The notes under the pieces: model-generated
Database searches by the model: none
What the model was told of the DNA's origin: nothing
Seen by the model: the letters and a program-made list of their open reading frames with translations, nothing else
DNA from: an uncultured Elusimicrobia bacterium
Lineage (GTDB): Bacteria > Elusimicrobiota > Elusimicrobia > UBA1565 > UBA9628
DNA: 64,000 nt
Direction: 5' to 3'
Assembly (NCBI GenBank): GCA_903881545.1
Contig: CAIRTQ010000048.1
Coordinates: forward strand, 25,914 to 89,913
Program-made: the position numbers and the translations under genes
Shown here: positions 1-64,000 of the stretch, piece by piece
How the letters are laid out: every line of letters starts with the position of its first letter
Position numbering within the stretch: the first letter of the stretch is position 1

Positions 1-228
1 TTACCACGTCGTTCTAAACGTCCACTATCCCGGGGAGATCGACTTCCTGATCCTCGCGCGAAAGGCCATCATCGCCATCGAAGTCAAGGCCTGGGGTTCG
101 GCCGAGCCGCTGACCGAGGACGGCAATCCGGCCGGCGACTGGATACCGGACAACTACGGCCGGGTGTTCTTCAAGGATGACGTGCGCTACCGCCTGCTGG
201 ATTTCGTCGGCACCCTTTCCTTGGCCGC

Positions 229-1275
229 ATGGTCTCGGGGCTCGGGCTCTCCGTCCGCATCGACGACAATCTGGAGCTCTCCGCCGGCGATGTGGAGCTC
301 ACGGCCAAGGTGCGCCGCATGCTGGAGCGGCCCTATGAGGTCGGCCAGGAGGCCGCGATACAGGGGACGAGGCTGGCGTTCCGGGACGCCCTGCTCAAGG
401 TCCTTGCCGAGTTCCACAGGAAGCGGTCAGGCTGGCGGGTCGTGGTCGTCCTCGACGAGTTCTCGGAGGTGTTCCTCAAGGCCTGGCAGACGGCGCAGGC
501 CCCCGCGCCCAGGCGCGCGCCGGCGACCGACGCGGCGCCGGTGGGCCCCGACGACCTGCGCTTCATCGGGACGCTTCTGCGCGACCGCGAGGTCCTGAAG
601 AACTGCTCCGTCGTGCTCCTGGGCAAGCCCTTCATGGTGGACGCCGACCGCCGGCTCAAGAGCGAGATATTCGCCAGCCTGCCGGAGGTGCGGGTGGGCC
701 CCCAGGAACGAAAGGACATGGAGTTCCTGGTCAGCAGTCTGGCCGCGCCGGTCAAATTCGGCGCCGAACTGATGGCGCGGCTCTGGGGCCTGACGCGGGG
801 CTGTCCCTACTATGTTCAGCTCCTGTGCGACGCGGTGATCTCCGGGCTGGCGCCCAGCCAGGCCAAGGCGCTCGACGCGGACTTCGACCGCGCTGTCGCG
901 GCGGTTGTCGGGGACGATTCGAAGTTCTCCTTCGAGCTGACGGACTATGACCTGAGGTCATCCGAGATGGAGGACCGGTCCGTGGAGCAGTTGTATTCGG
1001 TGAAGCTGCTCTGCGTCCTGGACAAGCTCGGCCAGGCCCGGCCGGCCGAGGAGGCCCCTTGGGTGCAGACCGAGGCGGTGGTGGGCCTCTGCCGCAAGGC
1101 CATGCGCATGGACGAGAATCAGTCGCGCAACGTCTTGCGGGGGCTCGAAGGGGCCCGGGTCGTCGAGACTCGCGCAGGAGCCAATCAGCCGGAGGTCCGG
1201 ATCGGGATCCCCTTGCTGGCGGTATGGGCCAGGAAGCGGGATCTCTACACGGCCTGCGTCAGTCGCGCGGGTTAG
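229..1275 (+). CDS. Hypothetical protein. The upstream reading frame (window start to ~232) encodes a NERD/PD-(D/E)xK-like motif and may belong to the same gene through a frameshift.
   Basis: Frame-1 ORF with a credible, non-low-complexity translation (VVVVLDEFSEVF, Walker-B-like; C-terminal lid-like helices) and no Walker A. Frame 2 from position 2 reads YHVVLNVHYPGEIDFLILARKAIIAIEVKAWG, a NERD/PD-(D/E)xK-like D...E.K motif, then turns to Arg/Ser-rich junk after ~232. Confidence 0.4.
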   Translation: MVSGLGLSVRIDDNLELSAGDVELTAKVRRMLERPYEVGQEAAIQGTRLAFRDALLKVLAEFHRKRSGWRVVVVLDEFSEVFLKAWQTAQAPAPRRAPATDAAPVGPDDLRFIGTLLRDREVLKNCSVVLLGKPFMVDADRRLKSEIFASLPEVRVGPQERKDMEFLVSSLAAPVKFGAELMARLWGLTRGCPYYVQLLCDAVISGLAPSQAKALDADFDRAVAAVVGDDSKFSFELTDYDLRSSEMEDRSVEQLYSVKLLCVLDKLGQARPAEEAPWVQTEAVVGLCRKAMRMDENQSRNVLRGLEGARVVETRAGANQPEVRIGIPLLAVWARKRDLYTACVSRAG

Positions 1276-1284
1276 TCCTTTTTC

Positions 1285-2352
1285 TCATGGTGGTGTATTG
1301 AACCGGCGTTCAAAGTCGCCTACAACCGACAGTATCTCCGCGAAGGCCGGCGTCTCGCCGAAGAACATGACCTCGCGCATCGCCTCGTAGTCCTGCGCCC
1401 AAAGGGCGCGTTGATTCTCGTGCGGCAGCAAACGAAGGGAGCCGGGCCGAAGAGATTTATGGGCTTCCGGGCTCTTTCGAAAGAAAATCGCCCGATGGGC
1501 GGCCACGCGGGCAAAGAGCGCGGCGTCGGAGAGCGCCTTGTCGCCGATGCCGGCGCCGATGAGGCGCCAAAGGTCGTAGTAGTGCCGTGCCAAGCGGGCC
1601 TTCGGCCCGCTCGCGCCGGACCGATAGGTCTCCTCGTGCAGAAGCATGGCCTTCTCCCAAAAGGTCCTTTCGGGGGCGACCGTGCGAATCTTGAACGCGC
1701 TGTCCTTGAACTCGCCCGGCAGGACCTCAGCCAGGTAGGGCCGGATCTCCGGCCTGGCCGAAGGCTCCGTATCGGAGCGCGCGCCCAACTCGATCTTGAC
1801 TACCGGCCGCAGATAGGCGCCGGAGGCAAGCGCGGCGGGGTACTCGAAGAGAAGCGTCTGCTGGTCGGCATCGGCCGCATCGGCTCGAAGCGTCCACTTA
1901 AGTCCCGCAGGCAGCTTGTCATGAAGATTCTTATGGAGGGCGGGCTGAAGGCGCTCGCGTATGTGGGCTTGGCAGGCGGCTTTCAGTCCTTCAAGCCGCT
2001 TTTCCCGCTGGTTGTTGCTCGGCGCCGCCTCCGGCGCTTGGGCGCCTGCGAAGCCGAGGAAGCTCCGGTCGATGACCACGTCAATATCTTCGGAGAATCG
2101 CGCGATGAGCTTCCAGGCTTTCGAGAGCGAAGTCCCGCCCTTGAAAGTGAGATGGGGGCCGAAGTCGGCCAGGGTGAAAAGCTCCCGAAGCGTCCAGCAG
2201 ACCCAAAAATCCTTCTCGATGCTGGCCGCCGGCAGGTCGAGCTGGGTTCCCGCCTCCTCGCAGAGCTTGCGCCGCCGAGCTGGCGCAAGAGACAGGAAAG
2301 AATTCATGAGGACCGGCCTGCAGCGACACGGCGCATCACTTCTCCGACCCAA
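1285..2352 (-). CDS. abiEii: AbiEii/AbiGii-family nucleotidyltransferase toxin (type IV toxin-antitoxin)
   Basis: LTFKGGTSLSKAWKLIARFSEDIDVVI is the characteristic DUF1814/AbiEii nucleotidyltransferase motif. The protein is 355 aa and its start overlaps the end of the upstream antitoxin-like gene. Confidence 0.8.
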   Translation of the reverse strand: MGRRSDAPCRCRPVLMNSFLSLAPARRRKLCEEAGTQLDLPAASIEKDFWVCWTLRELFTLADFGPHLTFKGGTSLSKAWKLIARFSEDIDVVIDRSFLGFAGAQAPEAAPSNNQREKRLEGLKAACQAHIRERLQPALHKNLHDKLPAGLKWTLRADAADADQQTLLFEYPAALASGAYLRPVVKIELGARSDTEPSARPEIRPYLAEVLPGEFKDSAFKIRTVAPERTFWEKAMLLHEETYRSGASGPKARLARHYYDLWRLIGAGIGDKALSDAALFARVAAHRAIFFRKSPEAHKSLRPGSLRLLPHENQRALWAQDYEAMREVMFFGETPAFAEILSVVGDFERRFNTPP

Positions 2353-2930
2353 ACGGGCGCGTAGCGGATATCCTGGCGCAGGTCGCGCTTGTCGCGCTGC
2401 GAGAGGCGGCGCTGGAGAATCGACACGACCTTGTCGTCCACGTTGTGGCGGCCGAGCCAGCGCAATGCCTGAATGACGGTTCTGCTGAGGCGGCCTCTTG
2501 CCGCCATCTGGCGAGGCGTGGTTTTCTTCAATAGGATCGTCCGCCGGCCTATCCGGACCGTCCGCGACCGGCCGTCGGTGAGAAAGACCATCCTCATGGG
2601 CACCTGATCCGAAAGGCCCAGGATGTTGGCTGCGTGCGCGCCGGAAGGCTGCAGGCGCGAGGCATCCCGGCCCTGGAGGGCCGTGGCGATGTCATCGGTC
2701 GAGGGGCTCAAGAGGCCGAGGCGCGGGTCGCGGCGCGGGTAATCGTAGAGGCCGTGGGTGAGCTTGCGAATTTTTCCCGCGCGCGCATTGCGAGAGAGCG
2801 CCTGGTCTACCGCGGCGCGGCTGCCGAGGTCGAGAAAGTCAGCGGGAGTAAAGACATAGCCGGGTCTCCGCCCACGGATTCGAGCCATGATCTGCTGGCC
2901 GATTGAGCCGGAATGTGGTCCTCTGCCCAT
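2304..2930 (-). CDS. abiEi: AbiEi-family antitoxin/transcriptional regulator
   Basis: 208 aa. The N-terminal winged-HTH-like region (GYVFTPADFLDLGSRAAVDQALSRNARAGKIRKLTHGLYDYP) is typical of AbiEi_4. It overlaps abiEii by 49 nt in operon arrangement. Confidence 0.7.
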   Translation of the reverse strand: MGRGPHSGSIGQQIMARIRGRRPGYVFTPADFLDLGSRAAVDQALSRNARAGKIRKLTHGLYDYPRRDPRLGLLSPSTDDIATALQGRDASRLQPSGAHAANILGLSDQVPMRMVFLTDGRSRTVRIGRRTILLKKTTPRQMAARGRLSRTVIQALRWLGRHNVDDKVVSILQRRLSQRDKRDLRQDIRYAPVWVGEVMRRVAAGRSS

Positions 2931-3048
2931 AATCTATTTGTCAGAAAGTGTATCTGTTCTTCTGCCAAATAGCAATGGCTTCTTCTTCAATTATCGCCTA
3001 AAACGATATTAATTGGTCATTTGATGCTTTTCGCTCTTGGGAATTGGC

Positions 3049-3555
3049 CTATTCCTTCTTGCGAAAGGACGCCGCCGTGAGAAGCACCCAGGCCAGATCA
3101 TGGATGACGAACACCACCGTCAGGAGCAAGGATAAGAGCCACAGCAGCGAGTTGATGACCCCGCCCGGGCGGAGCTCCCCGCAACGAGGGCAGAACCATT
3201 TGTCCTCCATCCGCGCCTTGCACCTGCAGCATGTCTTTACCACGATTCCGGGCATCTTCGTGTTATATCTATACGGGGTGCCGCAGGCCCAGCACAATAC
3301 CCCGGCCGTGATAGCCCCGACCAAGTACATCAATCCTGGCTTGAGCATCCATAGATCCATCGTGCTGTCCAAGGCTGCAAAAATGCAGAACAGGGCTCTT
3401 ATGAGACAAAACAAGGTGACAAGTTCTAAGGCCAGAAAAGATACCAAGCGCAGAAAACGCATCAGCACATAGGCGGCCTCCTCGGATATGTCATCCCAAA
3501 GAGTCACTGGTTGTCCGGCCGTGATACCATCCCTCTTGCTCTTGGTTTTCATCAA
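3049..3555 (-). CDS. Small membrane protein with C-terminal zinc ribbon (hypothetical)
   Basis: Several hydrophobic helices plus CCRCKARMEDKWFCPRCGE. Lies in a locally lower-GC stretch and is coupled to the next ORF (3552/3555). Confidence 0.4.
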   Translation of the reverse strand: MMKTKSKRDGITAGQPVTLWDDISEEAAYVLMRFLRLVSFLALELVTLFCLIRALFCIFAALDSTMDLWMLKPGLMYLVGAITAGVLCWACGTPYRYNTKMPGIVVKTCCRCKARMEDKWFCPRCGELRPGGVINSLLWLLSLLLTVVFVIHDLAWVLLTAASFRKKE

Positions 3556-3908
3556 TTCCTCCTCTTCAGCGCGCGATTCATCCGGGTCAGGGCGATGGAG
3601 AATCCGGACCTCCTGCCCGTGATCAATCCCTGCAGGTCACTCGCGCTGAATGTGCCCAGCACCCTGAACAGCTCCTCTTCGGTGGTATTCAGCTCCTTGG
3701 CCGCCATCAAGGCGGCGGTCTCCGCGGGGACATCGCCGCCGATGTGCAGTTCCCTCAGCCGCGCCAGCGCCTCGCGCCTCTGCTTCTCGGTCGGGTCCTC
3801 CCAGATCAACCCGAACATCCGGTTGGCTACAGGGACGACATAGGCCGCCGAGAACCATAGGCACAGCAGAACGAAGACTCCCACCACGCCGTAGAGGATG
3901 GCTGCCAT
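3552..3908 (-). CDS. Small membrane protein (hypothetical)
   Basis: N-terminal transmembrane segment (ILYGVVGVFVLLCLWFSAAYVV). Coupled to the downstream ORF. Confidence 0.35.
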   Translation of the reverse strand: MAAILYGVVGVFVLLCLWFSAAYVVPVANRMFGLIWEDPTEKQRREALARLRELHIGGDVPAETAALMAAKELNTTEEELFRVLGTFSASDLQGLITGRRSGFSIALTRMNRALKRRN

Positions 3909-3912
3909 AGGC

Positions 3913-4374
3913 TTATGTGCAGGTGAACCCCTGCCGCGCGATCCGGAGGAGCCGCGCCTTCCACTGATTCACTTCCTTGGGATGGGCGTCCACCCACTTG
4001 TCCACGCGCTCCTCCATCTCGGGGCAGAAGGCCCTGACGACGATGTTTATGTCCTCCGTATCCTGTATCGACGGCGTGGACCTTATCCGATAGGCCATGT
4101 AGGCCATGGCCCCGTGGATCTGGCCCACGATCTCCGGCGTCAGCCTGGATTGCGGCGGATGAGGCCGCTTGGCTTCATTCAAGAGCCTTATGTGGGTGCT
4201 TTTGACGAGGAGCGCCAGGAAATATCCCTCGAGGGGCGCCAAGGATTTTGGTCCCCGCCAGCATCTTTCTTCTATCATCGTATTCTCCTCTTTATCGCGA
4301 AAGAGTCCGGGTCCTAATCGCTCCATCAGCCTTGTCCGCTTGCCGCATCTCATGCCATTGCCATCTCCACCCAT
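3913..4374 (-). CDS. Hypothetical protein; the true start is probably the internal Met near 4278
   Basis: ORF in the lower-GC islet with a non-repetitive translation (MIEERCWRGPKSLAPLEGYFLALLVK...). No recognisable motifs. Confidence 0.25.
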   Translation of the reverse strand: MGGDGNGMRCGKRTRLMERLGPGLFRDKEENTMIEERCWRGPKSLAPLEGYFLALLVKSTHIRLLNEAKRPHPPQSRLTPEIVGQIHGAMAYMAYRIRSTPSIQDTEDINIVVRAFCPEMEERVDKWVDAHPKEVNQWKARLLRIARQGFTCT

Positions 4375-4721
4375 ATAACGCGCGGACGGCCCTTCATGTT
4401 GCAGCCTGCGCTATAACGCCGCCTGGGCGGTCTACCGGCGGGATGTGGAGTGAACGATGCGGGCTCGCACCAACTGCAGGCAGTCGATGCGGCGGGCCGG
4501 GAGGTTGCGCGGGGTAGGTCTGCAACCAACAGCCAGGCCTGGCCGTTTATAAAGGAGAAGCGGCCTAAGCATACAGCTATGGGGAGGTCCTGAAATGATA
4601 CTATCGCGTAGGCATATGCGCGTTGACGACCGCCTGCTGAGTCCCCTTGCCAAGGTCTGCCGGGGGACCATGGATTTCAAGATGGACAATGTCGTTCGGA
4701 AGGTTCTTCTTTTCTTGAGCA

Positions 4722-5708
4722 ATGGAGACCCTGTTCGAGTCTGACCATATGGCAATGGAGAAGATTAACGGCATCCAGGTCGTCAATCTCTCCGGCATGC
4801 CGTTTGGCAAGGCGGCTGCCCTTTTTGACCAGCGTCTCAAGGCCGAGAAGATCATCCTCCTGCCGGACTTGTGCCCTGGCCGGGGCGCCCTGCCGACAGG
4901 CTGCGCGGTGCTGGTGGACCCGGCACGGGAGCCTGATTGGCGTCGATATGCGGTCTCGGACGTTGGTTGCGGCATCTGCCTGCACTGGTCTTCGCTGGAC
5001 CGGGTCGAATTCGAAAAGCGCAGGCCCTCCTGGGACGCCCTGGCGTCGGATCTGTCCGGCCGGGCCGGGGCGCTGGGCGAACTGGGCGGCGGGAACCATT
5101 TCCTAGATGCCGTTGTCGATGCAGGGCAGCGCGTCGGCTTCGTCGTCCATTCAGGGTCCCGGGACGAGGGGCATGACCTGGGCGGGCTTCTCGCTGCCCC
5201 GGCCCTTTTTGACAGGAGATTCGCGGAGGCCGCGCAATGGGCGGCGGACAACAGGCGGGCGATCGCCGCGGCGGCCACGAGGCGTTTCGGGAAGCTCGAG
5301 TTCGCACTGGATCTGCCGCACAACACCTTTGAGATGGTCGGCGGCAAAGTCCTCATCAGGAAGGGCGCCATGAAGCTGCCTTTTGGCGGGACCGGGCTCA
5401 TCCCGTCGAGCATGGATGGAGACATGGCCTTGGTGGAGGGGAAGCCCGCGATGGCGGAACTTCTGGACAGCATGCTGCACGGCACCGGGCGCATCCTGCC
5501 GCGTGGCCGTGCCAAGATGGCGGCCGCGGATTACGATTTCGCTGGTCTTCGCCGGAAGGTCTACATCCCAGAGGCCATCAAGGACGCATCGCTCAGGACC
5601 GAACATCCCGAATGTTACAGGCCGCTGGATGGGCATCTTCAACTCTTGGAAAGATATTTCGAGATCAAGGGGCGGTTGAAGCCGATCGCTTACATCGGGC
5701 AGGTTTAA
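4722..5708 (+). CDS. rtcB: RtcB-family RNA ligase-like protein (compact, 328 aa)
   Basis: GGGNHFLDAVV, VVHSGSRDEGHDLG and LHGTGRI match the RtcB metal/GTP-binding motifs (GGNHF, HSGSRG, HGAGR). Confidence 0.55.
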   Translation: METLFESDHMAMEKINGIQVVNLSGMPFGKAAALFDQRLKAEKIILLPDLCPGRGALPTGCAVLVDPAREPDWRRYAVSDVGCGICLHWSSLDRVEFEKRRPSWDALASDLSGRAGALGELGGGNHFLDAVVDAGQRVGFVVHSGSRDEGHDLGGLLAAPALFDRRFAEAAQWAADNRRAIAAAATRRFGKLEFALDLPHNTFEMVGGKVLIRKGAMKLPFGGTGLIPSSMDGDMALVEGKPAMAELLDSMLHGTGRILPRGRAKMAAADYDFAGLRRKVYIPEAIKDASLRTEHPECYRPLDGHLQLLERYFEIKGRLKPIAYIGQV

Positions 5709-5717
5709 GGGAGAGTC

Positions 5718-6140
5718 ATGATGCGCGCGCGGAAGACGGGCAGGGTGCGGCGAGACGGGCCGCCGATTTTCCTCAATATAAGCAACCATCCGCTCTCGGA
5801 TTGGCCTCCGGAGCAGGTCCGGGCGGCTTTGCGGCTTGCGCCCGGGGCAAGGCTGGTGGACCTGCCTTTCCCGCAGGTGCCGCCGGAGGCGGGGAAAGCG
5901 GATGTCGCGGCGCTCATGGAGGCCGTTTTGCGCCGGGTCCCGGCTGGGACGACCCACGCGATGGTGATGGGAGAGTTCGCCTTGGCCTTCGCGCTTGTGG
6001 CGCGGCTTGAACGGTTCGGGGTGGAGTGCTTCGCTTCGACTACGACGCGCCGGCCGATGAAGGAGGCTTTCCGATTCGGTCGGTTCAGAAGATACTCCCC
6101 TTTGACGGCGGGGAAAAGAGAGGTCAGGGGTGACAAATGA
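5718..6140 (+). CDS. Small hypothetical protein immediately upstream of cas10 (possible type III accessory)
   Basis: 140 aa with a clean translation (ISNHPLSDWPPEQVRAAL...). Its stop overlaps the cas10 start (6137-6140). Confidence 0.35.
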   Translation: MMRARKTGRVRRDGPPIFLNISNHPLSDWPPEQVRAALRLAPGARLVDLPFPQVPPEAGKADVAALMEAVLRRVPAGTTHAMVMGEFALAFALVARLERFGVECFASTTTRRPMKEAFRFGRFRRYSPLTAGKREVRGDK

Positions 6141-7567
6141 TCCATTATTACTGCTTTGCGGCAAAGGGCATACAAGATTACATCCTACGAGGGGACAGAC
6201 TGCGCCTCATGGTCGGCGGCAGCGAGCTCATCGAGTCCCTGCCTAACAAATTTCTGGCGAGACTGCTCGATGGCCTCGGGCTCAAAGAGCCCTCGGACTA
6301 CGAGATACTCTCCCGCGTGGCCGGCGGAGCCAGGATCATCTTTAAGGAAGGCAAGGATGCCGAGCGGCTTGCGGAAGTCCTGCCCCTGGCGGTCAGCCTG
6401 TACGCTCCCGGGCTCGAGGTGGTGCAGGACTTGCGCCCACTCAACCGTGGGCTGGCTGATGTTATGGCCGATGCCGAGAAAGCCCTCTCCCGCCGGCGCA
6501 GTGTGCTTTTCGCCGCCAGTCCGTCCGCCGGACCGCTGGTCGAGCGCGCCCCGCGCACCGGGCTGCCGGTGGCGGAGGAGTTGCGTCATCGCGGACGCCG
6601 CGAGCCCGCGGACGCCGCCATGCTGGCCCGGGACGGAGCGGCGGACGCGGAGGCGCTCCGGCGCAAGATATACCCGGATAAGGCCATGCGCTTCGCGGAG
6701 AACATCGAGGAGATCGCGGGCGAGCGGGGTTGCGTCGCCGTCCTGCACGCCGACGGCAACGGTCTAGGGCGCGCGTTGAGCTCGCTCCTGAAGGAACTCG
6801 CCGGTCCGGACCAGACGACCGAGCGGTACCGGTCCTTCTGCGCCGCGGTCGATGCTTCGGCCCTCGCCGCTACGCGCGCGGCGCTCGACTGCGCCGATAC
6901 GGGCACGGCCCTGCTGGCGCGGCCGCTGGTGTGCGCGGGCGACGATGTGACGATGATCCTGCGCGGCAAGGACGCCCTTGCCGCTGCCAAAACCTTCCTG
7001 GAAACCTTCGAGAGCGAAAGTCTTGGTCGTCTGGGAAGAGGTCTGACGGCCGCGGCCGGCATAGCCTTCGTCCCGGCCGCTTTCCCGTTCGCTCAAGCCT
7101 ACAGGCTCTGCGAATCGCTCTGCGCCTTCGCCAAAGAAAAAAGCGGCAGGCGCGAATCCTCGCTCGCGTTCTGGAGGGTCACGTCCTCGGCCGCGGAGAG
7201 CTTCGGCGACATCCTCAAGAGCGAGCTCACGGCCCCGGATGGCAATATCCTGACCATGATGCCCTATGGGACAGGCGGCGACCTGCCTTCCGTCGCTGAT
7301 CTGCTCAAGCTGAAGGATGCTGTAGCTGCCATGCCCCGAGGCGGCCTGCGTGGCCTGCTCTCCGACATCTTCGTGGGCCGCGAGGTCGCCCAGCGGGCCT
7401 TTGAGCGCGTCGTGGATGTGGCTAAAGGCCGTGGCAAGGACCAGGACAAGCAGAGGGTAGAGGCCCTGCAGGGCGCGCTCAGCGCGCTGACCCAGGGCGG
7501 GCTCTGGAAAGGCCAGTCCACTCCCCTGCACGACGCCGTCGAACTGCTGGCAGCGGAGGCTTCATGA
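6137..7567 (+). CDS. cas10: Cas10-like cyclase subunit lacking an HD domain (type III-D-like Cas10)
   Basis: The N-terminus starts directly with the palm-domain signature (YCFAAKGIQDYIL...GGSEL). Palm-1 is AVLHADGNGLGRAL and Palm-2 is the GGDD-type LVCAGDDVTMILRG. No HD motif is present. Translationally coupled to the downstream RAMP genes. Confidence 0.65.
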   Translation: MIHYYCFAAKGIQDYILRGDRLRLMVGGSELIESLPNKFLARLLDGLGLKEPSDYEILSRVAGGARIIFKEGKDAERLAEVLPLAVSLYAPGLEVVQDLRPLNRGLADVMADAEKALSRRRSVLFAASPSAGPLVERAPRTGLPVAEELRHRGRREPADAAMLARDGAADAEALRRKIYPDKAMRFAENIEEIAGERGCVAVLHADGNGLGRALSSLLKELAGPDQTTERYRSFCAAVDASALAATRAALDCADTGTALLARPLVCAGDDVTMILRGKDALAAAKTFLETFESESLGRLGRGLTAAAGIAFVPAAFPFAQAYRLCESLCAFAKEKSGRRESSLAFWRVTSSAAESFGDILKSELTAPDGNILTMMPYGTGGDLPSVADLLKLKDAVAAMPRGGLRGLLSDIFVGREVAQRAFERVVDVAKGRGKDQDKQRVEALQGALSALTQGGLWKGQSTPLHDAVELLAAEAS

Positions 7568-8154
7568 ACATGGCAAGATTCTCGGTCAAGGTGGAGATAT
7601 CGTCCTATTGGCACGCCGGCTCCGGCGCCGGAAGGGGGGCGGATGTCGACGCCTTGGTGCTCAAGGGTCGCGACGGCATCCCTTACCTCCCCGGCCGGAC
7701 CCTGAAGGGCCTTCTGCGGGAGGGCATGGCGGTCTGCGAGGAGCTGGGCCACATCAGCCCGGGCCGTACCGATGCGCTTTTCGGCAAGCCGGCTCCGGAG
7801 GGGCGCGGCGACGGCTCGGTCCCAGGAGCCCTGATCGTCTCAGGCGCGGCCCTGCCCGAAGCCGAGCGCCTCTGGCTGGCCTCGAAAGAGGGGCACGGCG
7901 CCCGCGAGGCCCTCTTCGACCGGTTCGCTTCCACCCGCATCAGCGAGGACGGGACGGCCGAGGAGCATACCCTGCGCGCCATCGAGCTGTGCGTCCCGCT
8001 CACCCTGCACGCCGAAGTCGAGGGGCCTCCGGATGCGCAAGCCGACCTGGAGAAGGCCTGTTCTTTCGTCCGAGGGCTCGGCAGCCATCGCAGTCGTGGC
8101 CTCGGCCGCTGCCGCTTGAGCATAGAGGACATCAAGGAGCTTCCCCATGCTTGA
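7564..8154 (+). CDS. Small RAMP protein (Cas7/Cas5 group)
   Basis: YWHAGSGAGRG...IPYLPGRTLKGLLREG (RAMP core) and a C-terminal G-rich loop GLGSHRSRGLGRCRL. Start overlaps the cas10 stop. Confidence 0.55.
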   Translation: MNMARFSVKVEISSYWHAGSGAGRGADVDALVLKGRDGIPYLPGRTLKGLLREGMAVCEELGHISPGRTDALFGKPAPEGRGDGSVPGALIVSGAALPEAERLWLASKEGHGAREALFDRFASTRISEDGTAEEHTLRAIELCVPLTLHAEVEGPPDAQADLEKACSFVRGLGSHRSRGLGRCRLSIEDIKELPHA

Positions 8155-9580
8155 GAAAACCTTCAAGGTCGAACTTCTCTCAGGCGCGGTCGTCACCGCC
8201 GATTCGGCCACGGCGGGCGGACACCGCGGACTTGATTTTCTCCCCGGCTCCGTGTTCCTCGGCGCCGCCGCGGCCCAGGCCCAGCGGGAAGGAGTGTTTC
8301 AGGCCGGATTCTTCCTTTCCGGAGAGGTCCGGTTCCTTGATGCCCTGCCTGACGTCGGAAGCAATCCTTCCTTCCCTATACCCCTGTCCTTCCATCGCGG
8401 GAAGGGCGCGGACTGGGAGGGAAAAACTCCGTGCAATCTGGTCTATGAGGAGCCCCCTGAGGGTGTGCAGGTCCAGCAATGGCGCAGCGGCTACATGAGC
8501 GAGGACGGGCAGGTCCTGCAGGTCGTCCTCGACCACCGCATGAAGACCGCCGTAGACCGCGAGCAGAGGCGCAGCGCGGTGGGACAGCTCTTCGGCTATC
8601 AATCTATTCCCTCCGGCACGGTCCTGCGCATGCGCGTCCAGGTGGAAAAGGCGGAAAACCTCGCCCGGGTTTCAGGATGGTTCGACGGCCACACCATCAG
8701 GGTCGGGAGGTCGCGCTCCGCGGAATACGGGACGGCGCGGCTGACGGCCTTGTCCTCCGGTCCCGAATCTCAGCCTGGCAACGGCGGGGAGCGCCTCGTC
8801 TTGTATCTGGTCTCAGACCTCGCCCTGCTGCGCGATGGGATGCCCTCGCTGCTGCCCGAGGCCAAGGACTTCGGCATCCCCGAAAACGCTGGGTTCGACT
8901 CGGGGAACAGCTTCCTCAGGGCCAGGCGCTATTCCCCCTGGAATTCGTTCTTCAACTGCCGCATGGGTGAGAGGCTGGTGCTTTGCAGGGGCGGCGTCAT
9001 CGCTTTCCAGTTGCCCAAAGGCACTGCCTGCGACCGCGCCGCCCTGCAGAAGCGGCTCGCCTCGGGTGTAGGCCTGAATCGCGAAGAGGGCCTCGGGCAA
9101 CTACTCGTCGACCCGCCATGGCTCCTGAAACCTCCCGTGCTGACCCGTTATCAAGCGAAGGAGCCTCCGGCGCAGGGTATGCCGAAGACGCTGCTTACTG
9201 ATTACCTGAAACGCAAGCACCAGCGGCGCCAGACGTCTTTCGAAGCCTTCAAGACCGGATTGGAGTGGGCGCAGGAGTGGGGCAGGCTGGCTAAACGCGT
9301 GCGGGACGAGCACGGCAAGGCTCCGGGCAAGTCGCAATGGGCCGGCGTGCGCGAGATCGCGGTGCGTTGCCAGACGCAGCCCAACAGCTTGAGCCAGCAG
9401 ATCGAGCAGTTCTGCGGAGAGGCCCTGCGCAGGAAGCTTTGGCAGGCGAAAGCGGGCCGGGGCGGTTCCCTGCTCGACGCGGTGAAGGGAAAGGTGGGCC
9501 TCTCGCCGACGGGAAAGGAATGCCTCGCCCTCTACCACGCCGCCGTGGAGATGGGCCGGCTCATCGGGAGGGGTTCATGA
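8147..9580 (+). CDS. Cas5-group RAMP (Csx10/Cmr3/Csm4-like)
   Basis: N-terminal FKVELLSGAVVTADSATAGGHRGLDFLPGSVFLGAAAA is the typical Cas5-family pattern. Coupled in the operon (stop overlaps the next start). Confidence 0.5.
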   Translation: MLEKTFKVELLSGAVVTADSATAGGHRGLDFLPGSVFLGAAAAQAQREGVFQAGFFLSGEVRFLDALPDVGSNPSFPIPLSFHRGKGADWEGKTPCNLVYEEPPEGVQVQQWRSGYMSEDGQVLQVVLDHRMKTAVDREQRRSAVGQLFGYQSIPSGTVLRMRVQVEKAENLARVSGWFDGHTIRVGRSRSAEYGTARLTALSSGPESQPGNGGERLVLYLVSDLALLRDGMPSLLPEAKDFGIPENAGFDSGNSFLRARRYSPWNSFFNCRMGERLVLCRGGVIAFQLPKGTACDRAALQKRLASGVGLNREEGLGQLLVDPPWLLKPPVLTRYQAKEPPAQGMPKTLLTDYLKRKHQRRQTSFEAFKTGLEWAQEWGRLAKRVRDEHGKAPGKSQWAGVREIAVRCQTQPNSLSQQIEQFCGEALRRKLWQAKAGRGGSLLDAVKGKVGLSPTGKECLALYHAAVEMGRLIGRGS

Positions 9581-10959
9581 AAACGCATCGCTTCGTGGCG
9601 CGGGCGGTCGTCGAATTCACGACGCCGTTCATCGTGGGCGCTTCCCGGGGCGGCGATATCGCTGACGCGGTCTGCGTGACCGACGCCAACGGCCTGCCCG
9701 CCATCCCCGGTTCGAGTCTGGCCGGCGCTCTGCGCGCAGCCTTCCGGCGCGCGGCCGGGCAGGAGGCCGAGAAATCCATCTTCGGCTATCAGGAGAATGA
9801 CGACGGCCGGGGTTCGAGGCTGACCGTGTCGTGGGCCTGCATCCATGACTCGAAGGACGTGCCGGTCGAGGGCATCGCGGCCCCAGAGAGGCTCGCCGAC
9901 GCCGTGCTGGCCAAGGCCATGTGCCCGGCTGTTCGGGACCATGTGCGCATCAGCCACAAGGGTGCCTCGGACAGTGCGGAGCGCGGCAAATTCGACGAGC
10001 AGGCGGTCTGCGCCGGGCACCGGTTCAGCTTCGAGCTCGAGCTGGCCGGCGGCCCAGAGGACGCGACGGCCTGGAAGACGCTCCTTGGACTGCTGAGCGG
10101 AGGCTCCCTGCGGCTCGGCGGCAAGACCCGCCGCGGCTTCGGCGCATTCAAGCTGGTCAGCCTCAGCCTGCGCGACCGCGCTTTCGACCTGCGCAAGGAG
10201 GCCGACTTCTCGGCTTACCGGAAGCATCCCGTGTCCCTAAAAGAGAAGGACAGCCTGCCGTTGACCAAACTGGAGGGAGAAGCCGGCCGGGGCGGCATGC
10301 TGACCGTGCTCCTGGAGCTCACACCCCGGGGCTTCTGGATGTTCGGCGGAGGGCATGACCTCCCTGAAAGCAAGGGAGATGCGGATATGGCTCCGGTGCG
10401 GGATTGCCGCATAGCGTGGGAGGGCGGGAAAGGTGCGGTCGAGGAGGACCTGATTCTCATCCCGGCCGCCTCAATCAAAGGCGCCCTCTCCCACCGCGTC
10501 GCCTTCCATTACAACGCTCTGACCGGGAGGTTCTGCGACAAGGAAAGGCCGGAAGACATCTGCGGCGAGAACAACGGCGCGGTTAAGGCGCTGTTCGGCT
10601 TCGTCAAGGACCAGTCCGGCGGCAGGCGGGGGCGGGTCTTGATCGACGATATCCTGCTCAAGAAGACGGTGGCGGACCAGCTTGTCCACCATGTGGGCAT
10701 CGACCGCTACACCGGCGGGGCCCGTGACCAGGCGCTCTTCTGCGAGCGCCCCCTCTGGGGAGAGAAGCTGGGTATCGCGATCCATGTCAGCGAACCCGAG
10801 GACTTCAAGGACGACGCGGTCAAGAAGGCCTTCGCCCTGGCCTTGGATGACCTCGCCCAGGGACGCCTCCAGCTCGGGGCGGGCTCCGGGCGGGGGGAGG
10901 GCTATTTCGAGGGCAAGGTGGTCTGGCCGAAGGACGCCCGCTGGGGAGGGAAGATATGA
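9577..10959 (+). CDS. Tandem-duplicated Cas7 RAMP (Cas7x2 fusion)
   Basis: Two RAMP cores, each with its own G-rich loop: LPAIPGSSLAGALRAAF then GKTRRGFGAFKL, and ILIPAASIKGALSHRVAFHY then LGAGSGRGEGYFEG. The ATG at 9577 overlaps the upstream stop. Confidence 0.55.
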   Translation: MKTHRFVARAVVEFTTPFIVGASRGGDIADAVCVTDANGLPAIPGSSLAGALRAAFRRAAGQEAEKSIFGYQENDDGRGSRLTVSWACIHDSKDVPVEGIAAPERLADAVLAKAMCPAVRDHVRISHKGASDSAERGKFDEQAVCAGHRFSFELELAGGPEDATAWKTLLGLLSGGSLRLGGKTRRGFGAFKLVSLSLRDRAFDLRKEADFSAYRKHPVSLKEKDSLPLTKLEGEAGRGGMLTVLLELTPRGFWMFGGGHDLPESKGDADMAPVRDCRIAWEGGKGAVEEDLILIPAASIKGALSHRVAFHYNALTGRFCDKERPEDICGENNGAVKALFGFVKDQSGGRRGRVLIDDILLKKTVADQLVHHVGIDRYTGGARDQALFCERPLWGEKLGIAIHVSEPEDFKDDAVKKAFALALDDLAQGRLQLGAGSGRGEGYFEGKVVWPKDARWGGKI

Positions 10960-11423
10960 GTGTCGTCGAACTGCTGGGCAAAGTCGGTTTGAACAAGGAG
11001 GTCGCGGTCTCGATCGGTGGGCTTAAGCGCCACAGCGAGATCGTCAAGACCGCGCAGGATGTCCTGGTCAGGTTTGCCGGATTCGGGGGGGAGGGGTGGC
11101 TCTGTGCCACGGACTCCAAGGAGATCCGGCGCTTTTCACCTGCGGCGCCTCTGCCCGAGCTCAAGGACTGCTGGCCCTTGTGCGCCGAGGCGGTTAAAGG
11201 AGATGAGAGCCTGCATCTTGCGCGCGGCGCCGAGGGATGGATCTTGACCACGCTGCGCCGCGCACTGGGCGAAGATGGGGTTCTTGTGGCTTCGTCCCTC
11301 ATGGCCAAGGACGGCAAGGGCTGGCTCTGCTACGAGACAGCCTGGGAGTCGACCACTGCGGCCGGCCAACGGGAACTGCGGCCGGCGGTTTTCCGGTTTA
11401 CGGGATTTAAGGCGGAGAGGTAA
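10956..11423 (+). CDS. Small effector-operon protein (possibly Csx19 or small-subunit-like; unassigned)
   Basis: 155-aa ORF coupled to both neighbours. No recognisable motifs. Confidence 0.3.
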   Translation: MSVVELLGKVGLNKEVAVSIGGLKRHSEIVKTAQDVLVRFAGFGGEGWLCATDSKEIRRFSPAAPLPELKDCWPLCAEAVKGDESLHLARGAEGWILTTLRRALGEDGVLVASSLMAKDGKGWLCYETAWESTTAAGQRELRPAVFRFTGFKAER

Positions 11424-11426
11424 TCT

Positions 11427-13565
11427 ATGGCTAACGGGTTCAATATGCACGGCGGGCGGCAGGGCGGCGGCGGAAGGCCGTTGAATGGGCCGCAGGGACG
11501 CGGCGGTGGCAATACGCCGATTCCGTCGCCATATAATTTCGTGCCTCTCGCGGACAAGGTCTTCTTCCCGGATTGGGCCGGGCAGGTGTCGATGGACGCG
11601 CCTTTCTCAGACGGCATCAGCGGGCATTTTGACATCAAGGTGACGGCGAAGACACCGGTCTACATCCGCAGCGGCGGAGTGCATCCTGAAAAGCACGAAG
11701 ATCGGCTCAAGGATGCCGGCTACAAGTCCTTCTTTAGGACGCCGGACGGGAAGTACGCCATCCCGGGGACTTCCCTCAAGGGGATGCTCAGGGCGGTGGT
11801 CGAGATCGCATCGTTCGGCAAGATCATCGGGGGGAAATCGGCCCCGCGCGTGGACGACCACCGCTATGCGATGCGGGACCTGAACAACAACAGCTACCGC
11901 GAGCAGTTTACCGAGAACATGGACCCGAAGGTGAAGGCGGCGTGGCTGAGCGCCGATGAGAATGGGGATTGGCAGCTGGCCCTGTGTGATTTCGCCCGCC
12001 CGGAGCAGGAAGACTTGGAGAGGCATTTCGGGCTAGAGAAATTCTCACTGGGAAAGCGTGACCCATCGTCGCCGCAAGATAAATACCAGGCTATCTCGCG
12101 GGAAAACGGTTCTTTGGAGGCATTGAAGTTCGATCGCGGGCCTAGAGACGGATTGGGCAGGAATCCGGCCGTCAATCTCGGAAAGGGGAAGCTTGAGGGG
12201 ACGCTGGTGCTCACCGGACAGCCCATGCCGCGTGACCCGAACAAGACTAGGCGCAAGCACATGGAGTTCGTTTTCTATGGTAAAGAACGGGAATCTGTTC
12301 CCGTTTCGCCTCAACTGAAAGAAGAATTCCAGTTCGTCCATTCCGAGCTGGGTCAGAATCGGAAATTCAACCCGCAATGGACTTACTGGAAGAGCAAGTT
12401 GGATGCCGGCAAGCGCGTGCCGGTCTTCGTCCTTCTGGATGGGCAAGAGAAGATCTCGTCCATGGGGCTGGCCATGATGTACCGCCTTCCGTACAAGTAT
12501 TCCATCCATGAAATGATTGGTCACAGTTTGGAGGAACACAAGAATGCTGAGAGGCTAGACCTGGCTGAGCTGATCTTTGGCCGCGTGGAAGACAAGGACG
12601 CCCTGCGCGGCCGGGTTTGCGTCGAGACCCTGGCCGCCGAAGGCGACCCCAAACCGATGACCGAGGTCAAGACGGTGCTCAGCGGCCCCAAGCCGACCTA
12701 CTATCCCAACTACGTCGAGCAGGATGCCGGTCCTGATGGGGCGTTGCGGGGCGAATACAAGACCTTCATGCATGACGACGCCAAGATCCGCGGCTGGAAG
12801 CGGTACATTGTCAGAAAGGATTCGGAGGACATTCCGAGGTTTGACACGTCGCCCACTGAATCCGTCGCCACCGCGTTCAATCCCCTCCCGGCTGGGACCA
12901 GCTTCACTGGGCGCGTGCATATCCACAACATGAGGCCGCAGGAACTGGGCGCCTTGGTCTGGGCCATGACATGGGGCGGGGACAACAATCTGCGTCACAG
13001 CCTGGGCATGGGAAAGCCATATGGATTCGGCTCTGTGACCGTCGAAATCTCCGGCTATTCTTTGGCATGGTGCGATCCGCTCAAGAGGGATGACATCGAC
13101 ACGGAGGGCATGGGTAAGGAATTCGAGGCGCTCATGCAGAAGGCCGTGCCCTGCTGGCCGGATTCCCCGCAGATCAAGGCGCTCAAGGCCATGGCAAATC
13201 CCGAGACACATTGGCCGCAGGAACTCCGCTATCCGCGCCTTGATAATAATGGGAATAATGAATTCGCCACATTCAAGGGCGCCGGCCTTGCGCCCAAGCG
13301 GGTGCTCGTGCACCCGCCGGGCGGCTCTGTTCCTGCGCCGGCGGTTGCGCCCGGACAAAAGTTCTCTGCAGGTCAAAAGGTGCGCGTCAAGAGTGTGGAA
13401 GATCCAAGGGGGAAGGGGCGCCCTTGGTTTGAAGCCCCCGACGGGGACCAGGGCACCGTTGTCGGCGGCAACGCGCCGGTGGTTGCCATCGGCGAGTATT
13501 GCGAGCTGGAGATTGCATCCTGCAACTCGCCAAAAGGATATAACTTCCGCGTGCCGAGGCGTTAG
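11427..13565 (+). CDS. Large Cas7-family RAMP with a Gly/Arg-rich N-tail and a C-terminal extension
   Basis: PYNFVPL and YAIPGTSLKGMLRAVVEI (RAMP core), plus the G-rich loop GMGKPYGFGSVTVEI. 712 aa. The N-terminus carries GGRQGGGGRPLNGPQGRGGG and there is an extra C-terminal ~120-aa domain. Confidence 0.6.
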   Translation: MANGFNMHGGRQGGGGRPLNGPQGRGGGNTPIPSPYNFVPLADKVFFPDWAGQVSMDAPFSDGISGHFDIKVTAKTPVYIRSGGVHPEKHEDRLKDAGYKSFFRTPDGKYAIPGTSLKGMLRAVVEIASFGKIIGGKSAPRVDDHRYAMRDLNNNSYREQFTENMDPKVKAAWLSADENGDWQLALCDFARPEQEDLERHFGLEKFSLGKRDPSSPQDKYQAISRENGSLEALKFDRGPRDGLGRNPAVNLGKGKLEGTLVLTGQPMPRDPNKTRRKHMEFVFYGKERESVPVSPQLKEEFQFVHSELGQNRKFNPQWTYWKSKLDAGKRVPVFVLLDGQEKISSMGLAMMYRLPYKYSIHEMIGHSLEEHKNAERLDLAELIFGRVEDKDALRGRVCVETLAAEGDPKPMTEVKTVLSGPKPTYYPNYVEQDAGPDGALRGEYKTFMHDDAKIRGWKRYIVRKDSEDIPRFDTSPTESVATAFNPLPAGTSFTGRVHIHNMRPQELGALVWAMTWGGDNNLRHSLGMGKPYGFGSVTVEISGYSLAWCDPLKRDDIDTEGMGKEFEALMQKAVPCWPDSPQIKALKAMANPETHWPQELRYPRLDNNGNNEFATFKGAGLAPKRVLVHPPGGSVPAPAVAPGQKFSAGQKVRVKSVEDPRGKGRPWFEAPDGDQGTVVGGNAPVVAIGEYCELEIASCNSPKGYNFRVPRR

Positions 13566-13567
13566 GT

Positions 13568-14974
13568 ATGGGTTTCCCGCTGTCCGACGGGCAGGTCCTT
13601 AGGTGGCTCACGGGAAAGGGTGACGGTGCTTTTCATGGAGAGATGGCGCAGCGCCGTCTGTGCGCGTTCATCCTTTTCGACCCCCAGCTCGATCCCGACT
13701 TCCTGCGCGGACTCGAATGGGATTTCCGGGAAATGGATCGGCGTACCGGGCGGCATTTCCTCTTCTTCGCCGTCTGCCAGCCGCGACATGAGGAAGATCT
13801 TTCCTTGGCTCGGTATTTTTCAGGGCCCCTGCGGGCGCGTAGGGACCGCTTCTTGAACATGTCTAGCATCCGCACGCTGAACTTCGCGGCGGCGGCCGAG
13901 CTGGGCGTTCCCATGCAAGAACTGCCGTGCATTGTCGTGGCGGAGAGCCTCCTGGCGCGGCATTGCTGGGCTTGCGGGACCGATTCCGGACGACTCATGC
14001 AGCAGATCCTGGAGCTCGATGCGATGGCGGAACACCTGCATTCCGGAGGAGAGCGGGGCGGCTCCCTACAGCTAGTCCTCCGATTGGGCTGCGACGGAAG
14101 TCCTTGGATAAGGCTCCCAGAGGGCCCGCGGAACATTGCGGCCCGCCTTCTTCATTGCTGGAGACTGCTGGAGGATGATGACTATCAGGCGCGATGGCGG
14201 AGAAACCTGCAGTCGGACCTGGCGCAGGCGCGCCGGAACGATTCCCGGGATGCCTCTGATGAGGATGAGGGGATTTCTGAACGGATTTCGAACCTGGGCG
14301 CCCGCATGGCGGCCTGCGCCGCATCGGGCCGGGACTTGGCCGAAGCCCCCGAGTTCGCCGGCGCGGGGCAGCTCGAGCGCGGCGCCGCCATGAACCTGCG
14401 CGCCGCGCGGCTCTGTCTCGATGCCCTTTCCGACGCCGGGATGCAGGAGGATTTTTCAGCCGCGGCGATATGCGCTGGGAAGGCCTTCGAGATAGAGGCG
14501 CGGGCCTCCATGGCGCAATGGATCCGGTCCCGCCACGACATCGGCATGCCTGATTACTTCTGTCGCTGGAAGCCCGGGACGCCGGCCGTGGAGGTCCTGC
14601 CGCCCGCCGGCGGCCGGCACCGCGAGGAGCGTGTGGATTTCAACAAGGCCTTCAACCGCCGATGGTCCGCGCCCACCGTCAACCGCATCAGGGAGGCTTT
14701 TTTCCGCCGTGATGAGAACAATGATACGGCGAAGGAGCTGCGGGAATTCTCTCGGGATGCCCGCGCCGCCTGGAACGTGGGATTGCATGAATTGCTCCGT
14801 CTGCGCAACACCGGCGCCCATGAGCGCGAGTTGAGCCGCGAGGAAGGGGATCAAGCCCTGGCGGTCTCCGGCCGCCTCCTTTTGGATCCGGTTTTTGGCG
14901 GACTGCTGAGGATGAAGTCGAACCTGCGGGGACAGCAAGGCCGCATGAACCAGCCGATTGGCGGGGGGGATTGA
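13568..14974 (+). CDS. HEPN-motif protein (Csm6/Csx1-like C-terminal R-x4-H); N-terminal domain unassigned
   Basis: C-terminal WNVGLHELLRLRNTGAHERELS contains an R-N-xxx-H HEPN-type motif. Stop overlaps the start of the CARF gene. Confidence 0.45.
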   Translation: MGFPLSDGQVLRWLTGKGDGAFHGEMAQRRLCAFILFDPQLDPDFLRGLEWDFREMDRRTGRHFLFFAVCQPRHEEDLSLARYFSGPLRARRDRFLNMSSIRTLNFAAAAELGVPMQELPCIVVAESLLARHCWACGTDSGRLMQQILELDAMAEHLHSGGERGGSLQLVLRLGCDGSPWIRLPEGPRNIAARLLHCWRLLEDDDYQARWRRNLQSDLAQARRNDSRDASDEDEGISERISNLGARMAACAASGRDLAEAPEFAGAGQLERGAAMNLRAARLCLDALSDAGMQEDFSAAAICAGKAFEIEARASMAQWIRSRHDIGMPDYFCRWKPGTPAVEVLPPAGGRHREERVDFNKAFNRRWSAPTVNRIREAFFRRDENNDTAKELREFSRDARAAWNVGLHELLRLRNTGAHERELSREEGDQALAVSGRLLLDPVFGGLLRMKSNLRGQQGRMNQPIGGGD

Positions 14975-15900
14975 TGGGAGTCTGGCATCTCAGCGGCCTG
15001 GGCTTTAGCCCGGGGGCGGTGACCGCGCCGCTGACCAACGTCTATATCGCGGTCGAATGTGCGCGCCGCGGCGACCCTCTGGCCAAAGCTCTGCTGGCTT
15101 GTTCCGGCGAACCTGACAATGCGCAGGAGATCAAGGGCCTCCCGGAAGCTCTGATCTTCTTCACTTCCCCGGAGGTGGCGTCGGGCGCTCTGGCCCCTTC
15201 CAGCTACAGAGACCGCTGGTTCAATACGCAATTCCGGGTCAGCGTCCCGGCCACCATCCTGGCTTATCTTGAAAAGCTCTGCGCAAAGACCGGGCTCAGG
15301 ATGCCGAAGTACATATATGCGGTGAAGACGGATGTCTTCGATTTTCAGGCCTGCTTCAAGCTCGTCTATCTCACCATGCGGGCTTTGACCGACAAGGAAC
15401 TCTGGGTCAACATGACCCCGGGGACCAACTCGTGCAATGCGGCGCTCCTGGCCTGCGCCGGCCTTCAGACGGACGTCGCCCGCTTGTATTATTCAACGAG
15501 CAATCCTCCCGATTTGGCGCATCCGGATGCGGCCCCGCCGAACTGGGGGGACCTGTCGGCCTATCGCCCGCCGCCGACCCCGTGGCACGAATTCCCATTC
15601 TTCAGCATGGGTATGAGCCAGCTGTTTCAAGAGCTACAGAAACGCTTCGCCGCCGGCCAGAGTCTGCATCACAATGAACTGAGTCCCATCATGGAGGGTT
15701 GCGGTTTCGGCGAAAGGATGCTTCCGAAGCTCGCTTCCAGGGATGGGCTTCTTCATTCCGAACCGGGGGACCGATTCTCGCGGGGCCCGGCGTTCTCCGT
15801 GTGGGAGGGCCTCATGACGCTTCCTGATGGCGCCCCCACGGACTTTAGCGCCTGGCGGCGATGGATTGGAGACCGTGCTATCATCTTGCGCCATGAATAG
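14971..15900 (+). CDS. CARF-domain protein (Csx1/Csm6-like sensor, 309 aa)
   Basis: WHLSGLGFSPGAVTAPL matches the CARF N-terminal GxSPG motif. WVNMTPGTNSCNAALLACAG matches the CARF TxGT(K/N)-type ligand-binding motif. A possible Rx5H lies at the extreme C-terminus (RAIILRH). Confidence 0.6.
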   Translation: MMGVWHLSGLGFSPGAVTAPLTNVYIAVECARRGDPLAKALLACSGEPDNAQEIKGLPEALIFFTSPEVASGALAPSSYRDRWFNTQFRVSVPATILAYLEKLCAKTGLRMPKYIYAVKTDVFDFQACFKLVYLTMRALTDKELWVNMTPGTNSCNAALLACAGLQTDVARLYYSTSNPPDLAHPDAAPPNWGDLSAYRPPPTPWHEFPFFSMGMSQLFQELQKRFAAGQSLHHNELSPIMEGCGFGERMLPKLASRDGLLHSEPGDRFSRGPAFSVWEGLMTLPDGAPTDFSAWRRWIGDRAIILRHE

Positions 15901-16681
15901 GATGGGCGGTCGAACGAACGCGCCCGTCATCCCGGCAGCCGAGCGGCAGGTCTTCCTGCGCGCCCTCGAAAACGGGGCCGTGAGCGACTCGTCCGGCGAA
16001 CTGATCCACGGCGCCTTCTTCGCGGCGCTCGCAAGCCGCGACGCCGGGCTGGCAAGGGAGGTCCACGACGGGCCGGTCAAGCCGTTCACCCTGAGCGTGC
16101 TCCAGGCTCCCGAGGGCAGGCCGGCGGAGCGCATCCTCGCTGGCGGCGAATATTGGTTTCGCTTCACGGCCATGGGCCCGAGGGCGGCGTCCTTGTGCCT
16201 GGCCTGGGAGGGGGGGCAGGCCTTGCGCATCGGCCGGATTCGGTTTGCCATAGGCGAGGTCCGGCATCCGGCGGAGGAAGCCGAGGTCCGGGCATCCGGC
16301 GCCTTTGAGATAGAATTCCTTTCCCCGGCCGCGTTCAAATGCGGTGACAGCCACCTTCCCCTGCCCGAGCCGGGCCTGCTCTGGGATGGGCTCGACCGCA
16401 AATGGGCCCTGGCCTCGGGGTCGCCTGGGGAAATGATTTCGGCTGACGCATGGCGGCGGGTGGTGCGCCTGCGGGAGCATGAGCTGCGCACCGTGGCTTT
16501 CCGCCTGCGCGATTGCATCATCCCGGGCTTCGTGGGGCGGGCGGTCTTCGAGACCGACAAGCGGGCGCCCGCGGACCTGCGCTCACGCGCCGCGCGCCTG
16601 GCCGCCTTCGCCCGTATCGCGGGCGTCGGGGTCAAGACCACGGTCGGCATGGGCCAGGTCCGTACGCGCTTGCTTCCGTAG
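15893..16681 (+). CDS. cas6: Cas6 endoribonuclease
   Basis: C-terminal G-rich loop ARIAGVGVKTTVGMGQV. Sits between the effector genes and cas1. The ATG overlaps the upstream stop. Confidence 0.7.
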   Translation: MNRMGGRTNAPVIPAAERQVFLRALENGAVSDSSGELIHGAFFAALASRDAGLAREVHDGPVKPFTLSVLQAPEGRPAERILAGGEYWFRFTAMGPRAASLCLAWEGGQALRIGRIRFAIGEVRHPAEEAEVRASGAFEIEFLSPAAFKCGDSHLPLPEPGLLWDGLDRKWALASGSPGEMISADAWRRVVRLREHELRTVAFRLRDCIIPGFVGRAVFETDKRAPADLRSRAARLAAFARIAGVGVKTTVGMGQVRTRLLP

Positions 16682-16727
16682 ACCCCATTCCGCACTGCAA
16701 CCTCGCGCAGTCCGTGCGCGTTATTTC

Positions 16728-17699
16728 ATGGGGACCATGCCAGCTCTCTACATCCTGGACCAGGGCGCCGCGTTGGGCAAGGAATCCGAGCGCATCGTGG
16801 TGCGCAAGGAGGGCGCCGTCATCGCCGAATTCCCACTGGCCAGGATAGAGAAGGTCCTGCTCTTCGGGGCCGTGCAGGTTTCCACCCAGGCCATCGGCGC
16901 TCTCCTGGAGGCGCGCATCCCCACGGCGTTCTGCAATTACGGCGGCCGCCTGCGCGGCGTGCTGACGCCGGTGGGGGGCAAGAACGTGTTCCTGCGCGTC
17001 TGCCAGGTCCGAAGGCTGGATGATGCGCCCTTCCGGCTGGCCGCGGCCAGGGAGAGCGTCCTGGCGAAGCTCCGCGGCCAGCGCTCCTTCCTGGCGCGGT
17101 CCGAGCGCAACGAGCCCGGCGGCCGCGAGGCGGCCCTGGCCGAGCTCGCGCGGCTGCTCGCGGACGCTGCCGGGGCCGGGGGGATCGGGGTCCTGCGGGG
17201 CGTGGAGGGGCGCGCCGCGGCGGTCTATTTCCGGCAGTTCCCGGGCATGCTGAAATCGGATTGGGGGTTCCCCGGCCGCCGCCGCAGGCCGCCCACGGAT
17301 CCGGCCAACTGCCTTCTTTCGTTCGGTTACGCGGTGCTGACCAACGACGCGGCCTCCCTGCTGGCGGGGTATGCGCTGGACCCGTGCATCGGTTATCTGC
17401 ACGAACTGGACTACGGCAGGCCCTCGCTGGCCCTGGACCTCATCGAGGAGTTCCGCGTCCCGGTGGTGGACCGTACCGTGGTGCGGTTCCTGAACCTGAA
17501 CATGGCGGGAAGGGATGATTTTGAGGTTTTTGAGGATGGGCTTCGCATGACGGATGCCTGTCGGAAGGCCTTTCTGTCCGAATACGAGCGCACTGTGCGG
17601 GATGGCAGACTGCGTGATGCGATGCGCAGACAGATCGAGGCGCTCTGCCAGGCGATATTGGAAGGCAGAGGCTATCATGCCCATCGCTGGGAAGCATGA
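16728..17699 (+). CDS. cas1: Cas1 integrase
   Basis: LYILDQGAALGKESERIVVR...IEKVLLFGAVQVSTQAIGALLEARIPTAF is the typical Cas1 N-terminus. Precedes cas2 and the array. Start chosen at the internal Met of the 16479 ORF. Confidence 0.85.
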   Translation: MGTMPALYILDQGAALGKESERIVVRKEGAVIAEFPLARIEKVLLFGAVQVSTQAIGALLEARIPTAFCNYGGRLRGVLTPVGGKNVFLRVCQVRRLDDAPFRLAAARESVLAKLRGQRSFLARSERNEPGGREAALAELARLLADAAGAGGIGVLRGVEGRAAAVYFRQFPGMLKSDWGFPGRRRRPPTDPANCLLSFGYAVLTNDAASLLAGYALDPCIGYLHELDYGRPSLALDLIEEFRVPVVDRTVVRFLNLNMAGRDDFEVFEDGLRMTDACRKAFLSEYERTVRDGRLRDAMRRQIEALCQAILEGRGYHAHRWEA

Positions 17700-17976
17700 G
17701 CTTCTGGTATTGGTGGTCTATGACATCAGGTCGCCGAAGCGGCTGGCGCGGATGGGCAGGCGCATGAAGGATTTCGGGGTGCGCGTGCAGAACAGCGTTT
17801 TCGAGTGCCGTCTGGCGGTCTCCGAGTATCCGAGGCTGAAGGATGCGGCGCTGAAGATCGTGGACCCGCGGGTGGATTCCCTGCGGTTATACCGGATCTG
17901 CGCGGCCTGCGAAGAGAAGGTGGATTTCCTGGGCGCGGAGGTGCCGGGATTGCCTGACGATGTGCTTGTCCTGTGA
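17677..17976 (+). CDS. cas2: Cas2
   Basis: MPIAGKHELLVLVVYDIRSPKRLARMGRRMKDFGVRVQNSVFEC is the canonical Cas2 fold signature. Overlaps the end of cas1. Confidence 0.8.
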   Translation: MPIAGKHELLVLVVYDIRSPKRLARMGRRMKDFGVRVQNSVFECRLAVSEYPRLKDAALKIVDPRVDSLRLYRICAACEEKVDFLGAEVPGLPDDVLVL

Positions 17977-18200
17977 CCGCCAACTTGCCCGAGGTAGAAA
18001 GGGGGGGGTGGCTAGCGGTCTGGGTCTTGCGGGATTTCGGGAATGGAGTTATGCTTGTGCGGTCGGTGCAATTCTGCGGCGGCGTTGTTGGGATCGGTTG
18101 TCGGAGCAGGTTGGAGGTGGGATTGTCGGAATGGAATAGAGAGGGGTTAGCGGAATGGGGCCGAATTGGAGTGGGATTAGTAGAGGTATTTTGGGCTGCG
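17977..18200 (+). promoter_or_regulatory. Putative CRISPR leader
   Basis: Locally less GC-rich segment between cas2 and the first repeat, with reiterated GGAATGG-like short motifs. Confidence 0.45.
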
Positions 18201-19336
18201 GTCGGAAAGAAGTGACTCCCTGATAAGGGATTGAGACCCGTAACTTCTCTCTCTGTTGCTTCGTCATAGTTTCTCGTCGGAAAGAAGTGACTCCCTGATA
18301 AGGGATTGAGACGGACTTGGCCTGCGCTATGAGACTGCGGGCGAGGGTAGTCGGAAAGAAGTGACTCCCTGATAAGGGATTGAGACCCTCGAACTCGGCG
18401 TCCGATAGGGGGACGATGCCGGTCGGAAAGAAGTGACTCCCTGATAAGGGATTGAGACCGAGTGATAGACATCGACTCGCGCTTGGCGGCTATGTCGGAA
18501 AGAAGTGACTCCCTGATAAGGGATTGAGACCTGGCTTCGGCTCGATATTTAGCGCTCGGTAATGTTGTCGGAAAGAAGTGACTCCCTGATAAGGGATTGA
18601 GACTATCGCCGTGGCGCGCATCTGCGCCAAGGTGGCCGTGTCGGAAAGAAGTGACTCCCTGATAAGGGATTGAGACTTCGAAGAAGCCGCCTGCTTCACC
18701 ACATATCTGACGCGTCGGAAAGAAGTGACTCCCTGATAAGGGATTGAGACGACCCCGTCCGGATCATTACTTGTGTAGCAGTTCATTTGTCGGAAAGAAG
18801 TGACTCCCTGATAAGGGATTGAGACCACGCCGCGCTCGCCGCGCTCCACGCCGCGCTCTCCGCGTCGGAAAGAAGTGACTCCCTGATAAGGGATTGAGAC
18901 TTATTGCCATATAGAAGACCACAGCCGCTTTGATGGTCGGAAAGAAGTGACTCCCTGATAAGGGATTGAGACACCGTCTCGGGCCAGGCCGGATGCTTTC
19001 TCACAAAGGTCGGAAAGAAGTGACTCCCTGATAAGGGATTGAGACCTGGAAAGAGTGTGTTGTCCCCTTGCTATGTCCAAGTCGGAAAGAAGTGACTCCC
19101 TGATAAGGGATTGAGACAAGGCAGAGCCTTCACCGATCCGGACGACGTCCGTCAGGTCGGAAAGAAGTGACTCCCTGATAAGGGATTGAGACGAAGGAGG
19201 CGCGTCTGATTGGGCGTGAACGTGTAGTCGGAAAGAAGTGACTCCCTGATAAGGGATTGAGACTCGCCGCCGAGCCACACGCCGCCGCGCCACTCGCCGG
19301 TCGGAAAGAAGTGACTCCCTTATGCTGTACAGGCCT
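18201..19336 (+). CRISPR. CRISPR array: 15 full copies plus 1 degenerate terminal copy of a 37-bp repeat GTCGGAAAGAAGTGACTCCCTGATAAGGGATTGAGAC, with 34-38-bp spacers
   Basis: Exact repeat copies start at ~18201, 18276, 18350, 18422, 18494, 18567, 18640, 18714, 18789, 18864, 18936, 19009, 19081, 19156 and 19227. A truncated, diverged copy starts at ~19300. The repeat has an internal hairpin (TCCC TGATAA GGGA) and a 3' ATTGAGAC handle-like end. Leader side and orientation are consistent with cas1-cas2 upstream. Confidence 0.95.
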
Positions 19337-19355
19337 AGCCCGGTCAGTTCCAGAG

Positions 19356-21140
19356 ATGATGGTTAAGCGCGGATGCCCCGTGCGCCAGTCAAGGAGGAGT
19401 GCAATCATAGCCGCCAAAACAGTTCGGGCGCTTCTGCATAAAGCCGCCGCATCCGACCCCGCCCTGCGCGCCGCCCTGCGCGATCGCCGCCTCGACCGCG
19501 CCCTCGGCGAGATCCCGGCCGAGCCATTCATCCTCTCCACCAAGACCGACCCGAACCAACTGCAGTACTTCTTCGCCGGCAAAAAGGCCACCTTCGTCCA
19601 CCGTTTCCCGCATAACGTCTCGGTAGGCGCCCCCGGCCAGGCCGTCCTCGCGCTATCGGCGCTCAGGCTCAAGCCCGGCATGTCCGTGCTCATGGTCGGC
19701 GCCCGGGGCGGCTTCTGGGAGGCGCTCATCATGAGCATCTTGGGGCCCCGCGGGCGTTTGGTGGTCGTCGAGGCCGACGGCGAGGCCGCGCGGGCCACCA
19801 TCCGCAACCTGCGGCGGACCCACCGCGACGGCGGCGTGCTTGTAGTCCCGGACGATTACCCCCTGCGGGGCTTCCCCGTGGGCGCGCCCTACCACCGCAT
19901 CCTGATTTCGGCCGCCATCGAAGCCCCGCCCCGGCCGCTGATCGCGCAGTTGCGGCCGGAGGGCGAACTGGTCGCGGCGATAGAGCGCGAGGGAGGGCAG
20001 ACCCTCTGGCGCTATGCCGCCGGTGAGAAGGCGCAGCTACTGGGTCCGATCCAATTGCCTTCCTTCCTGAAGAGGGACGAATGCGGCCTGTGGCGGCTGC
20101 GCATCGGCCAGAGCGGCAAGGAAGGCGGGCTTCGCCGGCTCGATTTCACCCTGGAGACCCCGGGCGAGACCGTTGCGGTGCGGGCCCGGGCGCAGTTGTC
20201 ACGTTCGTGCGCCGAAGAATGGAGACGCGACCTTGCGGCGCTCCTGCGCGTCGATGCCCCGTCCGCGCGCGGGCAGGATCTCAGACAGCGGCGGATCGAG
20301 AAGATCGGCCGCCACATCTGGACGCATCTCCTGCCCCGGGAGATCCGGGAGAAGCTCTCCCGCGCGGAGACGGCGCGCGGCTTCATCATGCTCTGCTCGG
20401 ATGAGGACGAGGTGCCCTGGGAGCTGACCATGGTCCCGGGGACCGGCGGGGCGCGCGACAAGCACCTCTGGGAGCGCAGCATCGTGTCCCGGCGGCCCCA
20501 AGCCTCGGCCCTGCGGCTGTCAGGAGGCTACGCCTGGCGGCCGCTGAGCGCCCTGCTGGCCTTCACCCCGGGCCGCGGTTTCGGCGGGGAGGCGGAGACG
20601 CGCGAGGTCCGCCGCATACTCGAAGGCGCGGGCGTCGGCGTCCGCGTGGCGCGCGGCCGCCGCGAGCTCGACGTGCTGCTCGCCGAAAGACGGCGCTTCG
20701 ACATATTCCATTTCGCGGGCCACGCCGAGATCGATCCGGCCTGCGCCCGGCATAGCCGGCTGTGGCTCGACGAGCCCATCACGGCCGGGGAACTGCGCAA
20801 CCGCATGGAAGGGGTGGGTGGGGCGAGCCTGGCGTTCCTCAACGCCTGCCGCTGTGCGGGCGGGAAGGGGAAGGACGGCTTCGGCAGCCTGCTCAGCGTG
20901 TTCCTCGACTGGTCCGAGACCGCGGTCGGGCCGCTCTGGGAGGTCTGCCCGTTCGGGGCCCGCAAGGTCGCCAGGACCTTCTATAAGCGGCTCGTCGAGG
21001 GGCACTACATGGGCCACGCCCTGCGCGCCGCCAAAGGCAAGACCCGCAACGTCTACGGCGACCGGGACCTGACCGCGAGCTGGGCCGCTTATGTCCTCTA
21101 CGGCGACCCCGCCCGGGCCCTCTTCCCCCTGCCCGACTGA
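19356..21140 (+). CDS. Fusion of a PCMT-like (protein-L-isoaspartate O-methyltransferase fold) domain and a CHAT-family protease
   Basis: The N-terminal half aligns in pattern to the PCMT family (APYHRILISAAIEAPPRPLIAQLRPEGELVAAIE...LGPIQLPSF), but the SAM glycine motif is degenerate (LMVGARGGFW). The C-terminal CHAT dyad is FHFAGHAEID (His) and AFLNACRCAGG (Cys). Start at the internal Met just past the array. Confidence 0.6.
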   Translation: MMVKRGCPVRQSRRSAIIAAKTVRALLHKAAASDPALRAALRDRRLDRALGEIPAEPFILSTKTDPNQLQYFFAGKKATFVHRFPHNVSVGAPGQAVLALSALRLKPGMSVLMVGARGGFWEALIMSILGPRGRLVVVEADGEAARATIRNLRRTHRDGGVLVVPDDYPLRGFPVGAPYHRILISAAIEAPPRPLIAQLRPEGELVAAIEREGGQTLWRYAAGEKAQLLGPIQLPSFLKRDECGLWRLRIGQSGKEGGLRRLDFTLETPGETVAVRARAQLSRSCAEEWRRDLAALLRVDAPSARGQDLRQRRIEKIGRHIWTHLLPREIREKLSRAETARGFIMLCSDEDEVPWELTMVPGTGGARDKHLWERSIVSRRPQASALRLSGGYAWRPLSALLAFTPGRGFGGEAETREVRRILEGAGVGVRVARGRRELDVLLAERRRFDIFHFAGHAEIDPACARHSRLWLDEPITAGELRNRMEGVGGASLAFLNACRCAGGKGKDGFGSLLSVFLDWSETAVGPLWEVCPFGARKVARTFYKRLVEGHYMGHALRAAKGKTRNVYGDRDLTASWAAYVLYGDPARALFPLPD

Positions 21141-21142
21141 GC

Positions 21143-22114
21143 TTAGGCGGAGGTTCCCAGCAGGCCTGCGGTCAGCGTCGCGGCGTCGAGCAGCCTGCGG
21201 CCGCGGACGATGCGCATCGCGCAGAGTTCGCGGGTCGCATTCTTGAGCAGAAGCAGGATATCCGCGGGCGGGCGGTGCATGCGGCGCGCGATCTGCGCCG
21301 GGGAAAGGCCATCGACCAGGAGCATCTTCAGCGCGGCGCTTTCGGCCGGGTGGTCCTCGGCGAGGGCCTCAAGGTGCTCCTCCTTCAGGATGAAGTGGCC
21401 GCGGACGTAGTCGAGCGCGGCCTTGGCCGTGGCGAGGTCGTAGCCCATCTCGCGCAGAAGGGCCGCTGAGCCTCGGGTCACCAGCAGTTCGGTGTCGTCG
21501 CGGTCCATGATCGGGCCCGCTTCATCGTGCGGCACGCGCAGGACGTGCGTCAGGAACAGCGCGAGCTGGTAGTTTTCGTTCTTAAGCGCGTAGAGCGCAT
21601 CCATCACCTCGCGCCTGAGCCGTGCGACCCAGAGAGCTTCGAGCGGCGGCAGGTCCTCGGCGGAAGTGACCTCCGCCAGCTCCCGCTGCGCTCCTTCCTC
21701 GGTTGATATCTTGCCGTTGAGCGAACGGGCCCTGACGATGATTTTTCCATCGTCCTCGTCGGATCCGGACTCCCTTTGGGGCCGTTCTTCGCTGCTGTAG
21801 ACGCGGTACTGGGTCCGGGTGAAATTGTACGCGACCGTATCGGACCAGGAGAGGAAATTGCCTTTCTCCGGGTTCCATTTCTCGTTACGGATCTGGAACA
21901 GGACGTATGCCTCGGCGGCCTTGATGTGGAGCTTCAGATCCAGGAAGAACGCCTTTCGGTCGCTCGGATGGAAGATCCTGAGCATGGCTTTCTTGACGGA
22001 GGCTTCCAGGCCCGGGCGCATGAGAGCCTTCAGGGATTCCTCGCCCCGGCGCTTCCTGTTCGAATAGCTCCGGGCGAGAGTGTTCGCCCGTTCGTGGTCC
22101 CTAGGCATGGTCAT
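21143..22114 (-). CDS. Atypical sigma-70-family factor
   Basis: Region-2-like FLSWSDTVAYNFTRTQYR and region-4-like HTH LSPAQIARRMHRPPADILLLLKNATREL, with a ~100-aa acidic insert between them. Tail-to-tail with the CHAT gene. Confidence 0.45.
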   Translation of the reverse strand: MTMPRDHERANTLARSYSNRKRRGEESLKALMRPGLEASVKKAMLRIFHPSDRKAFFLDLKLHIKAAEAYVLFQIRNEKWNPEKGNFLSWSDTVAYNFTRTQYRVYSSEERPQRESGSDEDDGKIIVRARSLNGKISTEEGAQRELAEVTSAEDLPPLEALWVARLRREVMDALYALKNENYQLALFLTHVLRVPHDEAGPIMDRDDTELLVTRGSAALLREMGYDLATAKAALDYVRGHFILKEEHLEALAEDHPAESAALKMLLVDGLSPAQIARRMHRPPADILLLLKNATRELCAMRIVRGRRLLDAATLTAGLLGTSA

Positions 22115-22246
22115 CCTCCTGAACGATAGGACATTTTACCAAGTTGCAGTCTGCCGCGTTCTGCGGATTTGCAGGGTGCGCGGAGGCTGGTAAAATGCTT
22201 TCATCGGGACAGGATGCCGGCCCAACTGACATAAAGGAGCAGACCC

Positions 22247-24709
22247 ATGCCTACCAACGCCATACGTGCCCGCCGGCCGGCCGAAGCCGTTGTTTCGTTC
22301 ATTCCTCTGGGCTCCGTCGGAGACATCGGCGCCGGCTGCCATTATCTGAAGTTCTCGGGCACCCCGCTCCTGCTTGACAGCGGCATGATGTCGGAATGCT
22401 CCGCGGGCTCCGGGCTTCCCGCCTACGACCGCGTCGGGGGCCTCGCCGATGTGGAGGCCATCGTCATCAGCCATGCCCATCACGACCATATAGGAAGCCT
22501 GCCCATCACGGCCCAGCGCTGTCCCAAGGCCAAAATCGTCATGACCGAGGCCACCCGGAAGATCGCCCTGCTCATGCTCGCCGATTCCGGCAGGCTCATG
22601 GCCAAGAGGGCGGCGGCCGACGATGGCGGCGGCAAGCCGCCGCATGCCGGGCTTTATCAGGAGGACGCCCTGCGCAAGCTGTTCGAGGAGAGGGTCGTGA
22701 CTGTCGCCTATAAGGCGCCCCTCGCCGTGGGGGGCCTGACCGTGAGGCTCTTCGACGCCGGGCATGTGCTCGGCTCGGCCATGGCGCTGGTCAGCGACGG
22801 CCAGGCGAGCGTGCTCTACACGGGCGACTTCTGCGACCAGCCGACCATCCTGCACCAGGGGGCTGATTTCGCCTCGGTGGGCAAGCCCGACATCGTCATC
22901 ACCGAATCCACCTATGGCTCCGACATGGGCCGGCACGACCGCGCCGAGACCGTGCGCAAGCTCGGCCAGGCCATCAGCGCCACCATCGCACGGGATGCCA
23001 TAGCCCTGATCCCCGCCTTCGCCCTCGGCCGGACCCAGGAGGTCCTGTCCGCTATCCTCGCCCTGCAGAAGAGGGTGAACCTGCCGGCCGATGTCCCCAT
23101 CTATCTTCGCGGCGGGATCAGCCGCAAGATAAACGATATTTACGAAGGTTGTGAGTGGCCGGAGTTCGATGCGGGGCATGGCCCGATCGGCACAGGCGCC
23201 GGCATCGTCATCGCCACGAGCGGCTTCCTGACGCCGGGCACGGCGTCGTTCGGGATAGCGTCGACCATCGCCCCGAATTCGGCCAACGCCATCATCTTCC
23301 CCAGCCTTTATTGCTCCAAGACGAGCTATTACAAGAATTTTATCGAGGCGCTGCAGCCTAAATGCCGGATGGAGGAGGTGGACTTCTCGGCGCATGCCAA
23401 GGGATCGGGCATCGTGGAGAATATCTCCGGCCTGAAGCCGCAGAGCGTCATCCTGGTGCATGGCGGTAATGCCCAGCGGGCCGCCCTCCAAAAGGCTTTC
23501 CAACAGCGCGGCATCACCGCCTTCTATCCCGCCTCGGCGGGCGATGAGATCCTGGCCGTCAAGAGCGGCGGAGCCTGGAGTGTGCAGTGGAGCGCGGACA
23601 TGGAAGCCGTCATCGTGACGGTCGGGACCTCGGCCCTGCGTTCCTTCGAAAAGAAGCACGGCGGCCGGGCGCCGGAATCCGTCGAGGAGCTCGCCGGGTT
23701 CGTCGCGGGGAGTCCCCGAAACTGCGCTGAGATGAACACCATCAGCCGGATGCCGCCCCAGGGCCCGCCGGCCAAACGCTTCTTCTATCTGCTCGCCTCG
23801 GCCGCGGCCAAGGACTCCGGCATGCTCTGCGCGCAGGCGTTGGCCCTGCACCTGCAGGATGCGGGCTTCCGCGTCAGTATCTCGCCCGTCGACGGGCTCG
23901 AGATGAACGCCCGCCGGTTCCGGGACAAAGGGCTGCCGAACCTGGTGGACGCGCTCATCTCGATCGCCCTGCGCCATCCCCGGGCGCGCATAGTGGCGAC
24001 CGGCGGCTTCAAGGCGACGACGGCCTTCGCCACCCTCGTGGGGGCCTGCCTCAATCTCGAGGTCCTTTATGTGCACGAGGACATGTCGTCGGACGACCCG
24101 CTGGTGCGGATGCCGGCTTTCCCGGCGGTCTTCGACTCGAACCTGGTGGCCTTCTACGCCAGCGCGATCGAGGCCGTGGTGAAACACACCGACCGTCAGC
24201 TCGCGGAGAAGCTCTGGCGCAAGCTGCCGCCTCAGCTCCAGTCGCTTTTCGACCGGGACCGAAACCTGGCTTTGTCTCCCATGGGTCGGGTGCTGTGGGC
24301 GGCGCATCGCCGCCTGCAGGCCGCGGCGCAGGCCGCCGCGGATCCGGGGCTGAAGGGCGCGGAGAAGTTCGGCTGGCCGAAGGAGGCCTGGGTGATGCCG
24401 GGGGTGTGGGAGCGCGGGGAGGATGGGACCTTGACGGTCCGCGACGCCTGCTTCGAGACTTTGCGCAACCGCCTGCGGAACCACTTCCTCGTGACGCATG
24501 TGCGGGTCTACCCGCCCGAAGAGGGAAAGCCTGCGGCCGAGGCCCCTCTGATCAAGCGCTTGAGCGTTAAGCGCAAGAAGATCGACTGCTATTTGCGCGC
24601 CGGGAAGTTATCCCAGAAGCTGAGCATCTTCGTCGAGCCTCCTTTCGAGCATGTGGTCGTGTCCTCTATCGGGGTTGACCTGGAGTGGAAGCCGCTGTCT
24701 GATCTGTAG
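22247..24709 (+). CDS. beta-CASP metallo-beta-lactamase (MBL) nuclease fused to a C-terminal CARF domain
   Basis: MBL motif ISHAHHDHIGSLP and a beta-CASP-type FSAHAKGSG. CARF motifs downstream: VIVTVGTSALRS and IVATGGFKATTAFATLVGACLNLEVLYVHED, which closely parallels the Csm6 CARF DLTSGTKAMS...VVYVDN. Confidence 0.6.
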   Translation: MPTNAIRARRPAEAVVSFIPLGSVGDIGAGCHYLKFSGTPLLLDSGMMSECSAGSGLPAYDRVGGLADVEAIVISHAHHDHIGSLPITAQRCPKAKIVMTEATRKIALLMLADSGRLMAKRAAADDGGGKPPHAGLYQEDALRKLFEERVVTVAYKAPLAVGGLTVRLFDAGHVLGSAMALVSDGQASVLYTGDFCDQPTILHQGADFASVGKPDIVITESTYGSDMGRHDRAETVRKLGQAISATIARDAIALIPAFALGRTQEVLSAILALQKRVNLPADVPIYLRGGISRKINDIYEGCEWPEFDAGHGPIGTGAGIVIATSGFLTPGTASFGIASTIAPNSANAIIFPSLYCSKTSYYKNFIEALQPKCRMEEVDFSAHAKGSGIVENISGLKPQSVILVHGGNAQRAALQKAFQQRGITAFYPASAGDEILAVKSGGAWSVQWSADMEAVIVTVGTSALRSFEKKHGGRAPESVEELAGFVAGSPRNCAEMNTISRMPPQGPPAKRFFYLLASAAAKDSGMLCAQALALHLQDAGFRVSISPVDGLEMNARRFRDKGLPNLVDALISIALRHPRARIVATGGFKATTAFATLVGACLNLEVLYVHEDMSSDDPLVRMPAFPAVFDSNLVAFYASAIEAVVKHTDRQLAEKLWRKLPPQLQSLFDRDRNLALSPMGRVLWAAHRRLQAAAQAAADPGLKGAEKFGWPKEAWVMPGVWERGEDGTLTVRDACFETLRNRLRNHFLVTHVRVYPPEEGKPAAEAPLIKRLSVKRKKIDCYLRAGKLSQKLSIFVEPPFEHVVVSSIGVDLEWKPLSDL

Positions 24710-24822
24710 CGGGATTGGCGCCTGCAGCCTGCCGTCCGGCCTGCCCGTTCATATGGGCAGGCAGGCATGGAGGTCCCCCGAAATCTTGGAGAGTGCCTAG
24801 GGCAAGAACTGGATGGCTGGCC

Positions 24823-25641
24823 TTATGGCACGGCGTGACACTGTTGAAACTGCTGATGAATGAGGTGTCGCAGGTTCTTATCCAGCGCATCGCCGATCTG
24901 CCTCCCCCAGGTACACCATTGAGCATTCCCAACTCCTTCTATGGGCCTTCGTGGATGCGGCAATACATTCCCTCCGTTGGGAAGTCGGATGGCTTCAGGA
25001 AGAAATCCATTATGCTTTTGCATTTGGGGCACATCGCCGTACGGAATAATCACTACGTTATCCGGGACGGATTGCGGTAAGACCCCGTCGTGCCCTACGC
25101 GCATCGCGACTGATTGGTTTATATACTCATCATAATCCATGTGGAATAACGCAGGGCCGCCGGCATCAATGTACGCACCGTTGGAATGGTTGGTAAGAGG
25201 GCATGGGAATAACTCCGCAAGCATTACTTCGCATGTTATAGCTGAGCGGCCCAAGAAGTCTCGCTGATAGAGCCTGCGAATCGCAGGCGGGGGGGGACTA
25301 TCCGGCTCGTAGCCTGCAATGCCAGCTAGAAGAACAATGAGCTTGTCCCAGGTGGGCTGGAGTGTCGGGAGGTGCGCCAGAACCTGGTTTTGAATTTTTT
25401 TGCAGGCCTCTTTAAATTCAGGCCCATCGGGATAATGGCGCAAATATTGCTCATGGAGTTCCCGGACATCTCCGCAGAAACCTGGTGCGGGATTCTCTGC
25501 ATTTTGGTGGCCTCGATATAATTGCGTCAGGACTTTAAGACGATAATTCACCTCTGCGGGAATCGTTACCCGTTCTTCCAATCCTAAAAGCCATATCCGC
25601 GCTTCTCGTCGTCCATAGCCGATGAAATGGTTTAGTGGCAC
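24823..25641 (-). CDS. Hypothetical protein (lower-GC segment)
   Basis: 272-aa ORF with a non-repetitive translation and no recognisable motifs. Confidence 0.3.
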   Translation of the reverse strand: MPLNHFIGYGRREARIWLLGLEERVTIPAEVNYRLKVLTQLYRGHQNAENPAPGFCGDVRELHEQYLRHYPDGPEFKEACKKIQNQVLAHLPTLQPTWDKLIVLLAGIAGYEPDSPPPPAIRRLYQRDFLGRSAITCEVMLAELFPCPLTNHSNGAYIDAGGPALFHMDYDEYINQSVAMRVGHDGVLPQSVPDNVVIIPYGDVPQMQKHNGFLPEAIRLPNGGNVLPHPRRPIEGVGNAQWCTWGRQIGDALDKNLRHLIHQQFQQCHAVP

Positions 25642-25658
25642 AATCCCTCCTCAAGGTT

Positions 25659-27779
25659 TTACGCCGCACTCCCCACCAGCTTAAACGCCGCCCAATGATA
25701 CGGATGCGGATGCGCGCGCATCACCGCCAACTGCGCCTGCCGTAACGCCTCCGCCTTCCGCTTCCCCTCGGCCAGATGCTTGTAGAACGCCGTCACCAGC
25801 CGTCGGGCCACCGCGTCCTCGATGTCCCACAAGGTCACCACCACCGACCGCGCCCCGGCCATCAAGAACGCCCGGTGCACGCTCTCCACCTCGTCGCAGC
25901 CCCGGTGCCGCCCCTGCGCCGTCTTGCAGCAGCTCAGAAACGCCAGGTCCAGCCCCGACAAAGGCAAGTCCAAAATCTCATTCACGCGGAGCAAGCCGTC
26001 ATCCCCATCGTGCTCCGCCAGGATCAGGTGCGAGCCCAAGGCGTCGTCCGGCGAAAACTCCCCGTGGCAGGCGATGTGCAGAAGGCCGCAATGCCGGCAA
26101 AGCGCCAAAGCCTTCTTGTTCGCCTCAGTCCCCACGAATACCTTCGCGCCCGGGAACACCTTGGCGATCTCCGCGGCCTCTTCCTCGGCGTGCGCCAGCC
26201 CGCCCGTAGGATTGGCCAAAGCCAGCAGGCCTTTCCGCGAAGGCCGCGGATGGCTTGAGGCCGCCAGCATGGACGCATGGGGCAGATAGCTCACCGGCAA
26301 GCGCTCCAGCAGCGGCTTGCCGTCAGCCAAAGGCAAGGCCGCGAAAGGCACATCGATGAGAGCGCCGCTCGGCACTACATGCAGACAGGAGGCGGCGTCA
26401 ATCTCATCAGCCACAGGCGCGATCAAGTCCTGCGCCAGGCGCTTCAAAGCCCAATTGCAGAATTGCAGGTTCTTGTCCGTCTGCGCTTGGCGCAGGAAGC
26501 CCTTGATCTGTCCGACCTTGGCGGTCAGGGCCTCCGGGGCCATTTCGATGCGGCGGGCGGCCAGGCCCTTATTGCTCACCGCGAAGATGGACAAGGCGTG
26601 GCGGCCCAGGTGATAGTCGAGAAGAAGTTCGCCTTCGGCAAGCCGGGCCGAAAGCTGTTTGGCTGTCAGAACGGCCTGCGGCTTGACCTTGGCATCGTCG
26701 CTGGTCCGCGAGCGCAACTGCTCGATGAAGACCCGCGCCTTGCAGCGTTGGGAAAGCTCGAGGCCCAGCTCCGGCCGGTCGAGCTGATGGGCCAGGCAGA
26801 TCCCCAGGTCGTAGATGCCGAGCTTGCCCTTCTGGTAGCCGATCCGGCTGTCGTCCGTGGAGTATGTCTCCCGGCCGGATTCCATGATAGCCACGGCCTT
26901 GAGGCATTCCTCAAGCGCGGGCTCAAGCTGGCCTCGGTCGCGCAAAATCTTGGCGAGATGGTAGTTCTCCCATTGGCTCGGGGTATCGTTCTCGGCGTTC
27001 ATTTCCATGGACTGGCGCAGGATCGCCTCGGCCCGGTCCAGGTAGCGCTTGGCGGCCTTTGGATCGGACTCGCGCAGGAATTTGCTCCAGGAGCGGCACA
27101 CCCGGGCTAGCTCGCGCAGGGCCTTGGCCATCGAGCCCTTGGACCTCTCGTCCTTTATCCGCTCAAAGGTATCCAGGGCTTTCTTGAGGTGCTCCTCCGC
27201 ATTGGAAAGGCTCACCTTGGTCTTGGGCCTGTGCCGAGCCCAGATGCGCCCGATCGACCGATAGAAGAGTGCCTCGTAGCGGGTCCATCTATCATCGGCG
27301 CCCCAGGTTTTTTCCAGGTGGCGGAAGACGCTGAGCCCGTTGCTGCAGGCGGCCATCTGCTCCTCTTCCGTGGCGCCGCTCTCGCCCATGGCGCGCCAGG
27401 CCTGCATCAGCCATTTGCAGTTCTCTTGATTGGTTCTGGGCAGGGGCTTGAGCCATTCGAGAGCCTTGAGGGCCGAATTCCGGGAAACACCCTCATGGTT
27501 GAGCGTGCCGCCGAGCATGGAATGCCCCACCCGGGCTTTGCCTGCTTCCAGCCCCATCTTCATCTCTTCAAAGATAGGGACGGCGGCCGCGAAGAGCTGA
27601 TAGGAGCTTTCCAGCCCCTCCGCGATCTCCCGCTCCTCCTTGTCGTTCAAGGCGAAGTACAACTTCCAGCCCGCGTTGTAGGCGGCCTTGGCGCTGGCCG
27701 CGGTGGGGGAACTGCTGCAATCTGCGATGAGCCGGTCCGACTGCCCTTTGTCGGGCGGTTCTTGAGGCATGGCGCTCAA
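25659..27779 (-). CDS. TPR-CHAT protease (Csx29-like architecture)
   Basis: N-terminal TPR-like helical repeats. The C-terminal CHAT dyad is LLHIACHGEFSPDD (His) and LAFLSCCKTAQG (Cys). Coupled to the upstream sigma gene (27776-27779 overlap). Confidence 0.65.
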   Translation of the reverse strand: MSAMPQEPPDKGQSDRLIADCSSSPTAASAKAAYNAGWKLYFALNDKEEREIAEGLESSYQLFAAAVPIFEEMKMGLEAGKARVGHSMLGGTLNHEGVSRNSALKALEWLKPLPRTNQENCKWLMQAWRAMGESGATEEEQMAACSNGLSVFRHLEKTWGADDRWTRYEALFYRSIGRIWARHRPKTKVSLSNAEEHLKKALDTFERIKDERSKGSMAKALRELARVCRSWSKFLRESDPKAAKRYLDRAEAILRQSMEMNAENDTPSQWENYHLAKILRDRGQLEPALEECLKAVAIMESGRETYSTDDSRIGYQKGKLGIYDLGICLAHQLDRPELGLELSQRCKARVFIEQLRSRTSDDAKVKPQAVLTAKQLSARLAEGELLLDYHLGRHALSIFAVSNKGLAARRIEMAPEALTAKVGQIKGFLRQAQTDKNLQFCNWALKRLAQDLIAPVADEIDAASCLHVVPSGALIDVPFAALPLADGKPLLERLPVSYLPHASMLAASSHPRPSRKGLLALANPTGGLAHAEEEAAEIAKVFPGAKVFVGTEANKKALALCRHCGLLHIACHGEFSPDDALGSHLILAEHDGDDGLLRVNEILDLPLSGLDLAFLSCCKTAQGRHRGCDEVESVHRAFLMAGARSVVVTLWDIEDAVARRLVTAFYKHLAEGKRKAEALRQAQLAVMRAHPHPYHWAAFKLVGSAA

Positions 27780-29167
27780 CCTTTTATTGCGTCGCGGCGC
27801 AGGCGCGCGTAATAGCGGTCGCGCTCCGCGCCGGAAAGCCCGCGGGTGGGGGAGCTCTGGCCCTGGGGCGGGGTGCGCATGGCCGCGGCGAGGACCGGCT
27901 CTGTGATGTCGAAGCGTTTCATCAGGCGCTTGAGGAGTCCGGCGGTCAGCAGGCCGGCAGGAGCGGTGTCCGAGAGGATGGCCATGCAGTCATCTTCCGT
28001 GATTCCCAGCCCCTTGGCCAAAGTCGCGGGGTCGCCATCCACGCGCGAGGTGATGAGCTCGCCCAAGGACTGCCGCTTCTCGCTGTCGCCGGAGAAGCCC
28101 AGGGCCACGGCCACGGCGCAGAGGTCGGCCAATTCCTGGGCGCCCGGCTCCACTGCGCCGGCGCGTGTCGCTGGAGCCATGTCCGGGTATTGGGCAAGGG
28201 CCTGCTCCACGCTCTGCCATAGCCAGTCGTCAAGCTTGGGGTCTTCGGCGGCGGGCAGGGCGGGCTTGGCCCGCTTGACCTTGGCCTTGGAAAGGGCGAT
28301 AAGGGCTTGGCGCAGGGTCGCGAGCGCCTGGCGGGGTTCTTGGCGCAGGCCTTCGGCCAGCTTCCCCACGTTGAGCGGCAACTGGCTGGCGAGCTTGAGG
28401 GCCTTCTTGTGCGCCGGGGCCTCCACCAGTTCGACATCGGAGTCCCGGAGGTCCATCCTGGACAGGACAAGCGCTTTTAGTTTGTCGAATCGGGCGTCCT
28501 TGTAATCGGGCAGGGCGCAGAACTTCTGGTGGATGGCAACGCAGGCCCTACGGAAGTGGCTCGCCAAGGTCGCGCGGGGCATTTCGAAGATGGCGCTGAG
28601 GACCTCGTCACTGTGCCCTAAAAAGACCCTGCCGACCCAGATCGCGGCCGCTGTCTCGTTGGCCAGACCGCGCTCGGCGCAAAGGATTGCGTTGAGCATG
28701 TCCATTTCCATGGCCACGCCCACCGGCTGGTCGCAGTAGGCCTGGGGCTCCGCTCTCCGGGAGCGGGGTCTTTCGCTCTGCTCCTCGTCCTCTTCGTCGA
28801 GGTCATACTCGTAGGGGAGCTTTTTGCGCTTCATCGTGTCGAGAAATGCATTCTTGGCAACGGAGAGGGCATAATTCTTGAAATTTTCCGGTTCGTACTG
28901 CTTCTTCTTGAGGGCGCGGGATATGTTGCCCAAGGTGACGCTGAGAATATCGCCGGGGTCTATGTAGGCAGGAACGCCGCTTACGCCGCCGGCCAGGCGG
29001 GAATCCCGTACCTTGGAACATATGAAGCCTTCGACGCAGGCTTGGGCCAGTTTGAGGATTTTGTTGAGCTGGTCTTCGTCAGGCTTCTTATAATAGAGGG
29101 CGATGAGCGCGTCGGCCTCTTTCCCAAAATCCGAATAGATGCTGTTCGCCATAGCTCTCCTGTTCAT
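27776..29167 (-). CDS. ECF/sigma-70-family factor with a ~230-aa C-terminal extension
   Basis: Region 2 is ENFKNYALSVAKNAFLDTMKRKKLP. Region 4 HTH is ETAAAIWVGRVFLGHSDEVLSAIFEMPRATLASHFRRA. A long extra C-terminal region follows. Confidence 0.55.
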   Translation of the reverse strand: MNRRAMANSIYSDFGKEADALIALYYKKPDEDQLNKILKLAQACVEGFICSKVRDSRLAGGVSGVPAYIDPGDILSVTLGNISRALKKKQYEPENFKNYALSVAKNAFLDTMKRKKLPYEYDLDEEDEEQSERPRSRRAEPQAYCDQPVGVAMEMDMLNAILCAERGLANETAAAIWVGRVFLGHSDEVLSAIFEMPRATLASHFRRACVAIHQKFCALPDYKDARFDKLKALVLSRMDLRDSDVELVEAPAHKKALKLASQLPLNVGKLAEGLRQEPRQALATLRQALIALSKAKVKRAKPALPAAEDPKLDDWLWQSVEQALAQYPDMAPATRAGAVEPGAQELADLCAVAVALGFSGDSEKRQSLGELITSRVDGDPATLAKGLGITEDDCMAILSDTAPAGLLTAGLLKRLMKRFDITEPVLAAAMRTPPQGQSSPTRGLSGAERDRYYARLRRDAIKG

Positions 29168-29249
29168 CCAATTTAACCACTTGGACAGAGGAAGTCAAGG
29201 CCATGGTCCTATGTCTCGACGGCAAAGGAGAGGCTTGGATTCCGGTGGC

Positions 29250-29438
29250 CTACGCACCTTCGGCTTTCTCCAGCGCCAGGGCTTGTTCCATCGCCAGCAG
29301 GGCAGCCTTGACCGCGGCATGCTTCTTCTTGCGTTGCGAAGGGGTCATCCGGTTCCAAAAATACTTGCCGCCAACCTCTAGCATGCACAGCCGTTTGATC
29401 CGAGCCTTCCTGGCTTGCGCCATTTCTCGCGGCTTCAT
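29250..29438 (-). CDS. Small basic hypothetical protein between the clpX-like and sigma genes
   Basis: 62-aa ORF, Lys/Arg-rich. Uncertain. Confidence 0.2.
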   Translation of the reverse strand: MKPREMAQARKARIKRLCMLEVGGKYFWNRMTPSQRKKKHAAVKAALLAMEQALALEKAEGA

Positions 29439-29441
29439 GGA

Positions 29442-30998
29442 TTATGCCTCGCTTAGCTTCGGCCCATCCTCGGCCTCCGGCTCAAACACCACCTCCTTAA
29501 GCCCCGCCCTCTCCGCCCCGCCGCACGCCTCGTCCCCGTTCTCGAACAAGATCGGCGCCAACCCCGCCTCCAGTATCCCCTTCAGGCCGCGCGCTCCCGT
29601 ATGGTTTTCCAACGCCCGCTCGGCCACCCACTCCAGCGTCGCCTGCGGCACCCGCAGGTCCATCCCGCTGGCCCCAAACAAAGCCCGGTACTGGCTCAGT
29701 AGATTATTCCGCGGCTCGGTCATGATGTGGACCAAGTCCTCCTTGGTCAAAGCGTCCAACGCCACCACGCTGGCGAAGCGCCCCACGAACTCAGGCGCGA
29801 AACCGTAGGCCACAAGGTCATCCGTGGTCGCCTGCGCCAGGCAACTGCCGCCTGCATCCGCCTGCTGGCTATGGCCCGCGGAAAAGCCAATCTGCCGATT
29901 CTTCTGCCTCGCCTGGATGAGCTCCTCCATCCCAGCAAAGGCCCCGCCGGCGATGAAGAGGATATTGCCCACGTTGTAAGTCGCGCCCTGATGGGTCACC
30001 GTGTCGCCCTCCAGCAGCTTCAGCAGTTCCTCCTGCACGCACCGCCCGCTGACGTCCCTGTTGCTGTTGTGCGCCCCAATGGCCTCCCTCGACGCGATTT
30101 TGTCCACCTCGTCTATGTAGATGATTCCGGTCTCCGTGCGCTTAAGGTCGTTGCCCGCGGCCTTGTATAGGGCGACCACCATCTCCTCCACGCTCCCTCC
30201 CACATAGCCCGTCTCCGTGTACTGCGTGGCGTCGCAGATCACCATAGGGACGTTCATGACCTTCGCCAAGGTCCGGCACAGGTGCGTCTTGCCCGTGCCC
30301 GTCGGCCCCAGGAGCAGGATGTTCGCCTTATGCAGTTTGTCCATGCCCTTGCGTGTCTTGTTCAGCTTGACCGTCTGCAGGTGCTTGAATACCGCCGTGG
30401 CGATCGCCCGCTTGGCGCGGTCCTGGCCCACCACATACGCGCAGAGCTTCTGATGGAGCGACCGGGGGGAACACTTGGCCGGCGGCCGGCCGGCCCGCTT
30501 GGGCTTCTTGCCCACCACGCGGTCGAGGACCGCAGGCTCGACCGTGAATTGTTCCGGCGCCCCGGAGGACTGGAACCTGTATGCAAAGCCGGGTACGACG
30601 AGCTTCTTCTTGATGAGCTTGGCGTCGCTCTGCCAGTACTTCATCAGCGCGATCTTTCCCAGATGGCTTGGGGCGCTGACCAGCTTCCGGATCACCGGAA
30701 TCCTGTTGAGCTCGCCTTCAGCGCAGACCGCCGCGTAAACGAGAATCCACAGCATCTGCACCTCGACATCGTCGAGCCTGTTCTTGCGGGCCAGCTTCTC
30801 AAGGGGAATGTCTACTCCGTCGAGCAGTGAAGCTTTGGCCTTGGCCCTGATCTCGCGATACATGGGAAAAAGGCCATTCTCGGCCGGGCTTTCGGAATCC
30901 TCCCGTCCAGGCCTGGACCGGGTCTGCTCGCGCAGGAGTTCGACGAACGCGAAGCAGTCGTTGAGATACTGCGTATTATCGGCGTAGCATTGATCCAT
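29442..30998 (-). CDS. ClpX-like AAA+ unfoldase with a non-canonical N-terminal domain (no zinc-binding domain)
   Basis: Walker A LLGPTGTGKTHL. Also TGYVGGSVEEMV, Walker B IIYIDEVDKIASR, GGAFAGMEELI and LDALTKEDLVHIMTEPRNNLLSQYRALF, all ClpX hallmarks. The first ~190 aa lack the C4 zinc-ribbon. Confidence 0.7.
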   Translation of the reverse strand: MDQCYADNTQYLNDCFAFVELLREQTRSRPGREDSESPAENGLFPMYREIRAKAKASLLDGVDIPLEKLARKNRLDDVEVQMLWILVYAAVCAEGELNRIPVIRKLVSAPSHLGKIALMKYWQSDAKLIKKKLVVPGFAYRFQSSGAPEQFTVEPAVLDRVVGKKPKRAGRPPAKCSPRSLHQKLCAYVVGQDRAKRAIATAVFKHLQTVKLNKTRKGMDKLHKANILLLGPTGTGKTHLCRTLAKVMNVPMVICDATQYTETGYVGGSVEEMVVALYKAAGNDLKRTETGIIYIDEVDKIASREAIGAHNSNRDVSGRCVQEELLKLLEGDTVTHQGATYNVGNILFIAGGAFAGMEELIQARQKNRQIGFSAGHSQQADAGGSCLAQATTDDLVAYGFAPEFVGRFASVVALDALTKEDLVHIMTEPRNNLLSQYRALFGASGMDLRVPQATLEWVAERALENHTGARGLKGILEAGLAPILFENGDEACGGAERAGLKEVVFEPEAEDGPKLSEA

Positions 30999-31278
30999 AC
31001 AGCCTCCAGGTCTCTATCCAAGAGAACGCTGCTGATAGGGCCGAGGTTGCAGGGACGGGTTTGGGGTCAAGGGACGCTGGCGGCTATTTGCCGTTCCATG
31101 ACCCTGCGACCCGCAAGGTCGCAGGGCCGGCGCGAGCGATTCCACTCTCGCGCCGAATTTATGAAAAGCCTTTTTCTCTTACCTCCAGCGCTGGAGGTAA
31201 ACCATCGGAAATTGATGAGAAAATAGGCGCTTTTCTTCGGGCAAGTCGCCGGATGACGATATGAGGGGCTCGGGCCTC

Positions 31279-31372
31279 GGATTTTAACCGGACAGGAGGG
31301 TTTCGGCCTGGGATTTGGGGGAGCCTTAGGATTTTAACCGGACAGGAGGGTTTGCCTGGGTTTTTGGGGAGC
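31279..31372. repeat. Tandem direct repeat (~48-bp unit, 2 copies) upstream of the HNH gene
   Basis: GGATTTTAACCGGACAGGAGGGTTT...GGGATTTGGGGGAGCC occurs twice in tandem, with minor differences between the copies. Confidence 0.55.
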
Positions 31373-31450
31373 CTCGCGCCCTGCACGATGCTTTTGAGGC
31401 GAAGGCGCAGGATAGGGGGAACTATTCTCGGGGTCATTCGTATATTCAGC

Positions 31451-32662
31451 ATGGACCTCGCCCGGATTTCTGATGAGGCGCTGATGGGCAAGGTGGAGGC
31501 GCTGGCCGAGACCGAACGCTTCAGCTTGATCGACTTCCTCATCCATCTGGGTGAACTCGACCTGCGCACCGCCTGCCAGAACAGGGGCTATGCGTCGGTC
31601 TTTGCCTACCTCACCCGCCACCTGGGCTATTCAGAAAGCGACGCCGTAAGGCGCATCCGAGTCGCCCGCGCGGCGCGGAAGTACCCGTCGGTACTGCGCA
31701 TGCTTGCCAGCGGCGACCTGCACCTGGTCGGCGTGGCCATGCTCGAGCCGATCCTCACCTCCGACAACCATGAGCGGCTGTTGCGTCAGGCCTCACGCCG
31801 GAGCACGCGGGAGGTGGAGCGCCTTGTCGCCGGGCTGGCTCCCGCCGCAGTCGAACCGCGCGACCGCATCCGGCCCCTTCCCGCGTCTTGCGCAAGCGGC
31901 GCCGGCCGGCCTTCGGGAGATGCCGCGCCGCTCGGCATGGAACCATCGCCCTTGCCAAGCGCCGGACTTGCGCTACCGGTTGACCTTGTCCTTGCCGCCG
32001 GACCCGCCTCGTCTTGCACCCCGGCTGCCCCCGTCATTGCCGCCGGACCCGTTACGCCTTGCGCGCCGGCAAGCCCGGCAAGGGATCGCGTGGTGTTCAC
32101 CTTTGCCGCGGGCGAGCAGGTACAAAGTTGGTTCGAGGAGGCCCGCGACCTGCTCCGGCACCGCTTCCCCATGGGCCGCATGGAAGATGTGATCGGCGAA
32201 GCCCTCAGGCGGCTGGTGGAGGCCGAGCGCCGCGCCTTCCTCGCACTGCCGTCAGCGAAGCCCCTGCGCCCGCCGTCAACTCAGCACCGCGGTCCTTCTT
32301 CTCCGGAGCGCAGCGGACCTGCGCCCGTGCCGGCTGCAGGCTCCTCGCCTGAGAGCCGCTATGTCCCGCGGCGGGTCAAAGACGAGGTTTGGCGCCGGGA
32401 CTCTGGCCGGTGCGCTTATGTCAGCGCGGACGGGGTCCGCTGCGGCGAGACGGCTTGGCTGGAATGGGACCATGTCGTGCCGCGGGCCATGGGCGGAGCC
32501 TCGAACGACCCGGCGAACATCCGCCTGCTCTGCCGGGCGCACAATCAGTCAGAAGCGCGGCGGATCTTCGGCGATGCCAAGTGTTCGGGCCGCAAGACCG
32601 CGGCTGATGCAACGGCGGTCAAGAAAGGTGTTCCCGTGCCGAGCTCCGGAGCGCCTGCATGA
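31451..32662 (+). CDS. DUF222 (13E12-repeat type) HNH endonuclease
   Basis: N-terminal DUF222-like (ALMGKVEALAETERFSLIDFLIHLGELDLR). C-terminal HNH (CAYVSADGVRCGETAWLEWDHVVPRAMGG...NIRLLCRAHNQ). Confidence 0.6.
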   Translation: MDLARISDEALMGKVEALAETERFSLIDFLIHLGELDLRTACQNRGYASVFAYLTRHLGYSESDAVRRIRVARAARKYPSVLRMLASGDLHLVGVAMLEPILTSDNHERLLRQASRRSTREVERLVAGLAPAAVEPRDRIRPLPASCASGAGRPSGDAAPLGMEPSPLPSAGLALPVDLVLAAGPASSCTPAAPVIAAGPVTPCAPASPARDRVVFTFAAGEQVQSWFEEARDLLRHRFPMGRMEDVIGEALRRLVEAERRAFLALPSAKPLRPPSTQHRGPSSPERSGPAPVPAAGSSPESRYVPRRVKDEVWRRDSGRCAYVSADGVRCGETAWLEWDHVVPRAMGGASNDPANIRLLCRAHNQSEARRIFGDAKCSGRKTAADATAVKKGVPVPSSGAPA

Positions 32663-32664
32663 CG

Positions 32665-33753
32665 TCACGCATGCGCGCATCCTTCCGGCTTGCGCAAATC
32701 TATTGCGCGTCCCCACGGCATGTCCGCCTCCGAGGTCAGGCACCAGAGCACCGGATATCCCTTGGGGGCGGATTTCGGGAAGGTCCCGCAGCCGTCGGTC
32801 AGGTAGAGCAGAACATCGGGCCGCAGGCGATTCTTGGCCACCTGGTCGAATACCGGTTGGAAATCCGTCCCGCCGCCTCCTTTGAACTTCAGCTTCTTGA
32901 GAAAATCAGCCAGCCCGTCCGCCCGGACCGCTTCATGGACCTTGGCGTCGCAGGTCATGACGGTCAGCGTCTCGCAGAACGCGGATATGGCTTTGAGCTC
33001 GGCGGCGAAGGTTTCGAGCATATCTTTCGAGATCGAGCCCGAGGTGTCCACGGCGACCACCAGCCGGCCTTTCTGCCCGGCAGCCGGCCCCGGCAGGTAC
33101 TGCTCCTGCCACACGCGCCTGCGGTTTGGCGGCAGGTAGGACTGCTCCTCCTTGCCTAATGACTCCCGCAGGTAGCGCCGCAGAAGCCTCTGCCAGGGCA
33201 CCTGGCTGCGGCGCAGTCCCTTGACCAGCCGGGCGATGCCCGCCGGCAGTCTGCCGCGGCCCGAGCAGGCGGCGGCCGCGGCCAGGACCCGGCCTATCAT
33301 CTCGCCCGACATCTCCTCGCGCAGGGGCAGATGCTCGTCCAGGCATTTCAGGATGATGGCCGGCGATTGCAGCTCGTAGATCTGTTCCGCGGTCATACCG
33401 TCGTACTTCCGGTCCAGCAATACCCCTTCAGGCAGATCGAGGCGCATGTCGCGCAGCTCTTGGTTGACCGCGAAATCACAGGCCGCGTTCCATCTGAAAT
33501 GCTCCCGGCCCGCGCGCCGGGAAGGGTGGCAGTGCAGGTAGGCGATGTGCAGAAGCTCGTGCATGAGCACACCGGCGGTCTCCTCGTTGGTGAGCTTGTC
33601 CAGGAACGCCTTGTTGTAGAAGATGCGCTCGCCGTCGGTGGCCATGGTTGCAAGGCTGGGCTCCTCCGAAACCCCGGCCATGGCCAGTAAGGTGCCGAAA
33701 AAGGGCTGGTCCATGGCCAGGCGGGTCAATGCCCGCTCAAGCTTATCTGACAT
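32665..33753 (-). CDS. VWA-domain protein with an N-terminal HExxH putative metallopeptidase domain (DUF2201-like, MoxR partner)
   Basis: HELLHIAYLH (HExxH). VWA MIDAS-like VVAVDTSGSISKDM. Overlaps the MoxR gene end. Confidence 0.6.
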   Translation of the reverse strand: MSDKLERALTRLAMDQPFFGTLLAMAGVSEEPSLATMATDGERIFYNKAFLDKLTNEETAGVLMHELLHIAYLHCHPSRRAGREHFRWNAACDFAVNQELRDMRLDLPEGVLLDRKYDGMTAEQIYELQSPAIILKCLDEHLPLREEMSGEMIGRVLAAAAACSGRGRLPAGIARLVKGLRRSQVPWQRLLRRYLRESLGKEEQSYLPPNRRRVWQEQYLPGPAAGQKGRLVVAVDTSGSISKDMLETFAAELKAISAFCETLTVMTCDAKVHEAVRADGLADFLKKLKFKGGGGTDFQPVFDQVAKNRLRPDVLLYLTDGCGTFPKSAPKGYPVLWCLTSEADMPWGRAIDLRKPEGCAHA

Positions 33754-34738
33754 AAGCCATCACCATCTTGGACGCCATGTTGCGCAGGGCCGGGTGCGCC
33801 GCCAGCCGGGAGACCAGCTTGGGCGGCAGGCTCTTGAACATCAGCACGCGCAGTTCCGGGGTCACTGCTTCCAGCAGGCTTCCCAGATGCGGGACAGCCC
33901 CATCTTCGATGTCGTGGCGGGATATGTGCGAAGCCACGGCCAGAACCACCGCGTAGCGCACGCTCGCATCGTTCGGGGGCAAGGCGGGCAGCTTGCCCGC
34001 CAGTATCTCCTTGACCTCGATGGCGCGGTAGATCCGGCACCAGCCCGAGAACTCGGAGGCCGCGCCCTGGCCCACGGCCGAGGCCACGAGCTTGACCTTC
34101 TCCGTTGCGGGCTCCTGGCCCGAGTAAAGGCGCGAGGCCGCGGCCCAGGAGCGGGGGGTGGGGAAAGCGGGCTCGCCCGTGTTCTTGCAGAGCAGTTCCG
34201 GCCGGAAGCGCAGGAATGAGACCATGTCGCCGTTGACTCCATTCTCCTTGGCCCAGGCCGCCCAGGTGTCCAGGTCCGGCTCCACCTCCACATGGAGCAT
34301 GCGGTTGGCCAGGGCCGAGCCCAGGGCCGAGGAGAGGGCGTCGTCTTCCTCGCGGTTGCCCGCTGCCACCACGCGCCAGCCGGGAGGCAGGACATAATCG
34401 CCCACGCGGCGGTCCAGGACCAGCTGGAGCGCCGCGTTCTTGACCAACGAGGGGGCCTTGTCTATCTCATCGAGGAACAGGACTCCCTTGCCCTCGCGGG
34501 GCAGAAAGGCGGGGGGATACCAGACCAGCTCCTTGGCGCCGTGGTCAGGCACGGGCAGGCCGCGCAGGTCGGTGGCGTCGAGCTGGGCCAGGCGCAGGTC
34601 GCGGACCGGAAGCTTGCGCTTGGCCGCGGTCTCGGCCACGAGGGAGCTCTTGCCAACGCCGGGTGGGCCCCAGAGCATCAGCGGGATGTCGAGGGTCAGT
34701 GATTTTTCGAGGATGAGCCTGGCTTCGTTGAGGTTCAT
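33743..34738 (-). CDS. MoxR-family AAA+ ATPase
   Basis: LMLWGPPGVGKSSLV (Walker A), VLFLDEIDKAPS (Walker B) and the AAA_5-type VLPPGWRVVAAGNREEDD. Start taken at the internal Met (MNLNEARL) of the longer ORF. Confidence 0.75.
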   Translation of the reverse strand: MNLNEARLILEKSLTLDIPLMLWGPPGVGKSSLVAETAAKRKLPVRDLRLAQLDATDLRGLPVPDHGAKELVWYPPAFLPREGKGVLFLDEIDKAPSLVKNAALQLVLDRRVGDYVLPPGWRVVAAGNREEDDALSSALGSALANRMLHVEVEPDLDTWAAWAKENGVNGDMVSFLRFRPELLCKNTGEPAFPTPRSWAAASRLYSGQEPATEKVKLVASAVGQGAASEFSGWCRIYRAIEVKEILAGKLPALPPNDASVRYAVVLAVASHISRHDIEDGAVPHLGSLLEAVTPELRVLMFKSLPPKLVSRLAAHPALRNMASKMVMAYVR

Positions 34739-35211
34739 GGTTTGCCTCTGAAGTGCTTGCGAAAGTCGGTGAATAGGCCTGGGTGACTGCAAATGCAGAT
34801 CGGCTCTCGGCCGGTCTTTGCCAGCAGCAGAATAGGCATGGTCAAGAGGTGGGCTTTGCGCGGGGCGAGCAGGATGGCGATGACATGCTTGCACAGGCTG
34901 CCTCCGCCGGATGAGACTTCGACCTTCCGGGCGCCGTCCGGGCAGGTGCAGTGATGGCCGTTCTTCCCGCTTAGGTCTATGGAAACATGATAGGGTTCGT
35001 CGCCGCCGCGGACCATGTAGGACGCCTCGGCCTTGCCGGCCGCGAGCCGTTCGAAATTGTATCTCCTGCGCACCTTTTTGGCCCGAGCCAGGCGGAGGCG
35101 GAATCCCAAAGGATCGAAGGGGACGGTCTCGGTCCATTCTTTTGGGACGACGGGGCGTTTTCTTTTCATGTCCTTTTCAAGCTGCCAATGCGGATAAGAG
35201 CAAAGCCGCAT
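34735..35211 (-). CDS. SWIM zinc-finger protein
   Basis: HHCTCPDG...CKHVIAILLA is a CxC...CxH SWIM signature. Confidence 0.5.
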   Translation of the reverse strand: MRLCSYPHWQLEKDMKRKRPVVPKEWTETVPFDPLGFRLRLARAKKVRRRYNFERLAAGKAEASYMVRGGDEPYHVSIDLSGKNGHHCTCPDGARKVEVSSGGGSLCKHVIAILLAPRKAHLLTMPILLLAKTGREPICICSHPGLFTDFRKHFRGKP

Positions 35212-35482
35212 GGCCTTCCTGCAAGGCGGCGACCACCAGATGCCGGCAGATGACGGGGCCCTTGTTCATCCGCCGGACCAGCCCTCCCCAGGCCCAATCC
35301 CGGCAGGTGCAGTAGTGCCGGCCCTGGCCCGAGATGTCGAGGTACACATAGCAGGTCCGGCCGTTGTGGCGGGCGCGCAGGACGATCTCCGAGGCCTTGC
35401 GTTCGATCTCATCGAGGCGGACCTCGTCGCGGCTCTTGCGGGAGAACCACCCCGCGATGGACTTCCGCGGCATGGCGATCAT
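35177..35482 (-). CDS. SWIM zinc-finger protein (paralogue)
   Basis: HYCTCRDW...CRHLVVAAL is a SWIM signature. Overlaps both neighbours. Confidence 0.5.
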   Translation of the reverse strand: MIAMPRKSIAGWFSRKSRDEVRLDEIERKASEIVLRARHNGRTCYVYLDISGQGRHYCTCRDWAWGGLVRRMNKGPVICRHLVVAALQEGHAALLLSALAA

Positions 35483-36807
35483 GACCCGGCCTCGATCCCT
35501 TTCGGAAGGTCCTTCTTTCCGTTGCCGTTGCTGGCTCCGTTGCCGGCGCCGTTGCCGCTGGGGACCGCGAAGCCGACCGAGGCCAGGGGCTTGAGGGCGC
35601 CGTCCGCCTTGAAGTTCGTGTCGAGCTGGGACCTGAGCTTGGCGACGCTGTCTGTAAGGTCCGTGTCGCGCGACGGCCGGCCTTCGTTGACGCCGTGCAG
35701 AAGGGCCGCGACCGCGGTTTCCTGGACATAGGCCATGGAGAACCCGTGGCTGTCCCGCGCGGCGCGGCGCAGGGCCGCCTCGCCGAAGCGGCCGAGCCCC
35801 TTCTTGCGCAGGAGGCGCAGGCGCTCGTCCTCGCCGGGCAGGCCGAAATGCCAGACCTTGTCGAATCGGCTGGGCCGGTTGAGCAGGGCGGGGTCGAGCT
35901 TTTCCGGGGCGTTGGTCGTGGCGATGACGATGAGCCCGTCCGGCGCGGTGATGCCGTCGAGCAGGTTCAGGAGGTAGGACAGAGAGACCTTCGTGCCGTC
36001 TTGCAGGCGGTCGAGGTCTTCCAGGATGAGGATGGCTGGCCCTTCCTCGGACGGCATGCGGAAGGCGCGCGCCAGGGTGGCGTCGTCGATGTCGCTCTTG
36101 AGCGGCAGGAGGAATATGCCGACCTTGGTGTTGGCGGCGATGATCTTGGCGGTCAAGGTCTTGCCGCAGCCGGGAGGGCCGGAGAACAGGAATCCGCGGC
36201 GGAAGGGAAGGTTGAGTTCCTTGTAGAGCGGCTTGGCTTTGAGGAAGCTGCGTACGCTGTCGCGGATCTCCTCGATGCGGCCGGTAGGCAGGACCACGTC
36301 GTCCCAGCCGAGCTTGGGCCGCGGGATGGGGCCCTCCTGGAAGATGTAGATGCAGGAGGTCCTGGAGTTGAAGCGGCGCTCGAATGCCTTGAGCTCGCGC
36401 CAGAGGTCTTCGAGAGCGTCGCGGTCCTTGATGGCGATCAGCGTGCTTGGTTCCTCCCCGAAGCGCATCACCAGGGAGAACCTCTGATAATGGACGGGGG
36501 TATTCTTCCAGACGAAATCAATCTCGCCGACCCAGGTCTCCTCGTCTATCCCCGCGCCGCGGCGGTGCAGGGGGGGAGTGAGCAGGCTCTGGCGCCGTCC
36601 GGACTTCCCGGAGTCCCAGTCGATGCTGGGAGAGACTTCTTCGCGGACGACGGCGCCCGGCGCATGGGAGCGCAGGAAGGCGGGCAGGAGCGCGTGGCTC
36701 ACGCTCGACGCATGGGGTGCGATGCGGTAGGTCAGCCAGCCGTCCGACAAGGGGTGCTTGCGCCGGAACTCGGCCAGCTTTTCATCGATGAAGTGTGAAT
36801 CGCTCAT
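35479..36807 (-). CDS. Classic-clade AAA ATPase with an N-terminal domain
   Basis: LFSGPPGCGKTLTAK (Walker A), ILILEDLDRL (Walker B), ATTNAPEKLDPALLNRPSRFDKV (second region of homology). Gly/Asn-rich C-tail. Confidence 0.7.
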   Translation of the reverse strand: MSDSHFIDEKLAEFRRKHPLSDGWLTYRIAPHASSVSHALLPAFLRSHAPGAVVREEVSPSIDWDSGKSGRRQSLLTPPLHRRGAGIDEETWVGEIDFVWKNTPVHYQRFSLVMRFGEEPSTLIAIKDRDALEDLWRELKAFERRFNSRTSCIYIFQEGPIPRPKLGWDDVVLPTGRIEEIRDSVRSFLKAKPLYKELNLPFRRGFLFSGPPGCGKTLTAKIIAANTKVGIFLLPLKSDIDDATLARAFRMPSEEGPAILILEDLDRLQDGTKVSLSYLLNLLDGITAPDGLIVIATTNAPEKLDPALLNRPSRFDKVWHFGLPGEDERLRLLRKKGLGRFGEAALRRAARDSHGFSMAYVQETAVAALLHGVNEGRPSRDTDLTDSVAKLRSQLDTNFKADGALKPLASVGFAVPSGNGAGNGASNGNGKKDLPKGIEAGS

Positions 36808-36870
36808 ATCATTCCTCCTGCTTATGAAACGGCCCCGGCAGGCGCCAGGTTGCAGTCCGGCGCGATGCTC

Positions 36871-38127
36871 CTAGGCCGAAAAGCCGATGGACTGCGGGCT
36901 GCCGACAGCGGCGCTGCCGCTGGAAGCCTCCTTGATCTGGACTTTGAGCTGGGCCACGGCCGTGTCCAGATGCGCGTCAACGGCCTTGACCTTGGCGTGC
37001 AGGGCCGCGAGCATGGCGCTGGTAAGGGCTTCCTGGACATAGGCCATGGAGAAGCCCTGGGAGGCCTTGGCGGCGCGTTCGACGGCGGCGTCGGAAAAGC
37101 CGGCCCGGTTCTTGAGCTTGAGCAGGGCGAGGCGCTCGGCGAAGCCGGGGAGCTTGAACTCCCAGACCCGGTCGAAGCGGCTGGGCCGGTGCAGGAGCGC
37201 GGGGTCGAGCCGCCCCGGGTTGTTGGTGGTGGCGATGACGATGATGCCTTCCGGACAGCTGAGGCCGTCGAGTGTGTTGAGCAGGTAGGCCAGGGACACC
37301 TGCCTGCTGTCCACCATCTTGTCGAGGTCTTCGAGCAGGAGCACGCAGGGCGCGTTGTGCACGGCCGTCGAAAAGGCCTGGTCCATGGTCCTTTCGTCGA
37401 GGTTGCTCTTGATGAGCAGGGTGACCATGTTGACGCGGTATTCGGACGCGATGACCTTGCTCACCAAGGTCTTGCCGTTGCCGGGGGGGCCGATGAAGAG
37501 GAAGCCGCGGCGGTAGGGCAAGCCCATCTCTTTGTACGCCGGGCGCGCTTTGAGGAAGGCTTCGAAGTTGTCGCGGATCTGGGCTTTCATGCCGTCGGGC
37601 AGGACCACGTCCGTCCAGCGCTGCTTCGGCCTGGGCAGGTCCGGCCCGTTGATCACGTTGATCTTCCTGATGAAGGTGTGCCGGCGTTGTTTACAGAAAC
37701 GCAGCCCTTCTTTCCAGAATGACTCCAGGGCGGCCAGGTCCGTGGTCGCGATGAAAGTGAGCTCATGGGCGGTGGGGCCTTCCCTGGGAGCCCACAGCCG
37801 GCGCAAATGGATGCGGGCGCCGCGCCATTTGAGGCTGATGTCGCCTTGCCAGTCGTACTCGATGGCGCCCTTGCCGCGGAGCATGCGGGGGAGGTAGGTC
37901 AGGCGTTCCCGGACATGGCCCTGGTCGTAGAAGATATGAGTGACGATGGCCTCATCGAAGTCCGCGGGCTTGAGCGCGGAGCGCAGGAAGGCCGGAGCCT
38001 TCGGTATGAAGGACATGTAAGAGTTCGCGCAGAGATGGACATGCCAGCCGTCCTCGGCCGGATGCCGGGCGCGGAACCGGGAGCGTTCGTCCTTTATGAA
38101 TTCGTGAAGGGTCATGGGTGCCTCCAC
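36871..38127 (-). CDS. Classic-clade AAA ATPase (paralogue of 35479-36807)
   Basis: LFIGPPGNGKTLVSK, LLLEDLDKM, ATTNNPGRLDPALLHRPSRFDRV. N-terminal domain similar to the paralogue. Confidence 0.7.
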   Translation of the reverse strand: MEAPMTLHEFIKDERSRFRARHPAEDGWHVHLCANSYMSFIPKAPAFLRSALKPADFDEAIVTHIFYDQGHVRERLTYLPRMLRGKGAIEYDWQGDISLKWRGARIHLRRLWAPREGPTAHELTFIATTDLAALESFWKEGLRFCKQRRHTFIRKINVINGPDLPRPKQRWTDVVLPDGMKAQIRDNFEAFLKARPAYKEMGLPYRRGFLFIGPPGNGKTLVSKVIASEYRVNMVTLLIKSNLDERTMDQAFSTAVHNAPCVLLLEDLDKMVDSRQVSLAYLLNTLDGLSCPEGIIVIATTNNPGRLDPALLHRPSRFDRVWEFKLPGFAERLALLKLKNRAGFSDAAVERAAKASQGFSMAYVQEALTSAMLAALHAKVKAVDAHLDTAVAQLKVQIKEASSGSAAVGSPQSIGFSA

Positions 38128-38278
38128 TCAATGAACGCCCTCAGGGAACGATAGGTTGCAGATAGCCTCGGTGAGGACAGAAGACGGATGCAACATTCCT
38201 GCCCCCAGCGGCGTTTAGTCAAGCAGAAGCGACTCACTAAACGGTCAAGCTAAACCATAAGGAAGGCGGTCCAAGACC

Positions 38279-39607
38279 ATGAATCTCATTATCCACCGCG
38301 GCACCCAAGAAATCGGCGGCACCCTCATCGAGCTCCTCTCCGGCAAATCCCGCATCATCCTCGACGCCGGCCTCCCTCTCATGGACCCCGGCGACAAAAC
38401 CAAGAAGCTCACGCTCAACCTCCGCGGCAAGACCACCAAACAACTCCGCGACCTCGGCATCCTCCCCGCCGTGCGCGGCCTCTGGGCCGGCCTCGACGAC
38501 GGCCCCTCCGTTGACGCCGTCCTCCTCTCCCATCCCCATCAGGACCACTACGGCCTGCTCCGCTACATCCGTTCCGGCATCCCCATCTATCTCAGCGCCG
38601 ACACCCTGCGCATCCTCAACCGCTCCAATGTCTTCATCAAGCCCGGCGTCCAGGTGCGCGACGCCCAGTTCCTCAACCACCGCAAGCCCAAAAGGGTCGG
38701 GGAAACTCCCTTCACAGTCACGCCCTACACTATGGACCACTCCGCCTACGGCGCCATGGCCTTCCTGATCGAGGCCGACGGCAAGCGGCTCTTCTACACC
38801 GGCGACTTCCGCGGGCACGGCCGCAAGGCCGCGCTCTTCGAAGAGCTTTGCGCGGAGCCTCCCCGGCGCATAGACCGCCTCCTCATCGAAGGCACCACCC
38901 TCGGCAGCGACAGCCATGATGACAAGACGGAAGGGCAGCTTGAAAACGAGCTCATCAAGGCTTTCCGGCAGTATTCCGGCCTCAAGCTCGTCAGCGTCTC
39001 CGGCCAGAACATAGACCGGCTCGTCACGCTCTACCGCGCCTGCAAGCGCTCCGGCCGCGTCCTGGTCATCGACCTCTACACCGCCGCCATCCTTGAGGGC
39101 ACGAAGCGGAGCAGCATCCCGCATCCCGGCCCGGACTGGCGGGATGCGAAGCACCTGAGGATCCTGTTCACCAAGAAGTACGAGCAGATACTCCAGAAGA
39201 ACCCGTCCTATGACGAAGTCCTGGACCTCTCCGAACCCTTCCGCATCACGCAGGATGAGATCGGCCGCGACCCGGGCCGGCACGTGGTCATCTTCCGGGA
39301 TTCCTGCCTGGACGAGTACACGGCCATCGGAGACTGGGGCAAGGCCGCGCTCATCTACTCCCAATGGAAGGGCTACATGGACGAGCCGGCCTTCCAGAGG
39401 ACCGCGGCAAAGCTCAAAACCCGCGGGGTGGACATCCTTTCGCACCTGCACACCAGCGGGCACGCGTCCAAGGCCCATATAAGCAGACTAATCGAGGCGC
39501 TTGCGCCCAAGGTCCTGACGCCGATCCACACATTTCACGCGGACGCCTTCAAGGAACTCTGGCCCAAGGTCGAGCTTCTTGAGGACGGGATGCCGCATGA
39601 AGTCTAA
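38279..39607 (+). CDS. beta-CASP-family metallo-beta-lactamase-fold nuclease
   Basis: MBL motif VLLSHPHQDHYGLL. The beta-CASP motif C is HTSGHASKAH. Confidence 0.6.
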   Translation: MNLIIHRGTQEIGGTLIELLSGKSRIILDAGLPLMDPGDKTKKLTLNLRGKTTKQLRDLGILPAVRGLWAGLDDGPSVDAVLLSHPHQDHYGLLRYIRSGIPIYLSADTLRILNRSNVFIKPGVQVRDAQFLNHRKPKRVGETPFTVTPYTMDHSAYGAMAFLIEADGKRLFYTGDFRGHGRKAALFEELCAEPPRRIDRLLIEGTTLGSDSHDDKTEGQLENELIKAFRQYSGLKLVSVSGQNIDRLVTLYRACKRSGRVLVIDLYTAAILEGTKRSSIPHPGPDWRDAKHLRILFTKKYEQILQKNPSYDEVLDLSEPFRITQDEIGRDPGRHVVIFRDSCLDEYTAIGDWGKAALIYSQWKGYMDEPAFQRTAAKLKTRGVDILSHLHTSGHASKAHISRLIEALAPKVLTPIHTFHADAFKELWPKVELLEDGMPHEV

Positions 39608-40177
39608 CGATGCCGGAGGACTCAGCCTATGAAGAAATGCCCCTATTGCAGCCGAGCCATGACGGACGCGCTGGCGCGAAAGTCCGAGGAATTGGACCGC
39701 CTCTGCAAGGTGCAAGAAGCTCTTAAGCGGCAGATAACGGATACGGGAATGGCGGCAAGAGCGTCGAAGAGCCGATCAATGAAGCGGCATTCAGAGGATA
39801 AAATCGCGTCCATGCAGAAGAGCCTTCAGCGGGTCGAGCGCGCTTTCAGGAACCACCGCCGCTTGCGGCGTCCGCCGCGCTAAACCGCTGCTCAAAGAGC
39901 GCCTTAGCAGGGCTACAGGTTGCAGGACCGGACTGTTCTTATTGCGGGGCGGGCGGATCGTCTTGCCGCAGAAGCTCGCTGAGCTCGCGCAGTGCCTCGA
40001 CGGCCTCTTTGGAGAACGCAGCGCGGTTGGCGCGGTAGGCGGCGCGCAAAGTCACAAGGACGCCCTCGCAGTGGGCCTTCAGGGCCGCGTCGGTGGGGTC
40101 GCCGTCGGCTAGGCGCTCTTGGAGGTCGAGGACGGCCGCGTCTACCGCTTTGCGGTCTGCCGGGGGGGACGCCATGC

Positions 40178-41566
40178 TCAGCCCGCCTCTTCCATCTGCA
40201 CCGGCACCGGCAAGGGTTCCTGCATCGGCGGCGGCATCCGCACGACCACCTTGTGCTTCCAGCGTCCCGTCTTATAATACCCGACCGAAAGAGCCAGCCC
40301 CACGGCCCAGGCGATGGGCACGCCCCACCAGATGCCGTCGGTGCCGATGCGGCGCGCCAGCGCGACCGAGATCGGGATGCGGATGAGCCACAGCGACAGG
40401 ATGGTGATGAACATCGGGATCATCGTATCCCCGGCCCCGCGCAGCAGGCCCGTGATCACGAACATGCTCGAAAAGACCGCGTAGAACCCGCCCACGATCA
40501 GCAGATAGCGCGAGCCGATGGCCACCACGGCGGGGTCCGCGTTGAACAGCCCCACCAAGGGCTTGCCGAAGAAGATGACCGCCACGGTCGTCACCGCCGA
40601 GAAGCACCCGGCGATCAGCAGTCCCGCCCGGAGCCCGTGCTTGACCCTTTCCATCTTGCCCGCCCCCAGGTTCTGGCCCGTGAAGGTCGAGACCGCCGCG
40701 GCCAGGTTCATGGCCGGCATGACCGCGAAAGCATCCAGGCGGCCCGCCGCGGTGAAGGCCGCGATGGCGTCCGTGCCGAAGGCGTTGACGATGCGCGCTA
40801 AAGCCATCATCCCGGTGGCCACCAGCACCTGCTGGACGCCCGTGGGCAGACCGATGGCCAGGCCTTTCTTGAAGATATCCCAATCGAACGCCAGGCCGGT
40901 CCAGCGGGGCCGGACCACCTTATGGGAACGGTTGAGGTGGATGACGCCCAGGGTGAAGGCCGTCGCCTGCGCGATGACGGTCGCCCAGGCCGAGCCGGCG
41001 ATGCCCCAATGGAGGACCAAGACGAAGAACGCCACCAAGGCGATGTTGAGCACGGTCGAGACCATGAGGAAATAGAGCGGCGTCTTGGAGTCGCCCAGGC
41101 CGCGCAGGATGGCGCTGATGGTGGCGAAGCCGAAGAGGAACAGCATCCCCGCGAACATGATGTTCAAGAAGGTCGTGGCCTGGGCCAGCAGTTCCGGCGG
41201 GGTCTTGAGCATCACCAGCACGGGGCGGGAAAGCCAGAGGCCGGCCGCGGTGATGGCCAGCGAGGCGAAGAACACGAAGACGAGAGATGTGTCTATGGCG
41301 CGCTGGACCTTGTGCATCTGCTTGGCGCCGTAGTATTGGGAGATGAGGATGGAGAACCCCATGGTCACGCCGATGCTCAAGGCGATGAGCAGGAAGATGA
41401 TGGGAAAGCTCGCGCCCACCGCGGCCAGGGCGGTCTTGCCGATGGCCCGTCCCACGATGACGCTGTCCACTACGTTGTAGGACTGCTGGAACACGTTGCC
41501 GATGAGCATGGGCACGGCGAAGTTCAGGATCAGCTTGCCTTCAGAGCCGGTGGTCAGGTCTTTCAT
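40178..41566 (-). CDS. MATE-family efflux transporter
   Basis: FAVPMLIGNVFQQSYNVVDSVIVGRAIG and ~12 predicted transmembrane helices. Start taken at the internal Met (MKDLTTG). Confidence 0.8.
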   Translation of the reverse strand: MKDLTTGSEGKLILNFAVPMLIGNVFQQSYNVVDSVIVGRAIGKTALAAVGASFPIIFLLIALSIGVTMGFSILISQYYGAKQMHKVQRAIDTSLVFVFFASLAITAAGLWLSRPVLVMLKTPPELLAQATTFLNIMFAGMLFLFGFATISAILRGLGDSKTPLYFLMVSTVLNIALVAFFVLVLHWGIAGSAWATVIAQATAFTLGVIHLNRSHKVVRPRWTGLAFDWDIFKKGLAIGLPTGVQQVLVATGMMALARIVNAFGTDAIAAFTAAGRLDAFAVMPAMNLAAAVSTFTGQNLGAGKMERVKHGLRAGLLIAGCFSAVTTVAVIFFGKPLVGLFNADPAVVAIGSRYLLIVGGFYAVFSSMFVITGLLRGAGDTMIPMFITILSLWLIRIPISVALARRIGTDGIWWGVPIAWAVGLALSVGYYKTGRWKHKVVVRMPPPMQEPLPVPVQMEEAG

Positions 41567-41665
41567 AGCGGGTGCCAATAGGGTATCAAAAATCGATTCG
41601 GCCTTGATTGGTCCGGCGGGCGCAAGACAGGGTGCGCGGGCAGGATTTGATAGAATCCTGTCCCG

Positions 41666-42877
41666 ATGACAGCCCGGCTGACCCCGCCGCTCGCTAAGGA
41701 CCTCTTCGATTTCCCGCCGGATCTGGTCTGGGCCTTGCACTGCGCCAAAGGGCCCGTGCCCCGGTCGGCGGTGCAGGCCGCGCGGGACTTCCTGAACCTG
41801 GAACTGCGGCCTTGGGAGAGCGGCCCGGACAATTGGCTTAAGCCCACCCAGAGCCTGCGCGAGGAAGCGGCGCGGCTCTGCAGCGCCCGCGCCGAGGACT
41901 TCACCTTGGTCGCCAGCACCTCGGACGGCCTAACGAAGGTGGCGCAAAGCTATCCGTGGCGCGAAGGCGACGAGGCGCTCGCTCCGCTGGGCGAGTTCCC
42001 CAGCAACGCCTGGCCGTGGAAGGCCCTGGCGGCGCACGGGGTGAGCTGGCGCGAGGTCCCGCTTTGGGATGGTCATAAGGCGGGACGCGACGCCTTGGCC
42101 GGCGCTCCGCCTGCCGCGGGCCTGAAACCCGAACAGAGTCTATTGGAAGCCATCGGCACCCGCACGAGGATCCTTACCGTCTCCTGGGTCCGCTTCCAGG
42201 ACGGCCTGCGCCTGGACCTCAAGCGTCTGGCCGCGGGCTGCGCCGAGCGCGGGGTGGACCTTGTGGTGGACGGCATCCAGGGCGCCGGGACATTGCCCGT
42301 TGTGCTCGAGGGCCTCGCCGCTTTCTGCACCGGCGTGCACAAAGGCCTGCTTTCTCCTCAGGGCGTGGGCCTGCTCTGGACGGACCCTGGTTTTCGCGCC
42401 CGTCTTAACCCCATGGGCTCCTGGCTCTCCGTGGAACAGGGGGCGGATTTCTCGCGGCCGGTGACGGATTTCGAGCGGGCCTGGCTTGGCGACGGCCGCA
42501 AGCTTGAGCAGGGCGGATCGGGCGGACTGCTTCTGACCGCCGCGGCCGCGTCGCTGGCCGCGCTCAACCGGGCCGGAACCGAGGACATCGCCCGGCATGT
42601 CGACGCCCTACAGGCTGAATTCCTGCGCCGCCTGGCGGGCAGCGGCCAGTGGGGGGAAGAAGCTCGCCGGCTTGAAGCCCTGCGGGCGGAGAATAGGCTG
42701 GGGCCTATCTTGAGCCTGCATCATCGCGGCCGCGGGATGGCGGCGCTGGATGCCGCGCAAAAGGCAGGCCTGGGCCGCCGGATATTCACTTCCACTCGCG
42801 AAGGCTATCTGCGCATCGCCCTGCACGGCTGGCATGACGACCGGGATATCGCCCGGCTGGTCGACTGGCTGGCCTAA
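41666..42877 (+). CDS. Aminotransferase class V-fold PLP enzyme (cysteine-desulfurase-like)
   Basis: LVVDGIQGAG and the PLP-lysine motif CTGVHKGLLSPQG. Confidence 0.55.
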   Translation: MTARLTPPLAKDLFDFPPDLVWALHCAKGPVPRSAVQAARDFLNLELRPWESGPDNWLKPTQSLREEAARLCSARAEDFTLVASTSDGLTKVAQSYPWREGDEALAPLGEFPSNAWPWKALAAHGVSWREVPLWDGHKAGRDALAGAPPAAGLKPEQSLLEAIGTRTRILTVSWVRFQDGLRLDLKRLAAGCAERGVDLVVDGIQGAGTLPVVLEGLAAFCTGVHKGLLSPQGVGLLWTDPGFRARLNPMGSWLSVEQGADFSRPVTDFERAWLGDGRKLEQGGSGGLLLTAAAASLAALNRAGTEDIARHVDALQAEFLRRLAGSGQWGEEARRLEALRAENRLGPILSLHHRGRGMAALDAAQKAGLGRRIFTSTREGYLRIALHGWHDDRDIARLVDWLA

Positions 42878-42968
42878 AAGCGCCAGGGGAGGTGTTCGGC
42901 ACCATCCCCAACGGACCGTCCGGGTATTAATTTGGATATGATGTATCATACGGAACAAGCCGCAGCGC

Positions 42969-44441
42969 ATGGAGGTCAGGAATATGTCGAACGCTATCGC
43001 AGGCCTACAGCCGCAACTGATCTGGAAATACTTCGCGGAGATATCCCGCATCCCCCGCGGCTCCAAGAACGAGACAGCTATCTCCCAGTATGTCTTTGAA
43101 ACCGCCAAGAGACTGGGCCTCAAGGCCAAGCAGGACCGCCTTGGCAATGTGGTGGTCAAGAAGCCCGCTTCCCCCGGCAAGCGCGAGGCCCGGCCTATTT
43201 GCCTGCAAGGCCACCTCGACATGGTCTGCGAGAAGAACGCCGCCACGCAGCACGATTTCGCGAAGGACCCGATAGAGTTCGTGCGCCAGGGCGATGTCAT
43301 CAAGGCGAACGGCACGACGCTGGGCGGCGACAACGGCATCGCCGTGGCCACGAACCTTGCCATCATGGAAGACGCTTTGCTCGAGCACGGCCCGCTGGAA
43401 CTGCTCTTCACCGTGGATGAGGAGACCGGTCTGACCGGCGCCGCGAACCTTAAGCCGAATTTTCTGGAGAGCAAGCGGCTGTTGAACCTGGACTCCGAGG
43501 AGGACTGGGTGCTCACCGTGGGTTGCGCGGGCGGACGCGATACGCGCGGCATCTGGAAAACCAGGTTCGAACCGGCCCCGGCAGGGACGGCCGCGGTCTC
43601 CATCCAGGTCTCGGGCCTGCGCGGCGGCCACTCGGGGATGGATATCTCGGCCGGCCGGGGCAACGCCATCAAGCTCGCCAATCGGCTGGTCATGGAGCTG
43701 GCGGGCCTGGGCGCGCGCCTGGCCGTCATCAACGGCGGCAGCAAGCGCAACGCCATCCCGCGTGAATGCGAAGCGGTCCTCTTCGTGCCCCAGGACCAGA
43801 TGCAGAAGGCGCGGGAGGCCGCGGTCCGCTTCAACGCCACGGCGCGCGCCGAGTTCGCGACCGTGGAACCGGACCTTGCCGTCAAGCTGACGGAACCGTC
43901 CCGGCCTCCGGAAGCGAAGGTGCTTAAGGCTTCGCTCCAAAAGAAGCTATGCCGGACCATCTGCGCCCTGCCCCACGGCGTCATCAAGATGAGCGCGGAC
44001 ATCCCGGGGCTCGTCGAGACCTCCACCAACGTCGCGGTCATCGCCACGACCGAAGCGGCCGTGGAGCTGGCCACCAGCCAGCGCAGCTCCGTCGCCTCCG
44101 AGATCGAGGAGATCGTCCAGGCCGTGACGGCGGTCTTCGCCTTGGGCGGCGCGCGCGTCAAGTCCAGCGACGGCTATCCGGGCTGGGCTCCCAACCTGGG
44201 CTCGCCCATCCTCAAGCTGGCCAAGGAAACTTATAAGTCTCTCTTCGGCAAGGAGCCCGAGGTCAAGGCGATACACGCGGGGCTGGAGTGCGGCATCATC
44301 GGAGAGAGGTTCCCGGGGATGGACATGGTGTCCTTGGGGCCGACCCTGCACGACGTGCATTCCCCTGACGAGAAACTCGACATCCCCTCGGTCGAGAAAT
44401 TCTGGAAGTACCTGTCGGCGATCCTGAAAGCCGCGGACTAG
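42969..44441 (+). CDS. pepD: Aminoacyl-histidine dipeptidase (PepD, M20 family)
   Basis: GTTLGGDNGIAVA and the LQGHLDMVCEKN motifs are characteristic of PepD. Confidence 0.8.
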   Translation: MEVRNMSNAIAGLQPQLIWKYFAEISRIPRGSKNETAISQYVFETAKRLGLKAKQDRLGNVVVKKPASPGKREARPICLQGHLDMVCEKNAATQHDFAKDPIEFVRQGDVIKANGTTLGGDNGIAVATNLAIMEDALLEHGPLELLFTVDEETGLTGAANLKPNFLESKRLLNLDSEEDWVLTVGCAGGRDTRGIWKTRFEPAPAGTAAVSIQVSGLRGGHSGMDISAGRGNAIKLANRLVMELAGLGARLAVINGGSKRNAIPRECEAVLFVPQDQMQKAREAAVRFNATARAEFATVEPDLAVKLTEPSRPPEAKVLKASLQKKLCRTICALPHGVIKMSADIPGLVETSTNVAVIATTEAAVELATSQRSSVASEIEEIVQAVTAVFALGGARVKSSDGYPGWAPNLGSPILKLAKETYKSLFGKEPEVKAIHAGLECGIIGERFPGMDMVSLGPTLHDVHSPDEKLDIPSVEKFWKYLSAILKAAD

Positions 44442-44534
44442 GCGGTGGGGCCGCTCGGAGCTGCGGCTGAAAATTTGTTTAATATATGCCGTAGGCTTCA
44501 TATAGGAATATGAGAATATCGATGAGAGGGGGAA

Positions 44535-45194
44535 ATGCAGCTTTCCATCCGTGAGGCGGCCCGGCTGCTCAATGTCGAGGAGCGGCAGGTGTATCGCTGG
44601 CTGGATGCCGGCGACATCCCGGCCTGCCGGATCGGAGACGAGGCGCGTTTCAACCGCGCCGAACTTCTGGAATGGGCGACCATGCGGAGGCTGCCGCTGT
44701 CCTCCGAACTGCTCCAGGAACCCGCCGACGGCTGCCGCCTGAGCCAGGCTCTGGAGGAAGGCGGCGTCCGCTACGGCCTGCGCGCCGTGGACCGGGCGCA
44801 AGCCTTTTCCGCCATGATCGCGGCCCTCCCGCTCCCGGAGGGGGCGGATCGTGAGACCATAGCGGGCCTGCTCCTGGCGCGCGGCGAGCACGCCATGACG
44901 CCGGTGGGCGACGGCATCGCCATACCTCACGTGCGCCAACCGGCGGTCCTGGAACTACCACGGCCGCTCGTGACCTTGCTTTTTTTCCAGGCGCCGGTGG
45001 ACCTCGGGGCTCCGGATGGGATTCCCGTGGGCACGATGTTCTTTCTTTTGAGCCCCACGGTGCGGGCCCATCTGCAGATCCTGTCGCGTCTGGCGGCGGC
45101 GCTGCGGGATCCGGGCCTGAAGGCGGCCTTGGCCCGCCAGGCGCCGGCGGCGGACATCCTGCGCGAGGTCCGGCGCATCGAGGGCATCGGCTGA
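44535..45194 (+). CDS. HTH (MerR/excisionase-type) plus PTS EIIA-2-like domain regulator
   Basis: N-terminal REAARLLNVEERQVYRWLDAGDIPACRIG. C-terminal PTS_EIIA_2 with GDGIAIPHVR (phospho-His motif). Sits directly upstream of the hydrogenase-like operon. Confidence 0.55.
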   Translation: MQLSIREAARLLNVEERQVYRWLDAGDIPACRIGDEARFNRAELLEWATMRRLPLSSELLQEPADGCRLSQALEEGGVRYGLRAVDRAQAFSAMIAALPLPEGADRETIAGLLLARGEHAMTPVGDGIAIPHVRQPAVLELPRPLVTLLFFQAPVDLGAPDGIPVGTMFFLLSPTVRAHLQILSRLAAALRDPGLKAALARQAPAADILREVRRIEGIG

Positions 45195-47146
45195 TGGCAT
45201 GGCTCCTGCTCAGCCTCGGCATCCTGCTGGCCAGCGGCTTGGCCGCGTGGGTTCTGCGCCGGGAATCCATAGGCTTGGCAGGGGCACTCGTCGGTTGCGC
45301 CGCGGGCCTGGCCTCCGCGGCCGCGCCCTTGATGACAGGGCGAAGCTGCGCCCTGTCCTTGCCCTGGTCCGTGCCCTACGGTTCCTTTCACCTTGAGATA
45401 GATGCCTTGTCGGCCTTCTTCCTGCTGCCGCTTTTCTTGGTGGGGGCCCTGTCCGCGGTCTACGCCTACGGCTACCTGGCGCCCTATCGGAAAAGTCAGC
45501 CGCTGGGCCGGACCTGGTTCTTCTACAACGCCTTGGTGGCCAGCATGGCTTTAGTCGTGACGGCCCGCAACGCGGTCTTGTTCCTTACGGCCTGGGAAGC
45601 GATGGCCCTGACTTCGTTCTTCCTGGTCGTCTTCGAATCCGAGCGCAAGGATGCGCGGGAGGCGGGCTGGAGCTACCTGGTGGCCGGCCATCTGGGCACG
45701 GCATTCCTCATCATCCTCTTCGTCTGGCTGGGCAGCCGCGCCGGGAGCCTGGAATTTGAACGGTTCGGCAACCTCGACAGCCGCGCGGCCGGCATGCTCT
45801 TCCTCCTGGCTTTGATAGGGTTCGGGACCAAGGCGGGGTTCTTCCCGCTCCACGTCTGGCTGCCCGAGGCGCACCCGGCCGCCCCCAGCCATGTCTCCGC
45901 TTTGATGTCCGGGGTCATGATCAAGATGGGCATCTACGGCCTGCTGCGGATCTATATATGCCTGGGGCCGGGCCCGGCCTGGTGGGGCTGGCTCATGGTC
46001 GCCGTCGGCGTCGTCTCCGGAGTTCTGGGCGTTCTCTTCGCTTTGGCCCAGAGTGATCTCAAGCGGCTGCTCGCCTACTCCAGCGTGGAGAACATAGGGA
46101 TCATCGCCCTGGGCCTGGGGCTGGGCATGCTGGGCCGCAGCCTCGGGATCCCGGCTTTGGCCGCTCTGGGCTTCGCCGGAGGGCTGCTGCATCTGCTCAA
46201 CCACGCCCTGTTCAAGAGCCTGCTCTTCCTGGGCGCGGGCGCCGTGGCCCACTCGGCCGGTACCCGCGATATCGAGCATCTGGGCGGTCTGGCCAAAGCT
46301 ATGCCCTGGACTGCGGGCTTCTTCCTCTTGGGGGCGGTTGCCATCTGTGGACTGCCCCCGCTCAACGGCTTCGTCGGAGAATTCCTGATCCTGCTTGGCG
46401 CTTACCACGGGGCCTGCGCCGTGGGACACCTGGCCGCGGCGGGGGCGGCCGCCATAGCGGCCATCGCTCTCATCGGGGGCTTGGCCGCCGCATGCTTCAC
46501 CAGAGCTTTCGGCATCGTGTTCCTGGGCCAGCCGCGCCGCCGCCACACCGAAAGCATCCACGAGGTCGGGTGGTCCATGCGCATCCCCATGGCGGTGCTG
46601 GCCGCGAGCTGCGTCGCCATCGGCCTGGGCGCACCTTGGCTGTTCGCCTCGGCGGACCGAGTCCTGGGTCCCCTGGGAGTCGGCGCGGGATCCTGGGCTG
46701 GAAGCGGGGCCAGAGGCTGTCTGCTTGGGCTGACCCTATTGTGGGCCGGCCTTTTGGCCGTCGCCTTGGCGGCGGCTGGGTTTCGGCGCTGGCTTCTCGG
46801 CGGCAGGCCGATAGGGGAGGGGGGCACTTGGGACTGCGGTTATGACCGTCCCTCGGAGCGTATGCAGTACACCGCCTCGTCTTTCGCCCAGCCGCTGATC
46901 TCGCTGTTCGCACCTGTTTTGCGTACCCGCAGGGAGCTGGCCACCCCGACCGGATACTACCCGGGACCCGCGGACCTGGCCACGACCACGCCGGATATCG
47001 CCAGCCGCAGACTGTTCAGCCCGGCTTATGAGGCAATGCAGGCCTTGCTGGCAAGGTTCCGCTGGCTCCAGCACGGCTATCTCCAGCTCTATGTCCTTCA
47101 ACTCGCGGTCACGTTGCTGGTGCTGCTGATATGGAAACTGGGTTGA
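45194..47146 (+). CDS. Proton-pumping antiporter-like subunit (HyfB/NuoL family)
   Basis: 650-aa polytopic protein with the NuoL/M/N family core (WLPEAHPAAPSHVSALMSGVMIK). Confidence 0.75.
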   Translation: MAWLLLSLGILLASGLAAWVLRRESIGLAGALVGCAAGLASAAAPLMTGRSCALSLPWSVPYGSFHLEIDALSAFFLLPLFLVGALSAVYAYGYLAPYRKSQPLGRTWFFYNALVASMALVVTARNAVLFLTAWEAMALTSFFLVVFESERKDAREAGWSYLVAGHLGTAFLIILFVWLGSRAGSLEFERFGNLDSRAAGMLFLLALIGFGTKAGFFPLHVWLPEAHPAAPSHVSALMSGVMIKMGIYGLLRIYICLGPGPAWWGWLMVAVGVVSGVLGVLFALAQSDLKRLLAYSSVENIGIIALGLGLGMLGRSLGIPALAALGFAGGLLHLLNHALFKSLLFLGAGAVAHSAGTRDIEHLGGLAKAMPWTAGFFLLGAVAICGLPPLNGFVGEFLILLGAYHGACAVGHLAAAGAAAIAAIALIGGLAAACFTRAFGIVFLGQPRRRHTESIHEVGWSMRIPMAVLAASCVAIGLGAPWLFASADRVLGPLGVGAGSWAGSGARGCLLGLTLLWAGLLAVALAAAGFRRWLLGGRPIGEGGTWDCGYDRPSERMQYTASSFAQPLISLFAPVLRTRRELATPTGYYPGPADLATTTPDIASRRLFSPAYEAMQALLARFRWLQHGYLQLYVLQLAVTLLVLLIWKLG

Positions 47147-48045
47147 TCTTGTCGTCCGCAGGCGGCATCGCCGGCGCGGCCTTGGCCGCCCCGTTGCTGT
47201 CCGGTGTCATTAACCGGACCAAGGCCGTCTTCGCGGGCCGCCGGGGCCAGCCGCTCCTGCAGGCTTACCACGACATCATCAAGCTTCTGGGCAAGGGCGC
47301 GGTCTACAGCAGGACCACGACCTGGGTGTTCCGGGCGGGGCCCGTCATCCAATTTTCATGCGCGGCCTTGGCTCTGGCTTTGCTGCCCATGGGATCCCGG
47401 CCGGCCCTGCTCGCATTCCCGGGCGACTTCATCTGCCTGGCCGGCCTGCTGGCATTGATGCGCTTCTTCCTAATGACGGCGGCCTTGGATACGGGCTCGA
47501 GTTTCGAGGGGATGGGCGCCAGCCGCGAAGCGGCTTTCTCCGCGCTGGCCGAGCCGGTCTTCCTGCTGAGCCTTGCGGTCCTGGCGCGCTTGACGGGCGC
47601 GCTGTCCCTTTCCGGAATGGCCTCCCGGCTGGCCTTGCATCCGGCGGAGGGATCCGGGCCGGTCCTGGCGCTTACGGCCTTGGCTCTCTTCGTGGTCTTC
47701 CTGGCGGAAAACGCCCGGGTGCCCGTCGACGACCCGAACACGCACCTGGAGCTGACCATGATACACGAGGTCATGGCGCTCGACCATGGCGGTCCGGACC
47801 TGGCCTTCATCCAATATGCGGCGCAGCTCAAGCTCTGGATCATGGGCATTCTGGTCGTCAACGCCTTGGGGCTGGGAGGACGCGGCGGCTGGGCCTGCGC
47901 CGGGGGCATGGCCGCGCTGGCGGTGCTCATCGGGATCGTGGAATCCACGATGGCGCGTCTGCGTCTTCTGAGGGTGCCCCAGCTCATGATCGGAGCGGGC
48001 GCGCTCTCACTGTTGGCCCTCCTGCTGACATTGGTGCGGCCATGA
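47131..48045 (+). CDS. HycD/HyfC/NuoH-like membrane subunit
   Basis: Polytopic protein of the NuoH/HycD family pattern (LTMIHEVMALDHGG...). Confidence 0.7.
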   Translation: METGLILSSAGGIAGAALAAPLLSGVINRTKAVFAGRRGQPLLQAYHDIIKLLGKGAVYSRTTTWVFRAGPVIQFSCAALALALLPMGSRPALLAFPGDFICLAGLLALMRFFLMTAALDTGSSFEGMGASREAAFSALAEPVFLLSLAVLARLTGALSLSGMASRLALHPAEGSGPVLALTALALFVVFLAENARVPVDDPNTHLELTMIHEVMALDHGGPDLAFIQYAAQLKLWIMGILVVNALGLGGRGGWACAGGMAALAVLIGIVESTMARLRLLRVPQLMIGAGALSLLALLLTLVRP

Positions 48046-48686
48046 ACGCTTGGAGCGAGCTGATCTTGATCCTGGTCATCCTCACGAACCTGCTGCTGGT
48101 CGGCGGCAACCGCCTGACCGGTCTCATAAGATTCGCCGCCGTCCAGGGGTTGCTGGCAGGCTTGCTGCCTCTGCTGGCGCATTCCCAAGCGCTCACCGCC
48201 AGGCTGGTCTTCCTCGCCGCGTTGGCGGTCGCGCTCAAAGGCGTGGCGTTCCCTCTGCTGCTGGGCCGGGCCTTGCGCGAAGCCGATATCCGGCGCGAGG
48301 TGGAGCCGTTCGTGGGTTCCGAGTTCTCCATTTTTGTGGGGATATCCCTGCTGGCCTTCTCTTTCTGGCTGAGCGAGTGGCTGGGCATCGCGCAGGCGGG
48401 CTGGCTGCGGCTCATGCTGCCGGTCGGGTTCTTCACGATGATGACCGGGCTTTTCCTCATCATCTCCCGCCACAAGGCCTTGACCCAGGTGCTGGGTTAC
48501 CTGGTCATGGAGAACGGCATCTTCCTGCTCGGCGTGGCGCTGGTGGGTGAAGTCCCTTTCATCGTCGAGCTGGGTGTCCTTCTGGACGCTTTCGTGGCGG
48601 TCTTCGTCATGGGCATCGCGATCCACCACATCAACCGCGAGTTCAATCATATGGATGTCCACTTGATGGCGAGGCTCAAGGAATGA
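48042..48686 (+). CDS. HyfE-like small membrane subunit
   Basis: 214-aa hydrophobic protein, coupled between the HycD-like and HyfF-like genes. Start at the internal Met (ATG/TGA overlap at 48042-48045). Confidence 0.5.
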   Translation: MNAWSELILILVILTNLLLVGGNRLTGLIRFAAVQGLLAGLLPLLAHSQALTARLVFLAALAVALKGVAFPLLLGRALREADIRREVEPFVGSEFSIFVGISLLAFSFWLSEWLGIAQAGWLRLMLPVGFFTMMTGLFLIISRHKALTQVLGYLVMENGIFLLGVALVGEVPFIVELGVLLDAFVAVFVMGIAIHHINREFNHMDVHLMARLKE

Positions 48687-50176
48687 ACGGACTGCCCCAG
48701 CCCGGTTTGGCGGCCTTGGTCCTCCTGCCCTTGGCGGGCTGCGGACTCTGCTGGGTGCTCCGCGCGCCCAAGCGCATCCTCGCCGTGACCTGGCTGGCCA
48801 GCCTGCTCAGCGCCTTGGCCGCCGCGCCCGCGGTGTGGGCCTGCCTGCATGGCCGGGCGCTGCAGGAGGCCCAGGGCTGGCTCGCCCTTGACGCTCTTTC
48901 CGCCTTCCATCTGGCCGTAATGTACTGCGTCTTCATCCTGAGCTCGGCCTATGCGCAGATCTACTTTAACGGGGGACTCTCTTCTGGGGAGCTTTCCCTG
49001 GCGCAGATCCGGCAATTCGCTTCCCTGTGGCTTGGCTCCTTGGCGGCCTTGACCCTTACCTTGATATCCAACAACCTCGGGATGATGTGGGTCGGGATGG
49101 AAGCGACCACGCTGCTGACGGCATTCCTCATCATCGTGCGCCGCAGCCCCGACGCCCTCGAGGCCATGTGGAAGTACCTGCTCATCTGCTCCGTAGGCAT
49201 CGCCTTTGCCTTCATCGGAACCTTGCTGGTCGCGGCGTCGGCCAAGGGCCTGGTCCAGGATCCCGGCCAGCTTCTGCACTGGTCGCGGCTGATGGCCGCG
49301 GCATCCGGCTTGAACCCGAAACTGCTCAAGGCGGGCTTCCTGTTCGTCCTGGTCGGCTACGGCACCAAGGCGGGCCTGGCGCCCATGCACAGCTGGCTGC
49401 CCGACGCCCACAGCCAGGCCCCGGCGCCCGTCTCCGCCATCTTCTCCGGCTGCATGCTCAACGCCGGGCTCTACTGCATCCTGCGCTACGGCGCCCTTTG
49501 CCACGCCCTGCCGCAGCTGGCGGATTGGAGCGCGGGTCTGCTGCGGCTCCTGGGACTGCTCTCCATCAGCGTGGCCGCCGTCTTCATCCTCTTTCAGAAC
49601 GACGGCAAGCGCCTGCTGGCCTACAGCAGCGTGGAGCATCTGGGCATCATCGCATTGGGGATGGGACTGGGGACACCCGGGATATTCGCGGCCCTCTTCC
49701 ATACCTTGAATCATGCCCTAGGTAAGAGCGTGGGCTTCTTCTGCATGGGCCGGCTGGGCCAAATCTATGGCACCAATGATCTGCGGCGCCTGGCGGGCGC
49801 CGCCCGGCGCGAGCCGATCTGGGGCAACGGCCTGTTGCTGAGTCTCCTGGCCATCCTGGGCGCGGCGCCTTCCGCGGTGTTCCTCAGCGAGTTCCTGATC
49901 CTCAAGGCCGCCGTGGAAGCGCATCGTGCCGGGGTGGTGGCCGTGTTCCTGGCGGGCACCTGCATCATCTTCATCAGCGCCTCCCGCCGCGCCATCGCCA
50001 CGGCCTGGGGCGAGCCGGCTTCTCCCGCGCGCCTCCCTGGGCCGCGCGCGGGCCTGGCCGCGACCCTGCTCGTGGCGCTGCCTTTGGCGCTGTTGTTCTG
50101 CCTCGGCGTCTGGATGCCGGGACCTTTCCGCGGGGCGCTGGAGCGCTGCGCGGCGGTGCTGAACGGCAGCCGATGA
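48683..50176 (+). CDS. Proton-pumping antiporter-like subunit (HyfF/NuoN/M family)
   Basis: WLPDAHSQAPAPVSAIFSGCMLNAG is the conserved antiporter-subunit motif. Confidence 0.7.
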   Translation: MNGLPQPGLAALVLLPLAGCGLCWVLRAPKRILAVTWLASLLSALAAAPAVWACLHGRALQEAQGWLALDALSAFHLAVMYCVFILSSAYAQIYFNGGLSSGELSLAQIRQFASLWLGSLAALTLTLISNNLGMMWVGMEATTLLTAFLIIVRRSPDALEAMWKYLLICSVGIAFAFIGTLLVAASAKGLVQDPGQLLHWSRLMAAASGLNPKLLKAGFLFVLVGYGTKAGLAPMHSWLPDAHSQAPAPVSAIFSGCMLNAGLYCILRYGALCHALPQLADWSAGLLRLLGLLSISVAAVFILFQNDGKRLLAYSSVEHLGIIALGMGLGTPGIFAALFHTLNHALGKSVGFFCMGRLGQIYGTNDLRRLAGAARREPIWGNGLLLSLLAILGAAPSAVFLSEFLILKAAVEAHRAGVVAVFLAGTCIIFISASRRAIATAWGEPASPARLPGPRAGLAATLLVALPLALLFCLGVWMPGPFRGALERCAAVLNGSR

Positions 50177-50180
50177 ACCG

Positions 50181-51608
50181 ATGAAGATGAGAAACGCCCA
50201 GTCCGTCCCGCTGTCCGAGATCCCGCGGCTGGCCATCGGCGAATTCCGCGTCGAGGTCTTGCGGGCGGTCCGGGAGGGGGAACGCCTCTGCGCATTCTTC
50301 CATCACGGCGGGCGGCTCTGGGCCGTCTTGGCCTGCGACGAGAGCGGCCTCCTGCGCCTGGTCAGCGGCGAGGTCCAGGATTCTTACGCGGCCTTGACGC
50401 CGGAGTGCCCGCAGGCGCACTGGTTCGAGCGCGAGGTCTGCGAAGAGTCCGGCATCCGGCCCGAGGGGCATCCTTGGCTGCGGCCGATCCGGTCCGGTTA
50501 CGCCGATTTTTATCGCGTCGAGGGAGATGAGGTCCACGAGGTGGCCGTGGGCCCGGTGCACGCCGGCGTCATAGAGCCCGGGCATTTCCGTTTCCAGTGC
50601 CACGGCGAGGACGTCCTGCATCTGGAGATCGCCCTGGGCTATCAACGCCGCGGCGCGCAGGCTCTGATCCAAGGCGGTCCGGACCGCAGGACGGTCCATG
50701 TCATGGAGACCTTGGCCGGCGACACCTCCATCGGACATGTCCTGGCCTATGCGCAAGCGATGGAGTCTCTTTCCGGCACGCGCGTCCCGGCCCGGGCGCT
50801 GGCCTGGCGCGGGGTGGCGCTGGAGCTGGAGCGGCTCGCCAACCATTGCGGCGATCTGGGGGCCTTGGCCAACGACGTGGGTTATCTGCCCACGGCCTCC
50901 TTCTGCGGCCGCCTCCGCGGCGACTTCCTCAACATGACCGCCTTGCTTTGCGGCAGCCGCTTCGGACGGGGACTGGTCCGGCCCGGCGGGGTCAGGTTCG
51001 ACGCCGAGCCCGGCCGGATCGAGGACCTGTTGCGCCGGTTGGAAGCCGCGGCCAGGGATTCGGCGTCCGCCGTGGGACTGCTTTGGAAATCCAATTCGGT
51101 CATGGGGCGCTTCGAGGACACGGGGAAGCTCTCCCGGGAGGACTGCCTGGCGCTGGGTCTCGTGGGCCCGGCCGCCCGGGCCTGCGGGGTCGAGCGCGAC
51201 GTGCGCCATGATTTTCCGCACGGGATCTACAGCTATGCCCAGGTGCCGGTCTCGACCGCGCAGACCGGCGACGTGCTGGGCCGCGCTTTCGTCAGATGGC
51301 TGGAGATGCAGCGCAGCTTGGCCTTCGCCAAGGAGACTCTGGAGCATCTGCCCACGGGGAGCATTGCCGCGGCGCCAGCGCCCTGCGCGCCGGAGAGGAT
51401 CTGCGTCAGCTTGGTCGAGGGCTGGCGGGGGGAGATCTGCCACGTCGCCCTGACCGACGGCGCCGGGCGCTTCGCGCGCTATCAGGTCGTCGATGCCTCC
51501 TTCCATAACTGGTTCGGTTTGGCCCATGCCATGCGCGGCCAGCAGATATCGGATTTCCCTCTCTGCAACAAGAGCTTCAATCTTTCCTATTGCGGCCATG
51601 ATCTCTAG
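50181..51608 (+). CDS. Fused NuoC-NuoD/HycE-like large subunit; the canonical N-terminal NiFe CxxC appears to be absent
   Basis: GPVHAGVIEPGHFRF (the NuoD/HycE GPxHP motif). At the expected RxCGxC position the sequence is ETLAGDTSIGH. The C-terminus has PLCNKSFNLSYCGHD instead of DPCxxCxxH. Confidence 0.7.
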   Translation: MKMRNAQSVPLSEIPRLAIGEFRVEVLRAVREGERLCAFFHHGGRLWAVLACDESGLLRLVSGEVQDSYAALTPECPQAHWFEREVCEESGIRPEGHPWLRPIRSGYADFYRVEGDEVHEVAVGPVHAGVIEPGHFRFQCHGEDVLHLEIALGYQRRGAQALIQGGPDRRTVHVMETLAGDTSIGHVLAYAQAMESLSGTRVPARALAWRGVALELERLANHCGDLGALANDVGYLPTASFCGRLRGDFLNMTALLCGSRFGRGLVRPGGVRFDAEPGRIEDLLRRLEAAARDSASAVGLLWKSNSVMGRFEDTGKLSREDCLALGLVGPAARACGVERDVRHDFPHGIYSYAQVPVSTAQTGDVLGRAFVRWLEMQRSLAFAKETLEHLPTGSIAAAPAPCAPERICVSLVEGWRGEICHVALTDGAGRFARYQVVDASFHNWFGLAHAMRGQQISDFPLCNKSFNLSYCGHDL

Positions 51609-51617
51609 GGACTGCCC

Positions 51618-52370
51618 ATGCTTAAAGAATTGATCGCCAGATTCCGGCAGGGGCATCGGACCATCGCCTTCCCCGTCGCGGAGCCCCAGTTGCCGGACCG
51701 CTTCAGAGGCCGCCCCTCATGGGAGCGCGCCAAATGCGTCGCGGACTGCACGGAATGCGCTAAGGTCTGCCCCACGGGGGCCATCCAAGGCGCCGGGCCT
51801 GCCGGCCTGGACCTGGGGCGCTGTCTTTTTTGCGAGGACTGCGCGCGGGTCTGCCCTTCCGGGGCCTTGCGCTTCACCCAGGACTTCCACCTGGCCGCCC
51901 GGTCCCGGCAGGACCTCATCACTTCCGACGGGACCCTGAAAGAGATGGAAGGGCTCAGCGCGCAATTACGCGGACTCCTGGGCCGTTCGCTGAAGCTACG
52001 CCAAGTCAGCGCCGGAGGCTGCAACGCCTGTGAAGCCGACATCAACGTCCTGGGCACGGTGGTATTCGACTTGGGGCGCTTCGGCGTCCAGTTCGTGGCT
52101 TCCCCCAGGCATGCCGACGGCCTTCTGATTACGGGGCCGGTGACCAAGAACATGGAGCTGGCGCTGCGCAAGACCTACGACGCCGTGCCTGCGCCCAAGA
52201 TCGTCATCGCCTGCGGCGCCTGCGCCGTCTCGGGCGGGCCATACCTAGGCAGTCCCCAGGTGCTCGACGGCGCGGCCGGCGTAGTGCCGGTGGACCTCTT
52301 CATCCCGGGCTGCCCGCCGCATCCCCTCACCATCCTCGACGCGATTTTGCGGCTCTTGGGACCGCGCTAG
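51618..52370 (+). CDS. Fusion of a 2x[4Fe-4S] ferredoxin (HycF/NuoI-like) with a NuoB/HycG-like small subunit
   Basis: [13 protein letters not shown] and [12 protein letters not shown] (two CxxCxxCxxxCP motifs). NuoB-type ligands [18 protein letters not shown] and IPGCPPHP. Confidence 0.7.
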
Positions 52371-52417
52371 ACGGCCGGCCGCCCGAGCCCCGAGGACCGG
52401 TCGCCTTTTTATGTAGA

Positions 52418-54826
52418 ATGGCAAAGCCAAGCACCGTTATTGGAGATACCATGACGCTGGAACCTGAACTGCTGCGCCGGATGGACGCGTACTGGCGGGC
52501 CGCCAACTACCTTTCGGTCGGCCAGATATATCTATACGATAATCCTCTCCTCAAGCGGCCGCTGCTGTTGTCGGACATCAAGCGTATGCTGCTGGGGCAC
52601 TGGGGCACGGTCCCCGGGCAGAACTTCGCCTATGTGCACCTCAACCGGGTCATCAAAAAATACGACCTGGACATGATCTTCGTCTCCGGACCAGGGCACG
52701 GTGGTCCGGCCGTCGTGGGCAATACCTACCTCGAAGGCACTTACAGCGAGGTCTATCCCGATATCAGCCGTGACGAGGGCGGCCTGCGCAAGCTCTTCCG
52801 GCAGTTCTCCTTCCCGGGGGGCATCCCCAGCCACGCGTCGCCCGAATGCCCGGGCTCGATCCACGAGGGCGGCGAGCTAGGCTATTCGCTGAGCCATTCC
52901 TTCGGGGCCGCGTTCGACAATCCCAGCCTCATCGTGGCTTGCATCGTAGGCGACGGCGAGGCCGAGGCCGGCCCCCTGGCCACGGCGTGGCATTCCAATA
53001 AGTTCCTGGACCCGGCGGGCGACGGGGCGGTCCTGCCCATCCTGCATCTCAACGGCTATAAGATCAGCAATCCGACGGTGCTGGCCCGCATCCCGCGCGA
53101 GGAGCTGGAACAGTTCTTCCTCGGCTGCGGCTGGCAGCCCATTTTCGTCGCGGGCCATGAACCCGAACCGATGCACCAGGCCATGGCCGCGGCTCTGGAT
53201 ACGGCAGTGGAGCGTATCCAGGAGATCCAGCGGGAAGCCCGCGTCCGCCGCGGCGCGCGGCCGCGCTGGCCGATGATCGTCCTCGATTCGCCCAAGGGCT
53301 GGACCGGGCCGAAGGCCGTAGGCGGCCTAAAAGTGGAAGGCACTTTCCGTTCGCATCAGGTGCCCTTGCCGGTGGATGCGGCGCATCCCGATAACATCGC
53401 GCAGCTCGAGAACTGGCTCAAGAGCTATCGGCCGGAGGAGCTCTTTGACGAGGCCGGCCGCTTGAAGCCGGAGCTGGCCGAGCTCGCGCCCCAGGGCGAG
53501 CGGCGCATGGGCGCCAATCCGCACGCTAACGGCGGCCTCCTTCTGCGCGACCTGAGGATGCCTGATTTCCGCGACTACGCGGTCGAAGTGCCATCGCCGG
53601 GCGTGCGCGGCATCGGCGACACGCATGTGCTGGGGAAATTCCTGCGCGACGTGACCAAGCTCAACGCCGAGCAGAGGAATTTCCGTGTCTTTGGCCCGGA
53701 CGAGACCCTCTCCAACGGCCTGGAGGCACTCTTCGAGACGACCCAGCGCCAGTGGGACGCCGAGTCCAGGCCCGACGACATTTTCCTGGCACCCGCCGGA
53801 CGGGTTATGGAGATGCTCAGCGAACACCAGTGTGAGGGCTGGCTGGAAGGCTATCTGCTCACCGGCCGGCACGGGATATTCAACTGCTACGAGGCCTTTA
53901 TCCATATCGTGGACTCGATGTTCAATCAGCACGCCAAATGGCTAAAGATCACTTCACGCCTGCCCTGGCGGCGCAAGATCGCCTCGCTCAACTATCTGCT
54001 GACCTCCCATGTCTGGCGGCAGGACCACAACGGCTTCACGCATCAAGATCCTGGCTTCATCGACCATGTCACCAACAAAAAAGCCGAAATCGTACGGGTG
54101 TATTTGCCGCCTGACGCCAACTGCCTGCTCTCCGTTATGGACCACTGTCTGCGCAGCCGCCATTACGTCAACGTGGTAGTCGCGGGCAAACACCCGGCGC
54201 CGCAGTGGCTCGGCATGGACGCGGCCGTCAAGCATTGCGCTGAGGGCATCGGCATCTGGCAATGGGCCAGCAACGACCAGGACGCGGAGCCCGACGCGGT
54301 CATGGCCTGCTGCGGAGACGTGCCTACGCTGGAGGCCCTGGCGGCGGTGTCTATCCTGCGCGAGCACTTGCCGGGCCTGAAGCTCCGGGTGGTCAACGTC
54401 ATGGACCTCATGAAGCTACAGCCCCAGAGCGAGCACCCGCATGGCTTGAGCGACCAGGACTTCGACGAGCTGTTCACCACGGACAAGCCGGTCATCTTCG
54501 CCTTCCACGGCTACCCTTGGCTGATCCACAGGCTGACCTACCGCCGCGCCAACCACGACAACATCCATGTGCGCGGCTACAAGGAAGAGGGGACCATCAC
54601 CACGCCCTTCGACATGACGGTGCTCAACGAGCTGGACCGTTTTCATCTGGTGATGGATACCGTGGACCGTCTGCCTCAGACTGGGGCGAAGGGCATCCAT
54701 CTCAAGCGGATGCTCAAAGACAAGTTGGCGGAGCACCGGCAGCACATCGTCCAGAACGGCGAGGACCTGCCGGAGGTCCGCGGCTGGTTGTGGCCGGGCG
54801 CCGTGCCCATGCGGCAGCAGTTATAA
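52418..54826 (+). CDS. xfp: Phosphoketolase (Xfp family)
   Basis: [23 protein letters not shown], and the thiamine-diphosphate-binding region GDGEAE. 802 aa. Confidence 0.85.
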
Positions 54827-54923
54827 TAACGCCGGATTCGTGCTAAAATATAATCAATGGGAAAAGGTTCCCATAACCACAGGATGTTAGTGGACTAGAC
54901 GCAAGAAAAGAGGATAAGCGAAA

Positions 54924-55127
54924 ATGGCAACAGGTAAAGTGAAGTGGTTCAACGACCAGAAGGGATTCGGCTTCATCACGCCGGATGACGGTTCCAAAGA
55001 TCTTTTCGTCCATCACTCGTCCATCACGGGTGACGGGTTCAAGACTTTGGCCGAGAATCAGGCCGTTGAGTTCGAAGTGCAAGAGTCCGACAAGGGCCCT
55101 CGCGCCGCCAACGTCAAGAAGCTCTAA
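54924..55127 (+). CDS. cspA: Cold-shock protein (CspA family)
   Basis: [34 protein letters not shown]. Confidence 0.9.
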
Positions 55128-55218
55128 ACTGAGCAAGCCCTGAAATAGCCCCGGCCGCCGCGCCCCCGTCAGGAGGCGCGCGGCCCGGGCCAGGGCCCCT
55201 GAGGCGGGGGGCGTCGGC

Positions 55219-56214
55219 TTACCATACGATGCGCAGCTGGCCGGTCAAAGTCAATTCCGCCAGCTCTTGGGGACTGAGCGTCCTCTGTTGGCCGGAAGGC
55301 AAGGTCATGTCCAGGCTATCGATGGCGGCAGGATGCAAGAGCACCGTAGCCTTCCCATCCGGGCCGGTCTTCCCGACGGAACGGACCAGACGGCCGCAGG
55401 TTTTAGTGCAGTCTGATTCCTCGATATTCGCTCCGGACAGCGGATTCCCGTCGGCGCTTGAGACCGTGACCTCGAATTTCTCCTCCGGCACATCCCAGAT
55501 GCGTTTGATGGTCATATAAGGCGCGGGCTTGGTCAGCTTCAGGCCCGGATTGATGCAGTACCTGCGCCTTTCGTTCGTCCAATAGGGGATGTCGAGATAG
55601 AGCGGATACTCCCCCGCGCGCAGGTGCAGCACGCCCCGCTTGTCCGTGCGCTGAGCCCCGAGGTCGATCCCGAAGTGCGCGGCGCAATGATTGTAATCGT
55701 AAACATAGATGGCGACCGGTACCTGGCGCGAAACCAGAGGACGGCCGTCGGGATATTGCAGCGTCACCTGACGCTCGGCGTAGGGCGGGAGGGTCAAGGT
55801 CGTTCGGCCGCGGGAATCACGGCGCGTCTGGCCCAAGGCATCGAGCGCGGCGGAAAAATCGTCGAACAGCTTCGCGGGCTTGATGTTCCCGGACCGATAC
55901 CACGATCCGCCGAAGTCGACCAGAAGCAGGTAGGATTCCACCTTGGGGTCCGGCTTGACCTCCCGGGCAAGCTTTCTTTCGTCGAGCGCTATCCAGGCCT
56001 CTCCGTCCAGGATCCTGGCCAATTCGAATTTCTCCAGTCTGTTCCAGGAATAATGGAACAGCCACACCATGCCCGAGGACGCCGAAGGCGCCCCTTCCAG
56101 GATGAATCGGTAGTGCAGAGACACATCCTTCTGGGCCATGGCCAGGGAGCCGCAGGACAGCAGCAGCCCCGCCAACGACAAAGGCCTTAGGGCCGGACCG
56201 AAAACGCGCATCAT
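55219..56214 (-). CDS. Secreted hypothetical protein
   Basis: Signal peptide MMRVFGPALRPLSLAGLLLSCGSLAMA. 331 aa. Confidence 0.35.
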   Translation of the reverse strand: MMRVFGPALRPLSLAGLLLSCGSLAMAQKDVSLHYRFILEGAPSASSGMVWLFHYSWNRLEKFELARILDGEAWIALDERKLAREVKPDPKVESYLLLVDFGGSWYRSGNIKPAKLFDDFSAALDALGQTRRDSRGRTTLTLPPYAERQVTLQYPDGRPLVSRQVPVAIYVYDYNHCAAHFGIDLGAQRTDKRGVLHLRAGEYPLYLDIPYWTNERRRYCINPGLKLTKPAPYMTIKRIWDVPEEKFEVTVSSADGNPLSGANIEESDCTKTCGRLVRSVGKTGPDGKATVLLHPAAIDSLDMTLPSGQQRTLSPQELAELTLTGQLRIVW

Positions 56215-56289
56215 CGCCTAAGAATCATACAAAGAACGAGCCCCGATCCGCGTGGCAGGGACGCGAAAATTAATATGATAAAATAACGA

Positions 56290-56772
56290 ATGATGAGTAC
56301 GCGGGCGTGGATGTTCGCAGTTCTGGCCGGGCCATTGCTGGCTCTGGCCTGCTCGGGAGGCGAGTCGCCATCCCAGAAGCTCCCCGACGTGCGCCTGCCG
56401 ACCTATGCGGCGCAGCAGGCCGCCTCGCTGGCCTCCTGCTCCATGGCCAAGTGCCTGACCGTGTATGTGGCGCCCTGGTGCGGCTATTGCCGGGCCGCCA
56501 CGCCCATGCTTCTCAAATTGCGGCGCTACCTCAAGGACCACGGCGTCGAGACCCGGTTCGTGGTGGGCAAGGACGAGACGCCGGCTTTACGCGCCTACGC
56601 CGAGATCTTCGGTCCGGACACCCAGCTCGACATCGACGACTCCCTGTCAGTCGGCGGCGTCCCCCATTTTTTCGTCAGCGACTCCAGCGGGGGGATAGTG
56701 AAGGAAGTCTCCGGGATACCTATGGGGGACTTTTCCTCCGCCGAGATGGCCGCTTACTTCGGGCTTCCCTGA
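56290..56772 (+). CDS. Secreted thioredoxin-fold protein (CxxC)
   Basis: Signal peptide plus VYVAPWCGYCRAATP. Confidence 0.6.
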   Translation: MMSTRAWMFAVLAGPLLALACSGGESPSQKLPDVRLPTYAAQQAASLASCSMAKCLTVYVAPWCGYCRAATPMLLKLRRYLKDHGVETRFVVGKDETPALRAYAEIFGPDTQLDIDDSLSVGGVPHFFVSDSSGGIVKEVSGIPMGDFSSAEMAAYFGLP

Positions 56773-56779
56773 GCCGGCG

Positions 56780-57541
56780 CTACAGGCAGGACAGCGGCGC
56801 GAGGTAGAAATCCGTCACCAAAGGCGCAAGGCCGGGCGGCTGAAGGGCGGCAAGTTCACGGACGGCGGTGGCGAGCTCGCGACAAAGGTGCCTGCGCTCG
56901 GCAGCAGGCTTGCGGGGCACATCCAGAGTGGCGGGATCCACGTAGGTCGGGACATAGTCGGCCTGGGCTAATCGAATCGAGTAGCCGCGCCCCGGCAAGG
57001 ACGGCAGAATGGCGCGATAAAGTCCGGCGTCATCCGTGGCGGTCTCAAAACGCTTATCCGTCTCCAGGTCTGACAGAATGACGGCGCAGCGAGTTACGGG
57101 CTTGAGAGTCATCAGGTCGTAGACGTGCCCGCGCAGCCGCCACTCCTTGACGGCAGGAGCGGATTTGACGACGGGCACGGCCACAAGCGCGGCATCGTCC
57201 GCTTCCGGGGCCGGCACGACAGGATGCCGGGCGGCTTCGGCCGCCTTTTGCGGCGGCGCCTCCGGGATCGCCGCCGGGACGGCCGGCGCCAGGGCGGATT
57301 GCGGTGCGGCCGGGGGCTCGCGGTCCGAGCGCCCCACGGTCTTCACGAATACTATCCAACCCCCGGCGATCGCCAATGCCACCCCGGCGAGTATCAGCAT
57401 CGGCAGAGGAGACCAGGGGGCGGGGACCGTTTTCTCCATCCGGGCGGACGTCATCTCGTCCGGGAATATCCAGGGGCAATTCGGGCATACGGAGGCATCG
57501 TCGTCAACGACGGTGCGACAGGACGGACAGCGCTTGGACAT
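56780..57541 (-). CDS. Membrane protein with a zinc ribbon, a transmembrane segment and a CarboxypepD_reg-like domain
   Basis: CPSCRTVVDDDASVCPNCPW, then one transmembrane helix and a Pro-rich linker, then a beta-sandwich-like LRGHVYDLMTLKPVTRCAVILSDLETDKRFETATDDAGLYRA. Start at the internal Met; the longer ORF overlaps the aminotransferase. Confidence 0.4.
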   Translation of the reverse strand: MSKRCPSCRTVVDDDASVCPNCPWIFPDEMTSARMEKTVPAPWSPLPMLILAGVALAIAGGWIVFVKTVGRSDREPPAAPQSALAPAVPAAIPEAPPQKAAEAARHPVVPAPEADDAALVAVPVVKSAPAVKEWRLRGHVYDLMTLKPVTRCAVILSDLETDKRFETATDDAGLYRAILPSLPGRGYSIRLAQADYVPTYVDPATLDVPRKPAAERRHLCRELATAVRELAALQPPGLAPLVTDFYLAPLSCL

Positions 57542-57552
57542 GGTTCTGTCCT

Positions 57553-58640
57553 TCAGGCCGCCGCTGGGGCCAGCCGGCGGGCTAGCGCCGCAAAGCCAGC
57601 CTCCAGGTCGGCCCGGCTGATGTAGCCCATATGCGCCACGCGCAGCAAGTGGCCCTTGAGTCGGCCCTGGCCGCCGGCGATGGAGATGCCGTCCTCCGCC
57701 AGCAGGCGCGCCGTCAAAATATCCCCATCCACGCCGGGCGGCAGGCGCAAGGCGGTGAGGATGTTGGAAGGATTGCGCGCGAAGAGCTCCAGGCCGAGTT
57801 CCTGTCCGCGCGCGCGGGCGTAGGCGGCCAGCGCCGCGGTGCGCTTCCAGACATTCTCCAGGCCTTCCTTGCGGATGAGCTTGAGGGCTTCCGCCTGCCC
57901 CGCGATGACCGTGATGGCGGGAGTGAAAGGGGTCTCCAGGTCCGGCAGGGACTTGCGCATGCGCCGCCAATCGAAATAGAAACGGGGCAGCTTGGCCGAT
58001 TCCACCAGCTTCCAGGCGCGCTCGGAGACCGCGGCGAAGGCCAACCCCGGGGCGCACATGAGCCCCTTCTGAGAACCGGTGACCACCACGTCCAAGTCCC
58101 AGGCGTCAGTCTCCAACGGCTCCGCGGCCAGCCCCGAGACCGAATCCACCACGATCACGGCGTCAGAGTTCCGGCGCACGGTCTCGGCCAGGGCCCGCAC
58201 GTCGTTGAGCACGCCCGTGGAGGTATCCGTATGCTGGAAGAAGACCGCCTTGACCGCGCTGAGGCTGCGCAGAGCCGCCTCCAACTTCCGCGGGTCCGCG
58301 GCGCAGCCCCATTCCTCGGCCACGACGACGGGTTCCATGCCGTAGGCCTCCAAGATAGCGGCGAAGCGGTCCCCGAACACGCCGGTGGTGTGCACCACGA
58401 CTCGGTCGCCGGGACTGAGCAGATTGACGGCCGCGGACTCCATGGCTCCCGTGCCCGAGGTGGTCATCAGGAGCACGGTGTTCCGGGTCCGGTAGACCGC
58501 GCGCATCTCGTTGAGGACGAAATCGAACAGCTGGCCGAATTCCCGGGTGCGGTGATGCAGGATGGGCCGGGCCATCGCCTCGCGCACCTGCGGGGGCAGC
58601 GGGGTGGGGCCGGGAGTCAGCAGGATATTGGCTTTGGGGC

Positions 58641-58644
<4 letters not shown>
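57553..58644 (-). CDS. Class V aminotransferase (serine-pyruvate/alanine-glyoxylate type)
   Basis: LLTPGPTPLPPQV N-terminus and the PLP-lysine motif TGSQKGLMCAPG. Confidence 0.75.
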
Positions 58645-61063
<2,419 letters not shown>

Positions 61064-61067
<4 letters not shown>

Positions 61068-61666
61068 GGCTTGCCCAGCGCCAGGACGTGGTCGACCATG
61101 CCATAGGCCTTGGCCTCGTCGGCAGACATGTAATAGTTGCGCTCCATGTCCTGGGCCAGCTTGGCCTGGGGCTGCCCCGTGTGCTTCTGGAGGATAGCGA
61201 TGATCTTATCTTTGGTCCGGCTCATCTCCTCGGCCGCGATGCGGATGTCGGTGGCTTGCCCGGAGAGGCCGCCGCGGATGAGGGGTTGGTGGATCATGAC
61301 CCGGGCCCGAGGCAGGATGAAGCGCTTGCCCTTGCTGCCGGCGGCCAGGAGCACGGCGCCGAAGGACATGGCCATGCCCATGCACATGGTGGCGATCGGC
61401 GCCTTGATGTAGCGCATGGTGTCGTAGACGGCCATGCCCGCGGAGACCATCCCGCCGGGGGAGTTGATGTAGAGGTTGATGTCCTTCTCCGGATCCTCGG
61501 CGTCAAGATAGAGCAATTGCGCGACGATGAGGTTGGCGGAGTCCGTGGTGACGGAGCCTTCCGAGCCGCCCGCGAAGACGATGCGGTCCTTGAGCAGACG
61601 CGAGAAGATGTCGTAGCTGACAGCCGAGCCTTGGTTCCAGCGCTCCAGTATCGTCGGGATCATCAT
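61064..61666 (-). CDS. clpP: ClpP protease subunit
   Basis: [19 protein letters not shown]...[17 protein letters not shown]...IMIHQP. Confidence 0.9.
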
Positions 61667-61679
61667 AACCGCAACGGGG

Positions 61680-62951
61680 TCAGGCGTCCGTGATGGCCGC
61701 CTTGGCGCGCAAGAACTCCAGGGTCTTGCGATCCCGCATCATCCCCAGGACATCCTCGCGGCGCTCGGCGAACGACCGGCGCACGGCTTCCTTGCGCTCC
61801 TCGGTGGGCGCGGCGGCCAAGCTCTTCTCCAGCTCCGCGGCAACCTCGGGCTCGGCGACATCGATCTTCTCGCGCTGCGCGATGGCGGGCAGCAGGAAGG
61901 AGAGGCGCACCCGGTCCTCGGCCTGGGGCCGCAGCTTGGTCTTGAACTCCTCGACCTGCTGGGCCGTGAACTCGTCCCGGCCGCGCAGGACTTGACGCTG
62001 CAAGGTCTCGATCATGTGCTCCAGCTGGGCCGTGACCAAGGCGGGGGGGACGGGCATGTGGTTGGCCTTCAGGAGCGCCGCCTCCATCTGCTCCGCGAGC
62101 TCGCGCTCGCTGCGCGAGCGACCCTCATCCGTGATGACCTCCCGGAGCTTGACCTTGAGCGCATCGACGGACTCGAAGCCCATGTCCTTGGCGAAATCCG
62201 CGTCCAGAGCGGGCAGGATCTTGCTCTTGATCTCCTTGACGGTCACCTGAAGCTCGGTATCCTTGCCGCCGATCTTGACCATGACGGCCTTGGTCTGCGC
62301 GCGCTTCATGCCCAGCAGCCCTTCGCAGAGGCCCGCCACGGTCTGCTCCGACGACAGATCCACGAGTTCGTTGGCGCCCTTGACATCGGCCAGGGGCTTG
62401 CCGTCGCGCACGCCCGCATAGTCCATCACCACGTAATGGCTGCGGCCCGCTGCCTCTTCGGCGGCCGGCTCCAGGCGGGCGTGGGCCTCGCGCAGCTCCG
62501 TCAGGCGCGCCTCCACCGCCGCATCGTCAGCCGGATAGGAATTCCGGGTCAGCTTGATGCCGGCGTAGTCCTTGGGGACGACGCGCGGCGGCACCTCCAC
62601 GCGCACCTGAAATTGCAACGGCTTGCCTGTGGCTTGCGAGACATCCACGATGGCCGGGGTGGCCACGGGATTCAGGTTCAGTTCGCGCAGGGCCTCGGGG
62701 ACGTGCTTGCGCACGAAATGGTCGAGGACAGCTTCCTGCGCATGGCCCGCGAACTGTTGGCGCACCAGGTCGAGCGGAACCTTCCCGGGCCGGAACCCGG
62801 GAACCTTGGCCCGCTGCTGGATGCGCAGGATGGCGTTATGTCCCTCGGCCTCCACTTGGACGGCGGGGACCTCGACGGAGAACGTGGCCACGCAGGCGTC
62901 CTCCTTCACGATCTTGAAGCGAACTTTGTCCGACGCGGTGAAAAGGCCCAT
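61680..62951 (-). CDS. tig: Trigger factor
   Basis: Ribosome-binding N-domain pattern, an FKBP-like middle domain and a C-terminal domain. Conserved position upstream of clpP. Confidence 0.8.
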
Positions 62952-62986
62952 GTTACCTCCTGAAGGTATCGCCATTTGCGGCGGAT

Positions 62987-63067
62987 GGGCGGGGGGGGAT
63001 TTGAACCCCCAAGCCTTGCGGCACACGGTCCTAAGCCGTGCGCGTCTGCCAGTTCCGCCACCCGCCC
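62987..63067 (-). tRNA. tRNA-Leu (anticodon UAG)
   Basis: The reverse complement folds as a type II tRNA: acceptor GGGCGGG/CCCGCCC, anticodon loop CUUAGGA, T-loop GGGGGTTCAAATCCCCC. Highly similar to bacterial tRNA-Leu. Confidence 0.75.
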
Positions 63068-63149
63068 GATGAGGGCGCCGAAAAAATCAGGACCGAGGGC
63101 CGGCCCGAACCTGACCACTCAGTCCTAATCCTGACGAGCACTAAATCCC

Positions 63150-63222
63150 TGGGCCATATAGGACTCGAACCTATAACCTTGTCCTTAAGAGGGACCTGCT
63201 CTACCAATTGAGCTAATGACCC
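63150..63222 (-). tRNA. tRNA-Lys (anticodon CUU)
   Basis: The reverse complement GGGTCATTAGCTCAATTGGTAGAGCAGGTCCCTCTTAAGGACAAGGTTATAGGTTCGAGTCCTATATGGCCCA forms a canonical cloverleaf with anticodon loop CTCTTAA. Confidence 0.75.
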
Positions 63223-63391
63223 GAAGCCACATTATAGCAAAGTTGCACGGCTGCATTTCAACCCGGCCTCACGGCGCTATATAAAGGAAGAGGCCGACCC
63301 GTAAACATTTAACATCTTTGTCATTGATTTTTTTTGACGCGCTGTTATACTTACGCAGCGCCGAGGATTACCGGCGCCAGCGATGACAAAC

Positions 63392-64000
63392 ATGAAATAT
63401 TGGATATTCCAAGACAACGCGGTCAGCGGACCATACGAACCTGAAGACCTGGTACAGACTCCGGGCTTCTCGACGGAGACATTGGTGTGCCCGGAAGGGC
63501 GCAAGGGAACCCGCATGGGGGATTGGCAGCGCTCCTCCGCCGTGCCGGCGCTCTCCGCCTCGCTGGTCAAGGCCGCCCAGCTCTCCAGCGCGGGTCGGGC
63601 CGCGCCTGCTGGCAACGCCTACTCGGGGCCGGCCGTCCCCGCTCTCAAGGACCTGGCCATGCTAGGCAGCCTGCAGGAGAAGATGGTACTCCTGGAGAAC
63701 GCTATCGCCCAGCTCCAGAAAGAGCTCCAATCCAAGGGAGCCGAAGTCCTCAGTCTCCAGAGCGAGGTCACCCTGCGCAAGACCGCGGAAGCCGAGCTAC
63801 AGGGGAAGGCCCAAGAGTTCCAACAACGCCTGGCCGCCTTATCTGAACGGCAGTCCACCCTGGACGGGGCCATCGCTGCGGAGCAGTCCGTGGCGACGGA
63901 AGTCAAGGGTGTCGCATCTTCGGTGCAGGAAGTCCGGACTTCGGTGGACGGGGTCAGCGGCACGGTCAAGAACCTAGAATCGGCCCTAGAGCTGCAACGC
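63392..64000 (+). CDS. DUF4339 (GYF-like) domain protein with a coiled-coil region, 3'-truncated by the window end
   Basis: MKYWIFQDNAVSGPYEPEDLVQTPGF (DUF4339-type), then an Ala/Gln/Leu-rich coiled-coil. No stop codon before the window end. Confidence 0.4.
   Translation, partial: MKYWIFQDNAVSGPYEPEDLVQTPGFSTETLVCPEGRKGTRMGDWQRSSAVPALSASLVKAAQLSSAGRAAPAGNAYSGPAVPALKDLAMLGSLQEKMVLLENAIAQLQKELQSKGAEVLSLQSEVTLRKTAEAELQGKAQEFQQRLAALSERQSTLDGAIAAEQSVATEVKGVASSVQEVRTSVDGVSGTVKNLESALELQR

Follow-up and report, generated by a model that had tools for sequence, protein, structure and literature searches.

Ehr complexes (Ech- or energy-converting-hydrogenase-related) are widespread across many phyla, and Nitrospira, Geobacter and methanotrophs are among the hosts reported so far. 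Genome papers have mentioned these complexes for twenty years, each time with “function unknown”, and they are described as lacking NiFe ligands (PMC10284858, PMC12342949, PMC6349859). The type example, according to Coppi 2005 and Marreiros 2013 as cited in PMC7894505, PMC6349859 and PMC6688271, is GSU0739-0745 of Geobacter sulfurreducens, ehrABCDLS. Two further systems are among the closest to the locus described below. Group 4f [NiFe]-hydrogenases (Ehf) are represented by Desor_1265-1270 of Desulfosporosinus orientis and ACL22288-93 of Desulfitobacterium hafniense (PMC7248197, PMC9888536). The “endo-hydrogenase” Hyq is encoded by hyqRBCEFGI in Azorhizobium caulinodans and other diazotrophic alphaproteobacteria (PMC2650096, PMC3357923) and belongs to the nif regulon (PMC2650096).

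Here we describe a related operon in a 64-kb stretch of DNA, referred to as the window, which was analysed at its full length. Judged from sequence, its assignment as an Ehr complex with its own regulator, belonging to a nickel-free sister lineage of group 4f, is well supported. It is an ordinary member of the widespread and already named Ehr family and no new kind of system.

Operon organization and membrane subunits

Positions 44535-52370 of the window hold a tightly packed operon of seven genes, which encode a regulator, four membrane subunits, a large and a small subunit (Table 1). The seven ORFs are all intact, with translational coupling between them. The start codon of the EhrC-like gene was picked by its frame and a 4-nt overlap with the preceding gene. 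A hairpin between EhrS and a phosphoketolase gene has a minimum free energy of -19.9 kcal/mol, which is not significant in comparison to shuffled sequences (z-score 0.30). In a scan for consensus promoters and terminators the region was no richer than chance and the hairpin 3’ of EhrS was not called.

Table 1. Features of the Ehr operon and its flanks, in window coordinates.
Feature	Position	Strand	Evidence and remarks
Candidate operator, palindrome TCATAT-N4-ATATGA	44498..44513	.	predicted; 22 nt 5’ of the regulator start codon
Regulator, HTH_17 + PTS EIIA-2	44535..45194	+	PF12728 1.4e-13, PF00359 4.6e-15
EhrA/HyfB/HycC-like antiporter-type membrane subunit, 650 aa	45194..47146	+	PF00361 1.1e-57
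EhrB/HyfC/HycD (NuoH-like) membrane subunit, 304 aa	47131..48045	+	PF00146 1.6e-30
EhrC/HyfE-like membrane subunit, 214 aa	48042..48686	+	NF008556 2.2e-24, PF00420 5e-05, both below cut-off
EhrD/HyfF-like antiporter-type membrane subunit, 497 aa	48683..50176	+	PF00361 2.9e-45
EhrL, NuoC-fragment + NuoD/HycE-like large subunit, 475 aa	50181..51608	+	PF00346 9.5e-39
EhrS, fused HycF/NuoI-type ferredoxin + HycG/NuoB-type domain, 250 aa	51618..52370	+	Fer4, PF01058
Hairpin followed by UUUUUAU, possible weak terminator	52358..52411	+	between EhrS and the phosphoketolase gene

The first-pass annotation of this DNA had recognized the hyf/hyc group-4 pattern in the gene order and the subunit families. 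Our searches agree with it: each subunit finds its best match in its counterpart from Hyf, Hyc or group 4f. The EhrA-like subunit scored 614 bits against NF005086 (hydrogenase-4 subunit B; cut-off 667) and matched HycC (7z0s_C) at 9e-79, with the HycC stretches WEAMAL, GTKAG..PLHVWLPEAH, LLAYSSVENIG, LNHALFKS and NGFVGEF kept. The EhrD-like subunit matched NF005044 (hydrogenase-4 subunit F) at 2e-110, below the cut-off, and is 42% identical to E. coli HyfF. For the EhrC-like subunit the profile in question, NF008556, is that of a hydrogenase-4 membrane subunit. Among solved structures the EhrB-like subunit matched only HycD (3.9e-29), MbhM and MbsM; against NuoH of solved complex I there was no match at 1e-5.

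The nickel-iron site of the large subunit

In the profile search EhrL matched a fragment of PF00329 in addition to PF00346 (Complex1_49kDa). No match to PF00374 (NiFeSe_Hases) was obtained at E<=0.01; among the matches listed, this domain was present in nearly all of 120 relatives of the cysteine-bearing protein P0215. The closest solved structure is E. coli HycE (7z0s_E, 4e-42). Sequence identity amounts to 29% with HycE and to 36% with the group 4f large subunit of D. orientis.

At the residue level TLAGDTSIGH of EhrL faces RVCGICGFAH of HycE, and SFNLSY(CG) faces SLDPCY(SC). The L1 motif R-x-C-G-x-C-x3-H is replaced by ETLAGDTSIGH (residues 176-186) and the L2 motif [DNE]-[PL]-C-x-x-C-x-x-[HR] by NLSYCGHDL (residues 467-475), the counterparts of the latter being DPCYSCTDR in HycE and ELCYSCLDR in group 4f. 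None of the four Ni-Fe cysteines remains; their positions are occupied by A179, T182, S469 and G472. Both the loss of the N-terminal Ni-ligand motif and the replacement of the C-terminal DPCxxCxxH, which the first-pass annotation had read from the sequence, were therefore confirmed. The register was confirmed with the closest relatives that have the cysteines, in which the motifs are ER[IV]CGACSFSH and NKSF[NE]LCY[SA]C.DR. EhrL contains 15 cysteines (37, 52, 76, 87, 140, 223, 242, 257, 322, 335, 402, 408, 420, 462 and 471), and no CxxC pair occurs anywhere along the protein. C471 lies one residue ahead of the fourth ligand position, and the protein ends with ...CGHDL, without a C-terminal extension.

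In 120 homologues from many phyla the columns E-T-L-A-G-D-T-[ST]-[VI]-G-H and the terminal DFPLCNKSFNLSYCGHDL are invariant or nearly so, which argues against a sequencing artefact as the cause of the ligand loss. The former active-site region is among the best-conserved parts of the large subunit. We also considered C462 and C471 as a metal site common to the whole family and rejected this: both are kept only within the subclade of the window, the deeper Ehr clades reading PL[IV]NKSFNLSY[SA]GNDL, so that they cannot account for the function of the family as a whole.

A true [NiFe]-hydrogenase whose cysteine motifs had been mis-registered, a case the first-pass annotation had itself raised, would be in line with the group 4 type of fold and operon; we found no other support for it. 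Neither the HMMER alignment to HycE and MbhL nor the family alignment with group 4f restored any of the ligand cysteines, the positions in question being A, T, S and G in each, and EhrL lacks both the CxxC pair and the PF00374 match of its group 4f relatives. We regard this explanation as refuted. The quinone ligands of complex I are likewise absent: aligned to Nqo4 (2fug_4), G180 faces Tyr87 and I131 faces His38.

Maturation genes and gene neighborhood

The hyp maturases, whose presence nearby the earlier annotation had named as evidence against its reading, were not found in the 64-kb window and neither was hycI; such genes could sit elsewhere in the genome. The window likewise holds no nif genes. 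When the ORFs of 26 related loci and of the window were clustered, no partner enzyme (such as formate dehydrogenase, PFOR or carbonic anhydrase) emerged as a conserved neighbor. What recurred was confined to the operon, its regulator and shadow ORFs, and the adjacency of the phosphoketolase gene was not conserved.

These observations bear on a second explanation, namely that the complex is an unorthodox hydrogenase similar to the one proposed for Hyq and would interconvert H2 and quinone/quinol (or ferredoxin) at a site lacking the four canonical cysteines. In A. caulinodans, whose Hyq is the sole relative investigated by genetics, deletion of the entire hyq operon slowed diazotrophic growth, high H2 evolution under microaerobiosis depended on hyq, and Hyq was reported to both take up and evolve H2 in vivo (PMC2650096, PMC3357923). 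This evidence is genetic and physiological only; even for its authors a Ni-Fe site in HyqG is “uncertain, if not unlikely” (PMC3357923). In Nitrospira moscoviensis Ehr expression was no higher with H2 (PMC12342949), and in a Methylocystis strongly inducing group-4f-like genes no H2 evolution was detected, under oxic conditions (bioRxiv 10.1101/2025.08.29.672306). The operon on pRL11 of Rhizobium johnstonii has the published hyqRBCEFGI order and encodes a ligand-less large subunit (TSGDSTVAY ... PLCNKSFNCSYSGHDL) which is 35% identical to that of the window, and EhrL has kept the hydrogenase-type GPVHAGVIEPGHFR loop. Against this, we know of no alternative H2-activating cofactor for the large-subunit fold, and the lack of hyp and hycI genes in the window adds to the objection. 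Hyq furthermore lacks the ferredoxin domain found in the window, so that the redox partners of the subtypes may differ. Overall we consider H2 turnover by this complex improbable.

The small subunit carries a fused ferredoxin domain

Within EhrS the Fer4 domains cover residues 33-89 and PF01058 residues 135-245. Residues 10-115 align with MbhN and HycF and residues 102-245 with MbhJ and HycG, and of the solved structures MbhJ is the best and HycG the second-best match to the small subunit. The first ferredoxin motif reads C40-x3-C44-x2-C47-x3-C51-P, the second is canonical (C69, C72, C75, C79-P), and the NuoB-type ligands are C135, C138, C202 and C232. The first-pass annotation had described two CxxCxxCxxxCP clusters combined with NuoB ligands in one polypeptide; the fusion and the second motif stand, whereas the first motif is spaced differently.

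The same annotation had drawn attention to the fusion, a point to be qualified, since it is special neither to the window nor to Ehr. The fusion was present in all 26 related Ehr loci retrieved, and also in the cysteine-bearing group 4f hydrogenase of D. orientis (236 aa), to which EhrS is 35% identical over the full length. It is therefore a trait of the lineage and no peculiarity of the window, and since at least one cysteine-bearing group 4f relative has it, its occurrence does not depend on nickel loss. Where complex I has GLACCAVE with its CC pair, EhrS reads GGCNACE with the CxxC of hydrogenases. The proposed relationship to NiFe-less complexes holds for Ehr; a likeness to complex I does not extend to such details, as the selective match of the NuoH-like subunit to HycD, MbhM and MbsM also illustrates.

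An alignment of 27 small subunits shows no variation at the four cysteines of the NuoB-type cluster, and those of the adjoining cluster are kept in every small subunit displayed. The distal cluster has been lost in some lineages. Depending on the lineage the wire comprises three clusters, two, or one (Hyq).

Loss of the distal cluster could point to a different role of the iron-sulfur module, as a structural or redox-sensing cap which gates ion flow through an Mrp-type transporter or antiporter without any substrate turnover. The membrane subunits are indeed antiporter-like and strongly match Mrp subunits, and no partner dehydrogenase is conserved beside the operon. A role in pH homeostasis has been suggested for the Ehr of Methylacidiphilum (PMC6688271), and related genes of Methylocystis are induced by acid stress (bioRxiv 10.1101/2025.08.29.672306). 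However, the conservation of the ligands of the NuoB-type and the adjacent cluster speaks against a mere cap, and the highly conserved former active-site region fits catalysis better. We hold such a passive role to be very improbable.

Phylogeny, distribution and selection

In a tree of large subunits all sequences lacking the ligands group together, with the cysteine-bearing group 4f sequences as their sister clade. The tree was calculated by neighbor-joining without bootstrap, with E. coli HycE and HyfG as outgroup, and gives rough support; the position of Ehr beside group 4f agrees with PMC10284858. From the sequences, the ligand-less complexes seem to have branched off the group 4f hydrogenases only once and to have kept their electron wire intact. 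Of the 150 top-scoring representatives of clusters at 50% identity, about 140 are of the ligand-less type. The order B-C-E-F-L-S was found in Planctomycetota, Lentisphaerae, Acidobacteriota, Omnitrophota, Methylomirabilota, Spirochaetes and Nitrospirota.

The exact protein is also contained in several ENA metagenome assemblies; among the species genomes scanned none carried it, the best match having 62% identity. Two metagenome loci retrieved with the cysteine-bearing P0215 as query turned out to be ligand-less themselves, and the context of true cysteine-bearing relatives was taken from a separate homology search.

dN/dS values of 0.17-0.29 indicate purifying selection on all six structural genes, EhrL having a value of 0.17 in comparison to a 96%-identical relative. 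This bears on the possibility that the operon descends from a group 4f hydrogenase, has lost its function and is in decay. Such a state has been claimed for the Geobacter complex, which “was already nonfunctional” as it lacks a NiFe centre (PMC13194489). On the other hand, subunits of this very complex were detected in the proteome and their abundance varied with the electron donor (PMC7894505). In the operon studied here seven coupled ORFs are intact, the six structural genes are under the selection just described, identity within the subclade of the window is 54-67% across different phyla with invariant motifs, and the family has a dedicated conserved regulator. Decay is strongly disfavored by these data and in our view extremely improbable.

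A dedicated HTH-EIIA regulator and a candidate operator

The regulator directly upstream of the structural genes, correctly identified in the first-pass annotation, overlaps the EhrA-like gene by one base. Its N-terminal HTH_17 domain is excisionase/MerR-like; the C-terminal EIIA-2 domain resembles PtsN/EIIA-Ntr (TIGR01419, 1.3e-10, below cut-off) and carries the phospho-histidine motif GDGIAIPH. Homologues are located 5’ of the Ehr operon in 9 of the 26 related loci, and all four homologues that were looked up lie directly 5’ of an Ehr operon. The histidine is conserved in 8 of 10 main-type copies, including that of the window. By this genomic association the HTH-EIIA proteins constitute a predicted regulator family dedicated to Ehr operons, which the present analysis adds to the description of the system.

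The palindrome TCATAT-N4-ATATGA occurs once in the 64 kb, with none expected from shuffles. A second exact copy was found in only one of the 26 loci (L006), about 93 nt 5’ of its regulator gene. We propose it as a candidate operator.

Proposed mechanism

Taken together, the complex is predicted to keep the iron-sulfur wire of a hydrogenase and the ion-pumping subunits without the nickel-iron site. A soluble low-potential donor, probably ferredoxin, would dock on the ferredoxin-like N-terminal half of EhrS, and three [4Fe-4S] clusters would carry the electrons to the EhrL pocket which formerly held the Ni-Fe centre. This remodelled pocket may be lined by the small polar residues A179, G180, D181, T182, S469, C471, G472, H473 and D474. 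An acceptor other than a proton pair would be reduced there, H2 not being involved; a membrane quinone appears the most plausible candidate. Against a quinone stand the absence of the complex-I quinone ligands noted above and the report that Riflemargulisbacteria with Ehr lack complete ubiquinone and menaquinone synthesis (PMC6349859). The reaction could be coupled, in principle reversibly, to H+ or Na+ translocation via the HyfB/HyfF/HyfC/HyfE-like arm. Expression of the operon would be set by its first gene through the EIIA-Ntr-like receiver domain of the HTH protein, which may tie the complex to the phosphorylation state of the PTS and hence to carbon, nitrogen or energy status. We consider this combination of Ehr identity, wire and pump mechanism and PTS-type regulation the probable explanation as a whole.

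In a more specific version the complexes of the window's subclade (AGDT...PLCNKSFNLSYCGHDL invariant, ferredoxin-fused small subunit) would be ion pumps linked to ferredoxin, with a catalytic pocket of a new kind that holds no NiFe centre, and would be synthesized under direct control of a nitrogen-type phosphotransferase relay via the dedicated HTH-EIIA regulator binding TCATAT-N-ATATGA. In this detail the proposal is tentative and rather unlikely to hold in full. If true, it would link PTS signalling to membrane energy conversion, for which we found no description in the literature, and provide a handle on the conditions under which the Ehr family is used. The presence of a PTS-receiver regulator in one large Ehr subclade suggests concrete induction experiments, and the acceptor, if identified, would bridge the gap between hydrogenases and complex I.

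Comparison with known systems

With the Ehr of Geobacter the locus shares the NuoL-like EhrA, the NuoH-like B, the HyfE-like C, a second antiporter-like subunit D and the large and small subunits L and S (PMC7894505, PMC6688271), the large subunit lacking the Ni-Fe cysteines in both. There is no family-defining difference, the orthology with GSU0739-0745 resting on gene content and not on alignment. Geobacter has ehrA-1 and ehrA-2, and Holophagaceae and Geothrix loci from the subclade of the window also have two EhrA-like genes, whereas the window has a single one and a co-transcribed HTH-EIIA regulator.

Group 4f has the same six structural genes in the same order and a large subunit without C-terminal extension. 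The motifs GP[VI]HAG[VI]IEPGHFR and DFP.xNKSF are common to both, subunit identities are 30-39%, and the two are sister clades in the neighbor-joining tree. In contrast to the window with A, T, S and G, group 4f keeps R-x-C-G-x-C-x3-H and C-Y-x-C and matches PF00374. The D. orientis operon is adjoined by a sigma-54 activator instead of the HTH-EIIA protein.

The alphaproteobacterial Hyq complex is a subtype of Ehr. Its operon also comprises seven genes with the regulator first, followed by B, C, E, F, G and I, and like the window it has no counterpart of E. coli hyfA and hyfD. The large subunit encoded on pRL11 of R. johnstonii lacks both CxxC motifs and has the terminal ...PLCNKSFN.SY.GHDL in common with EhrL. 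There, however, the HyqI counterpart is a plain NuoB-like protein of 177 aa without ferredoxin domain and the HyqR counterpart a 98-aa XRE-type HTH protein without EIIA.

The solved structures closest to the B, C and large subunits come from Hyf and Hyc (group 4a; FHL structure 7Z0S), namely HycC, HycD and HycE, respectively. The E. coli gene order is B-C-(D)-E-F-G-H-I, and these systems additionally have HyfA/HycB, HyfD, separate H and I subunits, HyfJ/HycH, the HycI protease, the C-terminal extension of HycE, the four Ni-Fe cysteines and a formate dehydrogenase partner. Complex I, NDH-1 and Fpo with their NuoB, C, D, H, I, L, M, N core resemble the window in a NuoD-like pocket beside a NuoB-type cluster, a NuoI-type relay of two clusters and NuoH-like and antiporter-like subunits, and neither has a Ni-Fe site. 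The window differs from them in lacking quinone ligands of the Tyr87/His38 type, the tandem CC and, in its operon, NuoA, NuoJ, NuoK and NuoEFG.

Operon organization and genomic neighborhood

Seven tightly packed ORFs on the plus strand (44535-52370, surrounding G+C 65%) encode the complex and its regulator. Between successive genes there are overlaps of 1, 16, 4 and 4 nt and gaps of 4 and 9 nt, so the seven genes probably form a single transcription unit. In a comparison with E. coli and Desulfosporosinus orientis, the structural genes gave one-to-one best matches to HyfB, HyfC, HyfE, HyfF, HyfG and HyfH+HyfI; counterparts of HyfA, HyfD and HyfJ were not found in the operon. This bears out the first-pass annotation, which had read a hyf/hyc group-4 pattern and an HTH-PTS-EIIA regulator upstream of it from the sequence. 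On the same strand, 47 nt past the small-subunit gene, starts a phosphoketolase gene (Xfp, 802 aa, 1438 bits, 52418-54826), an adjacency seen in none of the related loci examined.

The first 27 kb of the window are a defence island and positions 27-64 kb hold housekeeping genes. The genes at 19257-27779 (two CHAT proteins and a nuclease-CARF-like fusion) are likely CRISPR-associated effectors, and the AAA+ run may be a further defence or quality-control module. Two ORFs between the RAMP genes and Cas1 (13568-15900) had no Pfam match. Genes for tRNA-Leu (tag) and tRNA-Lys (ctt) on the minus strand (62986-63222) adjoin a trigger factor-ClpP-Lon cluster. The longest trigger factor ORF (61680-63026) overlaps the tRNA-Leu gene, hence its real start probably lies further downstream.

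Table. Features of the window by position
Feature	Position	Strand	Match or remark
AbiEii nucleotidyltransferase toxin and DUF6088 (AbiEi-like) antitoxin pair	1285-2930		
RtcB-like fragment	4722-5708		near the AbiEii/DUF6088 pair
Type III-like CRISPR-Cas module	6137-17699		Pfam
Protein with Cas10/Cmr2 palm domain	6137-7567		type III-like module
Several RAMP proteins	7564-13565		type III-like module
Cas1 gene	16479-17699		just upstream of CRISPR array
CRISPR array	18201-19263		37-nt repeat GTCGGAAAGAAGTGACTCCCTGATAAGGGATTGAGAC, period about 72 nt
CHAT-domain protein	19257-21140		also PCMT methyltransferase-like region
Metallo-beta-lactamase/beta-CASP nuclease fusion, 820 aa	22247-24709		fused to Cas_APE2256 (CARF-like)
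Second CHAT-domain protein	25659-27779		
AAA+ ATPase run	27776-38127	-	ClpX-like 29442-30998, MoxR/AAA_5-like 33743-35137, two AAA proteins 35479-38127
DUF2201 metallopeptidase/VWA protein	32665-33753		within AAA+ run
Regulator, 219 aa	44535-45194	+	HTH_17 + PTS_EIIA_2 (Pfam/NCBIfam)
HyfB-like, 650 aa	45194-47146	+	Proton_antipo_M; hydrogenase-4 subunit B, 614 bits, slightly under the 667-bit cut-off
HyfC-like, 304 aa	47131-48045	+	NADHdh (NuoH-like)
HyfE-like, 214 aa	48042-48686	+	hydrogenase-4 membrane subunit HyfE
HyfF-like, 497 aa	48683-50176	+	Proton_antipo_M; hydrogenase-4 subunit F
EhrL, large subunit, 475 aa	50181-51608	+	Complex1_30kDa fragment + Complex1_49kDa
EhrS, small subunit, 250 aa	51618-52370	+	Fer4 + Oxidored_q6

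The large subunit has lost the Ni-Fe ligands

The closest solved structure for EhrL is HycE of E. coli formate hydrogenlyase (7z0s_E, 4e-42), followed by Pyrococcus MbhL (1e-31) and Thermus Nqo4 (1.5e-30). At residue level TLAGDTSIGH of EhrL aligns with RVCGICGFAH of HycE, and SFNLSY(CG) with SLDPCY(SC). The nearest cysteine-bearing relatives read ER[IV]CGACSFSH and NKSF[NE]LCY[SA]C.DR. As they carry the same flanking DFPL.NKSF residues, the register of the alignment is fixed and the four ligand positions are occupied by A179, T182, S469 and G472. There is no CxxC pair anywhere in EhrL, and the Pfam search gave no match to PF00374. The missing nickel-ligand motif had already been claimed in the first-pass annotation, and alignment to HycE, MbhL, Nqo4 and group 4f relatives did not restore the cysteines. 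Nearby hyp maturases, named there as evidence against this reading, are absent from the window: a Pfam scan of the gene calls of all 64 kb turned up neither hyp nor hycI genes. The hydrogenase-type coupling loop GPVHAGVIEPGHFR is kept in both group 4f and its nickel-free relatives, the Ehr complexes. C462 and C471 were considered as a family-wide catalytic feature; they are invariant within the subclade of the window but replaced in deeper Ehr clades, which rules out a universal catalytic role.

A fused small subunit with a variable electron wire

EhrS is one continuous ORF in which residues 10-115 align to MbhN and HycF and residues 102-245 to MbhJ (2.8e-32) and HycG (3.8e-28). Its NuoB-type domain reads GGCNACE, the hydrogenase type, in place of the tandem CC of complex I. 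The fusion of a HycF-like ferredoxin to a NuoB-like subunit was thus recognized correctly at first pass; of the two CxxCxxCxxxCP clusters described there, the first motif is actually Cx3Cx2Cx3CP.

The NuoB-type cluster retains all four of its cysteines in 27/27 aligned small subunits. The adjoining cluster, formed by the first three cysteines of the second motif and the CP of the first, is intact in every small-subunit sequence displayed, and by analogy with Nqo9 we take it to be the equivalent of N6b beside N2. The cysteines of the distal ferredoxin cluster are lost in some Ehr lineages, e.g. in loci L005 and L021. Judged from these ligand patterns, the electron wire can comprise three clusters, two or, in Hyq, a single one, and we regard this graded cluster loss across subtypes as one of the two most useful new leads. 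In the small-subunit genes of L005, L006 and L021 (about 11500-12270 and 4686-5414) the distal-cluster loss leaves the first motif shrunk to ...CP; in L021 the last cysteine of the second ferredoxin motif is missing as well.

Distribution and conservation of the family

Homologues of EhrL number in the thousands. For the best 120, which span Elusimicrobia, Planctomycetota, Acidobacteria, Methylomirabilota, Binatia, Verrucomicrobia, Deltaproteobacteria and others, identity is 60-96%; in them E-T-L-A-G-D-T-[ST]-[VI]-G-H and the terminal DFPLCNKSFNLSYCGHDL vary little or not at all. An exhaustive profile search of 1.84 billion cluster representatives returned 6375 matches at E<=1e-3. About 140 of the best 150 representatives have ligand-less motifs, and only five (P0215, P0242, P0250, P0259, P0266) have the cysteines. 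We retrieved 26 related loci, all from species genomes. Where complete, they show the block B-(B)-C-E-F-L-S, or L-S-B-C-E-F in one subclade, and the small subunit is fused in 26/26. Clustering all flanking ORFs of the related loci revealed no other conserved neighbor. Ligand-less motifs and fusion are therefore a family trait and not an accident.

A dedicated HTH-EIIA regulator

The first gene of the operon fuses HTH_17 to an EIIA-2 (PtsN-like) domain with the phosphorylation motif GDGIAIPH. In nine of the 26 related loci, the nine representing five phyla, a homologue of the regulator precedes the Ehr operon, as it does in the nearest relative (L040). The phospho-histidine is kept in 8 of 10 main-type copies, including that of the window. 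The two copies that lack it, both from Thermoanaerobaculia, have Gln instead, and a divergent second paralogue stands ahead of each. In these loci (L004 8-1182, L007 3714-5053) the tandem paralogues both lie upstream of the Ehr operon; the operon-adjacent one reads IAIPQVR, and the upstream one keeps a His. A search with the regulator found at least 756 relatives; among the best 120, EIIA is present in all and HTH_17 too in 119. All four relatives looked up on long contigs are located immediately upstream of an Ehr operon. Ahead of the regulator start codon, at 22 nt, we found the perfect palindrome TCATAT-N4-ATATGA, which is unique in the window (0 expected); among the 26 related loci a single further exact copy occurs, upstream of the regulator in L006. 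The sequence arrangement suggests that the operon may be autoregulated and under control of the PTS phosphorylation state. No description of a PTS-Ehr regulatory link was found in the literature searched. The dedicated regulator is the other of the two leads.

Possible function

Ehr has been suggested to be a decayed relic (PMC13194489). Several features argue against this. The dN/dS of EhrL is 0.17 against a 96%-identical relative (dS 0.11), and the six genes show 0.21-0.29 against a 74%-identical relative, with dS near saturation. The Fe-S ligands and the coupling loop are kept, and the HyfB-like subunit retains the HycC-shared stretches WEAMAL, GTKAG..PLHVWLPEAH, LLAYSSVENIG, LNHALFKS and NGFVGEF, in which the ion-path glutamate and lysines conserved in antiporter-like subunits are located. 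The anatomy is modular, with the ligands of three clusters in one polypeptide beside a remodelled pocket and an intact antiporter-type membrane arm. Together, purifying selection, Fe-S ligands, membrane arm and coupling loop favor a redox-coupled ion-translocating enzyme.

In such an enzyme a soluble low-potential donor, most simply ferredoxin, would feed electrons into the distal cluster, as has been suggested for Ech and Mbh, where the ferredoxin subunits are separate. Electrons would arrive at a pocket of A179, G180, D181, T182, S469, C471, G472, H473 and D474, where a non-proton acceptor would be reduced, and the free energy of this reduction would be used to translocate ions, or the coupling would work in the opposite direction. 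With complex I as the model, the obvious candidate for the acceptor is a quinone. However, the Tyr and His ligands of complex I are missing in EhrL (G180 and I131 there), the NuoH-like subunit is closer to HycD than to NuoH, and Ehr-bearing Riflemargulisbacteria were reported to lack complete quinone pathways (PMC6349859). The main rival to a non-proton acceptor is an Ehr complex that would still turn over H2. Such activity was claimed for Hyq on the basis of its deletion phenotypes (PMC2650096, PMC3357923), but that evidence is physiological only and the Ni-Fe site was doubted by its own authors.

Relation to Ehr, group 4f and Hyq

Ehr (Ech- or energy-converting-hydrogenase-related) complexes are described as group 4 relatives close to 4f, without Ni-Fe ligands and of unknown function (PMC6349859, PMC10284858, PMC12342949). 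Geobacter sulfurreducens GSU0739-0745 serves as the type example, with the subunits EhrA-1 (NuoL-like), EhrC (HyfE-like), EhrL and EhrS (PMC7894505); ehrA-2 and ehrB are named in PMC13194489, and the gene set is given as ehrABCDLS (PMC6688271). Compared by gene content, the operon of the window has the same composition. Composition and ligand loss both fit the Ehr literature, in agreement with the initial view of an Ehr-like NiFe-less relative rather than a true hydrogenase, and the complex is a regular member of this known family.

A neighbor-joining tree of 109 large subunits, rooted on E. coli HycE and HyfG, is indicative only, having no bootstrap; its ingroup consists of two clades, one with all CGxC...CYxC sequences and one with all ligand-less sequences. 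In the same indicative tree EhrL of the window falls into a shallow crown group with Planctomycetota, Lentisphaerae, Methylomirabilota, Omnitrophota and Acidobacteriota. The cysteine-bearing clade contains the large subunit of D. orientis DSM 765, whose operon, classed as group 4f (PMC7248197), has the same six genes including a fused Fer4+Oxidored_q6 small subunit of 236 aa. In another cysteine-bearing relative (L033) ferredoxin and small subunit are separate adjacent genes. Fused small subunits are thus found in both clades, so the fusion has no connection with nickel loss; it is a lineage trait common to Ehr and group 4f hydrogenases.

For the Hyq "endo-hydrogenase" of Azorhizobium caulinodans (hyqRBCEFGI) both CxxC motifs are absent according to its authors (PMC3357923). 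The hyq-type large subunit on Rhizobium johnstonii pRL11 is also ligand-less (TSGDSTVAY...PLCNKSFNCSYSGHDL) and 35% identical to that of the window. Its small subunit is a plain NuoB-like protein of 177 aa, whereas that of the window is ferredoxin-fused, and the regulator, 98 aa long, is an HTH protein of the XRE type instead of HTH_17 + EIIA. The ligand-less large subunit together with the plain NuoB-like small subunit marks Hyq as a subfamily of the Ehr type whose electron wire is shorter. Homologues occur in 88 plasmid or chromid records, mostly of Rhizobium, Azospirillum, Burkholderia and Cupriavidus. Plasmid 3 of Variovorax sp. PBL-E5 (L042) carries two Ehr/Hyf-like operons (3917-11201 and 14613-19440) about 3.4 kb apart, the first with a large subunit 41% identical to that of the window and a fused small subunit of 249 aa. 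In Methylocystis, a "group 4f [NiFe]-hydrogenase" shows 16- to 23-fold induction at pH 5, H2 was not detected, and a genus-specific motif "...AARVS" was reported (bioRxiv 10.1101/2025.08.29.672306). Judged from the published motif, which resembles the ligand-less ...RVSGD..., this enzyme may be an Ehr/Hyq complex.
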